Source: an uncultured virus (IMG/VR IMGVR_UViG_3300017761_002881) (taxonomy: Duplodnaviria; Heunggongvirae; Uroviricota; Caudoviricetes). From it: a stretch of 64,000 bases of DNA. The stretch lies in IMG/VR virus record IMGVR_UViG_3300017761_002881; one strand, written 5' to 3'. Below, piece by piece: positions 1 to 64,000 of this stretch. The translations under genes and the position numbers were made by a program. Every line of letters begins with the position of its first letter. Positions within the stretch are counted from its first letter, which is position 1. The notes beneath the pieces were generated by a model. That model was not told where the DNA came from. It saw only the letters and a program-made list of their open reading frames with translations, and did no database searches.

Positions 1-68
1 CCAGCTGGTAAAGCGGACTGATCAATCTCATTGGTAAATACACCGGGCGAAACAATTTTTTCTGCCAT
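1..68 (-). CDS. 5' end of a second tail sheath paralog (runs off the window)
   Basis: Manual translation MAEKIVSPGVFTNEIDQSALPAG; first 22 aa identical to ORF 103..1917; AAGGAG 7 nt upstream of the ATG. Confidence 0.85.
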   Translation of the reverse strand, partial: MAEKIVSPGVFTNEIDQSALPA

Positions 69-102
69 TAGTTTTCTCCTTGTTTATTTTTATCCGTTAT
101 GA

Positions 103-1917
103 CTATTCTGGGAAAGCAGCACCAGTCGGAAGGATGTTAAAGTCAATAATAATAAATTCTGCAGCTTTTGCCGGTTGTAAATAAATAGCTCCACGTAATT
201 CATTACGGTCAATTACTTCTGGAGTATTTAATTTTTCGTCCATTACAACTTTAAATGCATACAAGCCTTGGCGTTGTTGAACATTATCGAAGTATGGATT
301 AACAATACTTAAGAATCTATTTCTAGTAGCTGCCGTATTTTGTTCAAATAACAAATATTTGCTAGTTGAAGCAACAAACTTCTTAGCAGCAATTAATAGG
401 CGACGCACATTTACACGATCCAATGCCGATGATTTCTTTTGCATCGTCTTTTGACCATAAACTACTACTCCCTGATTAGGGAAACTAGCAATTGGGTTGA
501 CATTTGCATCATACAATGTATCGCGGTTGCTTTGATTAAGCTTACGTTCAGTACGTACAGCAATTTCAATTCCGCCTCTGTTAAGACCAGCTGGCGCAAA
601 CCATGGTGCAGCTACTCGGTCATTAAATGCATATACACTTGGTACAACAACGCTAGCAGGAACAAAAACATTTTTACCTAAGTCACGATCTGGAATTAAT
701 ACCCATGGCCAATACATTGCGACGTAATTACTATTACGTGTATCAGCCTCAGATACTACTGTCGATATTGTGCCGCCGTACGCATGCGGATCTACAACTA
801 AGAATGCATCACCTCGTGTTTCAATCATTTGTTGAGCCGCATCTATTACGGCGCTAGCTCCGGAGTTATTATCTACTAAACCTGGCAATGTTAACAAGTT
901 GAAATCGTAATCATCTTGATTTTTCAATAAATTGATAGCATCTAAATATGGAATACGAAATGTCGAATTTGACATATCAAAGCCTTGTTGTTGACTATCG
1001 CCGGCGTATATAGTTTCATAGAAACGTTTTGGATGTGTTACAGATCCATCACTACCAAATGCAAATGTTCCAGATACGGCTGCAGGTAAACTACCAGTAA
1101 AGTCGGAACTACGACGTGCGCCGTTTTGATCAAACCAATTGACTGTATTTTTATATACCGTTACACGTACATACTTCGATTTATTAGCATATGATCCAGA
1201 AATTTGGAAATATGGCTGAGATGTGCCCGAATCTCTTAAAGTATATGATATATCTCCGATACGTTTTGCAATATAATTAGGAGAATTTGGATCTAACGTT
1301 AAATTATTGTATTGTTCTAAAATAATTTTACGATTTATGATATCATCACCACGACGTATCAGCAATGTAAATGTACCTTTGGTATTACTCACATCCGAAA
1401 CTTCCCAACGAAGATTTTGTTCTGATCCTGAAAGTAATAATCCGCCGACTCCTTGATCAGTCACTGAAGCGGAAACGAATCCACTACCGCTAATAGCAGC
1501 ACGTTCACGACCCGAATTTTCCTGAACTCCTGCTGATAATGCAGTCAATCGGAATGATGGTGCATGCGCCGTGCCATCACTGCCGCTGTTAACACTAACT
1601 ACATTGCTAAATGCATATGCATATGTTCCTGCCATTACACGTACTACTGTCAATGTATCAGCATATTTAAGATATTCTTGTGCAGAATAGTTAGTTAAAT
1701 ATTTGAAAGTATTTTCATAACGTTCTGAGCCGGAAATAAATACTCCACCAAACGTTTGTAAAAACTCAGAATAACTAGTTACTGTTGTCGGAATATTTGC
1801 AGGGCCTCGCTGTGTCGGGCCAATGACTGCTGCACCAATACTGGCAATTGCTGCTGGCAATGCCGATTGATCAATCTCATTGGTAAACACGCCAGGCGAA
1901 ACAATTTTTTCTGCCAT
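103..1917 (-). CDS. Contractile tail sheath protein (T4 gp18-like)
   Basis: N-terminal SPGVFTNEID; C-terminal WFAPAGLNRG, NVNPIASFP, DRVNVRRL and IYLQPAKAAEFI sheath motifs. Confidence 0.95.
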   Translation of the reverse strand: MAEKIVSPGVFTNEIDQSALPAAIASIGAAVIGPTQRGPANIPTTVTSYSEFLQTFGGVFISGSERYENTFKYLTNYSAQEYLKYADTLTVVRVMAGTYAYAFSNVVSVNSGSDGTAHAPSFRLTALSAGVQENSGRERAAISGSGFVSASVTDQGVGGLLLSGSEQNLRWEVSDVSNTKGTFTLLIRRGDDIINRKIILEQYNNLTLDPNSPNYIAKRIGDISYTLRDSGTSQPYFQISGSYANKSKYVRVTVYKNTVNWFDQNGARRSSDFTGSLPAAVSGTFAFGSDGSVTHPKRFYETIYAGDSQQQGFDMSNSTFRIPYLDAINLLKNQDDYDFNLLTLPGLVDNNSGASAVIDAAQQMIETRGDAFLVVDPHAYGGTISTVVSEADTRNSNYVAMYWPWVLIPDRDLGKNVFVPASVVVPSVYAFNDRVAAPWFAPAGLNRGGIEIAVRTERKLNQSNRDTLYDANVNPIASFPNQGVVVYGQKTMQKKSSALDRVNVRRLLIAAKKFVASTSKYLLFEQNTAATRNRFLSIVNPYFDNVQQRQGLYAFKVVMDEKLNTPEVIDRNELRGAIYLQPAKAAEFIIIDFNILPTGAAFPE

Positions 1918-1953
1918 TAGTTTGCTCCTAATTTAAATTAATAATCATTTCAT

Positions 1954-1961
1954 ATAAATAT
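1954..1961 (-). promoter_or_regulatory. Putative late promoter motif ATATTTAT (sheath)
   Basis: One of about 20 copies just upstream of gene starts. Confidence 0.6.
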
Positions 1962-1980
1962 CAGAGCAATTAGTCAAACA

Positions 1981-2256
1981 TTATGAATTAGGTATAAATA
2001 TACCACTTTCAATATCTACCTGTCCTGCCCCGTATTTTTTATTTAATTCATCGACTAATGTACGTTCATTATTAGATTGAGTTTGATATTCAGCCTGTAA
2101 CTCTGTACGAAGTTGTTGAAGTTCGTTTGTACGTTGTTGCATTAAATGCAACTCGAGATCAATTTCGCCGAATTGATAAATAATACGATTTGTATTATCA
2201 CGTAATTGTTTAATTTGATCTAATTCTTCTTGTGTAAACTTAATTTCTGTTGGCAT
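1981..2256 (-). CDS. Small coiled-coil hypothetical protein
   Basis: 91-aa helical ORF with an SD-like AAAGGA and the late motif upstream. Confidence 0.75.
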   Translation of the reverse strand: MPTEIKFTQEELDQIKQLRDNTNRIIYQFGEIDLELHLMQQRTNELQQLRTELQAEYQTQSNNERTLVDELNKKYGAGQVDIESGIFIPNS

Positions 2257-2280
2257 AACTTTTCCTTTGTTATAAATATG

Positions 2281-3147
2281 TTACAGTAACGGACGAAAGC
2301 CGTCATTAGTAGTAAAACCATCGCTAGGCGGATTATCTGGATCTGCATTAAATGACTCTGTCTCAGATCCAAATGATACGCGCTTAACAGAGTAACGTTT
2401 TTGTAAAGTTGATCGCTTTAATTCATATTGTGATAATAATGTGCCTTTAACATTGATAGGCATTGTAGCACGTATTATACGATCTTCGCCTGGTACAGAA
2501 ACTGTTTCGAACGAATAATCTTGAATAGAAGTAATAAATTTCCATGTAGTACCCCATGCAAATCCTCCAGTAGGAAGAATTTGTTCTACGATACTATTTA
2601 ATTGTTCTGTATATTCTGACCATATTAAAATATCATAACTTACGTCTACAAATTCTGGTATATTAGATACGTATATTTCACGTTTAGGGCGGGTGCCTTG
2701 CAAAACTGAAAAACGATCATAACGGTTATTTTTTGAATATTGACTTTCATATGTCAATGTATTTCTAGCAAAGTCATTATCAACTTCCGGACTCCAATTA
2801 ACATCTAATTTTTTCATCGTGTCACGTTCTGTAATACTATTACGTTTAACGGATATCAACGGAGTCATTAAACGATCGCTATGATCGTACATATAACCTT
2901 TAGCTTGTATCTGTGCCCATTTTTCTGCATTAGCATACATTACCGGGACTGTCACCATGGCATTATTATCTACAATTTCCGGACGTATCACATCGCTTAT
3001 AAACGACATAATAGCATTGTCTATATCGTATATAGTACAACTAGGAGTTTTTATCGTATCATCATCACGACGAATTTGTGCACTACGAGCTATATCCGGA
3101 TTAGTAGAATACGTGCTATATGTTTTATTTAATTGTGGTTTTGCCAT
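2281..3147 (-). CDS. Tail terminator / sheath stabilizer (gp15-like)
   Basis: VPVMYANAEKW motif, P-x-I-S segment, position between neck and sheath genes. Confidence 0.7.
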   Translation of the reverse strand: MAKPQLNKTYSTYSTNPDIARSAQIRRDDDTIKTPSCTIYDIDNAIMSFISDVIRPEIVDNNAMVTVPVMYANAEKWAQIQAKGYMYDHSDRLMTPLISVKRNSITERDTMKKLDVNWSPEVDNDFARNTLTYESQYSKNNRYDRFSVLQGTRPKREIYVSNIPEFVDVSYDILIWSEYTEQLNSIVEQILPTGGFAWGTTWKFITSIQDYSFETVSVPGEDRIIRATMPINVKGTLLSQYELKRSTLQKRYSVKRVSFGSETESFNADPDNPPSDGFTTNDGFRPLL

Positions 3148-3686
3148 TATAAGTTCCTTGGTAATTGACTAGGACGATTTAGTCCTGAACGTACAGGTTC
3201 TAAATTAAGTGCAGTATGTCTAGTTATATGTGTTTCTACTATGACAGATAAATCTAAACCATATGACCCACGTTCTCCTAACACATATCCTAAATCAGTA
3301 GCTTCATCTCGGCCAGCAAAATATTCTTGGGCATATGTAATATTGTCTACTTGATACATACTACGATCATGTTCTATAATATCACCTACATCTACGAATA
3401 TATTACGTGCTTCTAAGTCTGGTTTAAAGAAAGAGAATAATACTGTACGTGCCGTATCTAATCCGAAGTCATCTCCTACAATTGTACGATCATCACGTGA
3501 TATTAAGCTATGTATACGTACAGGTTGATAATATGTTTTATTGTTAGATTCTCCGTATATATTTTGACCTGTTATTTGTAGGTTCAATTTATACAGTGCT
3601 ACTTCTATATCGATGAATCGATTGATAAGTTCACGATTAAGCGACTTAATTAAACTAACGTCTCGAGATCCGCCAAATAGTGCCAT
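3147..3686 (-). CDS. Neck / head-closure protein (gp14-like)
   Basis: NIYGES, FGLD and VGDII motifs; synteny after the gp13-like gene. Confidence 0.7.
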   Translation of the reverse strand: MALFGGSRDVSLIKSLNRELINRFIDIEVALYKLNLQITGQNIYGESNNKTYYQPVRIHSLISRDDRTIVGDDFGLDTARTVLFSFFKPDLEARNIFVDVGDIIEHDRSMYQVDNITYAQEYFAGRDEATDLGYVLGERGSYGLDLSVIVETHITRHTALNLEPVRSGLNRPSQLPRNL

Positions 3687-3687
3687 A

Positions 3688-4854
3688 TTATCCTACATAT
3701 ATTTTTAACGGCATTTTATTCAATTGTGATTGCATAGCATCTGCTTCAGCTTGCTTGCGCTCCAATTGCGCTTGTCTAGACATACTATCTAAAATTTCTT
3801 TGAGTTCTGTTAATAAAGCTTCTTTTTCTGCCTGGCCATTGCTAACTAAATCTGAACCATTTAACGTTATTTCAGCATTAGGTATAGGTATAGCAGAATA
3901 TTTACTACGTATATATCCTAATAATTCTTTTGCTAATGCTAATGTATATCTAAAAATCCATCGACGACCTACACTATTAATATTTTCATAAATAACATTT
4001 TCATACGGTACATTCGAATAATCTGAAATAGTACCGGCGCCTATTACACCTGGCCCCGTAAAACGATCTGTTTTAAGAATATAATCAAAGTATACTTTCT
4101 TTATATTCTGGCCATCTGGTATAGGAAATATACGTAAACGGTCTTTACTTAGTTCAAATGAATATGCAGATCTACGTACCGTATCATTAAACTCGATCGC
4201 TTGTAAACGAAGTATATCAGCATATATCGGCATCATCATAAATGATACACCTGGTGAATAACTACCAAATCCAAATGAATCTAACATTTGTTGTGTACCA
4301 ATACCTGATCCTATAAATGGGTCGAAAAAACGTACAAGGGCAGGTGGAGCTTCATGATATATTCGTTTAATTTCTATAGAATCTATACCAGCTACGCCGT
4401 TTTCTAATGTAACAATATTACTATCAGCTAAATCATAAATTTGTTTACCGTTAGTCATTGCAATACTACCAGTATAAAATTTTACACTGCCGCCCGATCC
4501 AGCTTCAGTGCCGTATGCAGATGCTAATGTAATTAATCCGCCATGATTTGGAGTAACGGTTTTACCTGTTAAATTAGATCCAGTACTTCCTCCATATACA
4601 TTAAGCATATTATCACGTATGTTATATGCATTAAGTTGAGCCCCATATTCGGTAACAGCTTCCTCAAAACAAGCATAAAATTGTATATCTTGCATTTCAA
4701 TATCTGTTATCGGAAAGCCTAAACGTTTAGCGCACCAATCAGCTACTTTATCTGTATCGATTTGAAATTCATAATCGTTATCGTAAAAGCCGAACGGCGT
4801 CTCGCCAGGGCAAAATGAAGAACTACCAGGCCATATAGGAATATTAGTTGCCAT
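3688..4854 (-). CDS. Neck / head-tail adaptor protein (gp13-like)
   Basis: RLGFP..DIE N-terminal motif; WIFRYTLALAKELLGYIRSKY..IP...ITLNG C-terminal motif. Confidence 0.8.
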   Translation of the reverse strand: MATNIPIWPGSSSFCPGETPFGFYDNDYEFQIDTDKVADWCAKRLGFPITDIEMQDIQFYACFEEAVTEYGAQLNAYNIRDNMLNVYGGSTGSNLTGKTVTPNHGGLITLASAYGTEAGSGGSVKFYTGSIAMTNGKQIYDLADSNIVTLENGVAGIDSIEIKRIYHEAPPALVRFFDPFIGSGIGTQQMLDSFGFGSYSPGVSFMMMPIYADILRLQAIEFNDTVRRSAYSFELSKDRLRIFPIPDGQNIKKVYFDYILKTDRFTGPGVIGAGTISDYSNVPYENVIYENINSVGRRWIFRYTLALAKELLGYIRSKYSAIPIPNAEITLNGSDLVSNGQAEKEALLTELKEILDSMSRQAQLERKQAEADAMQSQLNKMPLKIYVG

Positions 4855-4867
4855 GACTACCTTTATT

Positions 4868-4875
4868 ATAAATAT
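4868..4875 (-). promoter_or_regulatory. Putative late promoter motif ATATTTAT (neck operon)
   Basis: Same motif, followed by AAAGGT and ATG. Confidence 0.6.
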
Positions 4876-4895
4876 CGAATTACGCTATGAAAATG

Positions 4896-6005
4896 TTAAT
4901 AGAATTCTAAAATAGCTACATATCCAGCACTACCAGATCCTCCATTCCCTGCACGACTACCAGAGGCAGCCCCTCCACCTCCTCCGCCCGCCCCAAAATA
5001 TCCACCATTGCTACCGTTGCCACCAGTCACGCCAAGTGTTATAGTAGATGCTCCACCAGATCCCCCTGCGCCCACGCCATATCGACATGATAACAAACTA
5101 CCAGAAATACCAAACAAATGAATAGCATTAAGTACATTAGATGGACTCACGCCAGCATCTTCACCAGTACCTAAAGCTCCAATACTACCGGCCGATACTG
5201 AATTACCATATATGTTAACACCACATCCAGCTAGAGCAGTTCGTATTGTACTACCACTAATAGCACCACCACCGCCGCCGCCAGCCATTCCTCGAATACC
5301 ATTCATTGCATTTCGATAAAATGTGAATTGACGATATTTACCGCCGTTAGGAAGTTGCAATCCAGGTGGTATAGATGCAACTGTACCAGTAGTACTGTTA
5401 CCGCCTTCACTACCTAATAAAAAATATGGAAGATATCCTGGGCGCGCAATTGATGATGGGTCAGCACTATTAGCCCCTGCTGTGCTACCTCCGACTCCTG
5501 CAGTTCCGCCCGGCGCAATTATAATAGATCCTATAGTTGTATCATTACCTATCGTTCCGGCATTACCCGTACTATTACTAACTAAGCTACTAGTACCTCC
5601 TGGAGGTGAACCAGGTACTGTTATTGTATAACTGTTAGCCAATGATTGAGATAACAGTGTCATAACAACCAATCCGCCGCCAGCGCCGCCAGCGCCGCCA
5701 GACATACGCGTTAATGTATCTTTACGGCCGCCGCTGCCACCGCCGCCGCCTGCGCCTACTGCCACAAATGTAGCTAACTTAACTAACGGACTAACATCAT
5801 ACGTATAAATACTAGACTGATTACTAATAGATGATCCGGTATATTCTATAACACGAAAATACCCAGTTTCTAGATTTAACTGCTGTACAGCACTAGCTGA
5901 TATAAAATATATATTACTACCGCTAGTATATATTCCGAAGTCAGAATCTAGACTAGGTGTCGCCGAACTAGTGACTATAAATGTGTTATTTGCAATTTTT
6001 GGCAT
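4896..6005 (-). CDS. Glycine-rich fibre-tip / adhesin-like protein, subtype B (cassette 1)
   Basis: Repeated GGGGG runs, VGAGGGGGSG, C-terminal GSGSAGYVAILEFY; paralog of 29613..30776. Confidence 0.7.
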   Translation of the reverse strand: MPKIANNTFIVTSSATPSLDSDFGIYTSGSNIYFISASAVQQLNLETGYFRVIEYTGSSISNQSSIYTYDVSPLVKLATFVAVGAGGGGGSGGRKDTLTRMSGGAGGAGGGLVVMTLLSQSLANSYTITVPGSPPGGTSSLVSNSTGNAGTIGNDTTIGSIIIAPGGTAGVGGSTAGANSADPSSIARPGYLPYFLLGSEGGNSTTGTVASIPPGLQLPNGGKYRQFTFYRNAMNGIRGMAGGGGGGAISGSTIRTALAGCGVNIYGNSVSAGSIGALGTGEDAGVSPSNVLNAIHLFGISGSLLSCRYGVGAGGSGGASTITLGVTGGNGSNGGYFGAGGGGGGAASGSRAGNGGSGSAGYVAILEFY

Positions 6006-6006
6006 A

Positions 6007-7140
6007 TTAAAAATAATATTCAGTTAATATAACTAGACCAGCACTACCAGAGCCCCCAGCTCCTGAAGTTTGTCCGGAAGGTACTGCTCCGCCTCCGCCG
6101 CCGCCTGCGCCATAAAATCCTCCATTGCCGCCACGACCTCCAACCGTCAAACTAGATCCACCACCATGTCCGCCGCCACCTAACCCGTACGTAGCTTCAT
6201 AACTAGAACTAATACGTAATAATGTAGTAACTAAATTATCAGTGCCCGAGCCTCCAGCTGAACCGTCACTGCCTGGAAATGACGTGCCGTTATTATTATT
6301 TATACGTAGTGTATTATATTGATATCCATTTGAACCAGAGCCTGCGACTGCTAGAGTAGTACTTGCAACTATTGTTCCGCCGCCGCCGCCGGCGCCAGTC
6401 CCAGTACCCCATTCTCCTATCGTGCTATCGGCATTATTTGGGTCAGAATCATTAAAAAATATTGCCGCGGCATTTGCAAAGTTAGCTACGGTACTAGCAT
6501 TAGGGACATTTGGCATAGCACCTCCAGCTCCACCGGCTAATCCAGAACCAATAGGAATACTTTGTGATACATATCCTGGGATTCCTGCTTTTGAACCACC
6601 ATTAGATCCTGCAACTCCTCCTCCGCCACCATATGCCAATACTAACACATTGCCAGCGGAATCTGCAAATGATGATGATCCACCGGCAGCTCCAGTACCA
6701 GATCCAACCACTCCACCTGCACCACCACGTTGAATTCTGATACGATACTGGGTATCTGTTAACAGAAATGCAGGAAATGTTGCCCATATTATAGCACCTC
6801 CGCCGCCAGGTAACCCACCTTGGCTATTAGGCGAAATAGCTCCCCCAATTCCTCCGCCGCCGCCTGCACCGACTGCACATACTTCTAGATATCGTAAGCC
6901 TGGAGAAGGCGACCATTCATATATTACATCAGTACGATCTGCGGATCCGGTAAAATACGTAACAGTATAATAACTAGTAGATTTTGTTAGATCATATGTT
7001 TCACCTGCATCATTAGTATACTGAATGGTATATCCAGCCGCATTATCGCTAGCACTAACATACAATACACCGTAACCGTTAGGTGGCTGTGGCGTCACTT
7101 CATTGATCGGAAGTTGTAAACTTTTTACAATTTTAGTCAT
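6007..7140 (-). CDS. Glycine-rich fibre-tip / adhesin-like protein, subtype A (cassette 1)
   Basis: CAVGAGGGGG, GGGGAIIWAT, YGLGGGGHGGG, C-terminal GLVILTEYYF; paralog of 30800..31927. Confidence 0.7.
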   Translation of the reverse strand: MTKIVKSLQLPINEVTPQPPNGYGVLYVSASDNAAGYTIQYTNDAGETYDLTKSTSYYTVTYFTGSADRTDVIYEWSPSPGLRYLEVCAVGAGGGGGIGGAISPNSQGGLPGGGGAIIWATFPAFLLTDTQYRIRIQRGGAGGVVGSGTGAAGGSSSFADSAGNVLVLAYGGGGGVAGSNGGSKAGIPGYVSQSIPIGSGLAGGAGGAMPNVPNASTVANFANAAAIFFNDSDPNNADSTIGEWGTGTGAGGGGGTIVASTTLAVAGSGSNGYQYNTLRINNNNGTSFPGSDGSAGGSGTDNLVTTLLRISSSYEATYGLGGGGHGGGSSLTVGGRGGNGGFYGAGGGGGGAVPSGQTSGAGGSGSAGLVILTEYYF

Positions 7141-7300
7141 GACGTATTCTTATTGTTCTTCCATTCGGTAATTTCACTGCAATATCTGCACGTACAAATC
7201 CACTGTCATTACCTGTATCTAGATAAAGATTACCATATCCAGAGTCCGGTGTTTCAATGGATCCTGTAGGAAACAATTCTATCGGATTTTCAAACTTCAT
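7133..7300 (-). CDS. Unannotated 55-aa protein resembling the N-terminal module of the Gly-rich proteins
   Basis: Manual translation MKFENPIELFPTGSIETPDSGYGNLYLDTGNDSGFVRADIAVKLPNGRTIRIRHD; fills the gap exactly; counterpart at 31927..32088. Confidence 0.75.
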   Translation of the reverse strand: MKFENPIELFPTGSIETPDSGYGNLYLDTGNDSGFVRADIAVKLPNGRTIRIRHD

Positions 7301-7302
7301 TG

Positions 7303-9099
7303 TTATATTGATATGTATACTCGGTAATGATCTTGACCGGGAGGATTTGTAAACAATATTTGTACGGTATTTAAATCCGTACGATAAACATCTGGTATAA
7401 TATTTTCACGTGTACCTGACCCGGAATAAACAGTTACATGTAAATCATATGTATTCAATCCATGTGTTACATTAAATGTAGTAGCTGCACCATTTCCGAT
7501 TGTAGTAGCAAATGACCGTACACTAGTAGCATGTGAAGCAGTAATGGCATATGAAGAGCTAAATATGCTGTTCATACCGTACGGGCCTTGCACATTGCTT
7601 GAAGTAACAAAGCTAGCAGTTGCAGCTATACCTGTTAATAAGCCAGTAAAACTTCCACTAAACGATCCAGTAGCCTTTAGTAAACTATCTGTATATACTA
7701 GGGTAGGTACACCACCTAACAGTTGATTGTTGTTATATTGTATTTGTCCATTATTGCCTTGTGGTACACCTCCTATTGACGTCGACCCAGTATAATAAAC
7801 GCGTCCATTACTAACATCGTATGTCAACACATAAGACTGTCCGGTATTAGTTAATGTCGGTATAAACATACTACCAGATATAAACATACTACCTGATATC
7901 GTAACGTCTTGCGTTAACACATTAACATATGATGCCGTTACTGCATGACTAGCAGATACAACACTATTCATTCCATGCGGGCCTTGCACGTTGCTCGATG
8001 TTACAAAGCTAGCGGTAGAAGCCGTACCTAATAATGATCCAGTAATAAGTGCATTACTACCTGTTACTTTTATTGCAGGACGTGAGTATTCATTGGTAAT
8101 ATTAGAGTATATGTTTAATGTCTGTCCGTACTCAGTCCCTAAAAAAGCTTTACCATCATTCTGTACCCATATACCAAAATGAGGGCCTTGACTTGATACG
8201 GTAGGTGTAAAGCTTCTATTATATAATCCAATTGCATATTGTTGATCATCAGGATTAGTTATTAACAGAGAGGAACTAAAGGGTGTACTACTACCACTTA
8301 TACCTGTAATAATACTAGAACCAGATTGTGTATAGTTACCCTTATGTACGATAGATCCGGAAATAAATAATGACCCTGTAACCGTAACGTCTTGTTTCAA
8401 TGTTTTAACAAATGATGCTGTTAATGCACCCAAAACGTTCATTGAACTAGTTACGCTTGTCAAAACATACGGTTGCAGCATCGACCCCGTAATGCTAGTC
8501 AATACATAAGGTTGTAACATTGATTGGGTTACACTAGTTAATACGTACGGCTGCAACATTGATTGGGTTACAGATGTCAATACATATGGTTGAAGCATTG
8601 ACTGTGTCACTGATGTCAATACGTACGGTTGTAACATTGACGCAGTAACACTATTCAATACATAACTACTAGTAGCATTACTTAATCCAGTAACTTGTGT
8701 TTGAATGGATTCAGTAAATGTATTGTATACGGTATGCTGATTAATTAGTACTGCAGAATTACCATATCCAGCAAAGAATGAAGCTGTATCTGCCGTACCT
8801 CGAAGACTTCCCGTAAATCCAGATAACCCCGTAACGCTTTGCGAAACTATTAAACTACCCGATATTTGTAGGCTACCGGTAGTACTCCACGTATCATTAC
8901 CACGGGCTACAAACAAATCAGTTACAGTTAAACCAGTCTCTCCCTGTATTCCTTGCGGTCCTACTGGCCCAATTGGCCCGGGCCCTACTACGCGTACAAC
9001 GTTAGTAACGGGACGTGTGACGTTAACTTGAGTTTCGTCAGTAACAACAGTAACTATATTTATGGAATCGACAGGGCGTACTGTATTGTTAGTATTCAT
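7303..9099 (-). CDS. Virion fibre protein (short collagen-like segment, 13-aa repeats, C-terminal docking-like domain)
   Basis: GPIGPVGPQGIQGETG; YVLTSVTQSMLQP repeats; C-terminal IGNGAATTFNVTHGL domain shared with 32088..36227. Confidence 0.75.
   Translation of the reverse strand: MNTNNTVRPVDSINIVTVVTDETQVNVTRPVTNVVRVVGPGPIGPVGPQGIQGETGLTVTDLFVARGNDTWSTTGSLQISGSLIVSQSVTGLSGFTGSLRGTADTASFFAGYGNSAVLINQHTVYNTFTESIQTQVTGLSNATSSYVLNSVTASMLQPYVLTSVTQSMLQPYVLTSVTQSMLQPYVLTSVTQSMLQPYVLTSITGSMLQPYVLTSVTSSMNVLGALTASFVKTLKQDVTVTGSLFISGSIVHKGNYTQSGSSIITGISGSSTPFSSSLLITNPDDQQYAIGLYNRSFTPTVSSQGPHFGIWVQNDGKAFLGTEYGQTLNIYSNITNEYSRPAIKVTGSNALITGSLLGTASTASFVTSSNVQGPHGMNSVVSASHAVTASYVNVLTQDVTISGSMFISGSMFIPTLTNTGQSYVLTYDVSNGRVYYTGSTSIGGVPQGNNGQIQYNNNQLLGGVPTLVYTDSLLKATGSFSGSFTGLLTGIAATASFVTSSNVQGPYGMNSIFSSSYAITASHATSVRSFATTIGNGAATTFNVTHGLNTYDLHVTVYSGSGTRENIIPDVYRTDLNTVQILFTNPPGQDHYRVYISI
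8440..8664 (-). repeat. In-frame 39-bp (13-aa) tandem repeat, about 5.8 copies
   Basis: YVL(T/N)S(V/I)T(A/Q/G/S)SMLQP repeated, with synonymous codon differences between copies. Confidence 0.9.
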
Positions 9100-9155
9100 A
9101 GTTCACACGTCCAATGAAAGATTTTTATATAAATATCTTGCAGGGACTGTATCTA

Positions 9156-10394
9156 TTACACACGTTCGATACTATATGATAAGGCTTTACTAGTATGAGC
9201 TATTTGATTAGGTATTGCTGAGAAAAACATATAATACTCTGTGCTAGTCATATCAGCGGTAAACTCAGAGATAGGTAAAGTAGTTGCAATGTCGTCAGTT
9301 GTAGATGTAGAACCAGAATTCATAAATCGTAGTTTACTGCCATCGTAACTTAAATCTCGTTTTATTCCGACATATCTAACAGCTGATGATGCAGTAACAT
9401 TGGCAATGAGATTAGTTAATGACCCAGATACATCACTGAAATTATCAGTATTGGCTATGTATATGCGATATCTTGCAGTATCAGTTGTTGTTTGATCTAT
9501 TCTATAGTGTACACGTATTACATCATCATTAGTAAAAGTTCCGGCTATAATTTGTTGTGTATACACTAACACTTCATCTCCTTTACTAGCAGGTGCAGGT
9601 ATGGTGGTACGTGTACCTCTAAATAATCCTAATCTGAGGTTACCATCAAATCTACCAGTGAAAGAACCAGTACCTGTAAGTGTACTACCGTCATATGTTA
9701 ATGCAGATACTCCACCAAAATTAGTACCATTTACATTATATTGTATTTCGTTTGTATTGCCTGCAGGCGTTACTCCAAGTGCCGTTAAGGCGTAGCTAGC
9801 TGTTAAAGCATTTACAGCACAACTAGCAGTAGTAAGTAGTCTATCTAAAGAAGATGAGTAGTGTAAAATTCCAGTTGATGAGACAAAAGGAGTTGTATAT
9901 ACTGAACCAGATGAGCCGAATGGTGCATTTCCTGATCTATAAAAAGGAAGAATATATACATTACTACCGTCTTCGATAGTACCTAGTAGACTGCCCGATA
10001 TACGACCTATTCTAGTGAAGTTAGCATAACTTGAAGTTCCACTAAATTGACTAGAAACAGATCCTGTCCAAGAATTAAAACTAGAGGTTAATAGGTAATC
10101 GGGGGCAAAGGACGCTGTTAAAGCATTTATTGCCTGACTACTCGTTATCTGATAGGTTCCTACTGGCAGAGAAGATGCGGTTAAAGCGTTTCTAGCCCAA
10201 CTACCAGTCCCTTGCAGGCTACCAGTAAATGAGTTAGCAACAACGTTACCGGATACGGTAACAGATCCAGTAAATACAAATGACCCGCTAAGATTTAGTG
10301 AACCAGTCCCATTAGCTGTAAATTGTTTTGAAACTTCTAGAGTTCGTAAGGCAGCATCACTGCCGGATGTAATGACTTTTTTCCAATTTGGCAT
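9156..10394 (-). CDS. Virion fibre / decoration protein
   Basis: MPNWKKVITSGS N-terminus, ALTAS repeats, EIQYN fibre module, S/T/G-rich. Confidence 0.65.
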   Translation of the reverse strand: MPNWKKVITSGSDAALRTLEVSKQFTANGTGSLNLSGSFVFTGSVTVSGNVVANSFTGSLQGTGSWARNALTASSLPVGTYQITSSQAINALTASFAPDYLLTSSFNSWTGSVSSQFSGTSSYANFTRIGRISGSLLGTIEDGSNVYILPFYRSGNAPFGSSGSVYTTPFVSSTGILHYSSSLDRLLTTASCAVNALTASYALTALGVTPAGNTNEIQYNVNGTNFGGVSALTYDGSTLTGTGSFTGRFDGNLRLGLFRGTRTTIPAPASKGDEVLVYTQQIIAGTFTNDDVIRVHYRIDQTTTDTARYRIYIANTDNFSDVSGSLTNLIANVTASSAVRYVGIKRDLSYDGSKLRFMNSGSTSTTDDIATTLPISEFTADMTSTEYYMFFSAIPNQIAHTSKALSYSIERV

Positions 10395-10469
10395 AATACG
10401 CTTTGTTTTTGCGGTAGGTGATCGTTAATGATCCCACTTCCTGTTACGGCCAACAAAAATCAAAATATA

Positions 10470-10649
10470 TTAATTATATTTTTGATATTGATTCTGCAGT
10501 TTAATTACTATGTTAAATACAGTTTCCAATTGTTCACCAGTAAACGAAGCACGTTTCAATGCTAACAATAGAAACTCTAATTCTTCTTTTGTTAATGAAT
10601 TGTCTGGCTCTTTGGCTTTATTACTAATTATTTTATCTATTAATCCCAT
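10470..10649 (-). CDS. Small hypothetical protein (likely start MGLIDK)
   Basis: Downstream ATG at 10649 avoids the overlap with 10669..11883; helical 59-aa product. Confidence 0.6.
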   Translation of the reverse strand: MGLIDKIISNKAKEPDNSLTKEELEFLLLALKRASFTGEQLETVFNIVIKLQNQYQKYN

Positions 10650-10668
10650 AACCGTTAACTTTATTTTA

Positions 10669-11883
10669 TTATACATAAATCCAAATTGATTCATCACTAG
10701 AATTAATATACATGTTACCATAACCAGCACTAGCTGATCCATATGTCGGAGGCAATGTAGGCGCGACAGACGATTGTTTAGCAGTTACAAGATATTCATC
10801 AGGTGTAGCTTCATCGGCTAATTCACTTAATGATGACGTTACGGCCCATCTAGGCGATGAAGCATTAGTGACATTCGCGCCATCCATAAATAATGCATAA
10901 CCAGAACCGGTAGCTTTACCGCTATTAACTGCAAATCGATTTTGTACAACAATACCACCGTCTATATTTTGATTCAATGAACTAGAACCTAACAATATAA
11001 ATCGGTCAGCTACAGTTAAATTTTGAGTTGTAACTGTTGTAGTAGTACCGTTAACTTGCAAATTACCATTCAATGTCAAATTTTGCATCGTGGTAGTGGT
11101 AGCGTTACCACCAATGGCTATTGCAGTTGTACCGTTAGTACTATTAGCAATATTAAATGCAGCTGCAGTCGTTGTAATATCACCGCCATTAACTGCCAAA
11201 TCTCCATTCAATACAATATTATCAGCTAACTTAATTCCAATCTTACCATCAGCACTACCGACAGTAGTCGTAATGTTACTAGAACCGCTAAATATTAAAG
11301 GAACGGTTGCTAATGATACAGTGCCAGTTGTAGTATCTGATCCAGATATGGTTAATGTACCACCATTAGAATTAAGTGCATAACTAGCAGTAATAGCTAA
11401 TGATGCTGTAGCGGCAAATGAGGCTGTACCAACAAATCCAATATATCCTGCAATTTGTCCAGCCGGAATATTATAAACAGTAGAGTTAACACTAGTTAAT
11501 GCATTTGTTGCACCTAGTTGCGGATCAACTTTAATTGTAGTGGCACTACCGGCCCCAGGATCCGGTAATAAATTATTACCAGCAATATCTCCTAACAAAG
11601 CATTTAACGTAATTGATCGATTGCCAGCTGAGGTATTAACATAGAAATCATCTGTTGGTCCTAAATCTGTAACTGCAGTACTTGGAAATGCAGCAACTAC
11701 ACCAGTTAAGTTACTACCATCACCGCTAAATGAACCACTAAATGATCCTGATAATCTAGTATTGGATACGCCGGTACCCACTACGTTAAAAGCAGTACTA
11801 CCTACGGTTACGGTAGTGTCGGCTGTTACAGTTGTTAACGCTGCCGATGACCCAGAGACTAAGACTTTTTTCCATGTTCCCAT
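10669..11883 (-). CDS. Virion fibre / decoration protein
   Basis: MGTWKKVLVSGS N-terminus; LTLNGNLQVNGTTTTVTTQNLTVADRFILL fibre motif; S/T/G-rich. Confidence 0.65.
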   Translation of the reverse strand: MGTWKKVLVSGSSAALTTVTADTTVTVGSTAFNVVGTGVSNTRLSGSFSGSFSGDGSNLTGVVAAFPSTAVTDLGPTDDFYVNTSAGNRSITLNALLGDIAGNNLLPDPGAGSATTIKVDPQLGATNALTSVNSTVYNIPAGQIAGYIGFVGTASFAATASLAITASYALNSNGGTLTISGSDTTTGTVSLATVPLIFSGSSNITTTVGSADGKIGIKLADNIVLNGDLAVNGGDITTTAAAFNIANSTNGTTAIAIGGNATTTTMQNLTLNGNLQVNGTTTTVTTQNLTVADRFILLGSSSLNQNIDGGIVVQNRFAVNSGKATGSGYALFMDGANVTNASSPRWAVTSSLSELADEATPDEYLVTAKQSSVAPTLPPTYGSASAGYGNMYINSSDESIWIYV

Positions 11884-11915
11884 GTGCTATTTCCTTTACA
11901 ATTTTATTATAAATA

Positions 11916-12332
11916 TTATAATGAAACGAAAAAATTATCGTTAAAGAATAATATACCACCGGGGTTAGGATTTACAGGTAATGCCGATTGAGTAGCTAAA
12001 AATATACTACCGCTATTAGTTACGGTTACAATATTGTAAGTATTATTATTAATTAAAAAGGGTGTATTTGATACGGATGTTACGGTCACGCCAGGATCGG
12101 ACTGTATGGTACCTAACTTTAATTCGTTATAGTCATTTTTAATTAAAAAGAAATCATCTGTAAATTTAGCTGGGTCATCTACTACTTGAAATTCGCTAGT
12201 AGTAATATTCCAAAAGCTACCGGTAGCAGAAACTGAACCGCTTATAGTTAATGGGCCAGACCCTTCATAAATGCCACCAGGGCCACGTGGTCCTTGTGGT
12301 CCAGGAGTATTTACTATAATAACTCTAGACAT
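11916..12332 (-). CDS. Small structural protein with collagen-like GPQGPRGP
   Basis: N-terminal Gly-X-Y triplets; located in the fibre cluster. Confidence 0.6.
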   Translation of the reverse strand: MSRVIIVNTPGPQGPRGPGGIYEGSGPLTISGSVSATGSFWNITTSEFQVVDDPAKFTDDFFLIKNDYNELKLGTIQSDPGVTVTSVSNTPFLINNNTYNIVTVTNSGSIFLATQSALPVNPNPGGILFFNDNFFVSL

Positions 12333-12712
12333 TATCGAGTTACCTCTTTACTTAATTTGACACATCCTTGTAATATACGTGATACAGTAATACCAGTATG
12401 AATTTCTAAATCATATGCAGCTTCTGTAAAAGATAATAATGATGATGAATAAGCTGAGATATATACGCCTATACTTCCAGATGTGGGAGGTGTTGTGCCG
12501 TTACTACCGCTCATATTAAGACCGGTACCATCACCTCGCAGTGAACTACTTAAAGACAATAAGATTGTATTTGAGTCAGTAGAAGGACGTATCTGCAATC
12601 TTGCCCCATATCCACTAAGATCTACAGGTGTATTTGTACTGTCCTTATACTGAACTTCGAATGTTGTCGTAGCACCTTGTTCTATTATAAACGAGTATTT
12701 ACCAGCCGGCAT
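12332..12712 (-). CDS. Ig-like fibre anchor / adaptor protein (BppU N-terminal-like)
   Basis: IEQGAT...PVDLSGYGARLQIR...YDLEI...RILQG pattern typical of phage fibre-base domains. Confidence 0.6.
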   Translation of the reverse strand: MPAGKYSFIIEQGATTTFEVQYKDSTNTPVDLSGYGARLQIRPSTDSNTILLSLSSSLRGDGTGLNMSGSNGTTPPTSGSIGVYISAYSSSLLSFTEAAYDLEIHTGITVSRILQGCVKLSKEVTR

Positions 12713-12745
12713 AGTGTTCCTTTAAAATATCTTTTCTTATAAATA

Positions 12746-13411
12746 TCAACTATATTCACTTAACATTTTAAATATTTCATCGAGTGCTGCATGCCTATGA
12801 TTGTCAAGTAGTATAATTTTATTTACATACTTAGACTTTTCGATTTTAGGTATCTCATGGAACGCTGAATCATTTTTATATTTTAAATCTATTTGCTGAC
12901 TATCACCTGTAAATATCAAAGTAGAATTAACTCCTAATCTACCTAAACACATATGCAATTGTTGCTTGGATAAATTTTGAAATTCGTCTATAACACATAC
13001 TGCATTTTCAAATGTACGTCCACGGAAGTGAGTTAATGATACCCATTCAATACTATCTTCCATTTCTAATTTTTGTAGTAAATCCGGTTTGTTATATACT
13101 TTACGCATATTGCTACGTATAGGTACTAACCATGGCTCCATTTTTTCTTTTTCCGTACCTGGTAAAAATCCATTATCCTCAGTTGATACAGTCGGCCTTG
13201 TTATAACTATTTTATTGACAGTGCGTTTAAAAAACATATCCAATGCAATCTGTACAGCTAACATTGTTTTGCCGGATCCGGCTTTACCTATAATAAAATT
13301 AATAGGTGTTTGAAGAATGAGCTCCTTTGCTGCTTTCTGTTCATTAGATAATGTAACAGAAAATTTAATATCAGTTTTAGGAGGATTACGGTCGATGTTC
13401 TCTCTTGGCAT
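12746..13411 (-). CDS. phoH: PhoH-family ATPase
   Basis: GKAGSGKT Walker A, ITRP, GFLPG..EKMEPW, RGRTF, IDEFQN, GDSQQIDL. Confidence 0.95.
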   Translation of the reverse strand: MPRENIDRNPPKTDIKFSVTLSNEQKAAKELILQTPINFIIGKAGSGKTMLAVQIALDMFFKRTVNKIVITRPTVSTEDNGFLPGTEKEKMEPWLVPIRSNMRKVYNKPDLLQKLEMEDSIEWVSLTHFRGRTFENAVCVIDEFQNLSKQQLHMCLGRLGVNSTLIFTGDSQQIDLKYKNDSAFHEIPKIEKSKYVNKIILLDNHRHAALDEIFKMLSEYS

Positions 13412-13428
13412 ACATTATCCTATTTAAT

Positions 13429-13436
13429 ATAAATAT
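13429..13436 (-). promoter_or_regulatory. Putative late promoter motif ATATTTAT (phoH)
   Basis: Just downstream of the MCP terminator. Confidence 0.6.
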
Positions 13437-13454
13437 CTACGAGGCCAAAGACAT

Positions 13455-13480
13455 AAAAAAAGGGAGACCTAAGTCTCCCC
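13455..13480 (-). terminator. Rho-independent terminator after the major capsid gene
   Basis: mRNA GGGAGAC-UUAG-GUCUCCC followed by a U7 tract. Confidence 0.85.
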
Positions 13481-13504
13481 TCTTTTAATAGTATTTAGTT
13501 AAGA

Positions 13505-15217
13505 TTATACACGGTTGAGAGCGTGTACAAATACTTTACCATAGAATTCTGGACGTAACATCTTCTTAGCATAACGAGTCATCACACCCTTACGTGGAGT
13601 AAAGTTAGTTGGATCGTACACTAATGGAGTCATAATCAATGGTACATATGGAGCATATACAGCGCCTGTTTCCAGGAACTGGCTACCACGGTAACCCATC
13701 AGAATTGTATTTTCAGTCATGTATGGGTTTTTGTATACTTGGAAGCGGCTATTAATAGCACCAATCTTTTGTACACCCATTGCAAACTGCATTTTATCAC
13801 CATCTGTATCAGCAGCATATCCTGGGATAGACTCTAGAATAGTTGCTACACTTGGAGAACATACTAAGAAGTTTGCTCCACCACGCATAGTCAATTGGTG
13901 AATTTTATTGCTTACTTTTTGGATCTTAGTACCAAGAGTTTGGAACCAAGTACCTTGGTTATAAGCTTGACCGGCGGTCGACCCATCCACAAATTTATTA
14001 GTTGATGCATCAAATACAAAACCAATTTGTGCAGACCAACGCTCAGTTGTTTGAGCATTTTGAATCAACATGTCTAAGATTTCAAGATCAATTTCTTGCG
14101 AAATGTATTCTGACAACATGCTAGTCAATTCAGCTTCAGCATCAATGCTATGATAAGCATTAAGGTCTTGCGCGAATTCAGGTGACCATACAGCCTTCAG
14201 CTTACGTGTCTTAGCAACAATAGCCTCACTACGAAGTTCCAGGTTAATTTCTGGAATAGCAGTAGTATCAGCTAAAGCAGAACCTGCATTATCTTCAAAG
14301 TCACCACGTGTCTGATCATTAGGTTGCTTATGATAAACTACTTCTACAGTATTAGCTGCAACTGGAATAGCTGGAGTAGCAGCAGTCTGAACTAAGAAGT
14401 AAATATGTCCACCTTTTGTAACTGTAAATTCTGGGAAGATGGTAGTAATACCTGATCCAGAAACATTAAATGCGCGCACACCCTTCAGATCTGGAGTAGT
14501 TAATGAACCAGTCTCTACTTGAAGTACTTGGAATACTTGGCTACCGCCAGCTGCAGATGCTGCTGATGCAGAAAATTCTGAGTTAAAATTAGTAAATAAA
14601 TCTAACTGTATGCCCGTCAGTCCAGATACGCCTACAGTAAATGTATTAGTAAATGGATTATAAGAACCAGTACTGTAATTAGTAGCTCCTAATACAGCAT
14701 TTACATCATTAATAGTATAACCAAAACGTCCTGGGCCATAAAGACCTTCGCTAGGAGCGCTAGTACCACGATCTGCATCAGTAACACCGAATACAGAATC
14801 AGCTTGCGATGTACGACCTTGACCTGTTAAGAAGTCATTGCCTTGTGCTGAACTAAAACCATTAGTGCCTTGTGCAGTACCATATTTGAAATCCAAGAAG
14901 AACACAAGTCCTGATGGAAGATTCATTGGTTGTACACTAACGAAGTCTTTTGCAGCAATTTCTGCAAAAATACGACGAACTAATGGTAAAGCTACGCCAG
15001 CCCATTGCTCAGCGTTAGCTTGGTTTTGTGTAGTAGCGTTAGCTTCTGTTACCAATTGCTTAGCTTGGTTTTCCAAAAGTACAGCCATACCACGACGGTC
15101 ATTCTCATTAGCAATGCCTTCCAACAAACCGGTCTTTTGCCACTTCTTTTCAAGTGCCAATGCTGCCGAATGCTGTGTAGCTTGTGCTTCATGAGGTAAT
15201 AAAGAATTTAAATTCAT
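13505..15217 (-). CDS. Major capsid protein (T4 gp23-like)
   Basis: LPLVRR, VSVQPMNLPSGLVF, AKTRKLKAVWSPEFAQDLNAYHSIDAEAEL, YAPYVPL, FTPRKGVMTRY. Confidence 0.97.
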   Translation of the reverse strand: MNLNSLLPHEAQATQHSAALALEKKWQKTGLLEGIANENDRRGMAVLLENQAKQLVTEANATTQNQANAEQWAGVALPLVRRIFAEIAAKDFVSVQPMNLPSGLVFFLDFKYGTAQGTNGFSSAQGNDFLTGQGRTSQADSVFGVTDADRGTSAPSEGLYGPGRFGYTINDVNAVLGATNYSTGSYNPFTNTFTVGVSGLTGIQLDLFTNFNSEFSASAASAAGGSQVFQVLQVETGSLTTPDLKGVRAFNVSGSGITTIFPEFTVTKGGHIYFLVQTAATPAIPVAANTVEVVYHKQPNDQTRGDFEDNAGSALADTTAIPEINLELRSEAIVAKTRKLKAVWSPEFAQDLNAYHSIDAEAELTSMLSEYISQEIDLEILDMLIQNAQTTERWSAQIGFVFDASTNKFVDGSTAGQAYNQGTWFQTLGTKIQKVSNKIHQLTMRGGANFLVCSPSVATILESIPGYAADTDGDKMQFAMGVQKIGAINSRFQVYKNPYMTENTILMGYRGSQFLETGAVYAPYVPLIMTPLVYDPTNFTPRKGVMTRYAKKMLRPEFYGKVFVHALNRV

Positions 15218-15237
15218 TTTGATTCCTCTTTGTTTTT

Positions 15238-16104
15238 TTACTTAAGATTAGCTAATTTCTTCCAACGAGCTGCCAATTCAAATCCTTCGCTAAGAATTTC
15301 TTTCTTAGGAGCTGTAGATTTGCCGGCTGGCTTTGAAGCATAGCTTTCTTTAATTTGTTGTTTTTTCTTAGCGCCTACGCTGCCGAATGATTCACATAAA
15401 GTGCTATAAACTAATTTTACTTCACGGATTGAAGCAGCACGATCAAAGTTTTCAATAACTTTCATTTTTTGTGATTCGTTCAACGAATAGTTTCTAAATA
15501 ACTTGTTTGAAAATAACAATTTTGCATTTAGAAGATTTACTTCGTTAAGCTTAGACTTCATAAAGCGAATAACACGATAAGCTTCTTTAAGATCTTCAGA
15601 TTCCTCTTCGCCTTCAGCTACAGGATCTTCGTCTTCATCTTCGCCTTCGGTTACTGGCTCTTCTTCGGTGTCATCGTCTTCTTCACGAAGTGCACGGATG
15701 ATTTCTTCGATGTTAACATCTTCTTCCTCTTCCATGGCAGGCTCTACTGATACTTCGGCATCAGCTTCTTCCTCTTCTTCCATAGTAGTCTCTTCCATTT
15801 CGCCTTCCAATTCACGGATAATAGATTCAAGATCTAAATCTTCTTCCATTTCCATTTCATCTTCTTCTTCGATAGCTGGACCAGCTGTTGGAGTGCCGTC
15901 TTCTTCGTTTTCGTAGCCTTCAGTTGGCATTTCTTCCTCTTCTTCTTCCATTGTATCCTCTTCAGCCTCTTCAGCTAAACGAGCAGATAACATACTTTGA
16001 AGACGTGGAGTGAATGCCTCTTCTAATGCAATTTTAGCATTTGCCATTGCTGTCTCACGTACAGCTTTAGCATCTGCAATTGCCTCTTTTAACAGATTGT
16101 TCAT
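15238..16104 (-). CDS. Prohead core / scaffold protein (gp22-like)
   Basis: Highly acidic coiled coil directly upstream of the MCP gene; many [IL]-x-E sites. Confidence 0.85.
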   Translation of the reverse strand: MNNLLKEAIADAKAVRETAMANAKIALEEAFTPRLQSMLSARLAEEAEEDTMEEEEEEMPTEGYENEEDGTPTAGPAIEEEDEMEMEEDLDLESIIRELEGEMEETTMEEEEEADAEVSVEPAMEEEEDVNIEEIIRALREEDDDTEEEPVTEGEDEDEDPVAEGEEESEDLKEAYRVIRFMKSKLNEVNLLNAKLLFSNKLFRNYSLNESQKMKVIENFDRAASIREVKLVYSTLCESFGSVGAKKKQQIKESYASKPAGKSTAPKKEILSEGFELAARWKKLANLK

Positions 16105-16131
16105 GAGTTCTCCTCTTATTTAATTCGGAAA

Positions 16132-16200
16132 TAAGATTATTAGTAATCTTAATAGATAGATTGAATAATGTTGAGTGACTGTATATTAGACTGATACAGT
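16132..16200 (-). promoter_or_regulatory. Two stem-loops in the scaffold/MCP 5' leader, both containing CUAAUA
   Basis: Perfect inverted repeats TAAGATTA/TAATCTTA (16132-16151) and ACTGTAT/ATACAGT (16178-16200). Confidence 0.55.
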
Positions 16201-16254
16201 ATCGTATAACAAATATATATATGCCTATGGAAAATAAAACAATCCTATGATAGT

Positions 16255-16281
16255 AAAAAAGGTGCCGTAAAGACACCTTTT
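16255..16281 (-). terminator. Rho-independent terminator after the bS21 gene
   Basis: mRNA AAAAGGUGUC-UUUAC-GGCACCUUUUUU hairpin with U tract. Confidence 0.8.
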
Positions 16282-16299
16282 CATTTAAACTTTTTCAAT

Positions 16300-16557
16300 T
16301 TAAGAATTTCTCTCAGTTGCTCGTTGTGCTAAATACAAAGCTCGTTCGTTTTGTGCGTGACGAGTTACATTAGGCTTTTCGTAGTAAGTACGGTCTTTCA
16401 ATTGCTCTAAAACCCTACCATCTTTCAACTGCTTCTTCCAACGACGCAATGCAAATGATAAATCAGCACGATCATTTACACGTACTACACGAGTACCGTT
16501 AGGAGTACCCGGAATGATACTCTCAAAATATTTTTGTTTCTTATTCATGTAATTCAT
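16300..16557 (-). CDS. rpsU: Phage-encoded 30S ribosomal protein bS21 with N-terminal extension
   Basis: VRV...LSFALRRWKKQLKDGRVLEQLKDRTYYEKP matches the bS21 pattern (ALRRFKR...R.YYEKP); location beside capsid genes fits known bS21 phages. Confidence 0.88.
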   Translation of the reverse strand: MNYMNKKQKYFESIIPGTPNGTRVVRVNDRADLSFALRRWKKQLKDGRVLEQLKDRTYYEKPNVTRHAQNERALYLAQRATERNS

Positions 16558-16576
16558 ATAACTTATTTAATTTAAT

Positions 16577-16608
16577 ACAATATAATAACTTTAATTTATA
16601 AAAACAAA
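16577..16608 (-). promoter_or_regulatory. Host-type (Bacteroidota-like) promoter for bS21
   Basis: Coding strand TTTG-N20-TATATTGT. Confidence 0.6.
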
Positions 16609-16621
16609 AATAATTACTTAT

Positions 16622-16849
16622 TTATTCATTATCCAATGCATTCTCTACAGCTTCGTCAAAAGCTGTTTCTAAATCATTAGATTCTAGCATCTCTTTAACT
16701 GAATCGAGCAACTCTAAAGCTTCTTTTACTTGTTTACGTTGCAATAATTTAATTAAATAATCTAAATTTTCACCTGGGCGGCGATAATTTTCATTTAACA
16801 CTTTTTTAATTTCTTCGCGAATAAGCTTTCTAAATTCGTTTGTCTTCAT
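16622..16849 (-). CDS. Probable internal head protein
   Basis: N-terminal MKTNEFRKLIREEIKKVLNE leader shared with 27289..27657. Confidence 0.6.
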   Translation of the reverse strand: MKTNEFRKLIREEIKKVLNENYRRPGENLDYLIKLLQRKQVKEALELLDSVKEMLESNDLETAFDEAVENALDNE

Positions 16850-17262
16850 TTTAATGCCTCATTTACTTTGTAATACTTATTAAGTACCGAACCAATATCT
16901 TCATAAGCAGCTTCTAAGCGTTGCTGCATGCCTGACATTTCACCTGCAGTCTTTTCAAACACTTTATAAGCCTCTTGCAATTGTTTCATATGACGAGAAA
17001 CTGTTACATTATCAAACCAATGTTCTGATTCTTGCAATGTTACATTTTCTGCCATTTCAACAATACCGCCTAATGTACTAGCTACTTCTTTTAAAGTATT
17101 GGCACGGTAAATCATTTCGCCTAGGCGATGATAATTAGCTACTGCTTCTAAAAAAGCTTTTTTATCTTCTTTAGTCATTTCAGGCATATCATCTTCTTCT
17201 TCGCGAAGATACTTTTCATTTAAAATGTTTTTCAACATTTTTGCTTCCCAATGTTTTGACAT
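16846..17262 (-). CDS. Head-cluster helical protein (possible prohead core component)
   Basis: LNE/LREE/LQE sites; within the head operon; GGAGG SD. Confidence 0.6.
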   Translation of the reverse strand: MSKHWEAKMLKNILNEKYLREEEDDMPEMTKEDKKAFLEAVANYHRLGEMIYRANTLKEVASTLGGIVEMAENVTLQESEHWFDNVTVSRHMKQLQEAYKVFEKTAGEMSGMQQRLEAAYEDIGSVLNKYYKVNEALK

Positions 17263-17621
17263 TACAACCCTCCGTAAGCTTGCTTTATAATTTTAGCAAC
17301 GCCTTTAAGATTTTTTTCAGCAGCCTGTGAATAACGTCCTAACTGCGTCATCCATTGACGATACTCTGGTAATCCTTCGGCGTCAGCAGTCATTTCTAGT
17401 TCATAACCAAATTCATCAGTTAAATCTCCTAACATGTTCATAATTTCATCTAGTTGTGCTTGAAATTCTTTACGACGATCACTGCCTGGCTCAGCTTCAT
17501 TAACTGTACGTTTACCAGTAGCAATACCCGCCTTACCAAAACTTTCTTTAATCAAGCCCTTGTCATCAGACATAGGCTTGCCAGCGAATAGTTGATTATA
17601 TTTATCTTTTAAACTTTTCAT
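17262..17621 (-). CDS. Head-cluster hypothetical protein
   Basis: LIKE and VNE sites; stop overlaps the next start. Confidence 0.6.
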   Translation of the reverse strand: MKSLKDKYNQLFAGKPMSDDKGLIKESFGKAGIATGKRTVNEAEPGSDRRKEFQAQLDEIMNMLGDLTDEFGYELEMTADAEGLPEYRQWMTQLGRYSQAAEKNLKGVAKIIKQAYGGL

Positions 17622-17651
17622 AAGTAAAAAAATTATTGAGTTAATACTGGT

Positions 17652-17927
17652 TTACTGGTTATAAGGCGCTTGTTGAAGTGGAAGGTTACCGAATGGATCG
17701 ACAACACTACCGTTACCCGCCTGTCCGACAGGATTAGTAGGACCTAACAAACTAGCGCCGGCTGCATCTGTTAAGCTATCAAAAATACCTACACCTGTTT
17801 TAGGATTACCTAATTGCATGTTTTCTAACGGTTCTGCATTTACTCCAGTAGTATATCCAGTACCTTTAGCGCCTATAGGATTGTTAGGGCCTATTTGTGA
17901 TGTGTTTGCTAAATCTATGAGTGCCAT
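17652..17927 (-). CDS. Small G/P/N-rich protein with an internal duplication
   Basis: LIDLANTSQIGPNNPIGAKGTG vs LTDAAGASLLGPTNPVGQAGNG; GGGAG SD. Confidence 0.6.
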   Translation of the reverse strand: MALIDLANTSQIGPNNPIGAKGTGYTTGVNAEPLENMQLGNPKTGVGIFDSLTDAAGASLLGPTNPVGQAGNGSVVDPFGNLPLQQAPYNQ

Positions 17928-17928
17928 A

Positions 17929-18534
17929 TTAAAACTCCCTTATAATTTCTGAAATTAAACGATTAATATTATCATATTTTGTGTTAATTGATTTGTCAGT
18001 CGATTCATTTACTGGAGATAAAAATGCTCCATGTGTTGATGGATTACTAACAAAATCAAAAGCTATTAATTCGAAGTCAGGTTGTACTTCCATAGCACTA
18101 CCAGCTTCGCGCATTACCTCTTTTACCGAACCTAACCCCCGTGATGAAATACCTAACTTAATTCCGGATTGGAATAATGCTTTAAGTATATTACCAGCTG
18201 GTGTAGGAAGTACTTCTACAGTACCTACCAAATCTTTTCCGCGCCATGCCATTTCTAAAATGTTATGACTAACGTTATTTAAGTTAACAACTGAAGAATC
18301 TGGATGATCTAATTCTCCTAATGCTCGACGCTCTGTTATATAACTTTCGTTATACTTTTTAGCTTCACGCATTAATGTTTCCATCGGATAAACACGACCA
18401 TTATGATTTTTAGCTTCAGCTCGTTGAAGTACGCCCTGAACAATTAAACGACCACCATTATTAGCTAATGATTCATTTATCTGTTGAGGAGATACTTCGA
18501 ATACATTATAATCTATAAGAAGTTGTTTGTCCAT
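17929..18534 (-). CDS. Prohead protease (T4 gp21-like)
   Basis: NHNGRVYP, ALGELDHP, VSH, GISSRGLGS, FDFVSNPST. Confidence 0.95.
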   Translation of the reverse strand: MDKQLLIDYNVFEVSPQQINESLANNGGRLIVQGVLQRAEAKNHNGRVYPMETLMREAKKYNESYITERRALGELDHPDSSVVNLNNVSHNILEMAWRGKDLVGTVEVLPTPAGNILKALFQSGIKLGISSRGLGSVKEVMREAGSAMEVQPDFELIAFDFVSNPSTHGAFLSPVNESTDKSINTKYDNINRLISEIIREF

Positions 18535-18689
18535 TACATTCCCTTCATAAATAAACCAGAATTAATATAATCCTGTTCCATTTGCCAACGCTTACGCTCA
18601 TCCGCATATTTGCGTTTAGCTTCTTGCAGAGTTAGTTTGACATTCTCAGGTGCTTTGGCAAATTGCTGCCATGTTCTATTAGGTACCAT
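18534..18689 (-). CDS. Unannotated 51-aa protein
   Basis: Manual translation MVPNRTWQQFAKAPENVKLTLQEAKRKYADERKRWQMEQDYINSGLFMKGM; TAATG overlaps at both ends. Confidence 0.7.
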   Translation of the reverse strand: MVPNRTWQQFAKAPENVKLTLQEAKRKYADERKRWQMEQDYINSGLFMKGM

Positions 18690-19336
18690 TATTTTGAAAG
18701 TTCTTTTAATCTGTTAGAAATTCTAACAATACGTTCGTTAATTTTATTTATACGAGCGCTTGTCTGTTTCCAAAACTGTGATGAATCTACACCCGTTTCA
18801 TTTTTTAAACGTAAATTGTTATGAACAACTTTTTCAATTTCGGCTAACATACGGTTAACTTCCATTATACCTTTGTTAACTTTTTGTGATGGTGAAGCTG
18901 ATTCATCTTTTTTGTATTGACGATATGATACTGCCTCATCTAAACTAGGTTCAGATACGCCGTACATTTCTGACATCATTTTTTTATATGAAGATTTTGA
19001 TTCCATAGGGCGAAATACTTTATTAGTTTTTTTAACTCGCTTCATACCCATTGCTTCAATAGTATCATCATCAGCTTTACCAAAAGCTTTTGGCGTCATA
19101 TATCCAGCTACACCTCCGGTACTCGACATTTCATCTATTTCTTCTTCTTCATCCATCTTAGCAACTTTGCCTAAACGTTTATGAAGATACTTATCAGAAG
19201 AATCCGTATCGCCGTCATTATCTAAATCTTTATCGTCTAGATCTTTAAATTTAGACTTAGCTTCTTTGTCAGAAACGTTATCTACGCCTTCCATTAAACG
19301 TTTAAAGCTTTTTTCTATATCTTTAAATAAACCCAT
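18689..19336 (-). CDS. Probable prohead core / internal protein with DxDxDG loop
   Basis: DLDNDGDTDSSDKYLHKR; EMSSTGGVAGYMTPKAF; LME/IDE/LDE sites. Confidence 0.6.
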   Translation of the reverse strand: MGLFKDIEKSFKRLMEGVDNVSDKEAKSKFKDLDDKDLDNDGDTDSSDKYLHKRLGKVAKMDEEEEIDEMSSTGGVAGYMTPKAFGKADDDTIEAMGMKRVKKTNKVFRPMESKSSYKKMMSEMYGVSEPSLDEAVSYRQYKKDESASPSQKVNKGIMEVNRMLAEIEKVVHNNLRLKNETGVDSSQFWKQTSARINKINERIVRISNRLKELSK

Positions 19337-19662
19337 TAGATTCCTTGCTTTTTGAGTACGTATACAGTAGCGCCAGTTCCGCCAGTTAGTCGACTAACTG
19401 ATAAATCATATACTACCCCTGCAGCTAAATCTCCTAACGGTATCTGGCCACCAGCGGAAAGACTAGCTGTAGCTCCACCTGCTGTTCTTACAATAACACT
19501 ACCGTAGCCATAATTAGACCCTGTTAAATCTAATTGGCCGGTAGTATATGTAAGTGCTGAATAATATTTACCTGGATGACCTAAACGCTCGAATTGATCC
19601 GGTCCGTTATTACCGGATGGTGCATCGTAATTATATGGATAAGTTCCTACCTGTGATCCCAT
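19336..19662 (-). CDS. Small beta-rich structural protein (possible capsid decoration)
   Basis: G/T/Y-rich 108 aa in the head operon; function inferred from context only. Confidence 0.5.
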   Translation of the reverse strand: MGSQVGTYPYNYDAPSGNNGPDQFERLGHPGKYYSALTYTTGQLDLTGSNYGYGSVIVRTAGGATASLSAGGQIPLGDLAAGVVYDLSVSRLTGGTGATVYVLKKQGI

Positions 19663-20510
19663 TACTTACCTTTAACTTTATTTAATTCAGAAACTAATTC
19701 GTAATAACGAAGCATTGTCAATACATCTTTATCTTCAATAACATGTTTTTTAGACAAAGAAGATAACAAATTAGATACTTCATTTAATTTGATACGTAAT
19801 ACTTTACTAGGTATTGAAGTTTTCAATGTCTTTAATTGCTCACTAATAGACTTAGCTTCTTTAATTACATAATCCTTCAATGATGTAGAATTACTAACTG
19901 TATTAATATATTGACGTAACAAAGACTTTTGTTCAGTAGTCAATTGACTAGAATATTTTTCATTGAAACGATCTACAATTATTTTTGAAGCTAAGATACG
20001 TACATCCTTATTTTCTGATTCTAACATAGGCTTGGTAGCTTCTGTTTTGTTAGGTATGGTACGTACATGTTCCAATAGTGCAAATTTAGTTTCTACATAT
20101 TCCTTTGGGTCATCTGCTTCAGCAAATTCTAATAATTTATAAATACTAGCATGTATTCTATAATTGTTTACTCGAGCCTTAAAAAAATCTTCAATATCAT
20201 AAGCTGATCGTATCTCTTTAATAAGATTGAACTTTTCACGCTTAATAGATGTTTCGTTGATCGTTTTCTTAGACTTTATAACTGCAGTCAGGAATGCATG
20301 TGCTTTAGCATCCGAATTAAATTTTTCTTCGTGTACTGCGCGATATAGTTTAAGTTCTTTATTTAACTCGGTATTGTTATTAAAATTCTTCTTAATAATT
20401 TGTAAAGCTTTAGACCGAGTACCGTTCATTGTATCGGCAGCAACTTGACGTACGAGTAACTCGAAAATTAAACCTGTATTTTTTACTTTTGAATGTTTAA
20501 TTCGGCTCAT
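19662..20510 (-). CDS. Head-cluster protein downstream of portal
   Basis: IKHSKVKNTGLIFELLVRQ N-terminus; helical; late motif and SD upstream. Confidence 0.65.
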   Translation of the reverse strand: MSRIKHSKVKNTGLIFELLVRQVAADTMNGTRSKALQIIKKNFNNNTELNKELKLYRAVHEEKFNSDAKAHAFLTAVIKSKKTINETSIKREKFNLIKEIRSAYDIEDFFKARVNNYRIHASIYKLLEFAEADDPKEYVETKFALLEHVRTIPNKTEATKPMLESENKDVRILASKIIVDRFNEKYSSQLTTEQKSLLRQYINTVSNSTSLKDYVIKEAKSISEQLKTLKTSIPSKVLRIKLNEVSNLLSSLSKKHVIEDKDVLTMLRYYELVSELNKVKGK

Positions 20511-20579
20511 AGTGTTACGTTTCCTTTTATGTATACGCCTTTTTAATAAATATATATATCACTGTAAAATATCATAATC

Positions 20580-22475
20580 TTAATCATTTAGTGATAATAA
20601 TTGCGATTCGTCTAATAATGTTCCCGCATCCGGATCAACATGGCTTTTATCTAGTGATTCTTGTATTATACTAGAACTTTTAAAGTTATTAGACAATGAT
20701 TTAATTAATGCTTTTGATTCTGTTGATTCGATACTTAAGGCGGAACTTTTACGGAATGTATGTTGTAACGGATCTGTTTTAGGACTACCATTAAATGTAG
20801 CACTAAGATCCTTAGCTCCTAACGGATCACGTCCATGCGGACTAGAATGCTTACCCCATGTACTAACATCTTTAGGACGGCCAGGTCCTGCAACATGTTC
20901 TTGTTCCATGCCAGGTAATAATTCTCCTTTGGTAGCTACGTGCATTGAAGCTATGTCATGCGGTGTACCAAAACTCATATTTGTCTTTCTAGGATCATTA
21001 CCTTCGTCAACTATTTGTTTGCGTCGGAACTGAGTTTTAAGATCTTCTATAACATTATCTTGTTCAGACTTCCATTCATGTTGAGACATATCAAAAATGT
21101 TTTCATAAATCCATTGTTCCGAAAACATTTGAGACTCGCGCATTTTACCAGCTAATTCAATTTTAGTGGTTAATGATTCCAATTGCTGCTTTTCGTAAAT
21201 GAGCGAAGGATTATTTAAAGTCAATGAAAATCCGATTAGATCTTCATCACGGAATCCTTGAGCATATAAATGTATAATAGCAATCTTAGTTAATTCTGAA
21301 ACAAATATTTTTTGAATACGTTCGATTGTTCTAGCGAAACGTACATCTTCTGCTGCTAATGTAGCTTTACCTTCTACACCTTCATCATATCCTAAAAATG
21401 CTTTTGGTATTTTTAAAGCAGCATGAAGTTTATTACGTAAATATTCAATATCTTCGATTTGACCTTCGTTAGTCAATCCAGCCAATGTTTCAATTGCAGT
21501 ACCAGACTCTCCACCACGAACTGGTAGATAATAGTCTTCCATCATGTTTTGCAAATTGAACTTAAGGTTATAATCACCTGTTTGTTCATTCATATATGGA
21601 ACCTTTTTCATCTTGTTCATGATTTGGTTCATATAGTTATCAACTTCATGTGGTGGTATATTGCCTACATCTATTTTGAAAATACGACGTTCTGGAGCTC
21701 TCATTATACGTTGAATAAGCATTGCATCTTCCATTAATGATAATTGCTTAAACAATTTACGCCCTGACTCGATCATTGACTTACCGTACGGTAAAAAGTT
21801 TGTATCAGATAACAAACGGAAGTGTGCCATTTGAAAACTTTCAAATTCACTACGGTTTGGCTTACCGGCAAAATTAGCATACGTACCACTCGGCCCTTCA
21901 ATTATAAATCGATATGCATACGGATTTTCTGGATCATAACCATCTTCACGACGAACTTCGTATGCCGATAACGGTGTTACGTTAATGATACCTAATTCAT
22001 CTTCGATATCTAAATGTAAAAAGAAGTCACCATACTTACATGCGTTACGCACCCATGGCCATAGATTATAGTCTATATTAATGATATCGTAAAATAAATT
22101 ATGTAATACTTTACGTACTTCTTCGTTAGATGTAGCAATAGCTAAAGTATCACCCTCAGCATTTTTAACTGTAGATTCATCTGCGTAAATATCTAATGCC
22201 GATGCAATGATTGGATCCATATCCATGGCTTCATAATCGGTAAATAATTCTAATTTAGAAGAATGAAAATTGTATGTTTGGTTATATGTAGCATAACCAG
22301 ACTGACCTCTATGTAATCCAGTAAATCTATCGATATAACTGTTACTAGAAAGCGATCCGTTAGATTGTAACCTATTTGTATCAACCGCTTTTAAACGATT
22401 TTTAGCGATACGTCTTACAATTACATTAGTAGAAAATAGCCGTTTTAATCTGGCTTGTAATGAAGTGTCTGCCAT
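20580..22475 (-). CDS. Portal protein (T4 gp20-like)
   Basis: YEAMDMDPIIASALDIYADE, LMEDAMLIQRIMRAPERRIFKIDVGN, EDYYLPVRG, LKIPKAFL. Confidence 0.96.
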   Translation of the reverse strand: MADTSLQARLKRLFSTNVIVRRIAKNRLKAVDTNRLQSNGSLSSNSYIDRFTGLHRGQSGYATYNQTYNFHSSKLELFTDYEAMDMDPIIASALDIYADESTVKNAEGDTLAIATSNEEVRKVLHNLFYDIINIDYNLWPWVRNACKYGDFFLHLDIEDELGIINVTPLSAYEVRREDGYDPENPYAYRFIIEGPSGTYANFAGKPNRSEFESFQMAHFRLLSDTNFLPYGKSMIESGRKLFKQLSLMEDAMLIQRIMRAPERRIFKIDVGNIPPHEVDNYMNQIMNKMKKVPYMNEQTGDYNLKFNLQNMMEDYYLPVRGGESGTAIETLAGLTNEGQIEDIEYLRNKLHAALKIPKAFLGYDEGVEGKATLAAEDVRFARTIERIQKIFVSELTKIAIIHLYAQGFRDEDLIGFSLTLNNPSLIYEKQQLESLTTKIELAGKMRESQMFSEQWIYENIFDMSQHEWKSEQDNVIEDLKTQFRRKQIVDEGNDPRKTNMSFGTPHDIASMHVATKGELLPGMEQEHVAGPGRPKDVSTWGKHSSPHGRDPLGAKDLSATFNGSPKTDPLQHTFRKSSALSIESTESKALIKSLSNNFKSSSIIQESLDKSHVDPDAGTLLDESQLLSLND

Positions 22476-22490
22476 GTATATTATTTATTT

Positions 22491-22498
22491 ATAAATAT
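22491..22498 (-). promoter_or_regulatory. Putative late promoter motif ATATTTAT (portal)
   Basis: In the 22-bp terminase-portal gap. Confidence 0.6.
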
Positions 22499-24072
22499 TA
22501 GGTTAGCCAGGTTAAACTTTCATCACCGCCGGGAGTTTTCCATGTCCATGTCTGATGTTGTTGTGGTGCTATCGTATAAACTCCTGGATTTGTCTTTCCA
22601 AAATGATTTAATGCTTTACGAGATAAATCCATGCCTTGCTGTTTTAATCGCAGCGCCGTATCACGTACCCATAATGCTATAGCAAATGACATTACTAAGT
22701 CATCGTTATATCCGCGTTGAGCTTCTGCTCTAGACCCATTCCATATAAATACAAACAATTCATCTATTAAACGTTTACTACGTACTACTGGACTTTTTTC
22801 TCTAAGATATGTTTCTAATTTTGATATAGTTAGTGGACGTGTCTTACTAGTAGTAGAAAATCCTGGCACTTGATCTGACTTACTTTTTAAATCGTATCCT
22901 TTAGCTAAATGTACATTTTCATCAATATATGCATCTTGTCTATAGGAATAATATAAATTACTATAACCTCTATCAATAACAACTTGTATTACTGCCCATC
23001 CTACATTAGCATTCTCTATAACTAATAATGCATTATTGTATTCCGTTGCTACAGCCATTAACATGTTACCGTATTCAGTAGTACCTATTTTACCACGGTA
23101 TTCTGCTACTTGTGATAAATTATCAATATCAATTACATGGAATGCTGAATAGTCACTTCCGTCACCACGTGCAACGTCAGCTACTACTGCATAATTTTTT
23201 GAATAGTCTGGATATTCCCATATCCAATAATTAGAATCAAATCCTCTACGTTCAATAGGATCTTTTATATAAGTCTGTTCATACCATTGCAGTATAGGGC
23301 CATCTATAACTGTATGACCTGATGATATAAAGTCACAGTCGCATTCTTGGGCAGCTCCTTTTTCGCCTAACAATTCTGTCTGCTCGATACGCCAGGCTTC
23401 ATTACGTTCAGGATGTACTGTCCAGTGAAGTTTTATAGGTTTAAATTGTCCGCCAGCTGCCGCATCTACCCATGTTTGATGAAACCAATTACCAGTACCA
23501 TTCGGTGTCGATAAAGCAATACATCCGCCTCCAGTTGCTAATGTTTGCTGAGCAGATTTCCATATTTCTTCGATATTACGTATAAATGCTGCTTCATCGA
23601 TAATTAACAATGATAATGCTTCAGAACGGCCCGAGGTGCCTGTACTAGAAACGGCTTTAATTTGAGATCCGTTTTTAAAACGTAATGACAATTTATTATC
23701 TTCTATAGATTTACCTTTCAACCAAATCGGTAAATTTTCGTGCATCACTCGTACTTTTGTAACTAAGTTTTTAGCTACGTCTTGTGTAGTTGCTAATACT
23801 AAGATATTAAAGTCTTGTTTAAACAACATACACCATAATGCATATCCTGCAGATAGTGTCGATATACCTAATTGACGCGATTTCAAAATAACCGAATATC
23901 GATTATTTTGCATATCCCGTAACACCTGTTCTTGGAATGGATATAAATGAAAGTATATTTTTCCTTTAGTAGGATGTTGTATAATGCAATACTTTTTCAT
24001 AAAATGTACTGGGTCAGTAGCACATTTTTTATACTCGTCTGCTATAATTTCTTTTAATGACTTTTGTGACAT
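22498..24072 (-). CDS. terL: Terminase large subunit (T4 gp17-like)
   Basis: KSRQLGIST Walker A region, LLIIDEAAF Walker B, STPNG, DVARGDGSDYSAF nuclease, DDLVMS. Confidence 0.96.
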   Translation of the reverse strand: MSQKSLKEIIADEYKKCATDPVHFMKKYCIIQHPTKGKIYFHLYPFQEQVLRDMQNNRYSVILKSRQLGISTLSAGYALWCMLFKQDFNILVLATTQDVAKNLVTKVRVMHENLPIWLKGKSIEDNKLSLRFKNGSQIKAVSSTGTSGRSEALSLLIIDEAAFIRNIEEIWKSAQQTLATGGGCIALSTPNGTGNWFHQTWVDAAAGGQFKPIKLHWTVHPERNEAWRIEQTELLGEKGAAQECDCDFISSGHTVIDGPILQWYEQTYIKDPIERRGFDSNYWIWEYPDYSKNYAVVADVARGDGSDYSAFHVIDIDNLSQVAEYRGKIGTTEYGNMLMAVATEYNNALLVIENANVGWAVIQVVIDRGYSNLYYSYRQDAYIDENVHLAKGYDLKSKSDQVPGFSTTSKTRPLTISKLETYLREKSPVVRSKRLIDELFVFIWNGSRAEAQRGYNDDLVMSFAIALWVRDTALRLKQQGMDLSRKALNHFGKTNPGVYTIAPQQHQTWTWKTPGGDESLTWLT

Positions 24073-24081
24073 AAATAACCA

Positions 24082-24591
24082 TTATTTTTTTCTTTTCGAA
24101 ATATGTACAGTTTCTATAATTGCTGTAACTGCTAATGCCGGTATCCATGCACCTGATATAATAGCGAATGTAGCACCTGCTAATATTATACCTTCGCCTA
24201 TAGCAATTCTACGCCATAATACTTTACGATCCGTTTGTTTTGTAACTTCTTCTAAAGCTTTATTTTTAGCTGTTCGTTCTATTTGTACAGAATCACGTTG
24301 TTCTTTAGCTTCAGTTTCTAAATCTCCATACTGATCATATAAACTAAAAAAAGCTGTACGTGAAAGCATTAGAGCTTCCGTACAGTTATTAGCATACTGG
24401 AACATAGAATCTAAATTACTTTTGTACAGATCTTTGTACGCTAAGCTCTTTAATATTTCGTCCTCCTGTTTTTTGCTTAAGAATATCCCAGTATCCCCCT
24501 GGTACACTATCCGTTGAGGTAAAAAGCTTTGCCCATAAACTATCGCGTTGATGGTAAGTAAGATTAGGAATGTTAGAAATGTTTTTAGCAT
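24082..24591 (-). CDS. Spanin-like partner (signal peptide, coiled coil, C-terminal TM)
   Basis: Hydrophobic N-terminus without a lipobox Cys; C-terminal hydrophobic segment; overlaps the upstream ORF in the lysis cassette. Confidence 0.5.
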   Translation of the reverse strand: MLKTFLTFLILLTINAIVYGQSFLPQRIVYQGDTGIFLSKKQEDEILKSLAYKDLYKSNLDSMFQYANNCTEALMLSRTAFFSLYDQYGDLETEAKEQRDSVQIERTAKNKALEEVTKQTDRKVLWRRIAIGEGIILAGATFAIISGAWIPALAVTAIIETVHISKRKK

Positions 24592-24826
24592 CTTGTATGT
24601 TTTTATAAGTTATATTGTTAATAATTGTAGCTTGTTTGGAGTCATATGCTATCTGTAAACTATCATTAGAATGTACTAAACTGTCTACACGTGCCCTAAG
24701 ATCCTCGATAGTAGTATTTGTAACTACTGGCTGCTTTTCGTTTGCTTTTTTATATAGAAAATATAGTGCTACTAACAATAATAGCATAACTATATAGTAC
24801 CAATATTTTTTTAAAAACTTCAACAT
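24416..24826 (-). CDS. i-spanin-like membrane protein
   Basis: N-terminal TM (YYIVMLLLLVALYFLY) followed by a coiled coil; downstream of the holin. Confidence 0.55.
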   Translation of the reverse strand: MLKFLKKYWYYIVMLLLLVALYFLYKKANEKQPVVTNTTIEDLRARVDSLVHSNDSLQIAYDSKQATIINNITYKNIQDAKNISNIPNLTYHQRDSLWAKLFTSTDSVPGGYWDILKQKTGGRNIKELSVQRSVQK

Positions 24827-24827
24827 A

Positions 24828-25112
24828 TTATTGTGTTTGTTGGTTATTAGTTGATGGCGGAGTAGTTGTATTATCTACGGCAGGAGGATCTTTTTTAAAT
24901 ACATTTTCTAATGCAGTTATACCTAACAATCCACCGGCCAAGAAACATATTGCTTCAAACATAAAATCGGGCAATACCATATCACTTAACACTGCCATGT
25001 AACAAAATACAATTACATTAAGTAAAACAAATGTACCAGTTACACGTTTAGATGATACGCCGCTATCTCCGGATAGCATTTTATCTACCCAATATTTACG
25101 TTTTTGTGCCAT
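24828..25112 (-). CDS. Putative holin (two TM helices)
   Basis: SSKRV followed by two hydrophobic segments; adjacent to the endolysin. Confidence 0.65.
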   Translation of the reverse strand: MAQKRKYWVDKMLSGDSGVSSKRVTGTFVLLNVIVFCYMAVLSDMVLPDFMFEAICFLAGGLLGITALENVFKKDPPAVDNTTTPPSTNNQQTQ

Positions 25113-25657
25113 TAAAACTCCCGTAATAAAGTATAAGTAAATCTAGATAATCCTGAAGCTTCACATGCTTCGATAAGTCGTTTAAAGTCTGCCGGATTAT
25201 TCATTACCTGGCATCCAGCTGACCATTTATCAATAAATTTACTAGTCCATTTTGGGTTTGCACGATGTATGTTTATTCCAAAAATGCCTGTATCTGTTTT
25301 TGCAGTTTCTTCGGCAATTGCATCTTTATCAGTATCACGAAACACTGTAATTGGCTTACATTGCACTAATGCTTTATATTCGCCACGATGCAGTCCTAGT
25401 TTCCACGAATCAGTCCATTGGCCTGGCTTAAGTAGTGCAGTACCGTTCGGATTCATTAGAGTCTTTAACCAATGTGTCCCTGGATTAGTTGTACCTGTAC
25501 ACCATGATACATTGTTTCCGGATACTACTCCAATGAGATCGTCGAATTCATTTGGAATGTTAGCTTGTGATCTAATTCCCACAATATGAAAATTGGGAAA
25601 TTTATATCCTAGTTCAGTAAATTTAGTTTTTAGTTCTGTAACAGAATAATGTTTCAT
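25112..25657 (-). CDS. Putative endolysin with L,D-transpeptidase-like His/Cys motif
   Basis: GINIHRA...WSAGCQV motif; heads the holin-spanin cassette. Confidence 0.65.
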   Translation of the reverse strand: MKHYSVTELKTKFTELGYKFPNFHIVGIRSQANIPNEFDDLIGVVSGNNVSWCTGTTNPGTHWLKTLMNPNGTALLKPGQWTDSWKLGLHRGEYKALVQCKPITVFRDTDKDAIAEETAKTDTGIFGINIHRANPKWTSKFIDKWSAGCQVMNNPADFKRLIEACEASGLSRFTYTLLREF

Positions 25658-26388
25658 TAGGTTCCTTGAGTTGATATATTAGTTTCGTTAGTTTTTAAAT
25701 GATGTATAAGTTCTTTTATTAATTTGTATATTTCTGCAGACTTACCTAACATACCAGTGATTGCAAATACAATTAATACGCCAGATGTTATTGAAGGGAA
25801 AAAATATACAGCTAAAGTTAATAAAGCTATAGTAGCTACTAATGTACCAGCAATGCCGGCAACTTTTTGTTGAAATTCAGAACCGCCCAATTTTTTTGTT
25901 ATCCATTCGAAAGCTGCTTCCATAGCTTTAGCTGGAAATCCGGATACTTTTTTTATCTTACCGGCGATAGATTCGATCTTAGATTTTAATTTACCTTCAT
26001 CAATTTTTTTACCGGTTACTTTTTCAATACCGATAGCTAATTCATGTATAAATGCAGAATTACCAAGCACATCGCCTACAACATGTATTGCCCCTAAAAC
26101 TCCTCCACCCTCAGTTAAAGTATATCCACGTGATTCGCGAATTTCAGTTTTAATAGCTTCTACATCTTCTACATCAACTTGAGATACATCTCCGTTAGCA
26201 TCAACTAATGCATTTAACATGGCAGCTTGAACTTCTTCATCCGAAATATCCTCTCCATCTGATTTAAGTTCTGTTGATAAATCTTGCAGTTGGCTTTGTA
26301 TTGCTGATGCATCTCCATCTGCAGATTCTAATATTAAATTAGATAATTTAGATAAAATAATTGCATTTGCTATCGGAGTTAGTTTCAT
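25657..26388 (-). CDS. Membrane protein with acidic propeptide-like N-terminus
   Basis: LILE, IRE and LTE|GG sites; two C-terminal hydrophobic helices. Confidence 0.55.
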   Translation of the reverse strand: MKLTPIANAIILSKLSNLILESADGDASAIQSQLQDLSTELKSDGEDISDEEVQAAMLNALVDANGDVSQVDVEDVEAIKTEIRESRGYTLTEGGGVLGAIHVVGDVLGNSAFIHELAIGIEKVTGKKIDEGKLKSKIESIAGKIKKVSGFPAKAMEAAFEWITKKLGGSEFQQKVAGIAGTLVATIALLTLAVYFFPSITSGVLIVFAITGMLGKSAEIYKLIKELIHHLKTNETNISTQGT

Positions 26389-26389
26389 A

Positions 26390-26680
26390 TTACAGATTTC
26401 CTTTTAGTTTACTTTGAGCTTTAGCTAATTGTTGCTTAGCATCCTCTTTAATAAGTTTACGCACTTCGTTGATTTTAGCTTCTATATTTTTATCCAATTG
26501 TTGTATAGACTCTTGCAACTCCGTTTTCAACATTTCTTTATTTTTAATTAACATTTTAAGTTGAGCTTCAATTTTATCTTTTTTATCAGAAGGAGCTCCG
26601 GCATATTCTTTAGCCAATTGGCTTGTAACTGAAACTGCATCTTCAAGATCTTTAGATATTTTTAATATTGGCCTTGCCAT
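26390..26680 (-). CDS. Coiled-coil hypothetical protein
   Basis: 96-aa K/E-rich helix; AAAGGA SD. Confidence 0.6.
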   Translation of the reverse strand: MARPILKISKDLEDAVSVTSQLAKEYAGAPSDKKDKIEAQLKMLIKNKEMLKTELQESIQQLDKNIEAKINEVRKLIKEDAKQQLAKAQSKLKGNL

Positions 26681-26681
26681 G

Positions 26682-27287
26682 TCATCCTTTTAAATTATTA
26701 AGTATTGTTTCTCTTGTACGTTGATAATCCGAATCAAACTTTTCAAAGAAAGCTTTTTGATCCCAATTTTCCAATGTGCCGTCAGCATCTTGTACAAATT
26801 GTAGTTTTAATGCTTCACGTAAAGCATCAACTTCCCGATCCGCATCCTTGAGCCAAGCCTCTGCATTTGCTAACATACGTGTCCTAGAATACTCTTCCCA
26901 AGCGTCTGTACCTTTTGCACGTATCATTGTTTCTTCTTTTATAACACATGAGAAACATTTTTTATGAACAAAATACATTTTAAAATTTAAATGTTTTTCT
27001 TCATCACGCATTTGTTTATCGCAACATGGGCATTTATCTGGAACAGACATTATATCACGTATCTTTTGTAGAATACTATTATCTACTATACGTGTACGAT
27101 ATCCGTTCTTTTGCTCTACTTTCCAGGCCGTGCCTGTTTTAGGATCTATTTCAGTCCATATATCACCAACACCACGTTTAGTTTCATCTTTTGATTTAAC
27201 AAATCCTACTGTCTTACGTGTTTGGCTTTTATGTGCTCCTGTTAATAATTCTTTAACAGCTTTGATATTTTGTAACTTATTGCTCAT
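26682..27287 (-). CDS. Hypothetical protein with Cys/His metal-binding motifs (likely start MSNKLQ)
   Basis: GDIWTE...WKVEQKNG; CPCC...HKKCFSC; start moved to avoid overlap. Confidence 0.65.
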   Translation of the reverse strand: MSNKLQNIKAVKELLTGAHKSQTRKTVGFVKSKDETKRGVGDIWTEIDPKTGTAWKVEQKNGYRTRIVDNSILQKIRDIMSVPDKCPCCDKQMRDEEKHLNFKMYFVHKKCFSCVIKEETMIRAKGTDAWEEYSRTRMLANAEAWLKDADREVDALREALKLQFVQDADGTLENWDQKAFFEKFDSDYQRTRETILNNLKG

Positions 27288-27288
27288 A

Positions 27289-27657
27289 TTATTTACGTTT
27301 TTTCTTCGTAGACTTTTCTTCTTTAACAATGCCTTCTTCTTGTGTCGGTACTTCGCCAGCTGACATAGTTAACATACGTTGTACACGTGGCTTGATGGCA
27401 TTAAAATCTCTAGCAGAGATTCCGAATTGTCCAATCAATGCTACTAACAAATCGATTTTTTGCTGACGTGGTAAACGAGATAATTTTTCTGTATCAATCA
27501 TATCTAAAGCTCGATCTAACACAGCTTTACCGGTACCTAAACGTGCACGAACATTGCCGCCCACTTTTTGTAAGAATGACGGGTCATTAGTCCCTAACTC
27601 GAGTATCGAACGACGTATTTCTTCACGTACCAATTCGCGCAATTCATTAGATTTCAT
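27289..27657 (-). CDS. Probable internal head protein
   Basis: MKSNELRELVREEIRRSILE leader; double late motif and SD upstream. Confidence 0.6.
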   Translation of the reverse strand: MKSNELRELVREEIRRSILELGTNDPSFLQKVGGNVRARLGTGKAVLDRALDMIDTEKLSRLPRQQKIDLLVALIGQFGISARDFNAIKPRVQRMLTMSAGEVPTQEEGIVKEEKSTKKKRK

Positions 27658-27674
27658 TAAAGTTTCCTTTTTTA

Positions 27675-27693
27675 ATAAATATCTAATAAATAT
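27675..27693 (-). promoter_or_regulatory. Tandem pair of late promoter motifs
   Basis: Copies at 27675-27682 and 27686-27693. Confidence 0.6.
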
Positions 27694-27700
27694 ACTTATC

Positions 27701-29374
27701 TTATCGGAATTGGGATTCTAGACCTTTAACAATGAATCGACCTGTAATTTTAAATGGCTTAGTATAAATTTTATTATCACGTATTACAATACCTTCGTGT
27801 TCACTTACTTTACCTAAAGGGGAACTCAATGATTCTAATACGGCATTACCTAATTCCATTGTAGCCAAATAAAACACATAACCGTTAATAGCAGCTTCAA
27901 TATCTTTAGGGTCTTTTACTAATTCAGCTACATCTGTACCATTTGTTATTGCCAATAATATTTGCTTAGATAATGCACCTACTGCTTTTCCGTCTGCCAA
28001 TTTAATTGTAGTTTCTTTTTCGTTACGTGCATTAGATAACCATTGACTTAAAGTTTTAGTTTGTTTTTTACCGCTAACCGTAACAGTATATTTTTTATTT
28101 AATACAGATTGGAAGTCCGGATCAGAATCTAAAGTTGTCGGGACGGAACCTAAAACTTCATAGCCATATTCCGTTGCAGTTGGGGCTAAATTGTTCAATA
28201 AATCCTGAAGTGCCTTCTTATTATAAGTAATCTCTTTTGTAGATCTGCGGGTCGGAGTTACTTGTTCAATTTCTAATAGTCCGTGTATAGCTAAAAAGTT
28301 CTTTTCATATGATAACACATTAGTAGATCCAGCTACATACTCGATATTAAACATTACGTTTGGATTGTCCCATAATCCTAATGTTTTGAGTTGTTTAGAG
28401 ATATCAGGTAATGCATCATTAAAAATATCTAATACCTGACCCCCGATCTGTATCATACCATGGCCAACACCAAATCGGTCTAACAAATCTGCTTTTGTAA
28501 TACCTTTTACATCTAATGGCTTATTAGATCCACGATCCATTACAAATTGTTTTTTAGTACCTACAGTAATTAATCGTATAGAAGCATTTACTCCATCTAT
28601 CTTAACAGATGCCGGCCCTTTCTTTAAATAATCTGCAGATTGTACAAATACCTTTAAAAGATCTTTCCCGGTAGTAACTGAAGGTATATCAAATGGATGT
28701 GCCATATGTCCGCCAGCGCCGCCTTCAGTAATTAATGACTCTGTAATATTTTCTGATAAACGATTTTTAACTAAATTATAAACAGAATTATTAAACCATC
28801 CCATAATTTTTTTAAATGAGTCAGGTGTACTGGTTTTAAGCGCTTGACGTAATGCCGTACCTGACATTTCTCCGAATCCAGGAATATTGAGAGATACATG
28901 CGGAGCTACAATTAGATAACCATGTTTATCATATCCTTGCATATTGTCTTTATATCGACTATAGTCTTGAAAATACGTATCATTTCCTGACTTAAGTTTA
29001 CCGATACGGAATCTAGGATCTTCTTCCATATCTTTTTGACCTACCATAAATACTACTGCAGTAGTAGCTGGATTATATGCACTTAGAATCTCTTCGGCTT
29101 TGTAAGGATTTTTAACTTGTACAACATTACGTATACCGTTCTGCTTGATAATAGCAGACTTTTCTTTAAATGAAAATGGAGACCGGCCTGGTTCTACTTT
29201 ATCACTAGTTGCTACATATGTATTTGTAGCTCCGAATTGACCTTGCAACCATTTAAATGCCTTGGCATGATGTTGACCGAATGGTTGAAATCTGCCAGGG
29301 TAAATTGCTACTATGTCCGTAATGTTAGTATCTTCTGTAAGTATTTGTTTGGCTAGCCAGTTACCTAAATTCAT
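27701..29374 (-). CDS. Fusion of a HIGH-class nucleotidyltransferase and an ATP-dependent ligase-like domain
   Basis: IYPGRFQPFGQHH and MSGTALR in the N-terminal half; KIDG, EGIVIR and PFKITG in the C-terminal half; LITE|GG linker. Confidence 0.7.
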   Translation of the reverse strand: MNLGNWLAKQILTEDTNITDIVAIYPGRFQPFGQHHAKAFKWLQGQFGATNTYVATSDKVEPGRSPFSFKEKSAIIKQNGIRNVVQVKNPYKAEEILSAYNPATTAVVFMVGQKDMEEDPRFRIGKLKSGNDTYFQDYSRYKDNMQGYDKHGYLIVAPHVSLNIPGFGEMSGTALRQALKTSTPDSFKKIMGWFNNSVYNLVKNRLSENITESLITEGGAGGHMAHPFDIPSVTTGKDLLKVFVQSADYLKKGPASVKIDGVNASIRLITVGTKKQFVMDRGSNKPLDVKGITKADLLDRFGVGHGMIQIGGQVLDIFNDALPDISKQLKTLGLWDNPNVMFNIEYVAGSTNVLSYEKNFLAIHGLLEIEQVTPTRRSTKEITYNKKALQDLLNNLAPTATEYGYEVLGSVPTTLDSDPDFQSVLNKKYTVTVSGKKQTKTLSQWLSNARNEKETTIKLADGKAVGALSKQILLAITNGTDVAELVKDPKDIEAAINGYVFYLATMELGNAVLESLSSPLGKVSEHEGIVIRDNKIYTKPFKITGRFIVKGLESQFR

Positions 29375-29400
29375 TTGTTACCTTATTTGTTATAAATATG

Positions 29401-29601
29401 TTATGCTGGAGGATAGTCCGGTGGGGTTGTTAATGGACGGTAAAACACTTGTTCTACAGATTCGTACCAATCGCCTATACCTGCTAACTCGTTTGGATCT
29501 TGCATTAATACATCATGTGGTAATGGGTATGTATATGGAGTTACACCGTCCCATTCAATAGCATTGATAACATAATTATCTTTTATTACTAACCATCTCA
29601 T
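29401..29601 (-). CDS. Small fibre-assembly / accessory protein
   Basis: 66 aa, ..VINAIEWD..AGIGDWY....FYRP pattern typical of small genes next to Gly-rich fibre genes; AAAGGA SD. Confidence 0.55.
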   Translation of the reverse strand: MRWLVIKDNYVINAIEWDGVTPYTYPLPHDVLMQDPNELAGIGDWYESVEQVFYRPLTTPPDYPPA

Positions 29602-29612
29602 TGTTTTATCCT

Positions 29613-30776
29613 TTAATAAAATTCTAATATTGCTAAATATCCAGGTCCGCCATCACCCCCGGATCCAGCCGGCTGATCCCAGGCACCACCTCCTCCGCCG
29701 CCACCGGAGCCAAAACTTATACCATCACCGCCGTTGCCTCCAGTAACTGTTTCTGCGATATCGTTACTACCGCCACCATTTCCAGCTGTACCAAATCCGT
29801 ATGATGAGGTTATAACAGCACTACCAGAAAATGAAAATAATGATGCCATTGATACAATGTTAGGTACGCCATCGCTTCCGTTACCTCCGGCTCCTGGTCC
29901 TACACCTGCTAATCCACCTCCACCCGATGTAAACACTGTACCATTTTCTAGTTCAATACCCGATCCGGATCCGCCTGCTCTAGTTATGTTACCAGTCTGT
30001 GTTATGCCGCCGCCTGCTCCTCCGCCACCACAAAGACGTAATTGACGTGCATGATATACATCTACAATACCAGCTGGCAGACTGATAGTATTTATTACTG
30101 ACGGTAGGCCGGTAGTACCCCCTGAAATAGCACGTGCTCCTGCATACCCTTGTATTCTAAACGGACCATATGGTAAAACACCGGCTGGTACTGTCGGGTT
30201 ACCGCCGTTAGCGCCAGTACCAGCAGCTGACCCGCCGGATCCTCCAGTTACACTAGTAGTCTGAATCAATGTAACAGATCCACTAACTAATGAAGTAGTC
30301 CCGCCGCTAGATCCAGCAGTACCATTACTACCATTCGCAGCGGCTCCTCCACCACCTGTTCCTCCGCTACCAACTGTTACAGTATATTGTCCTGTGGGTA
30401 TACGATCGCTAGTATAAAATATAATAGACGTCTGTCCTCCGGCGCCGCCGCCGCCACCACTTACATTATTTATGCCAGCGTTTCTAGCGCCACCGCCGCC
30501 GCCGGCGCCGCCACCGACTGCAGCTATTTTAATATATTTTGCATTGCTAGGTTTAATCCACGTTGCTGTAACAGTACTACCAGCCGAACCTGTCCATTCA
30601 TAAAATTTAACATATGATCCTGAATCATTTAATTTAAAAATAGTACCTGAATTGTTCTTAAAATATAAATCCGGAACGCTACCACTAGTAAATATAGATC
30701 CCGTCCCAGGTGTTGTACTACCCGGGGATACTGACCCGGTTTTATACAATTGAATGATATCTAAAATTTGATTCAT
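29613..30776 (-). CDS. Glycine-rich fibre-tip / adhesin-like protein, subtype B (cassette 2)
   Basis: Poly-Gly runs; C-terminal GYLAILEFY. Confidence 0.7.
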   Translation of the reverse strand: MNQILDIIQLYKTGSVSPGSTTPGTGSIFTSGSVPDLYFKNNSGTIFKLNDSGSYVKFYEWTGSAGSTVTATWIKPSNAKYIKIAAVGGGAGGGGGARNAGINNVSGGGGGAGGQTSIIFYTSDRIPTGQYTVTVGSGGTGGGGAAANGSNGTAGSSGGTTSLVSGSVTLIQTTSVTGGSGGSAAGTGANGGNPTVPAGVLPYGPFRIQGYAGARAISGGTTGLPSVINTISLPAGIVDVYHARQLRLCGGGGAGGGITQTGNITRAGGSGSGIELENGTVFTSGGGGLAGVGPGAGGNGSDGVPNIVSMASLFSFSGSAVITSSYGFGTAGNGGGSNDIAETVTGGNGGDGISFGSGGGGGGGAWDQPAGSGGDGGPGYLAILEFY

Positions 30777-30799
30777 AACTTTATCGATAAATATTTACA

Positions 30800-31927
30800 T
30801 TAATAAAACTCCGTCACGATAACTAATCCAGAACTACCTGAGCCGCCTATACCTGATGCAGTAGCTGCATTAGTATTTCCGGAGCTACATCCTCCGCCGC
30901 CGCCGCCGGCACTATACAATCCACCGATACTACCAGCACCACCATTACCTAATAAGCTAGCGCCTCCACCATGACCGCCGCCGCCCAATCCGTATAGTGT
31001 AGTACTACCGGTAAATTGCAGTAGTGTCGTTATTAAATTGTCAGACGGATCGGTAGCATTACCTCCAACGGCTCCGGCTGCAGACGCGGATACCCCAGGG
31101 TTACCAGAGTTTAATATTAGCGTATCAAATTGCCGGCCGCTAGATCCGCTCCCTGCTATAGTACCGTTAAGAAATGACCCTGCACGACCACCACCATTAC
31201 CGCCGCCGCCGCCGCCGTTTCCGTAAAATAATAACGTAGTAGATGTTTGACCTAAATTGAAAATTTCAGCTGTAGCTGTAAGCGTATTGCTCGGAGTCGT
31301 TGCTTGAAGTTGACCAGGACATCCGTATATAGCATACGGAGCTCCTGCTGGAGTACAATTAATAGCACGACCTCCTTGTGTTTGTATTGAGGAGGCGACG
31401 GTACCACCGTTACCGCCACGACCGCCTTCAGCTATCACTAATGTACCAAAGGAAGAAGAATTGCCAGCAGTGCCAGCATTACCTATACCAGTGACAGTTT
31501 GTCCTAAAGCTCCAGCGCCCCCGGCTCCTACAGTTATAGTAACACTGCTAGGTAACATGTTAGCATCTAATGTTGCCCATACTATAGCTCCGCCGCCGCC
31601 GCCATTGCCTCCTTGTGAAATATTAGACACAGAAGCTTTACGACCACTACCTCCACCTCCGCCCGCGCCGACAGCACATATTTGAACGTATTTTACATCC
31701 CCTATTTTATTCCATGTATATATCTGTGTTGCTCCATTGCCACGCGCGGATCCGGTATAGTATAAAATGTTTATAGATCCGGAAGGTTGACCAACTGGTT
31801 GCAACTCGTTAGCATTGCGATAATATATTTCACTAGCGCTAGCAAATAAAGTACCGAAATTATTATTAACGGGCGCTGCAGGAGTTGATCCTGTATTTTG
31901 CATTAATATATCATCTAGAAATTTCAT
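30800..31927 (-). CDS. Glycine-rich fibre-tip / adhesin-like protein, subtype A (cassette 2)
   Basis: CAVGAGGGGG, GGGGAIVWAT, YGLGGGGHGGG, C-terminal GLVIVTEFY. Confidence 0.7.
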   Translation of the reverse strand: MKFLDDILMQNTGSTPAAPVNNNFGTLFASASEIYYRNANELQPVGQPSGSINILYYTGSARGNGATQIYTWNKIGDVKYVQICAVGAGGGGGSGRKASVSNISQGGNGGGGGAIVWATLDANMLPSSVTITVGAGGAGALGQTVTGIGNAGTAGNSSSFGTLVIAEGGRGGNGGTVASSIQTQGGRAINCTPAGAPYAIYGCPGQLQATTPSNTLTATAEIFNLGQTSTTLLFYGNGGGGGGNGGGRAGSFLNGTIAGSGSSGRQFDTLILNSGNPGVSASAAGAVGGNATDPSDNLITTLLQFTGSTTLYGLGGGGHGGGASLLGNGGAGSIGGLYSAGGGGGGCSSGNTNAATASGIGGSGSSGLVIVTEFY

Positions 31928-32088
31928 TACTGATGTAACCTTATATAATTACCATCTGTTTTATGTGCGTATAAAGCGTCATTATGTACAAATAAACGTA
32001 CATATCCGGACGGTACTGCCGTTGTTAGAAATGACCCGGATGGTAATGATCCGGTAGTCTGTAATTCTATGTTACTAAATATTTTCAT
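31927..32088 (-). CDS. Unannotated 53-aa protein resembling the N-terminal module of the Gly-rich proteins
   Basis: Manual translation MKIFSNIELQTTGSLPSGSFLTTAVPSGYVRLFVHNDALYAHKTDGNYIRLHQ; TAATG overlaps at both ends. Confidence 0.8.
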   Translation of the reverse strand: MKIFSNIELQTTGSLPSGSFLTTAVPSGYVRLFVHNDALYAHKTDGNYIRLHQ

Positions 32089-35000
32089 TATGATGAAACG
32101 TAAACTACGTATTCTAATGTATCCGGAGGTGTGTTAAACACAGCTCGTATTGTATTTATACCTGTTCTTCGTACGGTTGTATAAACCGTCTCTCCGTTAC
32201 TACCGCTTTCAAATATTGTCACGTGCACATCACGTGTACCAAAATTATGAGCCATATCAAACGTTGTATCAGTTGTATTACCGATTACAAACGAATCTGA
32301 CTGATATGTAGTACCACCACTAAAGCCTACAGTTAAATAAGAAACATATATCACATATTCAGCTGTAGCGGGAGGTGAATTAAAAATAGTTCGAACTGTA
32401 TTGCCATCCGGTCGACGAATGGTTGGATATACCGATTCGCCATTTGAACCGCTTTGATAAACTGAAACCATCACTTCACGTGAGCCGAATCCGTGCACTA
32501 CATCCCATGTAGTAGCAGCTCCATTCCCAATCACAGATGAAGTTGTATAAAGAATATAACCAATACCCCCGCCGCCTCCTCCGCCTAGAGCTGAAGATGC
32601 TGTATAAAACAATTGACCAGTAGTAGTATTGATTGTAACTACATTGGTTTGCGTGGTATCAGTTAATCCTGTTAAGAATGTACTTCCTGATAAACGTGTC
32701 GACCCGGTAACTGTTAAACCAGATCCGCCCAATAACAATGACCCAGATAATGTAACTAGATTAGAAGTTGAGTTAAATGTAAAATTACTACTACCACTAA
32801 ATGCAGTACCTCCATCATTAAATTGTATCTGTCTATTTGATCCACCTACAATGTTATCGGCTACATCTGCATAATCTACATCTAACGTAATATTACCGAC
32901 CGTATTATCTTGATTTAACCCGTCCCCTGCAGTAATTTGTGTAATAGCAGATGACCCTACTGCGGTAGATGCAGTATAGTAGACTCGACCGGTAGTAGTG
33001 TTATACGTTAATAACAGGTTACCGGTACCGTCATCTTGCGGAAGATTTTCAATATATAATGAAGCACTTTGGGTGCCAGTACCTGTAATACGAAAAGGAG
33101 CGTCTGGAGATGTCGATGATGACACAGTTAATCCGCGTTTAAAATCATATCCAGTAAACGGTTGTAATGTACCAGCTATCGAAACCCAATTTGCTGCTCC
33201 GGAGCCACCTGGAGCTAATACTATTATATCACCTGTTCGTAACGGTATTGCTATTAGAGAACCTATAACGCCTTTAGTAGTCGGATTAAATACATCATAA
33301 ATTTCATTTCCAGCTACGCTATTTTCAATAACAACATCAATTCTAGAATTTGAACTCACATCGGCTAATTCTATATCATATATAGGATAGTTTAACGCAC
33401 AATTAATTCTAACTCGACGTACAATTTCTCCACCTCGGGAACCATCTAAAACAATTGTATAACCATCCTTAGTGGTAGCACCTATATCAATTTCTTCTTT
33501 TAAATAACTACCACTATTAGCAGCTGTTATAACAGCAGTTTGATCTAGAATAATATTAGCTAATGCAACTCCAGTAAACAAGGCATTTGATGCAGTAACA
33601 TTACCGTCTGCAGTCAAATGAAAATTGCTAGATGATATTTCAATGTTACCATTAGCACCAGAAATAAATTGGTTTTCGCTTCCAAAAAAGAATGTATCAG
33701 TACGTACTATAAATACGCTAGGTGGTCCAGATCGGAATTGTAAGTAACTACCACTATTAGCTACTAGTTCTAATCCTACACCAGTATAATTATCACCAGA
33801 ATAAGGCAATACCGAACCCGACCACATCATCCATCCAGATGAACCACTAAGTTCGGGTATAGATGCCGATAAAAATCCTTGGTACCCGACAGATCGTATA
33901 AATCCGGAATTTTGGCCGGACTGCTCAATACCCGAGCCGACCTCATTACTTAGATACACTGATCCGGTTATAAGATTGCTAGTACCTTGTATATAAGTAT
34001 TATCGCCGTCAAATATAGCACCGTACGTGATTAGTTCTAAGTCAGCTTTTCTACTTTCATAATCAAAAAACTGAAATTTAAATGTCAATGGCGTACTAGT
34101 ATGTTCTGCAGGTATACGTTTAAATATACGTGTGAAGTTAGGAGAAAATCCAGTTTCTTTGTTAGCAATTAATTCTATTTCTGATACGATAAATGATCCG
34201 TTACGCGTAACAAATTTTAGATCGATAGGTTTAGTTTCTAATGCTTTAAATCGCATCGAAACAATGCCTAATGCTTCCGGAATTGGTTTAACTTGATATG
34301 TACCAATACGTGTACCTAATGGTCCATTATCACAAAATTTTCCTAGTACAGTATTATTAAAATTAGGTACCGGAAATATTTCACCGGCTTGCACGTTAAG
34401 TGATTGATTCTGTGTTTGTACACTTGAGCCTGATATATACACATCTAGTCGATGGTTTGGTATATCAGTATCCGCGCCCATTACACTAGAAGCATTTGTA
34501 TTATTAGCAATAGTAAATTTAACTATATATTCAGTATCTGCATATACAATTGGAAAATAACTAGCAGTACTATCAGAACGTATTGAAAATACAGCTGCTT
34601 GGCCAATATTGAATCCATCTAACCCTTGCGGACTAACAGCTGTACTATATGACATAGACATTTCAGCACCGCCCATTAAAACAGTATCGTTATATAAAAT
34701 ACCGTTCCATAAATTTACAGGTGCGCCGGAACTAGATACACTAGATGTTACCCAGTATTGTCGTATTTCAGCTAAGTCTTCAAATGAACCATATCGTTCA
34801 TAATCAACACCTACCGAAATATTAGTTTCATATGACTCGGTATCAATTAAAACATTTTGTTGTTCTAATATAGTATCACCTAAATCAATAAAATCTCCAA
34901 AAAATCCAGACGGCTTATATAACGTTTTAACTTTATATACATCGCCAGTAGCTGGTTCAATATTAGCTAAAATAATATCACCAAAACTAGAACTACGTTG

Positions 35001-36227
35001 TGTTTGCACAACAGCGGTAGGTTGCGTAAAACTAGCGGTAAAATTAACGGATGCGCTTATCGATGTAATGACGTTAGTTATACCGCCTTGGTCAGCTAAT
35101 TCTACTGCCCATGCTCCATATGTATTATCATCTTCATTACGAAATCCTTCAATTTGACTTACTAATGCTGTTGTACTATTAATAACATTTGTTATAGCAA
35201 ATTTATATGAACCAGATAATGGCGTAACTTGTCCGGATAAAACTATACTAAAGAAACTGCCTAATTCGGTTTGTTGTGATTCTGGCCATAATAACCCGTT
35301 AGACGTTGGAAATGATAATATCGCGCCAGGATTAGCTGTACCGTTTGGTGTTATGTTTGGATTAACAATTTCAATTGTACCTCCGACCATATTACTATTT
35401 AATGCAAATCCAGATGTTTTTAATCTACTACTACCATTTAATGTAATTAATTGTGGTGATGTAGTAGTTGTACTAGTACTAGATTGTAACGTTGCTTGAG
35501 TAGGAGATGTATTAAAAAACTGAGACCCAAAATTTGGAGTACCGGGCGATGCAAATCCTTCAGCAATCGGAACTAGTTCTGATACTGCATTTGGATTTAG
35601 TCCTGTAAATGGATAACCATTGCCGCTGCCGCCAATTGGTTCTATACGTACTGTAGCTCCCGTGGAACCGGTTAACTGTGTAAATACATTAAATACTTCT
35701 ACTGGTTGTAGATATGGTTGTACTACTTCTGATAATGTTACATATGGGTATTTCGTAAAAATAATTTCTGTATTGTTACGAGCAAATGGAGCTACTGTTA
35801 CATTACGTCTCCAAATAACATTAGGTGTATTTAAATAATTTTCACTATTATAATCTTTACTAAACGTATATCGTTCACCCGTCCCAATATTAAGAAGAGC
35901 TCGGCCTGCTAAATATATTGTAGCACGTCCCGGAGCTGTATCTGGGTAAATGTAAATAGCTATAACACGTGTACCATCTTTTTCTACATAATTTAATGGT
36001 TCATAATATATAGGATCACCATTAAAGTCTAATATCTCTATATGAATGTAACTGTTATTTACTAACGTGTCAGGATTAGCTTTTAACTTAATTAAATTTT
36101 TACCAGCAGTAAGTCTGTTAGGAAATTCTACTACATTAAAATAGTCACGTGATATAAGATCGTTATCTATTAAACTATAACTTAAATCTTTAAGACCAAT
36201 ATATCCGACTTTCTTACGTAACGGCAT
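32088..36227 (-). CDS. Large tail fibre / baseplate-associated protein
   Basis: 1379 aa, S/T/G-rich; QIQFN and GRVYYTAS fibre modules; two C-terminal IGN...H.FG.R.V repeats. Confidence 0.7.
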   Translation of the reverse strand: MPLRKKVGYIGLKDLSYSLIDNDLISRDYFNVVEFPNRLTAGKNLIKLKANPDTLVNNSYIHIEILDFNGDPIYYEPLNYVEKDGTRVIAIYIYPDTAPGRATIYLAGRALLNIGTGERYTFSKDYNSENYLNTPNVIWRRNVTVAPFARNNTEIIFTKYPYVTLSEVVQPYLQPVEVFNVFTQLTGSTGATVRIEPIGGSGNGYPFTGLNPNAVSELVPIAEGFASPGTPNFGSQFFNTSPTQATLQSSTSTTTTSPQLITLNGSSRLKTSGFALNSNMVGGTIEIVNPNITPNGTANPGAILSFPTSNGLLWPESQQTELGSFFSIVLSGQVTPLSGSYKFAITNVINSTTALVSQIEGFRNEDDNTYGAWAVELADQGGITNVITSISASVNFTASFTQPTAVVQTQRSSSFGDIILANIEPATGDVYKVKTLYKPSGFFGDFIDLGDTILEQQNVLIDTESYETNISVGVDYERYGSFEDLAEIRQYWVTSSVSSSGAPVNLWNGILYNDTVLMGGAEMSMSYSTAVSPQGLDGFNIGQAAVFSIRSDSTASYFPIVYADTEYIVKFTIANNTNASSVMGADTDIPNHRLDVYISGSSVQTQNQSLNVQAGEIFPVPNFNNTVLGKFCDNGPLGTRIGTYQVKPIPEALGIVSMRFKALETKPIDLKFVTRNGSFIVSEIELIANKETGFSPNFTRIFKRIPAEHTSTPLTFKFQFFDYESRKADLELITYGAIFDGDNTYIQGTSNLITGSVYLSNEVGSGIEQSGQNSGFIRSVGYQGFLSASIPELSGSSGWMMWSGSVLPYSGDNYTGVGLELVANSGSYLQFRSGPPSVFIVRTDTFFFGSENQFISGANGNIEISSSNFHLTADGNVTASNALFTGVALANIILDQTAVITAANSGSYLKEEIDIGATTKDGYTIVLDGSRGGEIVRRVRINCALNYPIYDIELADVSSNSRIDVVIENSVAGNEIYDVFNPTTKGVIGSLIAIPLRTGDIIVLAPGGSGAANWVSIAGTLQPFTGYDFKRGLTVSSSTSPDAPFRITGTGTQSASLYIENLPQDDGTGNLLLTYNTTTGRVYYTASTAVGSSAITQITAGDGLNQDNTVGNITLDVDYADVADNIVGGSNRQIQFNDGGTAFSGSSNFTFNSTSNLVTLSGSLLLGGSGLTVTGSTRLSGSTFLTGLTDTTQTNVVTINTTTGQLFYTASSALGGGGGGGIGYILYTTSSVIGNGAATTWDVVHGFGSREVMVSVYQSGSNGESVYPTIRRPDGNTVRTIFNSPPATAEYVIYVSYLTVGFSGGTTYQSDSFVIGNTTDTTFDMAHNFGTRDVHVTIFESGSNGETVYTTVRRTGINTIRAVFNTPPDTLEYVVYVSS

Positions 36228-36247
36228 TAAGTTTCCTTGACTTTATT

Positions 36248-36255
36248 ATAAATAT
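36248..36255 (-). promoter_or_regulatory. Putative late promoter motif ATATTTAT (large fibre gene)
   Basis: Sits where structural genes resume after Mre11-Rad50. Confidence 0.6.
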
Positions 36256-39200
36256 CAAGAAAATTCTATTTTAGAATAACCATGTTCTTTTTTAATTTCG
36301 ATAAGTTTATCTACAACATCACGCATCGCATCTATATGCGAAATACAAAGCACGAATCCAAATTGACTTTTAAGATAATCAAACAGCATATACATACTAT
36401 TAAGATTATCAGAATCTAGTACTCCAAATCCTTCATCAATAGCTAAGAAATTAGGTCTAGGTAAACTAGTAACATTAATCAGTGAAGCACGTATTGCTAA
36501 TGACGAAATAAACTTTTCCATTCCAGATGTTAATTCTAACGGCCAATAATTATCATCATCGTATACAATATAACCATGTATATTTTTACCATCCGTATTT
36601 AAAATCATTGTAAAGTCTACAACTTGCGTTAAGATATTATTTATCTCTGCTTCGATTTGTGGTAATGCACGAGCAATTAATTGATATGGTACTCCGTCAC
36701 GTTTAACAGCTTGTAAATAATATTCATATCCTTTATACTGTACTTCTAATTCACTTAATCTATTTATTGCATCCTCAGCCGTTTGTTTTGAACGTTTAGC
36801 TATTGATAATTTGCCAGACATTTCTACAATTTGAGATTCTAAATCTCGTATTTCTTGTGATACTGAAGTAACTTCCGTACGCAACTCTTCTATTATAGAC
36901 GACTGTGCTTTATTAAACTCGATATCATTTAAACATGCATTAGCCTTTGTCAATAAATCAGTTTCATGAGTTAAACTATTTTGTAATTGAGTTATTTTAT
37001 TTGATATAGTTTGTAATGCAGCAGCTGCAGAATTCTTTTTTGTAGCCTTTGTATTTAATTCTCGTTGCAACTCATAATATTTCGAGATCTGTTCTTTTAC
37101 ATCTGTTTCTGTTAAACTACGTTCCGTATCACGTAATGATGTAGTTAATGCTATCATTTCATCATGTAATTCTGGTAAACGATTAGCAGCGATCTGTGTA
37201 TCTTGTAACCACGGATTAGCTACACAATATTGACAGTTTGGATCCCATTGATGGTTTTCTAATTTAGATAACATCTTACGTGCATGCTCAATTTCATGTT
37301 GTTTGAGTTGCATAACATTACATAACTCAGATGCTTGATTTTTATAGATATTAAAATTAGAATCTTTTGTATTTAAAGAATCAATATCAATTTGGTCTAT
37401 CTGTGATACTAATTCTTCATATGCAGTCTCTGCATCGAAATAATCTTGTTGTAACGAATCAAATGTTTGATCCGCATTTTTACATTGGCCGTTAAGTGTT
37501 TTAATATTAGATTCATGTATCGATGGATCTGAAACATTATCTGGTATAGTACGTAATTCTTTTGTTAAATCTAATATTTGTTCATTTAACTCATCACGTA
37601 AATTTTCTAACGTACTTTTTTCATCTGTTAACGAATCATATTTCTTTGTAACATGCTCAATGACTTGCTCCGCCTCTGCTAATGTAGCACTATGATCTAA
37701 ACGTTTATATTCACGTATCAATGCAGATGTATCACGTATATCATCAGATGCTATTTGATATTGTTGTTCGAAAACATTGATATCTAAAAACTGACTTAAT
37801 AAGTCTTTACGATCTTTTTGTGATTTATCAATAAAGCCTGTATTATTTGTCTGTAACGATAATGCTGTTAACACAAAGTCTTCATAATCTCCTAGATATT
37901 GTCGTATGATTTTATTTGTATTATCACGTTGATCTCCATTTAATGAAACGTTATTTCCTACATCGTCAACGTAATAAAAATCCACATCAACTTTAACATG
38001 TCCATTATTATTTTTACGACCATTACGTTCTATGATATAATCAACACCATCCATTTCGAAACAAAATTTAGATTTGAATTGATTCTTTTTGTTATTAAGA
38101 ACATGTATAGCTTTACCGGTACGGCTACATTTATCGAAACAACAAAATGCTAATGCATCTAATAATGTAGATTTACCGCTAGCATTAGGAGCAAATAATC
38201 CATAAGTACCTGACAATTGTTCGAAGTCAATATGATTATCTTCGCCGTAACTAAACATGTTACTAAATTCAAACGTTTTAGGAATCCATATTTTATTACG
38301 TGTAATATCCGATTCAGATAATTTAGAATGCACTGTACGATTAATATGACGTACACAATCTAACATCGTATCATCTAATGCCAATTCATCTGTTAAGTAG
38401 TCAGTAATAACTTTATTTTGCCATTCAACATCTCGTACATTACCGAATGAAATTTTCTTACCAGTGTTAGTAGATGTTAATGCATTAACCTTTTGAATTG
38501 TCACATCTTGAACATTGTATTGTTTACGTAACTCTGAAACTAATCGTTTTAATACACTAGCATCTGTATCTTTTACTTTTAAACGTAATCTAATTTTCTT
38601 AGGTACTTTAGGTAATTGTGTTATAACTGAACCGTTATCAATTTCTAAAGTACAATACCCATAATCATTATCAATTTCAACGAATTCTGAAGTTTTAGAT
38701 TTTAGATCCCAAACTAGAATACCATGTATTAAACCTTCACCAAAATTTTGTTGAATTAAACTACCAGCGTATGCAATAGTTTTAGAATCATTTAGATATT
38801 GCATTTTATGAATATCACCTAACAATACTAAATCATGTCCAGCGAAGATATCTGTTGTAACATGTGTATTACTTAATATAATACCTAGATCAGTTTGAGC
38901 TGAATTAACAGCTCCGTGATGTAAAGCAATTTTATAATCGCCATCGAAATCCGACGATTTAATAAATTGTGACGGTGCATCATACACTGACATAACGTTA
39001 AAGTGTACATTGGAAATATAATATATACCTGTATCTTTAAGATAGTGTATATTAGTATGATTCAAGGCGTTAACAATAGGAGTAATGGCATCTAAACGAC
39101 TAGAATTATTTAAGTTGCAGTCATGATTACCAGTAATAATAATAGTCGGTGCTATATCTGCGAGATTTTTAAAAAAATCTGATACTGTAGCTACTAGCTC

Positions 39201-39401
39201 TGGTGACATATCAGTCTTAGCGTGTACAATATCTCCAGCTACATAAATAATACTATTACTAGTGTATGTCTTACGTATGTACTTATACAGTCGATTAAAT
39301 ACTTGTTCGTATTCTTTATGACGTTTAACATTACGTACATGTACGTCTGCAATATGATAGATTTTATCTATCTCTTTGATTCCAATGTCTATAGTGCGCA
39401 T
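36255..39401 (-). CDS. Mre11/SbcD nuclease fused to Rad50/SbcC ATPase (gp47-gp46 fusion)
   Basis: ADVH, GDIVH, GNHD and GDIH phosphoesterase motifs; NASGKST Walker A; CQYC zinc hook in the coiled coil; TSGME; IDEGFG; ISH. Confidence 0.92.
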   Translation of the reverse strand: MRTIDIGIKEIDKIYHIADVHVRNVKRHKEYEQVFNRLYKYIRKTYTSNSIIYVAGDIVHAKTDMSPELVATVSDFFKNLADIAPTIIITGNHDCNLNNSSRLDAITPIVNALNHTNIHYLKDTGIYYISNVHFNVMSVYDAPSQFIKSSDFDGDYKIALHHGAVNSAQTDLGIILSNTHVTTDIFAGHDLVLLGDIHKMQYLNDSKTIAYAGSLIQQNFGEGLIHGILVWDLKSKTSEFVEIDNDYGYCTLEIDNGSVITQLPKVPKKIRLRLKVKDTDASVLKRLVSELRKQYNVQDVTIQKVNALTSTNTGKKISFGNVRDVEWQNKVITDYLTDELALDDTMLDCVRHINRTVHSKLSESDITRNKIWIPKTFEFSNMFSYGEDNHIDFEQLSGTYGLFAPNASGKSTLLDALAFCCFDKCSRTGKAIHVLNNKKNQFKSKFCFEMDGVDYIIERNGRKNNNGHVKVDVDFYYVDDVGNNVSLNGDQRDNTNKIIRQYLGDYEDFVLTALSLQTNNTGFIDKSQKDRKDLLSQFLDINVFEQQYQIASDDIRDTSALIREYKRLDHSATLAEAEQVIEHVTKKYDSLTDEKSTLENLRDELNEQILDLTKELRTIPDNVSDPSIHESNIKTLNGQCKNADQTFDSLQQDYFDAETAYEELVSQIDQIDIDSLNTKDSNFNIYKNQASELCNVMQLKQHEIEHARKMLSKLENHQWDPNCQYCVANPWLQDTQIAANRLPELHDEMIALTTSLRDTERSLTETDVKEQISKYYELQRELNTKATKKNSAAAALQTISNKITQLQNSLTHETDLLTKANACLNDIEFNKAQSSIIEELRTEVTSVSQEIRDLESQIVEMSGKLSIAKRSKQTAEDAINRLSELEVQYKGYEYYLQAVKRDGVPYQLIARALPQIEAEINNILTQVVDFTMILNTDGKNIHGYIVYDDDNYWPLELTSGMEKFISSLAIRASLINVTSLPRPNFLAIDEGFGVLDSDNLNSMYMLFDYLKSQFGFVLCISHIDAMRDVVDKLIEIKKEHGYSKIEFS

Positions 39402-40315
39402 AATATTTTTTCTTCCATTAATCGTTCCGATGACATAGGAACGGTAATGTTTAATAATTCTTGAATATTTTTAAATCCTAATTCACTAGGATCTTTACCA
39501 GTTAAGTCTACAAAGAATACTTCAATACCGTTACTAATAAAGTATGCTGCAGTATCTAATGCTTGTTTTCGGGCATCACGATCTAAACATATGTAAATAG
39601 TTTTTACTCGTCTTTCTACGATTCGTTTCTTTAAAGTATTAGAAATAGTCTTACCAAATAATGGTATAGCATTTCTACGTATAGCAATTGCATCAAATGC
39701 ACCTTCTACTAATACAATAGGAAGTTCCCAGTTTATATGCAATTCAAATCCAATAATATCTTTAGATACTTTAGGATTCTTATGTTTAAATGAATCTGAT
39801 TCATAAAATGCTCGAGCTACAAAATAATTTAAACTACCATTAGCATCATAACTAGGTATAACGATTTTACCAGAATATTCACCGGATTCACAATAACCTA
39901 TACGATACTTAAGAATGTCATGAATTGTAACTCCGCGACGTCTTAGATAATGAACAGCATTACGATAATCAGGAGATCCTTTATCAAATTTCCATAATGG
40001 ACGATATCCGTTAGGTAATGTGACAACGGGAGTATCAGTTGTAGTTTTAGATGGCTTGAATTCAGTCTCATCTAACAACTTGATAATTTGAGATATCTTT
40101 TCTCGAGCTACATTTAATTTGCGATACAATACAGATATCTTACGACCTGCTGCATTGCATACCCAACAATGCCAATATTGTGTATTTAAATTAATTTCTA
40201 ATTTAGGCTTGTGGTGATGACAAAATGGACAATGAAAAGCTATGTTATCATTATTCGAAGTTCTACCTTTACCTAAAACAGATTCAAGATTAGAGATTAT
40301 TGATAACTTACTCAT
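39389..40315 (-). CDS. DNA primase (zinc finger + TOPRIM)
   Basis: CPFC...HCWVC zinc finger; LVEGAFDA and CLDRDA TOPRIM motifs. Confidence 0.9.
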   Translation of the reverse strand: MSKLSIISNLESVLGKGRTSNNDNIAFHCPFCHHHKPKLEINLNTQYWHCWVCNAAGRKISVLYRKLNVAREKISQIIKLLDETEFKPSKTTTDTPVVTLPNGYRPLWKFDKGSPDYRNAVHYLRRRGVTIHDILKYRIGYCESGEYSGKIVIPSYDANGSLNYFVARAFYESDSFKHKNPKVSKDIIGFELHINWELPIVLVEGAFDAIAIRRNAIPLFGKTISNTLKKRIVERRVKTIYICLDRDARKQALDTAAYFISNGIEVFFVDLTGKDPSELGFKNIQELLNITVPMSSERLMEEKILCAL

Positions 40316-40394
40316 TTATTATCTTATTAGCATTGTCATTAACATAACAATGTTTTAATTTCATAAACTCAATTAAAAATTTATTACTATATAT

Positions 40395-40426
40395 TAAATA
40401 TAATAACAAATTCTCATAGCTTCAAG
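40395..40426 (-). promoter_or_regulatory. Host-type promoter for primase / Mre11-Rad50
   Basis: Coding strand CTTG-N20-TATATTTA. Confidence 0.55.
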
Positions 40427-40835
40427 CCTTTAGCCAACTTTCCGGAACATTTTTTTCTGCCCATAAGATTCCATGTTTATCACAAAATGCTGCATAAGTA
40501 GTTTTACTGCCCTTACTAATCTTAGTATTAGCTGACTGAAAAATAATACGTATATCTAATTCTGGATGTTGTTCTTTAACTAGTAAATGTTTTTTACGAT
40601 CCTCTCGTGTCCATCGTCCTTTAGACTCTAATAGAATACCATTCGGTAATGTCCAGTCAACTGTATATTTAGAATCACGTGCTGGAACGGTATATTTGAT
40701 AGTAGTGATTTCGTACATTGATTTTGCAGGCACTGTAATACTATCAATTTGTTCTGCTATTTTAGCCTCGAAGCCAGACTTATAACCTAACTTTTGTGCG
40801 TTTGTACGGGTCTTAGATTTACTACGCCATGACAT
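40422..40835 (-). CDS. T7 endonuclease I-like Holliday junction resolvase
   Basis: YKSGFE, YTVDWTLPNGILLESKG, DRKKHLLVKEQHPELDIRIIFQ, KISKGSKTTYA. Confidence 0.9.
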   Translation of the reverse strand: MSWRSKSKTRTNAQKLGYKSGFEAKIAEQIDSITVPAKSMYEITTIKYTVPARDSKYTVDWTLPNGILLESKGRWTREDRKKHLLVKEQHPELDIRIIFQSANTKISKGSKTTYAAFCDKHGILWAEKNVPESWLKA

Positions 40836-40916
40836 AACTTATTATTCCTTTTTAAACCATGTTATCAGGAAACCAATTATAATCGTCGAATTCGTTATCC
40901 ATTTAATATAAATATA

Positions 40917-42638
40917 TTAATAATCCCAACGCACGATAAAGTTCATATCAACATCGTCTAGTTTTGTAACCGGATTAGCTAATTTACCAATAGCTACTAG
41001 CTCAGCTTTATCATTATATAACCCAATTGTAGTTATATACGGTCCAACCGTGCCTGACACAAACGTATCTAAATAAACATCGCCCGGGCCGTTATTAGAT
41101 TGGGCGCCATTGACAGTTGTATTACAATCATTTGTGGCTTGAGCTGTACCTGGACGATATGTAGCTGTCGGATTTAATGTATAATTAAATTGTCCGGCTG
41201 GGACACGTACTAGTACTTCGTTTTCATATATTCTATGAACACCACGATATGTAACTGTCCATGTAGCATTACTACCTAAGAATGCCGAACTATAATTATA
41301 CCTAGGTATCGGTGATGATACTACAATTTGACCGTTACGGTAAAATACATTCCCGGCTACGTTTGTTTGATATAATGTTGGAGCTGCAAATGTACGCCCC
41401 GCTAAAGATGAAATTTCTGCATTAGAGGCTGCATAATCATAAAAACGTATTTCATCTACACGGACATTATATCCATTATCAAAACCATTGATACATCCTA
41501 TTGTTATATCTGATGCATTAGCTGTACTATCTTTAGGCATTGTAGCTGTAGCTACGCTACTTCCGTTAATGAACATTGCTACATTAGTATTATTACGTCG
41601 TATAACAATATGATTCCATGTACCAGTACCTGACATAGTACCTGTCAGCGCTGCGATACTCGTGCCATTACTAGCTATAAAACGTATATTACTAGCATTG
41701 TTATGATATAATAGGAACGGTGTACGTAAATTAGTATAGTCGCCTACTCCGTCTTCAGGTTGTTGCCAATTATAAATTACGGTACGAACAGAAGTTTTAC
41801 CAGTACTGGGATCTAGATATGGTTCAGTACGTACAGCACCTTTAGCTAAAATAACTGAGTCTTTTCCTGTATCGTATACCCATAAACTAATTGTCCATCG
41901 ATCACAACTATTAAAATTATTAAAAATAGGATCATGTGGTATACGTATACCGCCTGTTCCACTACTATTTATATCAATTTCCGCAGATAATCCACTAGGT
42001 CGTACTGTACTAGTAGTAGTTACACCACTATCTATTGTAATATTACGGGCTTCCGCATAACGAGTAACTCCACGTAATGTATATTCAATATTAGTATTTG
42101 CTAAAGTACCACTAATACCTTCCAAATTTCTAAATTCATTATTAAATGACATGTAGAAGAAACAACGACTAGCGGTAGCAAAACTAGCAGTACTGATAGC
42201 AGTATCACGTAAATTACCATTACCATCATCTTGTAATGTTATAGAACCACTAACAACATTGACAGACCCAGGTTTAATACTTTCGCCTACATCTAAATAA
42301 GGACAAGATAAAATACTAGCAGAATAAAAATAATTTTTTTCTGTCTTTTGTCGATTAGTACCTTCGTGGCAATTTGCTGGATCATATGGATTTCGATAAT
42401 ATCGATGATCTATAGATTTCCATACTACATGTTTGTTAGTTCCGTCATAATTTTCCGGATATGTTACGCTAGGATCACCTACATCAGGTGGATGTAGCTT
42501 CCATATAGCATCATGTGCTCTATATCCAGACGCTGAAAACGTACTATTTGTTACCGTATAGCTTTTATATGCTTTTACAGTATTAGTTTGATAGTCGCCG
42601 GGACGTATAGTATTATATACTGTTGGAATGACCGGCAT
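40917..42638 (-). CDS. Baseplate/tail protein with a LamG (concanavalin-like) domain
   Basis: WTISLWV, WNHIVIRR, MFING and VDEIRFYD LamG pattern; C-terminal YITTIGLYNDKAELVAIGKL. Confidence 0.75.
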   Translation of the reverse strand: MPVIPTVYNTIRPGDYQTNTVKAYKSYTVTNSTFSASGYRAHDAIWKLHPPDVGDPSVTYPENYDGTNKHVVWKSIDHRYYRNPYDPANCHEGTNRQKTEKNYFYSASILSCPYLDVGESIKPGSVNVVSGSITLQDDGNGNLRDTAISTASFATASRCFFYMSFNNEFRNLEGISGTLANTNIEYTLRGVTRYAEARNITIDSGVTTTSTVRPSGLSAEIDINSSGTGGIRIPHDPIFNNFNSCDRWTISLWVYDTGKDSVILAKGAVRTEPYLDPSTGKTSVRTVIYNWQQPEDGVGDYTNLRTPFLLYHNNASNIRFIASNGTSIAALTGTMSGTGTWNHIVIRRNNTNVAMFINGSSVATATMPKDSTANASDITIGCINGFDNGYNVRVDEIRFYDYAASNAEISSLAGRTFAAPTLYQTNVAGNVFYRNGQIVVSSPIPRYNYSSAFLGSNATWTVTYRGVHRIYENEVLVRVPAGQFNYTLNPTATYRPGTAQATNDCNTTVNGAQSNNGPGDVYLDTFVSGTVGPYITTIGLYNDKAELVAIGKLANPVTKLDDVDMNFIVRWDY

Positions 42639-42645
42639 AGTGTTT

Positions 42646-43875
42646 TTAGAAGTCTAATTTAACTTTAATCAATGCTTCGCGAGTAAATGATTTTAATAAT
42701 GGGCGGCTTAGTTTTGCTACTGCTAACAATTCACGTCGATCATTATACATGCCTACCGTTGTAATATATGTTTGAGGATCACGATAAAAAGTTGGATACT
42801 TTAATGAACCTAATGAACCACTTACAAATGTTGGATTATTTGAATAATTATACTCGCCGTTTTTAACACGTACAAAGTAATATGTAGATTTTACTTGTTC
42901 ACTTGAACGTGCCTGTATGCCAAATGTCTGATCGACGCCAGCTAATCCAATTGAACTACTAATTGCATTAAACAAGCGCATTGGATTTGTAGCCGCTACG
43001 CCATCGCCTAGATCTGTACCTAATAATATACCACCATCGGCTAATGAAGAACTAAGTGCTACATCGTTTAAAATTACAATTCCATACTGCGGATACAGTA
43101 ATCCATAATATGTTGTAGGAGAGTAAATACTAGTACCATTATCAATACTACCAGAAACAATATTATAAACTGCACCACCCTCACCTACACTAGGCGATGT
43201 GGTAGATGAATCATCAATTAATCTACGAACATTGTTAGATCCAACAGCTTTCAAATTAATTTCTAAATTACCTGGATCAAGTCTTTCACGGAAACGCGCA
43301 CGATTGAAATTTAATATATAGATACTATTTGAATCTACACCGTTAAATGAAAATTTGAAATCATTAGGTGGTAATAAAATTTGTGCATATTGCTTGTAAA
43401 TAGCACGGGTAGGAGTATCATTATTAAGATTACCAGTTAAATCTGTAGAGCCAGAGCCTTCATAATGACCATATGCGATAGAAAGTTGTACTTCGGCATC
43501 TGTTGCAGTACTCGGATTTTTATCGAATACTTCTATAAAATAACTTTTTTGAATAGCTGTAGCAGTTGAAGAAGTAAACATTCCTTGCGTTAAACTTCCA
43601 GTATTGCCAGAAAATAATCCACGTGTTAATGTTTCTACGTTGTTTGGTAATATATCTTCTACCGCATCAAAATTAGTATAAATTCTACCTAAACGAGTAC
43701 GTTGACGAGCAGCATCACGTTCACGTATAATATTATCTGCTAATTGTCGAGCTAACGATTCTACTTGATTGCTAATAGCAGCACTGCCACGAGATATAGG
43801 CGCTCCACCAGTACGTCCCGTTTCTCGAGCTTCTGTAAATCTACTATTCGCCGCTACACTTCTAGATGTTCCCAT
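42646..43875 (-). CDS. Baseplate / tail-collar protein
   Basis: C-terminal YITTVGMYNDRRELLAVAKL shared with 40917..42638. Confidence 0.65.
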   Translation of the reverse strand: MGTSRSVAANSRFTEARETGRTGGAPISRGSAAISNQVESLARQLADNIIRERDAARQRTRLGRIYTNFDAVEDILPNNVETLTRGLFSGNTGSLTQGMFTSSTATAIQKSYFIEVFDKNPSTATDAEVQLSIAYGHYEGSGSTDLTGNLNNDTPTRAIYKQYAQILLPPNDFKFSFNGVDSNSIYILNFNRARFRERLDPGNLEINLKAVGSNNVRRLIDDSSTTSPSVGEGGAVYNIVSGSIDNGTSIYSPTTYYGLLYPQYGIVILNDVALSSSLADGGILLGTDLGDGVAATNPMRLFNAISSSIGLAGVDQTFGIQARSSEQVKSTYYFVRVKNGEYNYSNNPTFVSGSLGSLKYPTFYRDPQTYITTVGMYNDRRELLAVAKLSRPLLKSFTREALIKVKLDF

Positions 43876-43890
43876 TATTTATAAATCCTT

Positions 43891-44559
43891 TTATTGTCTT
43901 AACTCAACTGCTGCAGTTGCAACTGTTATAAGTTTAGATGTGATAGTAACTAAAGCTCTACCACCTGTCTCATTACCGATGATCAACAACGTAGTAGTTG
44001 CATCTGCAGTATATTGAGGTTTAGCTGTAATTTCAAATTCTGTACCGGTAACAGTAATACTTTGAGCCGCTTCCGAATCTCCAATAAATTGTGCTGTAGC
44101 TGGAGCAGCGGCTGCTCCCGGAGCAGATCTAGTAGCTCTAATTTCAGCTACATCAGAATCTCCTAGTATTGCTGTATATCCGAATTGACGATTACCACCC
44201 TGGAAGTTTACAGTTGAAGGAGAAATGATTGTAGATTCTCCTGCTTCTAAACTTAAAACAGTCTGTCCAACTCTTACGACTGGTATACGTGATGTACCTT
44301 TCGGTAACGTAACTAATTTATATTTCATCATCTGAGTCTCATCAGGTAATGCTTCGATGAGTGGCATATTTTCAATAGCAGCTCCGTAATATGCAGTACC
44401 TAACGGATGTTCAGTGTTGTATAAATCATAATCTACTTCATCATCAGATAATGCAAATTGAGTGATTTTAAACTCATCACGACCGCGGGCTAATAATTCA
44501 CGGCCTTTCTTAGTAAGAATAGCATCTACAGTGATTGTACTATTATTTAAATAACCCAT
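43891..44559 (-). CDS. Baseplate / tail-collar protein
   Basis: N-terminal DAILTKKGRELLA..FKITQFALSDDEVDY. Confidence 0.65.
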   Translation of the reverse strand: MGYLNNSTITVDAILTKKGRELLARGRDEFKITQFALSDDEVDYDLYNTEHPLGTAYYGAAIENMPLIEALPDETQMMKYKLVTLPKGTSRIPVVRVGQTVLSLEAGESTIISPSTVNFQGGNRQFGYTAILGDSDVAEIRATRSAPGAAAAPATAQFIGDSEAAQSITVTGTEFEITAKPQYTADATTTLLIIGNETGGRALVTITSKLITVATAAVELRQ

Positions 44560-44599
44560 GTTATATCCTTATTTTAAATAAATATATACCTAAATCAAA

Positions 44600-47500
44600 T
44601 TATCTAACTAATAAATTACCAGGTTCTGTATTACCAGTACCTCCACGCGATTCTGGAGCTTGTGTAAATATTAATTGATTAGCATTTGTCTCATAAACTT
44701 CGATTACAGGCGTACCTAATATTGCTGTTGCATTTTGTGTAGTAGTAGGTAAATTAATATCTGGGGCAGAAATGCGGCATCCTAAATATCTAGAATTTTC
44801 ATATTGAGCTAATTCATCATCAAAATAAGCTGCGGGTTCTAAACTAATTTTATAATAATCATTTCTAGATTGACTAGCCGCATGCTGTGCATTTCGTCTT
44901 TCTAATGATGCTCCTACATTACTACCAGAATAATGATAAACGATGCGTTGATATATGTTACTAGGACGTGGCTGATCTATAATAGGCATTTCTGCAGAAT
45001 GGCATACTCCGCGTATACTAAAAATAAAGCTTGTGCCCGTCGACTGCAACGGAGCAAATATAATACATCCATTTGTATTAGCTGCTTTCGATATACATGT
45101 AAATTGCAATGTTATGGCAATACGTTTTGCAGAATATGGTATACGTACATTACGTATAACTCCTGATGTCGTTGTATATCCTCCAGCATTTAATGATACA
45201 TTTCGTGTTACACCATTACCTATATATTCCAAACGACCGTCATTATCTAAAACACCAATTCCTATACGCATAGCAAATACACCATTACCCACATCGAATC
45301 CATTAACAGTTTGTAAAGCTGCTACTATTCTATAATCTATATCGACATCAATATCATACGACGGATTGTTAATAACCAAACATAACGTATCAGTGATATC
45401 GCCGACAGCTGAAAAATATGTCCAATATCCAGCATTAGAATTAACAAATGGAACTAATTTATTGCCGATATAATCATTAACTGTCGGATCTAATGTATTA
45501 AAATTAGGCGACGATGTTGTTATGTACCAATCATAATATTGTGCATTATTGTTACTATAACTAACAACATCTATAATAGATGCGGTATATGATGGCATTT
45601 CATCTAACGGATTAGTTTCGATAATGCAATAATCCATCGGGCCAGGACTTTGTATACCTGTAAAATTAGCAAACCATGTATCTCCAGTCTCATCATATCC
45701 ATTGTAACTATCGACATGATATAAACTTTGTGCACTTATAACATCGCGAGTTGAATCAATACTACCACTATACAACGAGTACTCACCAAACACTAAAGCA
45801 TCGGGTTGCGGTATTTCAGCATCATATTGCGGATTCTCTACCTGCGGTCTTTTGGTTATTTGAGCCTTTGCACGTTCCAATGCATGCGGTTCTACTAAAA
45901 CACCTGCAGCTAAATTAGCACGTAATGGTACCAATTGTTTTATTTGACTAAATAAACTAAAGTCGAACTGACTAAAAATTCGTAAGTATGCATTTATATC
46001 GTTACGGTCTGTATATTTTTTCCAATATTGATCAGAAATGTAACGTAGATCACGATATTGAGTTTCAAATTCGTCGCCAGGATCTCCTATATATGCATCT
46101 AACTCAGCATCTCCGAATTGATCAAATATATCTTTATTTACTTGGTCTGCGTGACTATAAAACAATCCTAGTTTGTTATTATCGATAGGAGCATAATCAT
46201 AACTAGAACGTTCCCCGGTATTTGTCGGCGATAGTTTACTAACTAAATAATTATCTTCTAAACGTATTTTTTCCGATCTAGGTAAATTACCGCCTAGTGA
46301 TACACCTTGAATATAATAAACTTCATCTAAACTATAGTAATTACCAATTTGTGGATTAGGCGGAGATGCGGCAGAAACAGTACCATTACGATTTGTATAT
46401 GACCTATTAGGCTGACTACCAGATAAAAAAGTATTTACACTATGGTCATATGCATTTCCGTCACTACCTAATGTAAAATGTATTTGTAATTGATTATAAC
46501 TACCGGTAGGGTCGCCATATATTGCATAACTTGTTGGATTGAGTGTATGATCATCAAATGAAGCCTGTGATAATTCCGAACTCCATTCACGAAATTCTTG
46601 TAGGTATCCAGTAACGTCCTCTATACGAGAAGTACCGCCTGCGAATGCAGATACGCCCGTTGCTGAACCTGATACTCTATGTGAAATACGTCCTACAAAA
46701 TGATCACTAGCTTTTTGTACTTGTACATATCCACGACCAGCAGAGTTTCTACACCAACGTATATTCCATACATCTCCATCATATATAGGGGCATATGGTG
46801 TTGCAATCGTTCCGTTCATTACTACACGGCCATACTCATCGCTACCAGAATATAATCCTGGACTGAATGGTTCTATAGCAACCGTCTGGCTACCAGCGCC
46901 AGAAAAAATTGTCTGGCTAACTCGAGCCCCGTCAATATTCTTAAATCTAATTTCACGTGTAACTATACCGGATGGAGATGTGTATTCAATACTAGATATT
47001 GGATTTTCAGCACCGTCTTCTCCATTAGCATTAAACACTGCCATATAAGCATATCGATCCTCAATAATGTTAGGTGCATCTCCAGATACCGCCGGGCCGC
47101 CATATTCTCGTATACTTAACAATGTTTGTGGTATACCGTAACACGACATTAATGCCTTAATACTACGGGCAGTACCTTTCGTCTTTAATAGATACGGTAA
47201 GTTGTTAACTATACGACGCCATACTTCAGTAGTAATTTCTTCATTAGATTTACTAAATAAACTACCGGTACTTTGATACTTGCCATCTGTACCTACACCT
47301 AATTTATACTTCCATAAAGCTGTAGCTTGATTACCATTAGTTAATGTCCAACCCATTGACTTTGCAATGTCGTATAAAGTATCTTTACCGACACCTAACT
47401 TAGGATGTTCTTCGTTACGATAATTACGAGATAATGCATCAATATATGAATACAGGATATCAAAGTGATGGCCAATCATATTAACAAACAATTCATATTG

Positions 47501-48811
47501 ACTGTTATTAGGATCAACACGTATGTGTTCTGGTATTGTTTTTGTTAATGCATTGTTATTGAGATCGTCGTACAAAATAGCATTGGCCGATGCAGTTGCA
47601 AACCAATTGCGAGCGATAGTAGTTGATGGGTTATGTATAACATAACTACTGTTACTTAAGTATTTAGGCCACGGGGTTATTACATATCCATCAGCTCCTA
47701 AATAACTACCAGATACTCCATGAGTAGTTAAACTACCAGTAGGATCGTTATATAAGTAACGTTCGAATCCATCGAATGATCCGACAATATTGTCAATACG
47801 CTGTCTTGTATTAGCAATGTTACTAGTTAACGATCCGCTGTCAGAGCCCGATGCCGCATTCAATGTAGAGATACGATTGTTGTAATATTCTACTAGTTCA
47901 AGTTTATACTTGAAGTTAGCTAAACGTTCATATGCAGAACTATAAAAAACAAAATTATCAAATGCAGAATAATCGATACCTAACGGTACACCTGACAATG
48001 AACCTGAAAATACACGGTCTAATATTTGTTGAGAAGTAGATAGATTTGCATCTAATAAATCATTCCAACTCTTAAACTCAGTCTCTGTAATTACGGCAGC
48101 ACCTTCGTCGATATCAAAGTTAGCGCCCTTTAAATAATTAACTTTATCGGCTGGTAATGGTACCGTTAGACTAACATTATCTATATAAGCATCAGCTAAT
48201 TCTTCTACAATCCAAAACGTATCGTTAAGTAAAATATCATCAGGTAATTCATTATATAAACGAATAACTAATTCGTTATCAGTATCCCAACCTTTATGAT
48301 TGATTACTTTAAATACGTTGTTTTTACCAAAATTTATAGCTAAATCTTGGTCATATACACGCGAATATTCTGATAAATAGTCTTGGATTACCGTTTTGTA
48401 ATCATCTACTTTGTCAGGTGTTACTGGAATTAATGCAGCTAATATTTCACGGCGATCAGGAGATATTTCTTTTACTTGAAGTATGCGATCATTAAAGTTA
48501 CCTAGTACAGGCTCATGTATGTTAGTAACAAGTTCAAACTCGCCTCGGTTAATACCTAACGTTCCTAGTGCATCGGCATAATTAACATATAACTTGTTTG
48601 TACGTAAAGTAAAATCTGAAAGTAGTACACTATTAATATAACCACCGTCTTTAGAATAGGCATGAACTTCTACTTCCGATACCCCTTCCGGAGTAACACT
48701 TTTAGTATCTAAACTAAGTAATTCAACATCTGCCTTTTTCCATACTATACCACGCGTAACTCCGTCAATTGAAAGAATATCGTCTTTGTTTGTAAATCGT
48801 TCTAATGACAT
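44600..48811 (-). CDS. Large baseplate wedge-like structural protein
   Basis: LPYLLKTKGTARSIKALMSCYGI resembles the KGT motif of P2 gpI / T4 gp7-type wedge proteins; 1403 aa within the baseplate cluster. Confidence 0.65.
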   Translation of the reverse strand: MSLERFTNKDDILSIDGVTRGIVWKKADVELLSLDTKSVTPEGVSEVEVHAYSKDGGYINSVLLSDFTLRTNKLYVNYADALGTLGINRGEFELVTNIHEPVLGNFNDRILQVKEISPDRREILAALIPVTPDKVDDYKTVIQDYLSEYSRVYDQDLAINFGKNNVFKVINHKGWDTDNELVIRLYNELPDDILLNDTFWIVEELADAYIDNVSLTVPLPADKVNYLKGANFDIDEGAAVITETEFKSWNDLLDANLSTSQQILDRVFSGSLSGVPLGIDYSAFDNFVFYSSAYERLANFKYKLELVEYYNNRISTLNAASGSDSGSLTSNIANTRQRIDNIVGSFDGFERYLYNDPTGSLTTHGVSGSYLGADGYVITPWPKYLSNSSYVIHNPSTTIARNWFATASANAILYDDLNNNALTKTIPEHIRVDPNNSQYELFVNMIGHHFDILYSYIDALSRNYRNEEHPKLGVGKDTLYDIAKSMGWTLTNGNQATALWKYKLGVGTDGKYQSTGSLFSKSNEEITTEVWRRIVNNLPYLLKTKGTARSIKALMSCYGIPQTLLSIREYGGPAVSGDAPNIIEDRYAYMAVFNANGEDGAENPISSIEYTSPSGIVTREIRFKNIDGARVSQTIFSGAGSQTVAIEPFSPGLYSGSDEYGRVVMNGTIATPYAPIYDGDVWNIRWCRNSAGRGYVQVQKASDHFVGRISHRVSGSATGVSAFAGGTSRIEDVTGYLQEFREWSSELSQASFDDHTLNPTSYAIYGDPTGSYNQLQIHFTLGSDGNAYDHSVNTFLSGSQPNRSYTNRNGTVSAASPPNPQIGNYYSLDEVYYIQGVSLGGNLPRSEKIRLEDNYLVSKLSPTNTGERSSYDYAPIDNNKLGLFYSHADQVNKDIFDQFGDAELDAYIGDPGDEFETQYRDLRYISDQYWKKYTDRNDINAYLRIFSQFDFSLFSQIKQLVPLRANLAAGVLVEPHALERAKAQITKRPQVENPQYDAEIPQPDALVFGEYSLYSGSIDSTRDVISAQSLYHVDSYNGYDETGDTWFANFTGIQSPGPMDYCIIETNPLDEMPSYTASIIDVVSYSNNNAQYYDWYITTSSPNFNTLDPTVNDYIGNKLVPFVNSNAGYWTYFSAVGDITDTLCLVINNPSYDIDVDIDYRIVAALQTVNGFDVGNGVFAMRIGIGVLDNDGRLEYIGNGVTRNVSLNAGGYTTTSGVIRNVRIPYSAKRIAITLQFTCISKAANTNGCIIFAPLQSTGTSFIFSIRGVCHSAEMPIIDQPRPSNIYQRIVYHYSGSNVGASLERRNAQHAASQSRNDYYKISLEPAAYFDDELAQYENSRYLGCRISAPDINLPTTTQNATAILGTPVIEVYETNANQLIFTQAPESRGGTGNTEPGNLLVR

Positions 48812-48819
48812 ATTTAATC

Positions 48820-51231
48820 TTAGCTATTTGTCGGTAAATAATTATCAAATGTTTTGCCAGGTAAGTGTATATTCATAAGAAGAATAGCTGAACTAGGCCA
48901 TTCTACTCCAAATTTACTAGCATTACCAATTTCGTCATGCACTTTTTGTCTGAAATATTGTACCGAATTGTACAATTTTTCCATAAATGTTTTAAATGTA
49001 GCCTCGATCTTAATACGGCATTGATTGCAATCATTTAGAGCTTGTTCACTAACAGCAGATAAATCATCTTCTAGAGCTATCATTCTATTATAAATATCTT
49101 GGAATGCCTCTAACGAATCGGCAGCAAATAATAAATCATCTATTTCTAATACAAAATCTTTAGCTAGTTGTAAATCTGTTCGTAACTCACTGATAAGTTT
49201 ATCTACACGTTCTGCTTCAGTATATAACGGGTCCATATCAAAGTAATCTTTGTTAGAGTCATCTTTCCAATAATTACCACTGCCTTTATTATAACTTATT
49301 ATAGCTGCACGAACCATACGTTTAACATATGCCGTGTTTCTCGTTAAAGAATTAACACGGTTAGAATTACTATCACCACGTCTAGGTAGCTGTGCATATC
49401 CGATATTACCTAATCGTTCATCAGTAGCAACACTATGTACTAATCCGGACCGATTAATACCAAAAATGTCATTTTCCTGATAAGGCTTGAAGTTTCGAGA
49501 TATTTGTACAGTACCTTCGAATAATCCTAATAAACTAATAGATGTCGCCTGTTCAACAAGGTTACCGTTATTTTGGCGTTTAACATAACGATATGGTTCG
49601 TCAGCTGTTAGAATTTTATATAAAGGAGTGTTTAAGTCATCTATCGATGGCTGAGCTGCCGGGCTACCTAACTTATTCCTATACAGTACTGTATAGCCAT
49701 CGGTTGGCTGACTATTAACTAGTGATGACAATGATAATGTACGAGCCGCTAAACGCGGCCATGATTCTTGTATATCAGCTTTTATCGACTCGATTTCAGC
49801 TTGTGCTGCAGCCTGTTGTTGTAGTACACGTAAACGTATAGGCGGATAATATGCAATACTACCTTCTGGCTCATACGGTTTTAAATATTCAATATTGAAT
49901 GGTTCTCCACTATTACTGTAATTATCTATGTAATTACGATATTCAAAAATATCTAAACGATCCGCTTCTACAATATGAGGAAAATCATTCCAGATCGGAC
50001 TATTGATACCGTCATTTTTTAATACTTCTATACCGCCAGCCTCTACTAACAAATTTAACCAACCATTTTCACTGTAACGTCCCTGTCCAATTTGATAGTT
50101 ACTTAAACTAAGATTGTTTAGTGCAGCATATGTACGAGCCACATCTTCGTCAGTGACTTGTTTCCAGAATCCGTTGATCATCATACGTAATCCAAAGATT
50201 AAATCGTCACCTTGTACATCTGTCGTGCCGCTATTTACTAGAGTGTCATTGTACGGTACTGGCCAGTCCAGGATAACCATTTTACCTTCGTATTTTACAC
50301 GTAGCTTTTCTCGGTATGTTTGTTTTTGAAATACTTGATCGAAATACAAATCCCTAGGATCTTCAGCTAAATATATGTCACTAGCCCCTGTACCTACATA
50401 ACCGCGTGGTTTTAAATAATCGCCTGGATCACGATAAAATGGAGCTTTTGGCCGATAGCCACTCTCAAAACGTACTTGATAATTCCAATCGTTACTACGA
50501 TCTAATACCTTACGAAACTCAAATTCTTCGATGGGGTTAGGCTTACCTAAAGTACGATCGCCCTCAAATGTGCCATCTAACACCATATCAAATTCTTGTA
50601 TTTGTTCCGGAGTAGCTTCTCGAATATCACTATATGTCTTGCCGCGTTCTACTAGCATTACTTCTAATGTTTGATAATTAGGTATAGGTAATGCTCTACC
50701 ATTTTCCACATAGTATACACAGAACGTAGACCGTACCACAGATTCTGGATCGGGAGGTACGGCACCTAAACGTGCAGTTATTGTCGTTGGGCCATATTGT
50801 AGATACGCATCATGCCAATCTACCGGATTCAATTCTATTTCAGAATTAATAAGAAATAAACCTGTCGGCGGTATCGGTCTAGGAAGATTTGTTTTAACAT
50901 AAAAATCCCAGCCATCGTCAATAAAATTGTCTAAGTCTGTATCGTTAATTGTCGGATATGATTTATCTAAAGTATATTCGGCATATGTTTTAGACCCAGA
51001 TGTCATTTGCAATACATTATAACTATCACGCATTGCTACCGTTACTTCCCTTTCATTAACCGGCTTTACATATGTACTAAGCTGTGTAATTTGTTTAGGA
51101 GTTAAATATCCTTGACTATACAAAGGATCGTTTGGAAACTCCTTCTGCATAATGTCTAATAGTGTAGTATTTAAATCTACACGTGACGTTTCTTTAGGAT
51201 TGTCCCTATCTATAAATCTATTACTAGCCAT
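48820..51231 (-). CDS. Hypothetical protein in the baseplate cluster
   Basis: 803-aa ORF, translationally coupled; no recognised motif. Confidence 0.6.
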   Translation of the reverse strand: MASNRFIDRDNPKETSRVDLNTTLLDIMQKEFPNDPLYSQGYLTPKQITQLSTYVKPVNEREVTVAMRDSYNVLQMTSGSKTYAEYTLDKSYPTINDTDLDNFIDDGWDFYVKTNLPRPIPPTGLFLINSEIELNPVDWHDAYLQYGPTTITARLGAVPPDPESVVRSTFCVYYVENGRALPIPNYQTLEVMLVERGKTYSDIREATPEQIQEFDMVLDGTFEGDRTLGKPNPIEEFEFRKVLDRSNDWNYQVRFESGYRPKAPFYRDPGDYLKPRGYVGTGASDIYLAEDPRDLYFDQVFQKQTYREKLRVKYEGKMVILDWPVPYNDTLVNSGTTDVQGDDLIFGLRMMINGFWKQVTDEDVARTYAALNNLSLSNYQIGQGRYSENGWLNLLVEAGGIEVLKNDGINSPIWNDFPHIVEADRLDIFEYRNYIDNYSNSGEPFNIEYLKPYEPEGSIAYYPPIRLRVLQQQAAAQAEIESIKADIQESWPRLAARTLSLSSLVNSQPTDGYTVLYRNKLGSPAAQPSIDDLNTPLYKILTADEPYRYVKRQNNGNLVEQATSISLLGLFEGTVQISRNFKPYQENDIFGINRSGLVHSVATDERLGNIGYAQLPRRGDSNSNRVNSLTRNTAYVKRMVRAAIISYNKGSGNYWKDDSNKDYFDMDPLYTEAERVDKLISELRTDLQLAKDFVLEIDDLLFAADSLEAFQDIYNRMIALEDDLSAVSEQALNDCNQCRIKIEATFKTFMEKLYNSVQYFRQKVHDEIGNASKFGVEWPSSAILLMNIHLPGKTFDNYLPTNS

Positions 51232-52376
51232 TATCTAACTACCTTAAAATAAAAACCTTCACTAAACACTTGCACATCATCACCCCCATCACGTTCAACT
51301 TTCAAAACTATTTTATAGTAACGTTCTGGTTGAAATGTGTTTAAACGTAATTTAAAGAAACTACCTTTATCATCACATGATATTTGAGTAGCATCTGTAT
51401 CGAACGGAATAATAGTTTCCATTGTAACCGCATCTTGTATACTGTAATAACTAGATGTTGGTAAACGAAAATCAATCAAATAGTTCGAACTAGTAGCATA
51501 TGTCTTTGTAGGAAACTCTGGCCGAGCTCCTATACGAAATATAGCACGTTCCGATTCTCGATATTCATTACGTATATTTTTTATATACGGTATAAAAATG
51601 TTATCGGAAATTTCATCTTTAGATCCGGTGCCGTTTAATACGGAATCATTCCAAGCTACTTCTAGTCTAGGTATGTAAATTGTATGAGTATCTAAACCGT
51701 AAAAATTTACGGTACCTAATACATCATATGAATTTTCATCTGTTTTAGATCTTTTAATTATAAAGCCATGATTAGGAATCGTACCGTCAACCCAACGTTT
51801 AACGATATTAGTGACATCCATACGAACATCAGGCTCTTCATATGTAAACGATTGACTAGCCTCATATCCAGATCCAGTAATCCATGTACCGCCACCTAAC
51901 GTAGTTGTATTAGAAAAATCATTTTTGCTATGTGCCGATCCAGTCTTCCAAAAAGTAGCTTGGTTAGCATTGTCACGATAATACCACGATGCCCCATTAG
52001 ATATGTCAGGTACATTATCAAATCTACCATTACCATTTGTCCATGATTCAGAAACAGGAAATGCATAAATAGTATAATTTATAGGTAAATCTGTAGCTTG
52101 TGCAGCACGTATATTTAAGTAAACAGATGCAGAATTTTGAGACTTAAGGCCTATCGGCGGAATATCTCCAGCAACGATAGCATTACGAATTGCTGTTATT
52201 TGAGATCCAAAATCTAATAGAAATCTAGAGTTGTAATTAGCGCCTTGAATTTGACGTTCAAACAATGATCCTGATGCATGTTTAATTAAATCTAAAATAG
52301 GATCTATACCCGTGTTCTTCGCCGGATATCGTTCGTATAATGTAGTATCTCGTTCTGGATAATATAAGTGGTACAT
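51231..52376 (-). CDS. Baseplate-associated structural protein
   Basis: DTTLYE, SRFLLDF, MDVTNIVKRW, NHGFIIK, YIPRLEV pattern (DNRLRE-like beta domain, tentative). Confidence 0.55.
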   Translation of the reverse strand: MYHLYYPERDTTLYERYPAKNTGIDPILDLIKHASGSLFERQIQGANYNSRFLLDFGSQITAIRNAIVAGDIPPIGLKSQNSASVYLNIRAAQATDLPINYTIYAFPVSESWTNGNGRFDNVPDISNGASWYYRDNANQATFWKTGSAHSKNDFSNTTTLGGGTWITGSGYEASQSFTYEEPDVRMDVTNIVKRWVDGTIPNHGFIIKRSKTDENSYDVLGTVNFYGLDTHTIYIPRLEVAWNDSVLNGTGSKDEISDNIFIPYIKNIRNEYRESERAIFRIGARPEFPTKTYATSSNYLIDFRLPTSSYYSIQDAVTMETIIPFDTDATQISCDDKGSFFKLRLNTFQPERYYKIVLKVERDGGDDVQVFSEGFYFKVVR

Positions 52377-52386
52377 GCGTTACTCT

Positions 52387-54273
52387 TTACGGTTTTACTG
52401 TTCGGACTTTAATGTCTGCGTTAGGATATTTTATTTCGAATATACAAGGATCTAGGCTAGGATATATGATACCGTTTTTAGTAGCTCCTACCATATCATA
52501 CACGTTACCTGAATATCCTAAGTTCTTATCAAACAAGTTTTTCATCTCAAATTTAGCTACAGACTGCACACCTGGTAATCTATCTAATTCACTTGTAATG
52601 TTAGAAATATTAATTAATCCATTAATCTGCAAACGATCTGGATCGAACATTTGCTTAAGCTTATTGATACAAGTTAAAATAACTTCATTAGCATTATAAC
52701 TAGGTACAGGTACAATATCTACTTCTATTCCTACATTAACTATATATGCAGTTTTTATATTAATAGCATCTGTTAGCATACGATAATTAGACAGATATGT
52801 ACGTAGATTTTCTTGTGTAGCTGGATTAAGGGTTGTAAAGTTGCGATTAGCATCGTATGACAATACGTATAAATTTAATGCTAATGGATTAGCAATAGTA
52901 TCTCTAGGATAGTCTCGATCACTTGTATCTAATTGAAAATCACTTACAATATAAGCCTTTGCAACAGAACCGAATCGTCCCGGCATAGCATAACATCTAG
53001 TTATATAATCTTCGCGCGTGATAGCTCTATTTTGAGCTGCAAAGCTTGCCATAGCATTTTGTCGTATACTTTCAAGTGATTCTTTACTTTTACCGCCTGT
53101 AGCAGAAATAGGATTGTTAACGGCGACAGAATCTTTAGTACTAGTTAAATTTAATCCATATAATTCAGTAGCTGTATTGTAGGTTATAGAATCTATTTTA
53201 GTAAGTGTATTAGACGCAACATTATCATTGACAGATCCACCGACACTATAAGTAACGGTTAATACAATGTTATTAGGAGCTAATCCATATGTACTAGTAT
53301 ACAAAAAGTTACTGGGATCTAAATTTGAATTAGTAGTACGCGATAAATACTCTAAACCTAATCCGACATTTTTAGGATTAGGTATTAATTCTTCATCTGC
53401 ATCCGAACTAACTCCAGATCCAAATTGCAATTCTATACGATTATCTTCACGTACACGTGTTACAAATCTACGAGCCGATCTACGTAATTTTAATAAATAA
53501 GGAGTTGAACTTCTGTAAATGTAAAGTTCTGCATCATTATAAGGAATATTAGCTACATCATCAAATACTGTATCCTGAGCTAAATAATCAACTTCGTACC
53601 ATGTGTTTCCATCATCGTCAGTAACACTAATTATATCTAATACGTTAGCTTCAGGTAATACTATTTTATCGTACGGCTTAGGATCTCCAAAAGTAAATGT
53701 AGAAGTTTTAACTTCCCCAGATACAGCTTGTACAGATTTTTTTAAAAGATAGTATTGTACATTGCCTGAACCGTCAATTTCATATACAGATATATCCGTA
53801 GGACTCAGTGAACTACTAAATGTAAAATCAACATCTTGTATTGTACGAAATTTTATCGGTGCTGTGGCAGAATCTGTAGCTACCTGCATGCCTTGTCTAA
53901 TATTCAGACTGTAACGGAAATCAGGGCGTGCGTTAACACCAGTACCTATTGCCGGTATCAATTGATATACATCTAAATCTACAATAGCAGGAGTATTAAG
54001 TTTAGGTTTATATCCGAACAACTGCGACAACATTAAAACATTACTTTCTTCTAATGCGCTAGATAAAACTGATTCGCGAAAACTTTGATCTGCATAGAAT
54101 GATAAAACATCGCCTACATATGATGCCATTTCTATAAACATCATGCCAGGCGATGATTCATTGAAATCATTGTAAGTATTAGGATAATACTGTTTAGCAA
54201 ACGTGATTAAGTTTTGCCTAAACTGAGCAAAATCTTTATTTAAATACTTTACATCCTTTTTAACTAAATCCAT
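52387..54273 (-). CDS. Baseplate wedge protein (T4 gp6 / baseplate J-like)
   Basis: DFAQFRQNL, YVGDVLSFYAD, GYKP, GGKSKESLESIRQNA, QNRAITREDY. Confidence 0.9.
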   Translation of the reverse strand: MDLVKKDVKYLNKDFAQFRQNLITFAKQYYPNTYNDFNESSPGMMFIEMASYVGDVLSFYADQSFRESVLSSALEESNVLMLSQLFGYKPKLNTPAIVDLDVYQLIPAIGTGVNARPDFRYSLNIRQGMQVATDSATAPIKFRTIQDVDFTFSSSLSPTDISVYEIDGSGNVQYYLLKKSVQAVSGEVKTSTFTFGDPKPYDKIVLPEANVLDIISVTDDDGNTWYEVDYLAQDTVFDDVANIPYNDAELYIYRSSTPYLLKLRRSARRFVTRVREDNRIELQFGSGVSSDADEELIPNPKNVGLGLEYLSRTTNSNLDPSNFLYTSTYGLAPNNIVLTVTYSVGGSVNDNVASNTLTKIDSITYNTATELYGLNLTSTKDSVAVNNPISATGGKSKESLESIRQNAMASFAAQNRAITREDYITRCYAMPGRFGSVAKAYIVSDFQLDTSDRDYPRDTIANPLALNLYVLSYDANRNFTTLNPATQENLRTYLSNYRMLTDAINIKTAYIVNVGIEVDIVPVPSYNANEVILTCINKLKQMFDPDRLQINGLINISNITSELDRLPGVQSVAKFEMKNLFDKNLGYSGNVYDMVGATKNGIIYPSLDPCIFEIKYPNADIKVRTVKP

Positions 54274-54848
54274 TAAACTCTCCTAGATGCAAACACTCCA
54301 ACAGCCGTTAATTGACGATTAGCGTCAACTTGTGGAGTGGCTTGTGATACTATTATTGTATTTTCTTGAGCTAATACATTTATTACTAAATTAGCTCCTA
54401 CGTTTGTAACTCGGAATACAATACGTATATTCAAAGCATTTTCGTTACGTGACTCACGAAATACATTGACATTAATCAATGTTATATACGGTAACCAGAA
54501 ATTAATATCTTCTTCTAAACTAGACTGCAAATTATCAGCTAATACTTCAGTATTTTGTTCAAATATACTATTATATATATCAGTGCCAAAATTTGGTTGC
54601 ATATATCGTTCACCCTTACGAGTAAGTAGTAAATTTGTAAGATTACTAATAGCTTGATCTTCGGTAGTATAAGATAAAGAAAATACTCCTTTACCTCCCG
54701 TTGTTTGAAATGAACCACTTAATACATTACCGACTATAGCAGTACGATCATTTTTGCTAATAGCCGATTGATTAAATGGTAATTTTATACCAACAGCTGT
54801 TGAACTAGGATCGATAAACGGTTTGTATTGATAAATGGTCCTTACCAT
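54273..54848 (-). CDS. Baseplate wedge / sheath initiator (gp25-like)
   Basis: NLLLTRKGERYMQPNFGT...IFEQ...WLPYI. Confidence 0.9.
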   Translation of the reverse strand: MVRTIYQYKPFIDPSSTAVGIKLPFNQSAISKNDRTAIVGNVLSGSFQTTGGKGVFSLSYTTEDQAISNLTNLLLTRKGERYMQPNFGTDIYNSIFEQNTEVLADNLQSSLEEDINFWLPYITLINVNVFRESRNENALNIRIVFRVTNVGANLVINVLAQENTIIVSQATPQVDANRQLTAVGVFASRRV

Positions 54849-55291
54849 TAACGTCCTTTCTTCTTATCGATAGCTTTCATTAATGCTGAATAATCTTTAG
54901 TCATAGCATTAACTACTGTAGCTACTTGTTCGTTATTAACGTCTACAGGACGGCCGTCTAAATCATGTGCTGGAGCTACCGCTGTCGGCTGGTTACGCAT
55001 AACACCGAAGGCTTGAGCCATATCCGAAGTAAATGATAAAGTACTACTTTCGGATAAATTTAATGGGCGTGATGCCGTATCATTTAACAAATCGTTAAGT
55101 AACGGATCTTTTACAAAAGATTTAGGCTTCTGTGATTGTTTCTTAGAATGCATTACTGTTTCTGTAACCGGAGGAGAATATGTTTGTTTTGTCTGTTCTG
55201 TTAACAAACTACGTAATTCAGTACGTACAGCTGTCTGCACTTCTTCACGAATAATAGTACGTAATGCCTTTATAAAAGACTTGGTATCCAT
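54848..55291 (-). CDS. Hypothetical protein with an IIREEV...LLTE leader
   Basis: Leader resembles those of the internal-protein candidates; C-terminal TKDYSALMKA. Confidence 0.6.
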   Translation of the reverse strand: MDTKSFIKALRTIIREEVQTAVRTELRSLLTEQTKQTYSPPVTETVMHSKKQSQKPKSFVKDPLLNDLLNDTASRPLNLSESSTLSFTSDMAQAFGVMRNQPTAVAPAHDLDGRPVDVNNEQVATVVNAMTKDYSALMKAIDKKKGR

Positions 55292-55314
55292 AATATCCTT
55301 TTAAATAAATATGT

Positions 55315-55596
55315 TTATGATAAAGTTCCGGGCGATGTAGTCGTACCTGTCCCTGGTGCCGCTGTTGCCCCGGTTACTGGCCCAGCTGCACTAGCCCCAA
55401 GTATAACAACACCTGGTGGAGTTATTACAACTTGGCCTGGATTGACCTGTGCCTGTAATGCATATAAGTGTATTGCGCGAGCTAAATCTTTTGCTAGCGT
55501 TTGTGTAGCAGATTGAGGATCTTTCGATAACTGGGCTTTTTTTAAAGCTGCAAATATTTGAGCTTCTAATCCAGGCTGTGCTGATGATAATGGCAT
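55315..55596 (-). CDS. Small protein downstream of the spike gene (possible spike tip)
   Basis: A/G/T/P-rich 93 aa following the gp5-like gene; role inferred from context only. Confidence 0.45.
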   Translation of the reverse strand: MPLSSAQPGLEAQIFAALKKAQLSKDPQSATQTLAKDLARAIHLYALQAQVNPGQVVITPPGVVILGASAAGPVTGATAAPGTGTTTSPGTLS

Positions 55597-55605
55597 ATCA
55601 ATCCT

Positions 55606-56625
55606 TTATTGTTTCATTGTTTTTAATTCTGTTACCAATTGTTGTACTTGTGCTAAATTAGTAGCTGTTAAAGTTGGGCCACCCATCGGAGTTTGAAATT
55701 GAGCTTTACCTGAAGTTAAATCTGCTAACTGCTGTAAAGTCTTTTCTAAAATAGTAAACAACTTATCCATATCCATTTGCCATTTTGGAGTAACTACATT
55801 AACGGTTTTTTTACCGCATAAAATTATTTCATCTAATTTAGAATTAAAGATTAAACGATCGGAAGAAATAATAGCTTGAGCTTTATTGTAATTAGCTACA
55901 GGCGTTACGCCAACACCTATTTGTTTTTGTGAAGGAGTAAATTTTAATTTTTGATCAGCACTAAGAACAAAAATACTTTTTGTAGTTTCCGGATCTTCGA
56001 TTATATATTTGTTAGGGCCTCCCTGACCTTTATGTCCATTACTTATAATAGTTATAGGAGATCCTTTAGCGGTATTGTTAGACCACCATGACTTTTCTGC
56101 GTATTGTGATAAATTTCCAGTAACAGTTGAACCTAATCGAATCGATTGCCCAAATCTACCATGAAATAATATATCACCTTCATACGGCTGTATATTTTTT
56201 ACTTGAGTATTTTCCTCGAACGTTTCTCCAGGTTTATAATCATTGACTTCTACATTCTTAGGTGCAGCTGTCGACGTATAACGTCCACCTCCGCCGCCCG
56301 CAGGCACTGTATATAAATCTAATAAAGGATTAAGATTTACATTACCGTGCGTATTAACTGGCATCAAATAAAACCAAGCATTTTCTAAATCAGCGCCATT
56401 ACCATAATCACTTAAAGATCTAAAACATAAAACTAATTCACCTAGCAATGGTATTGTTAAAGTATTAACGGCAGGATATGCATAAAATTCTTCCGTAGTT
56501 TGATTTCGGGATATTCCACGTAACTTTATAGTACCTAACGGGAAATCTCCGCGGTCGGGTTGAGTTTTATGCTTTGTAGTTTTATATGCCGTGGATGTAT
56601 CGACAACCTGAGCAATCGTTATCAT
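55606..56625 (-). CDS. Baseplate hub / central spike (gp5/VgrG-like, no lysozyme domain seen)
   Basis: N-terminal OB-like GTIK..AYP..IPLLGELV; EGDILFHGRFGQSIRLG; beta-repeat C-terminus. Confidence 0.65.
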   Translation of the reverse strand: MITIAQVVDTSTAYKTTKHKTQPDRGDFPLGTIKLRGISRNQTTEEFYAYPAVNTLTIPLLGELVLCFRSLSDYGNGADLENAWFYLMPVNTHGNVNLNPLLDLYTVPAGGGGGRYTSTAAPKNVEVNDYKPGETFEENTQVKNIQPYEGDILFHGRFGQSIRLGSTVTGNLSQYAEKSWWSNNTAKGSPITIISNGHKGQGGPNKYIIEDPETTKSIFVLSADQKLKFTPSQKQIGVGVTPVANYNKAQAIISSDRLIFNSKLDEIILCGKKTVNVVTPKWQMDMDKLFTILEKTLQQLADLTSGKAQFQTPMGGPTLTATNLAQVQQLVTELKTMKQ

Positions 56626-56987
56626 TCAGACTCCGATTTACGTTGTATAGCTTTTATTTCAGCTTCAGCTTCTTGCAATAAACGAGTACGTTCCTCGTCG
56701 GAAAGCATAAACTCGCTACCGCCTTCTTCACGACTACCGACCGATAATAAACGTTGTACTACCGCAGCTAATTTAACTAACGCATCATCATTTTTTACTG
56801 ATACTTCTAAATACTCTTTGATCATTGGGACTATTACTGCAGCGTCGCCAACGTTCTTAACTAACGGTTGTAGTTCTTGAATTAGACCATCGATCTGTCT
56901 AGATTTTTTCTTTGAATTATGGTAAATATCTTTCATTAGATCTGAAAGTGTAGTACCTTTGAACAATTCAAAATCTGTAGATGCCAT
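56622..56987 (-). CDS. Helical hypothetical protein
   Basis: 121 aa; late motif and AAAGGT upstream. Confidence 0.65.
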   Translation of the reverse strand: MASTDFELFKGTTLSDLMKDIYHNSKKKSRQIDGLIQELQPLVKNVGDAAVIVPMIKEYLEVSVKNDDALVKLAAVVQRLLSVGSREEGGSEFMLSDEERTRLLQEAEAEIKAIQRKSESE

Positions 56988-57001
56988 TGATAACCTTTTA
57001 T

Positions 57002-57009
57002 ATAAATAT
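57002..57009 (-). promoter_or_regulatory. Putative late promoter motif ATATTTAT (start of the baseplate block)
   Basis: Directly after the sigma-factor gene. Confidence 0.6.
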
Positions 57010-57014
57010 AAATG

Positions 57015-57755
57015 TTACCGAATTAGTCCTGATTTCTGATAGTTAGTGAACATTTTCTCGAAATCATTACGCATTACGTTAAGAACACGCGTAATATTTT
57101 GGGTTTTAAGACCTGTACGTTCACGTATTAAGATATAGATAGACTTCTTGTTAAAGTTTTCAATGCTATCACGAATACGAAATATTTCTAGAATAGTATC
57201 GGCTATCAACACATCACGTTTGTTAGTAAATACATTGTCCATATTTTCATCATACCAACTTACCCATAGATCTGTAAAATCTTTTAAGGACTCTTGATAA
57301 GAAGATATAGACATTTCTAACGATAAATTACGATCATCGTCTATAACCGTAGTTTCTACTCGACGCTTCAATTTAGCGTAATTTGCATTGTTTTGAATAA
57401 TGAGATAGTTCTTAACGATACGTCCAAAGTAACTAAAGGCTTTACCTTTACCTTCCGTATACTTCCCAATTTTCTCGTTTAAGAATGCAACTACTTCACA
57501 TTTAACATCTTCATACGGCACGTCAAAATAACTAAACTTAAACGTATGATAAATATTTTCTACTAACTTATTAAATGCATAGTCAATATGCTCACGATAA
57601 ATTTTATTACGTAATGCATAATCAGTTTCTTTATTATAAGCTATAATTGCTTTTTCAGTTGTAAGAGTAAAGTACATGTTAGTAGCTTTACGTCCACGTT
57701 TTGTTACGGTATCCTGTACATCTAAGTCAGCATAAAATTGTTCTACTGGCGACAT
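57015..57755 (-). CDS. Phage sigma factor (T4 gp55-like late sigma)
   Basis: YFT...AI..YN, KLVENI, KAFSYFGRIVKNYLI resembling sigma region 2 of gp55-like proteins. Confidence 0.7.
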   Translation of the reverse strand: MSPVEQFYADLDVQDTVTKRGRKATNMYFTLTTEKAIIAYNKETDYALRNKIYREHIDYAFNKLVENIYHTFKFSYFDVPYEDVKCEVVAFLNEKIGKYTEGKGKAFSYFGRIVKNYLIIQNNANYAKLKRRVETTVIDDDRNLSLEMSISSYQESLKDFTDLWVSWYDENMDNVFTNKRDVLIADTILEIFRIRDSIENFNKKSIYILIRERTGLKTQNITRVLNVMRNDFEKMFTNYQKSGLIR

Positions 57756-58043
57756 TTAAAACCTTTCATTCAAGTCATTTACAATATCTTTAAGTTCTTT
57801 AAAGATTACCCCCGTCTCATCATCAGCTTCAAATGAGCCTAAACGATCTATTTGTTTTAATCTAGAATTAGATTCATTTACACGACGTTTTAAGTCTTCA
57901 TAAAATGAATCATACTCTGTTATATTTTTAACTAGTTCATCGATATTATCTTCTAACGTTTCCATTTTTTTAAGTAAGTTTCTTACTATATAAATGGCTA
58001 CCGATAATACGACTACTAATAACGATATTAACGTTATTATCAT
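57756..58043 (-). CDS. Membrane-anchored coiled-coil protein
   Basis: N-terminal TM, coiled coil, GSFEADDETG. Confidence 0.65.
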   Translation of the reverse strand: MIITLISLLVVVLSVAIYIVRNLLKKMETLEDNIDELVKNITEYDSFYEDLKRRVNESNSRLKQIDRLGSFEADDETGVIFKELKDIVNDLNERF

Positions 58044-58045
58044 AA

Positions 58046-58789
58046 TTATTCTCCAAAAATCTTAGAAATATCAAACGCTGCAGTATTAGCTAACGTTGAT
58101 TTTCTAGTGTTAGTACTAGGTATAGTTGTTTTTGCTGACGGACGTTTATCGCGCCACATTTCATATTCAATTCGAGCTGCCATATGATCTGCGTGATGCA
58201 AAATCAATGGCAAATTGGTACGCAATTTTGAATCGGCGCTACGTGATACAAAATAAGCTTTATTTGCATCATCATACATTCCATCATGAATTCGTATGCC
58301 TTGCGCTTCATTCCAAGAAGTTTTAATTCCAAAATTTTGCAATGTCCATAAACTAAGATCTGGTACCATAGTAAATGGAATATTGGAATTATGCTTGTAC
58401 ATTTTACCTTGATTCTTACGATGCCATTCTGAATCATTTACAATGTATACTTCTTCGCCCTCGCCTGGAAATCCTGCTTTACCTAAGTCATGGTGCATAG
58501 CAGCAAACATTAATTCTTCATATGAAAAGTTATTAACATCTGCACCCATTTCTTTCCAAGACTCATATAATTTGGTAGTACAATCCATAACACGTAACAC
58601 GTGATCAATATACCCACCTTCAAATGCATTATGGAAGTGATCTGTTCCGCTTGCTGGCATCATCATCATTCGTTCTTCCAAATGATCATACATAGCATTT
58701 ATTTCTTTTGCTCGGGTAGGAAATAGTTCGTTAATTCTTTTACGAAACTCAATCCAATTTTGTTGTATTTGTTCTGCTGTTAAACTCAT
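58046..58789 (-). CDS. HD-domain phosphohydrolase
   Basis: HNAFEGGYIDHVLRV, HHDLGK, IHDG, LHHAD. Confidence 0.88.
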   Translation of the reverse strand: MSLTAEQIQQNWIEFRKRINELFPTRAKEINAMYDHLEERMMMMPASGTDHFHNAFEGGYIDHVLRVMDCTTKLYESWKEMGADVNNFSYEELMFAAMHHDLGKAGFPGEGEEVYIVNDSEWHRKNQGKMYKHNSNIPFTMVPDLSLWTLQNFGIKTSWNEAQGIRIHDGMYDDANKAYFVSRSADSKLRTNLPLILHHADHMAARIEYEMWRDKRPSAKTTIPSTNTRKSTLANTAAFDISKIFGE

Positions 58790-58794
58790 AGTAT

Positions 58795-59409
58795 TTAAAT
58801 TATTTCGTCAATTATTCCATATTGTTTTAGTTGTTCAGCTGACAAAAACAAATCTGTTTTCTGTTGCTGTTTCCACCAATCTGCATTCTTATTAGATTTA
58901 GAAGCTAATAAATTACATACATCATTTTCCAATGAATTAAGATTATTGATATATGCAGACATATCACTTATTTTAATGCCATCCATAAAACTAATCGATT
59001 CATGGAACATAACACATGATCGTTTACTAGCCATACGTACACCAGTACCACATGCTAAAATTACAGCGGCAGCGCTAAAAGCTCTTCCACGGCAAATAGT
59101 ATTAATAGGTACTGATAATGACTCAATATAATCAATAATACCTAACATTTCATATACATCTCCACCATTAGAATTAATGATAAGATTGATAGGTTCATTA
59201 CGTGTATCACTAGTACGATTATTAAGTATAGCCCGTACTCGTATCATTAGATCTACTAAAGTATTTTCTCCGATATCATCATTGAGATAAATAACCGAAT
59301 CACGTAAATCTAACTGAGTAGCCAACTGTTGTGATACAGTTTCGTACGGAGATTCTAACTCCTCATCTATTTGTTTACGTTTACTGGATTTTTCTTCGTA
59401 TATACTCAT
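58795..59409 (-). CDS. clpP: ClpP-like serine protease
   Basis: INSNGGDV, AFSAAAVILACG (Ser), MFHE (His), DLFLSAEQ..YGIIDEI (Asp). Confidence 0.88.
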   Translation of the reverse strand: MSIYEEKSSKRKQIDEELESPYETVSQQLATQLDLRDSVIYLNDDIGENTLVDLMIRVRAILNNRTSDTRNEPINLIINSNGGDVYEMLGIIDYIESLSVPINTICRGRAFSAAAVILACGTGVRMASKRSCVMFHESISFMDGIKISDMSAYINNLNSLENDVCNLLASKSNKNADWWKQQQKTDLFLSAEQLKQYGIIDEII

Positions 59410-59413
59410 ACCT

Positions 59414-59445
59414 TAATTATAATAACATTTTTATTAAAAGTCAAA
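59414..59445 (-). promoter_or_regulatory. Host-type promoter for clpP
   Basis: TTTG-N20-TATAATTA; also reads as TTGACT-N17-TATAAT. Confidence 0.6.
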
Positions 59446-59446
59446 A

Positions 59447-59962
59447 CTATTTTATCTTTTTAAGCTGACGTTCCAATTTACGTAGTTGCGTCTTATTACT
59501 ATTGATATCTTTCTTTAAAGTAGCTTTAGAAATATTACCACGCAGGAAAACTACTTGTTGCAATAACTGATCTCTAAGTTCTTGTTTTTCTTGTTTCGTT
59601 AAACGTTTCTTAGATGACTCAGTATCAATCTGAGTAGGCGGTAATGTACCTTTCAATTTAGGTTGTTCTTCGCCTTTATGAAATACATTACCTTGTTCAT
59701 CTACATATTCTTTCATGAACTGCCACCCTCGAGGTTTACCGGAAGATTTATATCCAGCCCCGACTTGAGGATCGCCAGCTAGCTGTGAGCTACATTTATG
59801 GCATAATACAGATGTTGTATTATGTCCGACCTTAGACCAAATATCACATAATTTACCTTGCCAATATTTACCGTCAGGTTCACTGTTACGACAAATCATG
59901 TAACGCTTGTTGTCAATAATTTTAGATGCAAATTTTTGCACCTCAGTTTGTTTTTTACTCAT
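59447..59962 (-). CDS. Hypothetical protein with Cys motif
   Basis: C..C..CHKC, KPRGWQFMKEYVDEQGNVFHKG, basic C-terminal coil. Confidence 0.65.
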   Translation of the reverse strand: MSKKQTEVQKFASKIIDNKRYMICRNSEPDGKYWQGKLCDIWSKVGHNTTSVLCHKCSSQLAGDPQVGAGYKSSGKPRGWQFMKEYVDEQGNVFHKGEEQPKLKGTLPPTQIDTESSKKRLTKQEKQELRDQLLQQVVFLRGNISKATLKKDINSNKTQLRKLERQLKKIK

Positions 59963-59979
59963 AAAATTTAATTAAAAGG

Positions 59980-61050
59980 TTATGTCCAATACGCTCTTGT
60001 ACGACGAGATCGTACCGGTTCTTGATAAATGTCTTGTTTAGTTTCTACTGGAGATTGCATTGAACCTGTAGGTTCGTTAGAAGCAGTTACTTCCATTTCT
60101 ATTGGAGCAATAACTTCTATTATAGGGGTAACTATAGATGATGTTTCCGGATAATCATACCATTGATGAGATGTATCTTCATAGTCATCTATCTCTTCTT
60201 CAGGTTGCTCCGTTACAGGTTGCTCCGTTATCACAGGCACTGCTGTTTTAGGCTTTAATTTATCAAAAGCTTGATTAGCCACAACTACTAGTGTTATGGC
60301 TAACGGATCAAAAACGAAGATGATAAGTAACAAATACCAATTAATAACTCTATCCATAGATACACCTACTAACTTGGAAAGATACATTAATGGCCCTAAT
60401 TCTGATACAGACGAATCTGAATTACGTATATTAATAATATTGATATCTGCAGTAGATATAGAATCAGATAAAGATTGTATTTTAGAATCTAATATGTCAC
60501 GATCTGCAATTGCAGAATTAACTTCGTTTTGAAGTAGAGTACGTGAAGCTGTAGATGTATTTGTTACAACTTGACCCGTTTTACGGTCGATATACTGGCT
60601 CTGACCTGGGTTTGAAATAGCTAATCTAAGTTGCGTAATTGAGTTCGTTAATTGTTCTTTTTCAGCCACATATTCATCCTTTCTAGTCTGAAAATTGGTC
60701 TTTTTAGATTCTAACAACCCAATCTGCCGTTCAACTACTTGTGTAGATGCAAACGTCTCTTGATATGCCCCGGTTAAGAACCCGTATATACCAGCACTAG
60801 TAATAGTCATTAATACCAATATAGCTATTGTTAAATAGGTACGTAAAATTTTATTGATACTATCCCAGTACTGATATAACGCGGATGCGATTACTAATTT
60901 AGCAAACTCTAAACTACCTGCCATGATCATAACCTGTGTACTAGCGCCGGCAAATAGTTTACCTAGTCCATAAACAGAATAAAATGCTGCAGAACAAGAT
61001 ACTGATAAAGCAGCTAATGCGATTATGATTGGAAATAGTTTAGCTTTCAT
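59980..61050 (-). CDS. Multi-pass membrane protein with a long coiled coil
   Basis: Three N-terminal TM segments, coiled coil, IIFVFDPLAI TM segment. Confidence 0.75.
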   Translation of the reverse strand: MKAKLFPIIIALAALSVSCSAAFYSVYGLGKLFAGASTQVMIMAGSLEFAKLVIASALYQYWDSINKILRTYLTIAILVLMTITSAGIYGFLTGAYQETFASTQVVERQIGLLESKKTNFQTRKDEYVAEKEQLTNSITQLRLAISNPGQSQYIDRKTGQVVTNTSTASRTLLQNEVNSAIADRDILDSKIQSLSDSISTADINIINIRNSDSSVSELGPLMYLSKLVGVSMDRVINWYLLLIIFVFDPLAITLVVVANQAFDKLKPKTAVPVITEQPVTEQPEEEIDDYEDTSHQWYDYPETSSIVTPIIEVIAPIEMEVTASNEPTGSMQSPVETKQDIYQEPVRSRRTRAYWT

Positions 61051-61051
61051 G

Positions 61052-61222
61052 TTAACTAATGGAAATACGGTCTATTGCAAATTTAATACGGTTGTGTATT
61101 TCAGAAAGACGGCGAACCGCTTCTGTAGTATCAACAGCTTTTTTATTGGCTAATTCGGCTAGAATCCTAACCATATCATCAGCTTCATCTAATTTGCGTA
61201 ACACGTTGTCTTTGTCTCTCAT
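61052..61222 (-). CDS. Unannotated 56-aa helical protein
   Basis: Manual translation MRDKDNVLRKLDEADDMVRILAELANKKAVDTTEAVRRLSEIHNRIKFAIDRISIS; AGGAGG SD and late motif upstream. Confidence 0.75.
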   Translation of the reverse strand: MRDKDNVLRKLDEADDMVRILAELANKKAVDTTEAVRRLSEIHNRIKFAIDRISIS

Positions 61223-62268
61223 ACTAAAACCTCCTGTTGTTTATATGCATAAATATTACGGAACTGTAAAAGGGCTAATTCTTTAGCCTTAGCCTCGATC
61301 ATAATATCTAAAGGCAATCCGTATGTCTCAATAGGCCCTTGAATATAATCAGAGTGGGCCGTCTCTTTGATCTTATCAAACTCTCGCTTGATACCTGCCA
61401 ATGTTGGCCATGTATGTAAATCTTCAATTAAGATATTGTTAGCCTTACACGTGTCCTGAATAAGTCGCAAATGTTCTTGTCGTCGGGACTCCGACCAATG
61501 CGTAGCTTGTCGAATATGTGACGGCCATGTCTCGCGAGCTAACATCAATGCTTCATACTCGGTAAGTCCGTCGGGATGAAACTTATGATGATAGTAATCA
61601 AATGTAATAGGAATGCCGTTATTGCGATGAATAAAGTTATACAACATGTTAACACTAAACATACTAGCCTTGTCATCATTCTCGATAACTAATCGGGACT
61701 TGCAACTGTCAGATAATCTATCCCAATTATGTAACCATGTCATCGCAGCACGCTCAGGATTGCCATAGGCGCCGCCGATATGAATATTGATCTTATTCTC
61801 GTAAGAAGGAGTAAAGCCCATCATATCAAACATTTCGGAATGACGCTCTAAACCAATAAGTGACTTCTTAACTACAGCCTCATGAGGTGAGCTAAGAATA
61901 TGAAACGGGCCGGGATGGGTAGATAAACGATGGCCATGCAGCTTTGCATAATCACCACATTCTCGTAACATAGCAGCGATAGCATCGTAATTAGGTAGGT
62001 CGGTAAGTTCGTAATGATCATGCCATGGAATAAGCTCTGAACCGATTCGAAACAACCGTATGTCATTCTCTTCGTTCCATTTCAAGTAATGCAATAGATC
62101 GGTAGCATTGGCTAATGCTAAATCACCTAACTTGCGCAAGTCCCATGTATGGTACCAAGAATCTCTACGTACACCTCGCGAGGTTGTAACACGGCCACCT
62201 AACTTTTTTGGACGGTTTGTCAATGTCATGTTGACACAGGCATAACCTAATCTTACATTTTCATTCAT
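61219..62268 (-). CDS. uvsE: UV damage endonuclease UvsE
   Basis: RLGYACVN, LFRIGSELIPW, RLSTHPG, INIHIGG, LVIENDDK, FDYYHH, HSDY, DIMIEAKAKE. Confidence 0.93.
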   Translation of the reverse strand: MNENVRLGYACVNMTLTNRPKKLGGRVTTSRGVRRDSWYHTWDLRKLGDLALANATDLLHYLKWNEENDIRLFRIGSELIPWHDHYELTDLPNYDAIAAMLRECGDYAKLHGHRLSTHPGPFHILSSPHEAVVKKSLIGLERHSEMFDMMGFTPSYENKINIHIGGAYGNPERAAMTWLHNWDRLSDSCKSRLVIENDDKASMFSVNMLYNFIHRNNGIPITFDYYHHKFHPDGLTEYEALMLARETWPSHIRQATHWSESRRQEHLRLIQDTCKANNILIEDLHTWPTLAGIKREFDKIKETAHSDYIQGPIETYGLPLDIMIEAKAKELALLQFRNIYAYKQQEVLV

Positions 62269-62287
62269 AACTTATTTTTTATTTTTA

Positions 62288-62319
62288 ATAAGATAAGTAA
62301 AAACCCGTACGGATCCAAA
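62288..62319 (-). promoter_or_regulatory. Host-type promoter for uvsE
   Basis: TTTG-N20-TATCTTAT. Confidence 0.55.
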
Positions 62320-62420
62320 TTTATTTTTAAAAAAATGAACTTGGTCCTGTTACGGGTCTTATGATATTCATAGAAAAAGATCTATTGTATATCGTTCTTA
62401 TTTAGAACATATCGGGCTAT

Positions 62421-62837
62421 TTAGTTCTCGCACATCGGCTGTTCTTCGCCTACCATTTCATATGCTATAAAATACTTAGGCATAACGGCTCGTGGCGATT
62501 TACGTACATCAGGTCGTCGGTGTAGTATATAACCAGTATACCACATATGTTTAACAAAACTACGTATTAGACGTAAATTTTCAGATGAAAATACTATTAT
62601 ACGATCTATAGTCATAATAGTTAACATGTAAGGGCCTACACGTAATTCTTGCATAGACATTAGTACACGTCTACCGGAGCCATCATGTTCATTCTCTAAT
62701 TTAGAGATCTGCTTATCAACAGATTTTTCTGTACCTATATGCATAGCATCCCACAGGAATTCAATCTTCTCTGTGGGATTCAATGCAACAAATACATCGA
62801 AATCATTTTCTTGTATTACGAGGTCTTTTAGTATCAT
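62421..62837 (-). CDS. Hypothetical protein
   Basis: 138-aa ORF with the late motif upstream. Confidence 0.6.
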   Translation of the reverse strand: MILKDLVIQENDFDVFVALNPTEKIEFLWDAMHIGTEKSVDKQISKLENEHDGSGRRVLMSMQELRVGPYMLTIMTIDRIIVFSSENLRLIRSFVKHMWYTGYILHRRPDVRKSPRAVMPKYFIAYEMVGEEQPMCEN

Positions 62838-62879
62838 AATTGGTTGAAAATGATTAATACATTTTATATAAATATCTGC

Positions 62880-63152
62880 TTAGTCCAGACGTCCCATCAT
62901 GCCTAAACGATATCGTTTCATAACTGTTTCTCGTGCCTCGCGGCATGTCTGCTCCATCAATTCTAATTCTTCCATAGTCATTGGAAAACGTGAATTTCCA
63001 ATAATAAACTCCCCAACGTTAGTACTATAAGAATTGTGCTTGAAAACTTGCGCAGAGACTTTGTCATTACACTCAAAGTCAATTGAGCCGTAAAAACGTC
63101 CATACTTGCGTGTCTTGTTTTGGTCCACTGCGAACCTGCTGTTAATGCTCAT
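62880..63152 (-). CDS. Hypothetical protein (likely start MSINSRF)
   Basis: Downstream ATG removes the overlap with the methyltransferase gene. Confidence 0.6.
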   Translation of the reverse strand: MSINSRFAVDQNKTRKYGRFYGSIDFECNDKVSAQVFKHNSYSTNVGEFIIGNSRFPMTMEELELMEQTCREARETVMKRYRLGMMGRLD

Positions 63153-63163
63153 ACAATCTGATT

Positions 63164-63904
63164 TTATTTGTAAATAATTAATGTAAACATTTCGGTAGAA
63201 TAGGAATGATCTATAGCTACTCCACCAAATTCTTTTTGTGCCCAATTTATAACGTCACCTGGATTATAGTTGGTTAATCCATCTTCGATGCCCGGTACAT
63301 CTGAAGCTAACATAACGGCTACACCTGAAGTAGCACATTCATACATAGCTTTGATAGAAGCTTTGAAATACTCCCAATTATCTTTAGTAAGGTCTCTATC
63401 GTATCGTAAATTCAATGAATTTACATTGATACACCATTCTTTTTTAAGATCTTTAGGCATATTCAACCAATCCGCAACTCTAATATCGATATCCGGATAT
63501 AGTTCTTTACCGGCATTTATTAATACTTCGTTAATATCAATACCAGTATAGTCAATCTGATCAGGCTCAATTTCCATGCGTTGCGCATAGAATACTTTGA
63601 AATCTCCGCGGCCACAACCAAAGTCTAATACAGATGATAATCCAATAGTATTGGCAATAACGCCGTAACTAGTAAATTGTCGTTCTCGATTATCGTATCC
63701 TACAACTTCACTAGAATGCATTATGTAACCCTCATCTGGATCGGGTGGCATGTATTCTAATTCTATACTCTCCGATTCAGTCTCTGTCGGAGAAAATGAC
63801 TCACTTTTAATAAGCTCGTCTAAAATAGTTAATTCTACATCTACTTCCGGCTCTGTTGTAACTTCAGGCTGCGATGATAAAAACTGTTTAATTTTTCTTA
63901 GCAT
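63164..63904 (-). CDS. Class I SAM-dependent methyltransferase
   Basis: VLDFGCGRG motif I; YTGIDIN motif II. Confidence 0.85.
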   Translation of the reverse strand: MLRKIKQFLSSQPEVTTEPEVDVELTILDELIKSESFSPTETESESIELEYMPPDPDEGYIMHSSEVVGYDNRERQFTSYGVIANTIGLSSVLDFGCGRGDFKVFYAQRMEIEPDQIDYTGIDINEVLINAGKELYPDIDIRVADWLNMPKDLKKEWCINVNSLNLRYDRDLTKDNWEYFKASIKAMYECATSGVAVMLASDVPGIEDGLTNYNPGDVINWAQKEFGGVAIDHSYSTEMFTLIIYK

Positions 63905-64000
63905 TCTTTTTTCGTTTTTGTATTCGACTTAGTTTAGATTCGATATCAAGTAAACTCATTCGTTCTGGATGAGTCCTATTAAAGTTTTGAGTAGTCTTAC
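63888..64000 (-). CDS. 3' end of an ORF entering from beyond the window
   Basis: Open frame ...KTTQNFNRTHPERMSLLDIESKLSRIQKRKKNAKKN* overlapping the methyltransferase start. Confidence 0.6.
   Translation of the reverse strand, partial: KTTQNFNRTHPERMSLLDIESKLSRIQKRKKNAKKN

What the first reader, a model, noticed from the sequence alone, without database searches (positions are those of the whole stretch)
15218..16608. Possible ribosome-reprogramming switch: phage bS21 plus Shine-Dalgarno motifs concentrated on virion genes
Seen: about 35 mostly structural/late starts have an SD-like AAGG/AGGAG/GGAGG roughly 5-13 nt upstream. Examples: both sheaths (AGGAG), scaffold (GAGGAG), MCP (AGAGGA), gp6-like (AGGAG), and starts at 2256, 3147, 4854, 11883, 12712, 17262, 19336, 19662, 20510, 25657, 27657, 29374, 36227, 43875, 44559, 55291, 55596, 56987 and 61222. 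Genes behind host-type promoters have A-rich, SD-less leaders: bS21 (AAATAAGTTATATG), uvsE (AAATAAGTTATG), primase (AAGATAATAAATG). bS21 has its own host-type promoter and terminator and an ~20-aa N-terminal extension. Established: Bacteroidota largely do not use SD pairing because the 16S anti-SD is held in a bS21/bS18/bS6 pocket, and bS21-encoding phages of Bacteroidota are known. Inference: an SD-independent phage bS21 replaces the host protein, frees the anti-SD and biases ribosomes toward SD-bearing late mRNAs. Caveats: the host is inferred; portal, terL and some baseplate genes lack a clear SD; the sigma gene and 58043 have one; the phage protein seems to keep the C-terminal Tyr (AQNERALY) implicated in anti-SD sequestration.
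Basis: partly seen in the sequence, partly recalled or inferred. Interest (0 to 1): 0.85.

Follow-up and report, generated by a model that had tools for sequence, protein, structure and literature searches.

The report
Phage bS21 travels with Shine-Dalgarno late genes
A T4-like phage that probably infects Bacteroidota, whose ribosomes normally ignore Shine-Dalgarno sites, carries its own ribosomal protein bS21 and puts such sites on its virion genes, which gives phage bS21 a testable job without proving it.

Summary
The window is the late region of a T4-like myovirus. ORF 16300-16557 (-) is a real bS21 (Pfam E=1.7e-9) with its own promoter-like element, an SD-less leader and a terminator. Of 66 gene starts, 32 pair with the anti-SD at -4.5 kcal/mol or better, against about 10% of control sites. 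The motifs peak at -14 to -7 and favour the virion block (29 of 52 against 3 of 14).

Relatives with bS21 in the head block carry SD motifs on 486 of 865 genes. Relatives without it carry them on 24 of 224. Two bS21-less, SD-less clades each have a bS21+/SD+ sister.

The link is not proven. bS21 changes only about four times on the tree, six rows have bS21 without SD, and four fragments show the reverse. The protein keeps the Tyr that sequesters the anti-SD, so "frees the anti-SD" is untested. The Bacteroidota host is inferred.

Phage bS21 is published. I found no paper on the SD coupling. This scan noted the same theme earlier on other DNA.

The parts
16300..16557 (-). Phage bS21 gene (rpsU-like), 85 aa: a core of the Bacteroidia type plus an N-terminal extension of 18-21 aa (MNYMNKKQKYFESIIPG...)
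   Evidence: Pfam PF01165 E=1.7e-9. PHROG 21469. Best solved match is F. johnsoniae bS21 7jil_z, with residues 24-77 aligned to 3-56 and Tyr75 on Tyr54. The clade profile scores two Tyr-bearing bS21 chains (9i5v_9 54.1 bits, 7jil_z 51.0 bits) above all others (next 43.2 bits; the commonest bS21 chain of 71 residues, 365 entries, 32.5 bits).
16577..16636 (-). Promoter-like region of bS21: TTG-N21-TAttTTTG (16636..16605), overlapping TTTG-N20-TATATTGT (16607..16577)
   Evidence: Pattern matches. A TTTG-like element, 19-21 nt, then a TATATT-like element is present upstream of bS21 in 31 of 34 distinct relatives. That this is the -33/-7 promoter type of Bacteroidota is recalled knowledge. No transcript start was mapped.
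16558..16576 (-). SD-less, A/T-rich leader of bS21 (...AAATTAAATAAGTTAT-ATG)
   Evidence: Pairing energy +0.1 kcal/mol. 33 of 34 distinct relatives also lack an SD here, and 26 of 34 end in (A/T)AGTT(AT/AC).
16250..16282 (-). Intrinsic-terminator-like hairpin and U-tract directly after the bS21 stop codon
   Evidence: strand folding gives an 11-bp stem, -14.6 kcal/mol, z=-4.5, and 0 of 200 shuffles fold as well. The consensus terminator scan did not list it.
15238..16104 (-). Acidic scaffold-like protein gene with a strong SD (GAGGAG at 16110-16115)
   Evidence: ORF. SD pairing -9.0 kcal/mol. The position matches the acidic gene before the MCP in phage immuto. No family hit.
13505..15217 (-). 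Major capsid protein (gp23 family) with SD AGAGGA at 15224-15229
   Evidence: Pfam Gp23 E=2.4e-79. SD pairing -5.9 kcal/mol. Its orthologues in bS21-less G002 and immuto have A-rich leaders without an SD.
103..57755 (-). Virion and morphogenesis gene block (sheath, head, portal, TerL, protease, baseplate, fibres). 29 of its 52 starts are SD-led and about 19 carry an upstream (A)TATTTAT(A/T) late-promoter-like motif.
   Evidence: PHROG and Pfam annotation. SD energies. Class test 29 of 52 against 3 of 14, Fisher p=0.034. Late-motif sites 12-35 nt before starts. Primase, SbcCD-like, endonuclease I, PhoH and bS21 lie inside this span and were counted as non-virion.
58795..59409 (-). Phage ClpP-like protease, a possible accessory of the same programme (a lead only)
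   Evidence: Pfam CLP_protease E=1e-29. Found in 4 of 7 bS21+ records searched (G005, Mel-JY01, G007, LR756508). The three without a hit are 47-72% complete. Found in 0 of 3 bS21-less records (G002, G003, immuto).

Best explanation
The phage runs a two-stage translation programme in a host whose ribosomes do not read Shine-Dalgarno sites. bS21 is a self-contained cassette in the head-gene block, with a host-type promoter, an SD-less A/T-rich leader and its own terminator, so unmodified host RNA polymerase and ribosomes can express it. The protein is a Bacteroidia-type bS21 with an added basic N-terminal extension. It is inferred to enter host 30S subunits. Ribosomes carrying it (or ribosomes in cells that make it) are inferred to use the short AAGGA/GGAG sites that precede about half of the virion genes, which would favour late phage mRNAs over SD-less host mRNAs.

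Shown here: the gene, its signals, the SD enrichment and its bias to virion genes, and the co-distribution of the two traits among relatives.

Inferred: incorporation into ribosomes, any change in the state of the anti-SD, and causality.
For: 1. The SD sites are real and placed as working SDs. 32 of 66 starts pair, against about 10% of controls, with a peak at -14 to -7.

2. They are biased to late genes. Window: 29 of 52 against 3 of 14, p=0.034. Complete bS21+ genome G005: 22 of 67 against 14 of 133, p=1.9e-4, where the outside rate of 10.5% equals the background of 12.3%. Mel-JY01: 27 of 68 against 39 of 182, p=0.006.

3. bS21-less relatives have none. G002: 3 of 163. Immuto: 11 of 228. The unrelated Flavobacterium phage 11b: 1 of 64. 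No S21 was found in immuto, in G015 (both complete) or in G002 (82% complete).

4. The same genes differ between genomes. Of 27 window genes with a G002 orthologue, 13 are SD-led in the window and 1 in G002. For immuto the figures are 11 and 1 of 21. The late-promoter motif and the short leaders are shared, so leader length does not explain the difference.

5. Pooled IMG/VR loci: 486 of 865 genes in 47 bS21+ loci against 24 of 224 in 15 bS21-less loci. In the wider set 101 of 111 distinct rows are concordant. Two bS21-/SD- clades (31 and 11 rows) each have a bS21+/SD+ sister.

6. bS21 itself is SD-less in 33 of 34 distinct relatives, as the maker of a switch should be.

7. Published biochemistry. 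F. johnsoniae ribosomes read only a very strong SD unless bS21 is lost or the platform pocket is mutated, and ribosomes without bS21 work poorly on SD-less mRNAs (Arpin 2026, abstract and passages; McNutt 2023, abstract in the listing and discussion passages).
Against: 1. The window's bS21 keeps Tyr75 and Leu76, the equivalents of the Tyr54 and Ile55 that hold the anti-SD in F. johnsoniae, and has a weakly basic tail. 18 of 20 aligned clade members have Tyr or Phe at this position. Chen 2022 read this feature as meaning that phage bS21 blocks the anti-SD like the host protein.

2. bS21 is not sufficient. Six rows have bS21 without SD: LR756508/L256, L212/L208/L249 and L187.

3. Four loci (L117, L196, L200, L217) show SD fractions of 0.31-0.46 without bS21 in the head block. 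Their contigs are 10-28% complete, so a bS21 elsewhere is not excluded, as happens in the complete G014.

4. bS21 changes only 4 times and SD 7 times on the tree. There are 4 independent pairs and the sign test cannot reach significance. The earlier 85-row tree gave 2 supported pairs.

5. Neither the N-terminal extension nor the Tyr predicts SD use across the wider family.

6. The host is inferred, and Mel-JY01 is filed under a cyanobacterial host.

7. In Mel-JY01 the bS21 gene itself has an AAAGGA site.
Confidence: 0.45

Rival explanations
1. Host difference. The bS21+/SD+ lineages infect bacteria whose ribosomes read SD sites at least partly, and the bS21-less/SD-less lineages infect SD-blind Flavobacteriia. 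On this reading SD use simply tracks the host, and bS21 is a general translation booster with no tie to SD.
For: The closest cultured bS21+ relative, Mel-JY01, is filed as a Microcystis phage. The traits change on few branches, as a host jump would give. bS21 occurs without SD in several lineages. No direct host evidence was obtained.
Against: Early genes of bS21+ genomes sit at background SD level: G005 has 14 of 133 outside the late block against a control of 12.3%. That is odd for an SD-reading host. bS21's own leader is SD-less in 33 of 34 relatives. In Mel-JY01, 16 of 32 plus-strand matches to TTG-N17-21-TAnnTTTG fall in the 6% of the genome that is intergenic, many with the same cTTGca...TAnnTTTG form. 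I recall that form as the Bacteroidota promoter type. The clade's bS21 profile is closest to the two solved bS21 chains that carry the signature Tyr.
Confidence: 0.27
2. Host-like mimic (the Chen 2022 model). Phage bS21 substitutes for host bS21 and keeps the anti-SD sequestered. It supplies ribosomes late in infection or selects phage mRNAs through its divergent N-terminal part. The SD-like sites are read by some other route, for example by ribosomes stripped of host bS21 by another phage function such as the ClpP-like protease.
For: The Tyr54 and Ile55 equivalents are retained. Chen 2022 propose substitution with the anti-SD still blocked. McNutt 2023 speculate about a phage protease that targets host bS21. 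ClpP co-occurs with bS21 in 4 of 7 bS21+ records and in 0 of 3 bS21-less records.
Against: It does not explain why SD sites are lost together with bS21 in two clades. ClpP is also present in LR756508, which has no SD. A sequestered anti-SD would leave the conserved, well-placed SD sites without a reader.
Confidence: 0.18
3. The purine-rich AAGGA motif is not an anti-SD partner. It is a signal for something else, such as a phage RNA-binding factor, an RNA-stability element or part of the late transcription start region.
For: The commonest form, AAAGGA, is short and weak at -4.5 to -6 kcal/mol. Many sites lie just downstream of the TATTTATA motif.
Against: The motif keeps a fixed distance from the start codon. 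It also occurs inside operons with no promoter motif nearby, for example before starts 54848, 26388, 25657, 19336 and 3147. Stronger members are canonical GGAG, GAGGAG and AGGAGG. bS21-less relatives keep the late-promoter motif without AAGGA.
Confidence: 0.07

Closest known systems
bS21-encoding freshwater myophages assigned to Bacteroidetes (Chen et al. 2022, ISME Commun 2:31, PMC9723584; abstract and passages read)
   Same: bS21 lies among the TerL, portal, protease and MCP genes. An aromatic residue is kept at the Tyr54 position. A Bacteroidetes host is proposed. The proposed role is substitution into host ribosomes and preferential late translation of phage mRNAs.
   Different: In those clades bS21 is on the strand opposite to the structural genes, whereas here it is on the same strand. 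The passages I read hold no analysis of SD motifs in phage genes: 'motif', 'RBS' and 'ribosome binding' each occur 0 times. That paper infers that the anti-SD stays blocked. I did not read its supplements.
Specialised bS21-deficient ribosomes and rpsU autoregulation in Flavobacterium johnsoniae (Jha 2020 PMC7797042; McNutt 2023 PMC9976891; Arpin 2026 PMC13000457)
   Same: The bS21 status of the 30S subunit decides whether the anti-SD is free, and so which mRNAs are translated. SD-led and SD-less mRNAs respond in opposite ways.
   Different: There the switch is absence of bS21, it serves one host gene with a 13-bp SD, and it is shown by experiment. Here a second, viral bS21 is present, the SDs are short and lie on dozens of genes, and nothing has been tested.
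Virus-encoded bS21 in general, such as Pelagibacter phage HTVC008M (Mizuno 2019 PMC6375957, seen only as a listing and as cited) and huge phages (Al-Shayeb 2020 PMC7162821, passages read)
   Same: A T4-like or large phage carries bS21. [quoted passage not shown]
   Different: Those papers do not tie bS21 to SD content. Al-Shayeb 2020 relate rpS1, not rpS21, to non-canonical SD use. The huge phage LR756508 has bS21 but no SD enrichment.
bS21 paralogues of Francisella tularensis (J Bacteriol 2022, PMC9578407; passages read)
   Same: Swapping one bS21 homologue on the ribosome changes translation of a subset of mRNAs.
   Different: That system is bacterial, not viral, and sits in an SD-using gammaproteobacterium. 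Its mechanism is unresolved.
Flavobacterium phage vB_FspM_immuto (NC_055915) and Microcystis phage Mel-JY01 (PP395634), the closest cultured relatives
   Same: MCP is 57% and 59% identical and TerL 60% and 58%. The head-gene order and the TATTTATA late motif are the same.
   Different: Immuto has no bS21 and 4.8% SD. Mel-JY01 has an annotated RpsU in the same slot and SD sites on 27 of 68 late genes. Its bS21 lacks the Tyr. I found no paper that names Mel-JY01.

Membership tests
Ribosomal protein bS21 (Pfam PF01165) | Sequence match above the curated cut-off | tested here: met
   37.7 bits against a cut-off of 27, E=1.7e-9, residues 25-73. 24 solved bS21 chains match at E<0.005.
Ribosomal protein bS21 (Pfam PF01165) | Two-helix fold and binding to the 30S platform | not tested
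   The structure prediction tool took no jobs. Binding cannot be tested with these tools.
Bacteroidia-type bS21 (Jha 2020) | Signature Tyr54 (stacks on A1534) followed by Ile55 | tested here: met
   Tyr75-Leu76 align with Tyr54-Ile55 of 7jil_z. 18 of 20 aligned clade members have Tyr or Phe there.
Bacteroidia-type bS21 (Jha 2020) | C-terminal part less basic than in other phyla | tested here: met
   There are 4 Lys/Arg from core position 27 to the end in the window, against 11-17 in four of the five bS21 forms of SD-less relatives and 6 in the fifth, L187. This is a rough count, not the published logo.
Bacteroidia-type bS21 (Jha 2020) | Sequesters the anti-SD on the ribosome | not testable with these tools
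   Needs cryo-EM or SD-reporter assays.
bS21 myophage clades of Chen et al. 2022 | bS21 co-located with the TerL, portal, protease and MCP genes | tested here: met
   Gene order is TerL, portal, protease, bS21, scaffold, MCP.
bS21 myophage clades of Chen et al. 2022 | bS21 encoded on the strand opposite to those genes | tested here: not met
   All 66 genes, bS21 included, are on the minus strand. In the relatives it is on the MCP strand.
bS21 myophage clades of Chen et al. 2022 | Membership of their TerL clades and a Bacteroidetes host shown by CRISPR spacer | not tested
   Their genomes were not among the records reached here.
Shine-Dalgarno-led initiation | Complementarity to the 16S 3' end at a fixed distance from the start codon, enriched over background | tested here: met
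   48% against about 10%. The spacer between motif and ATG is mostly 4-8 nt, with seven at 10-11 nt.
Shine-Dalgarno-led initiation | The sites are actually paired with the anti-SD during initiation | not testable with these tools
   Needs ribosome profiling, toeprinting or reporters.
T4-like myoviruses | gp23-type MCP, gp20-type portal, gp17-type TerL, gp21-type protease, sheath and baseplate wedge genes | tested here: met
   Pfam Gp23 E=2.4e-79. PHROGs 213, 2, 207, 23, 219 and 261.

The most novel reading that the evidence does not exclude
A virus changes the mRNA-selection rule of its host's ribosome by swapping one small protein. On this reading the phage bS21, made early from an SD-less message, turns SD-blind Bacteroidia ribosomes into SD-reading ones. 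Late phage mRNAs would then win, and SD-less host mRNAs would lose. In the lineage of this window the N-terminal extension may override the retained Tyr. That would make it a temporal translational switch and a host shut-off in one step.
Probability: 0.3. Interest if true: 0.92.

Novelty: new variant of a known kind. Interest (0 to 1): 0.75.

Why it matters
[quoted passage not shown] Its function there is still a matter of proposals.

This window and its relatives turn a vague idea ('favours phage mRNAs') into a specific, checkable one: bS21-bearing phages of SD-blind hosts put SD sites on their late genes, and relatives that lack bS21 lack the sites.

The tools to test it exist. They include F. 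johnsoniae genetics, SD and SD-less reporters, and cryo-EM of its ribosome. There are also two cultured relatives that differ in the trait, immuto and Mel-JY01.

If the idea holds, it would be a natural case of a virus re-specifying start-site selection. It would also give a handle for orthogonal translation in Bacteroidota.

Tried and rejected
Host identification failed. The window's genome is not held. Megablast against phages found nothing. Two scans of genome contigs, with a bS21 alignment and with ClpP, found no relative. The protein atlas gave only viral clusters for bS21 and UvdE. The window has no tRNA and no Rfam match.

The bS21 of LR756508 found no relatives in viral contigs. tblastn with the window's bS21 alone missed Mel-JY01, L031, L035, L070 and L071, so they looked like exceptions until an HMM found their bS21.

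An AU test of whether immuto and the nested bS21-less clade form one group did not finish. The later FastTree places them apart. Structure prediction took no jobs, so the extension was not modelled. No complex prediction was sent, because RNA cannot be a partner and the host proteins are unknown.

No bS18 or bS6 gene was found in 5 bS21+ records.

Ideas rejected:
- Short late leaders force SD use. bS21-less relatives have the same promoter motif and leader lengths.
- Low GC explains SD loss. SD+ loci span 31-39% GC.
- The lost Tyr or the N-terminal extension is the determinant.

RNA-library contigs from four runs cover MCP, scaffold and bS21. Contigs cannot show level, strand or ends, so I draw no conclusion on timing. 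crAssphage, called by a recalled accession number, was not in the collection.
Full report
WHAT IS THERE

The window is the late region of a T4-like myovirus with 36% G+C, and every gene lies on the minus strand. Family searches name these genes:
- gp23-type major capsid protein, 13505-15217
- prohead protease, 17929-18534
- portal, 20580-22475
- large terminase, 22498-24072
- tail sheath, 103-1917
- baseplate wedge proteins, 52387-54848
- primase, an SbcCD-like nuclease, endonuclease I, PhoH, UvdE, an HD protein and a ClpP-like protease

Between the protease and an acidic scaffold-like gene (15238-16104) lies ORF 16300-16557, 85 aa. It matches Pfam Ribosomal_S21 at E=1.7e-9, above the curated cut-off.

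THE bS21 CASSETTE

Upstream of the gene are TTG-N21-TAttTTTG (16636..16605) and an overlapping TTTG-N20-TATATTGT. A TTTG-like element, 19-21 nt, then a TATATT-like element recurs upstream of bS21 in 31 of 34 distinct relatives. I recall, and did not test, that TTG/TAnnTTTG is the promoter type of Bacteroidota.

The leader (...AAATAAGTTAT-ATG) has no SD. That holds in 33 of 34 relatives.

Directly after the stop codon an 11-bp hairpin with a U-tract folds at -14.6 kcal/mol, z=-4.5. The gene therefore looks like a self-contained unit inserted in the head operon.

The protein's residues 24-77 align with residues 3-56 of F. johnsoniae bS21 (7jil_z). Tyr75-Leu76 fall on Tyr54-Ile55, and 18-21 extra residues precede the core. 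A profile of 20 clade members scores two solved bS21 chains that carry this Tyr (9i5v_9, 54.1 bits; 7jil_z, 51.0 bits) well above all others. The next is 43.2 bits, and the commonest bS21 chain of 71 residues, in 365 entries, scores 32.5 bits. The tool does not give the organism of 9i5v.

THE SD OBSERVATION

Of 66 starts, 32 (48%) pair with ACCUCCUUU at -4.5 kcal/mol or better. The controls give 10.6% of 1447 other ATGs on the same strand, 9.8% of 3300 shuffled leaders and 6.2% of 1035 ATGs on the other strand. AGG, GGA and GAG triplets pile up at -14 to -7. AAGGA precedes 18 genes where 0.8 is expected. 42 of 66 starts have an SD 4-mer, against 203 of 1447 control ATGs.

The sites also occur inside operons with no promoter nearby, so they belong to the start codon and not to the promoter.

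An (A)TATTTAT(A/T) motif lies 12-35 nt before about 19 starts. It is also present in the relatives, which fits a late promoter. That role is inferred.

SD sites favour the virion block: 29 of 52 against 3 of 14 other genes, Fisher p=0.034. I drew the classes from annotation and position before counting, and the non-virion class is small.

The closest cultured relatives are Flavobacterium phage immuto (MCP 57%, TerL 60% identical) and 'Microcystis phage' Mel-JY01 (59%, 58%).

Immuto has the same head-gene order but no bS21 anywhere. Only 11 of its 228 starts are SD-led, below its own background of 20%.

Mel-JY01 has an annotated RpsU in the same slot. SD sites lead 27 of 68 of its late-block genes against 39 of 182 others, p=0.006.

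From 80 IMG/VR loci found with the MCP, every locus with an SD fraction of 0.33 or more has bS21 1.0-1.8 kb upstream of the MCP, once an HMM replaced tblastn. Pooled, 486 of 865 genes in 47 bS21+ loci carry an SD 4-mer, against 24 of 224 genes in 15 bS21-less loci.

Whole records agree:
- G005 is complete and bS21+. It has 22 of 67 SD-led genes in the late block against 14 of 133 outside, p=1.9e-4.
- G002 is 82% complete with no S21. It has 3 of 163.

Gene by gene, 13 of 27 window genes with a G002 orthologue are SD-led in the window and 1 in G002. For immuto the figures are 11 and 1 of 21. For Mel-JY01 they are 14 and 15 of 31, and for G005 18 and 8 of 39. The unrelated Flavobacterium phage 11b has 1 of 64.

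HOW FAR THIS GOES

On an 85-row MCP tree the bS21-less loci form one tight clade. That clade sits inside a well-supported clade of otherwise bS21+/SD+ rows.

I then widened the sample with the MCPs of immuto and LR756508. Loci with fewer than 10 called genes or an uncovered bS21 slot were left out. The remaining 111 distinct rows split as follows:

| bS21 in head block | SD-led late genes | rows |
|---|---|---|
| yes | yes | 58 |
| no | no | 43 |
| yes | no | 6 |
| no | yes | 4 |

Two bS21-/SD- clades, immuto-like (31 rows) and the nested one (11 rows), each have a bS21+/SD+ sister.

The limits are these:
- bS21 changes only 4 times and SD 7 times on that tree. There are 4 independent pairs, and the sign test cannot reach 0.05. 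The earlier tree gave 2 supported pairs.
- The six bS21+/SD- rows (LR756508/L256, L212/L208/L249, L187) show that bS21 is not sufficient.
- The four bS21-/SD+ rows have SD fractions of 0.31-0.46 and lie on contigs that are 10-28% complete. In the complete G014 the bS21 lies far from the head block. These four are therefore unresolved, not counter-examples.
- For the same reason, 'bS21-less' is secure only for immuto, G015 (both complete) and largely G002.

HOST

No direct evidence was obtained.

Indirect evidence for Bacteroidota:
- Immuto's recorded host is a Flavobacterium.
- The bS21 carries the Tyr that Jha 2020 describe as highly conserved in the phylum, and the clade profile prefers the Tyr-bearing solved chains.
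- The bS21 promoter-like element is of the recalled Bacteroidota type.
- Early genes of bS21+ genomes sit at background SD level.
- In Mel-JY01, 16 of 32 plus-strand matches to TTG-N17-21-TAnnTTTG lie in the 6% of the genome that is intergenic, many as near-identical cTTGca...TAnnTTTG sites 30-55 nt before early genes. G005's early intergenic regions show TTG...TAnnTTTA.

Against it: Mel-JY01 is filed under Microcystis, and these elements also fit a loose -35/-10 reading. I put a Bacteroidota host at about 0.75-0.8.

MECHANISM

Published work shows the following for F. johnsoniae:
- The anti-SD is held by bS21, bS18 and bS6.
- Wild-type ribosomes initiate only on a very strong SD.
- Loss or truncation of bS21, or mutations of the pocket, free the 16S 3' tail.
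- Ribosomes without bS21 work poorly on SD-less mRNAs.

The phage's short SDs (-4.5 to -11 kcal/mol by my measure) should therefore need ribosomes with a freed tail. That step is inference.

A viral bS21 that binds without sequestering the tail would fit. However, this protein keeps the Tyr54 and Ile55 equivalents. Across the wider family, SD+ lineages include forms with Tyr plus extension and forms with neither. The SD- lineages have forms without Tyr. No simple sequence determinant emerges.

The phages carry no bS18 or bS6 gene. A ClpP-like protease co-occurs with bS21: it is in 4 of 7 bS21+ records, where the three misses are 47-72% complete, and in 0 of 3 bS21-less records. It is also present in SD-less LR756508.

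WHAT IS KNOWN

Phage bS21, its N-terminal extensions, its place in head-gene blocks of Bacteroidetes myophages and the idea of selective late translation are all in print. In Chen 2022 the gene is on the opposite strand, so this lineage is not one of their clades as they describe them.

Three full-text searches and passages of Chen 2022, McNutt 2023, Jha 2020, Al-Shayeb 2020 and Arpin 2026 turned up no statement that links phage bS21 to SD-bearing phage genes. I did not read supplements, and subscription papers are not in the library.

This scan has noted the same theme at least nine times on other DNA. One of those notes is marked 'part of it fell', and which part is not told. These notes reached me after my own counts, and they are not independent evidence.

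VERDICT

The co-distribution is real, strong across loci and consistent gene by gene, but it rests on few evolutionary events and has exceptions in one direction. The proposed mechanism is plausible and untested. I file the finding as a new variant of a known kind, namely phage-encoded bS21, with high interest because it makes the function of phage bS21 directly testable.

Noticed in passing
L088-L091 (PP395634, Mel-JY01), e.g. record positions 63040, 64032, 68717, 69086, 69448, 83372, 98278, 111415, 140590, 147201: The phage filed as a Microcystis phage carries about 20 near-identical cTTGca-N20-TAnnTTTG elements before early genes. 16 of 32 plus-strand matches lie in the 6% of the genome that is intergenic. 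I recall this form as the Bacteroidota promoter type, so the recorded cyanobacterial host deserves a check.
   Followed up: partly
window 58795-59409 (-): A ClpP-like protease (Pfam E=1e-29) was found in 4 of 7 bS21+ records searched, where the three misses are 47-72% complete, and in 0 of 3 bS21-less records. It is also present in SD-less LR756508. It could act on host bS21, as McNutt 2023 speculate for phage proteases.
   Followed up: partly
window: about 19 sites, e.g. 2278, 4874, 11915, 12745, 13435, 22497, 29398, 36254, 44584, 55311, 57008 (5' ends on the minus strand): An (A)TATTTAT(A/T) motif lies 12-35 nt before many late-gene starts. It is shared with immuto, Mel-JY01, G005 and G002. 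It is a likely late promoter and reads as the reverse complement of T4's TATAAATA. PhoH (13411) and endonuclease I (40835) also sit behind it.
   Followed up: partly
window 62346-62355 (-) and 10440-10449 (-): The 10-mer CCGTAACAGG occurs exactly twice on the gene strand, both times in long intergenic gaps (before uvsE and before ORF 9156-10394). With one mismatch allowed there are 5 matches against 1.7 expected, and 4 of 100 shuffles reach 5.
   Followed up: partly
window starts 16557, 62268, 40835, 30776 (and bS21 leaders of 26 of 34 relatives): A second start context, (A)ATAAGTT(AT) directly before the ATG, recurs on SD-less genes. ATAAG is 15-fold enriched, before 11 genes. It may be an SD-independent initiation context.
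   Followed up: partly
window 62838-63163, 24592-24827, 10395-10668: Three long intergenic gaps (326, 236 and 274 nt) have no Rfam match and no tRNA. What they hold was not examined further.
   Followed up: no
G014 (contig of L232), positions 211157-211315: In one complete 252.6-kb relative the bS21 gene lies about 100 kb from the head-gene block. Scoring bS21 only next to the MCP therefore under-calls it.
   Followed up: partly
window 13000-20000, RNA-library contigs of runs X6, X7, X8, X10: Contigs from four riverine metatranscriptome libraries cover MCP, scaffold and bS21. The contigs over MCP and scaffold carry roughly 10-fold higher word depth than those over neighbouring head genes. Contigs cannot rank genes, so this is only a hint of late-gene expression.
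   Followed up: partly
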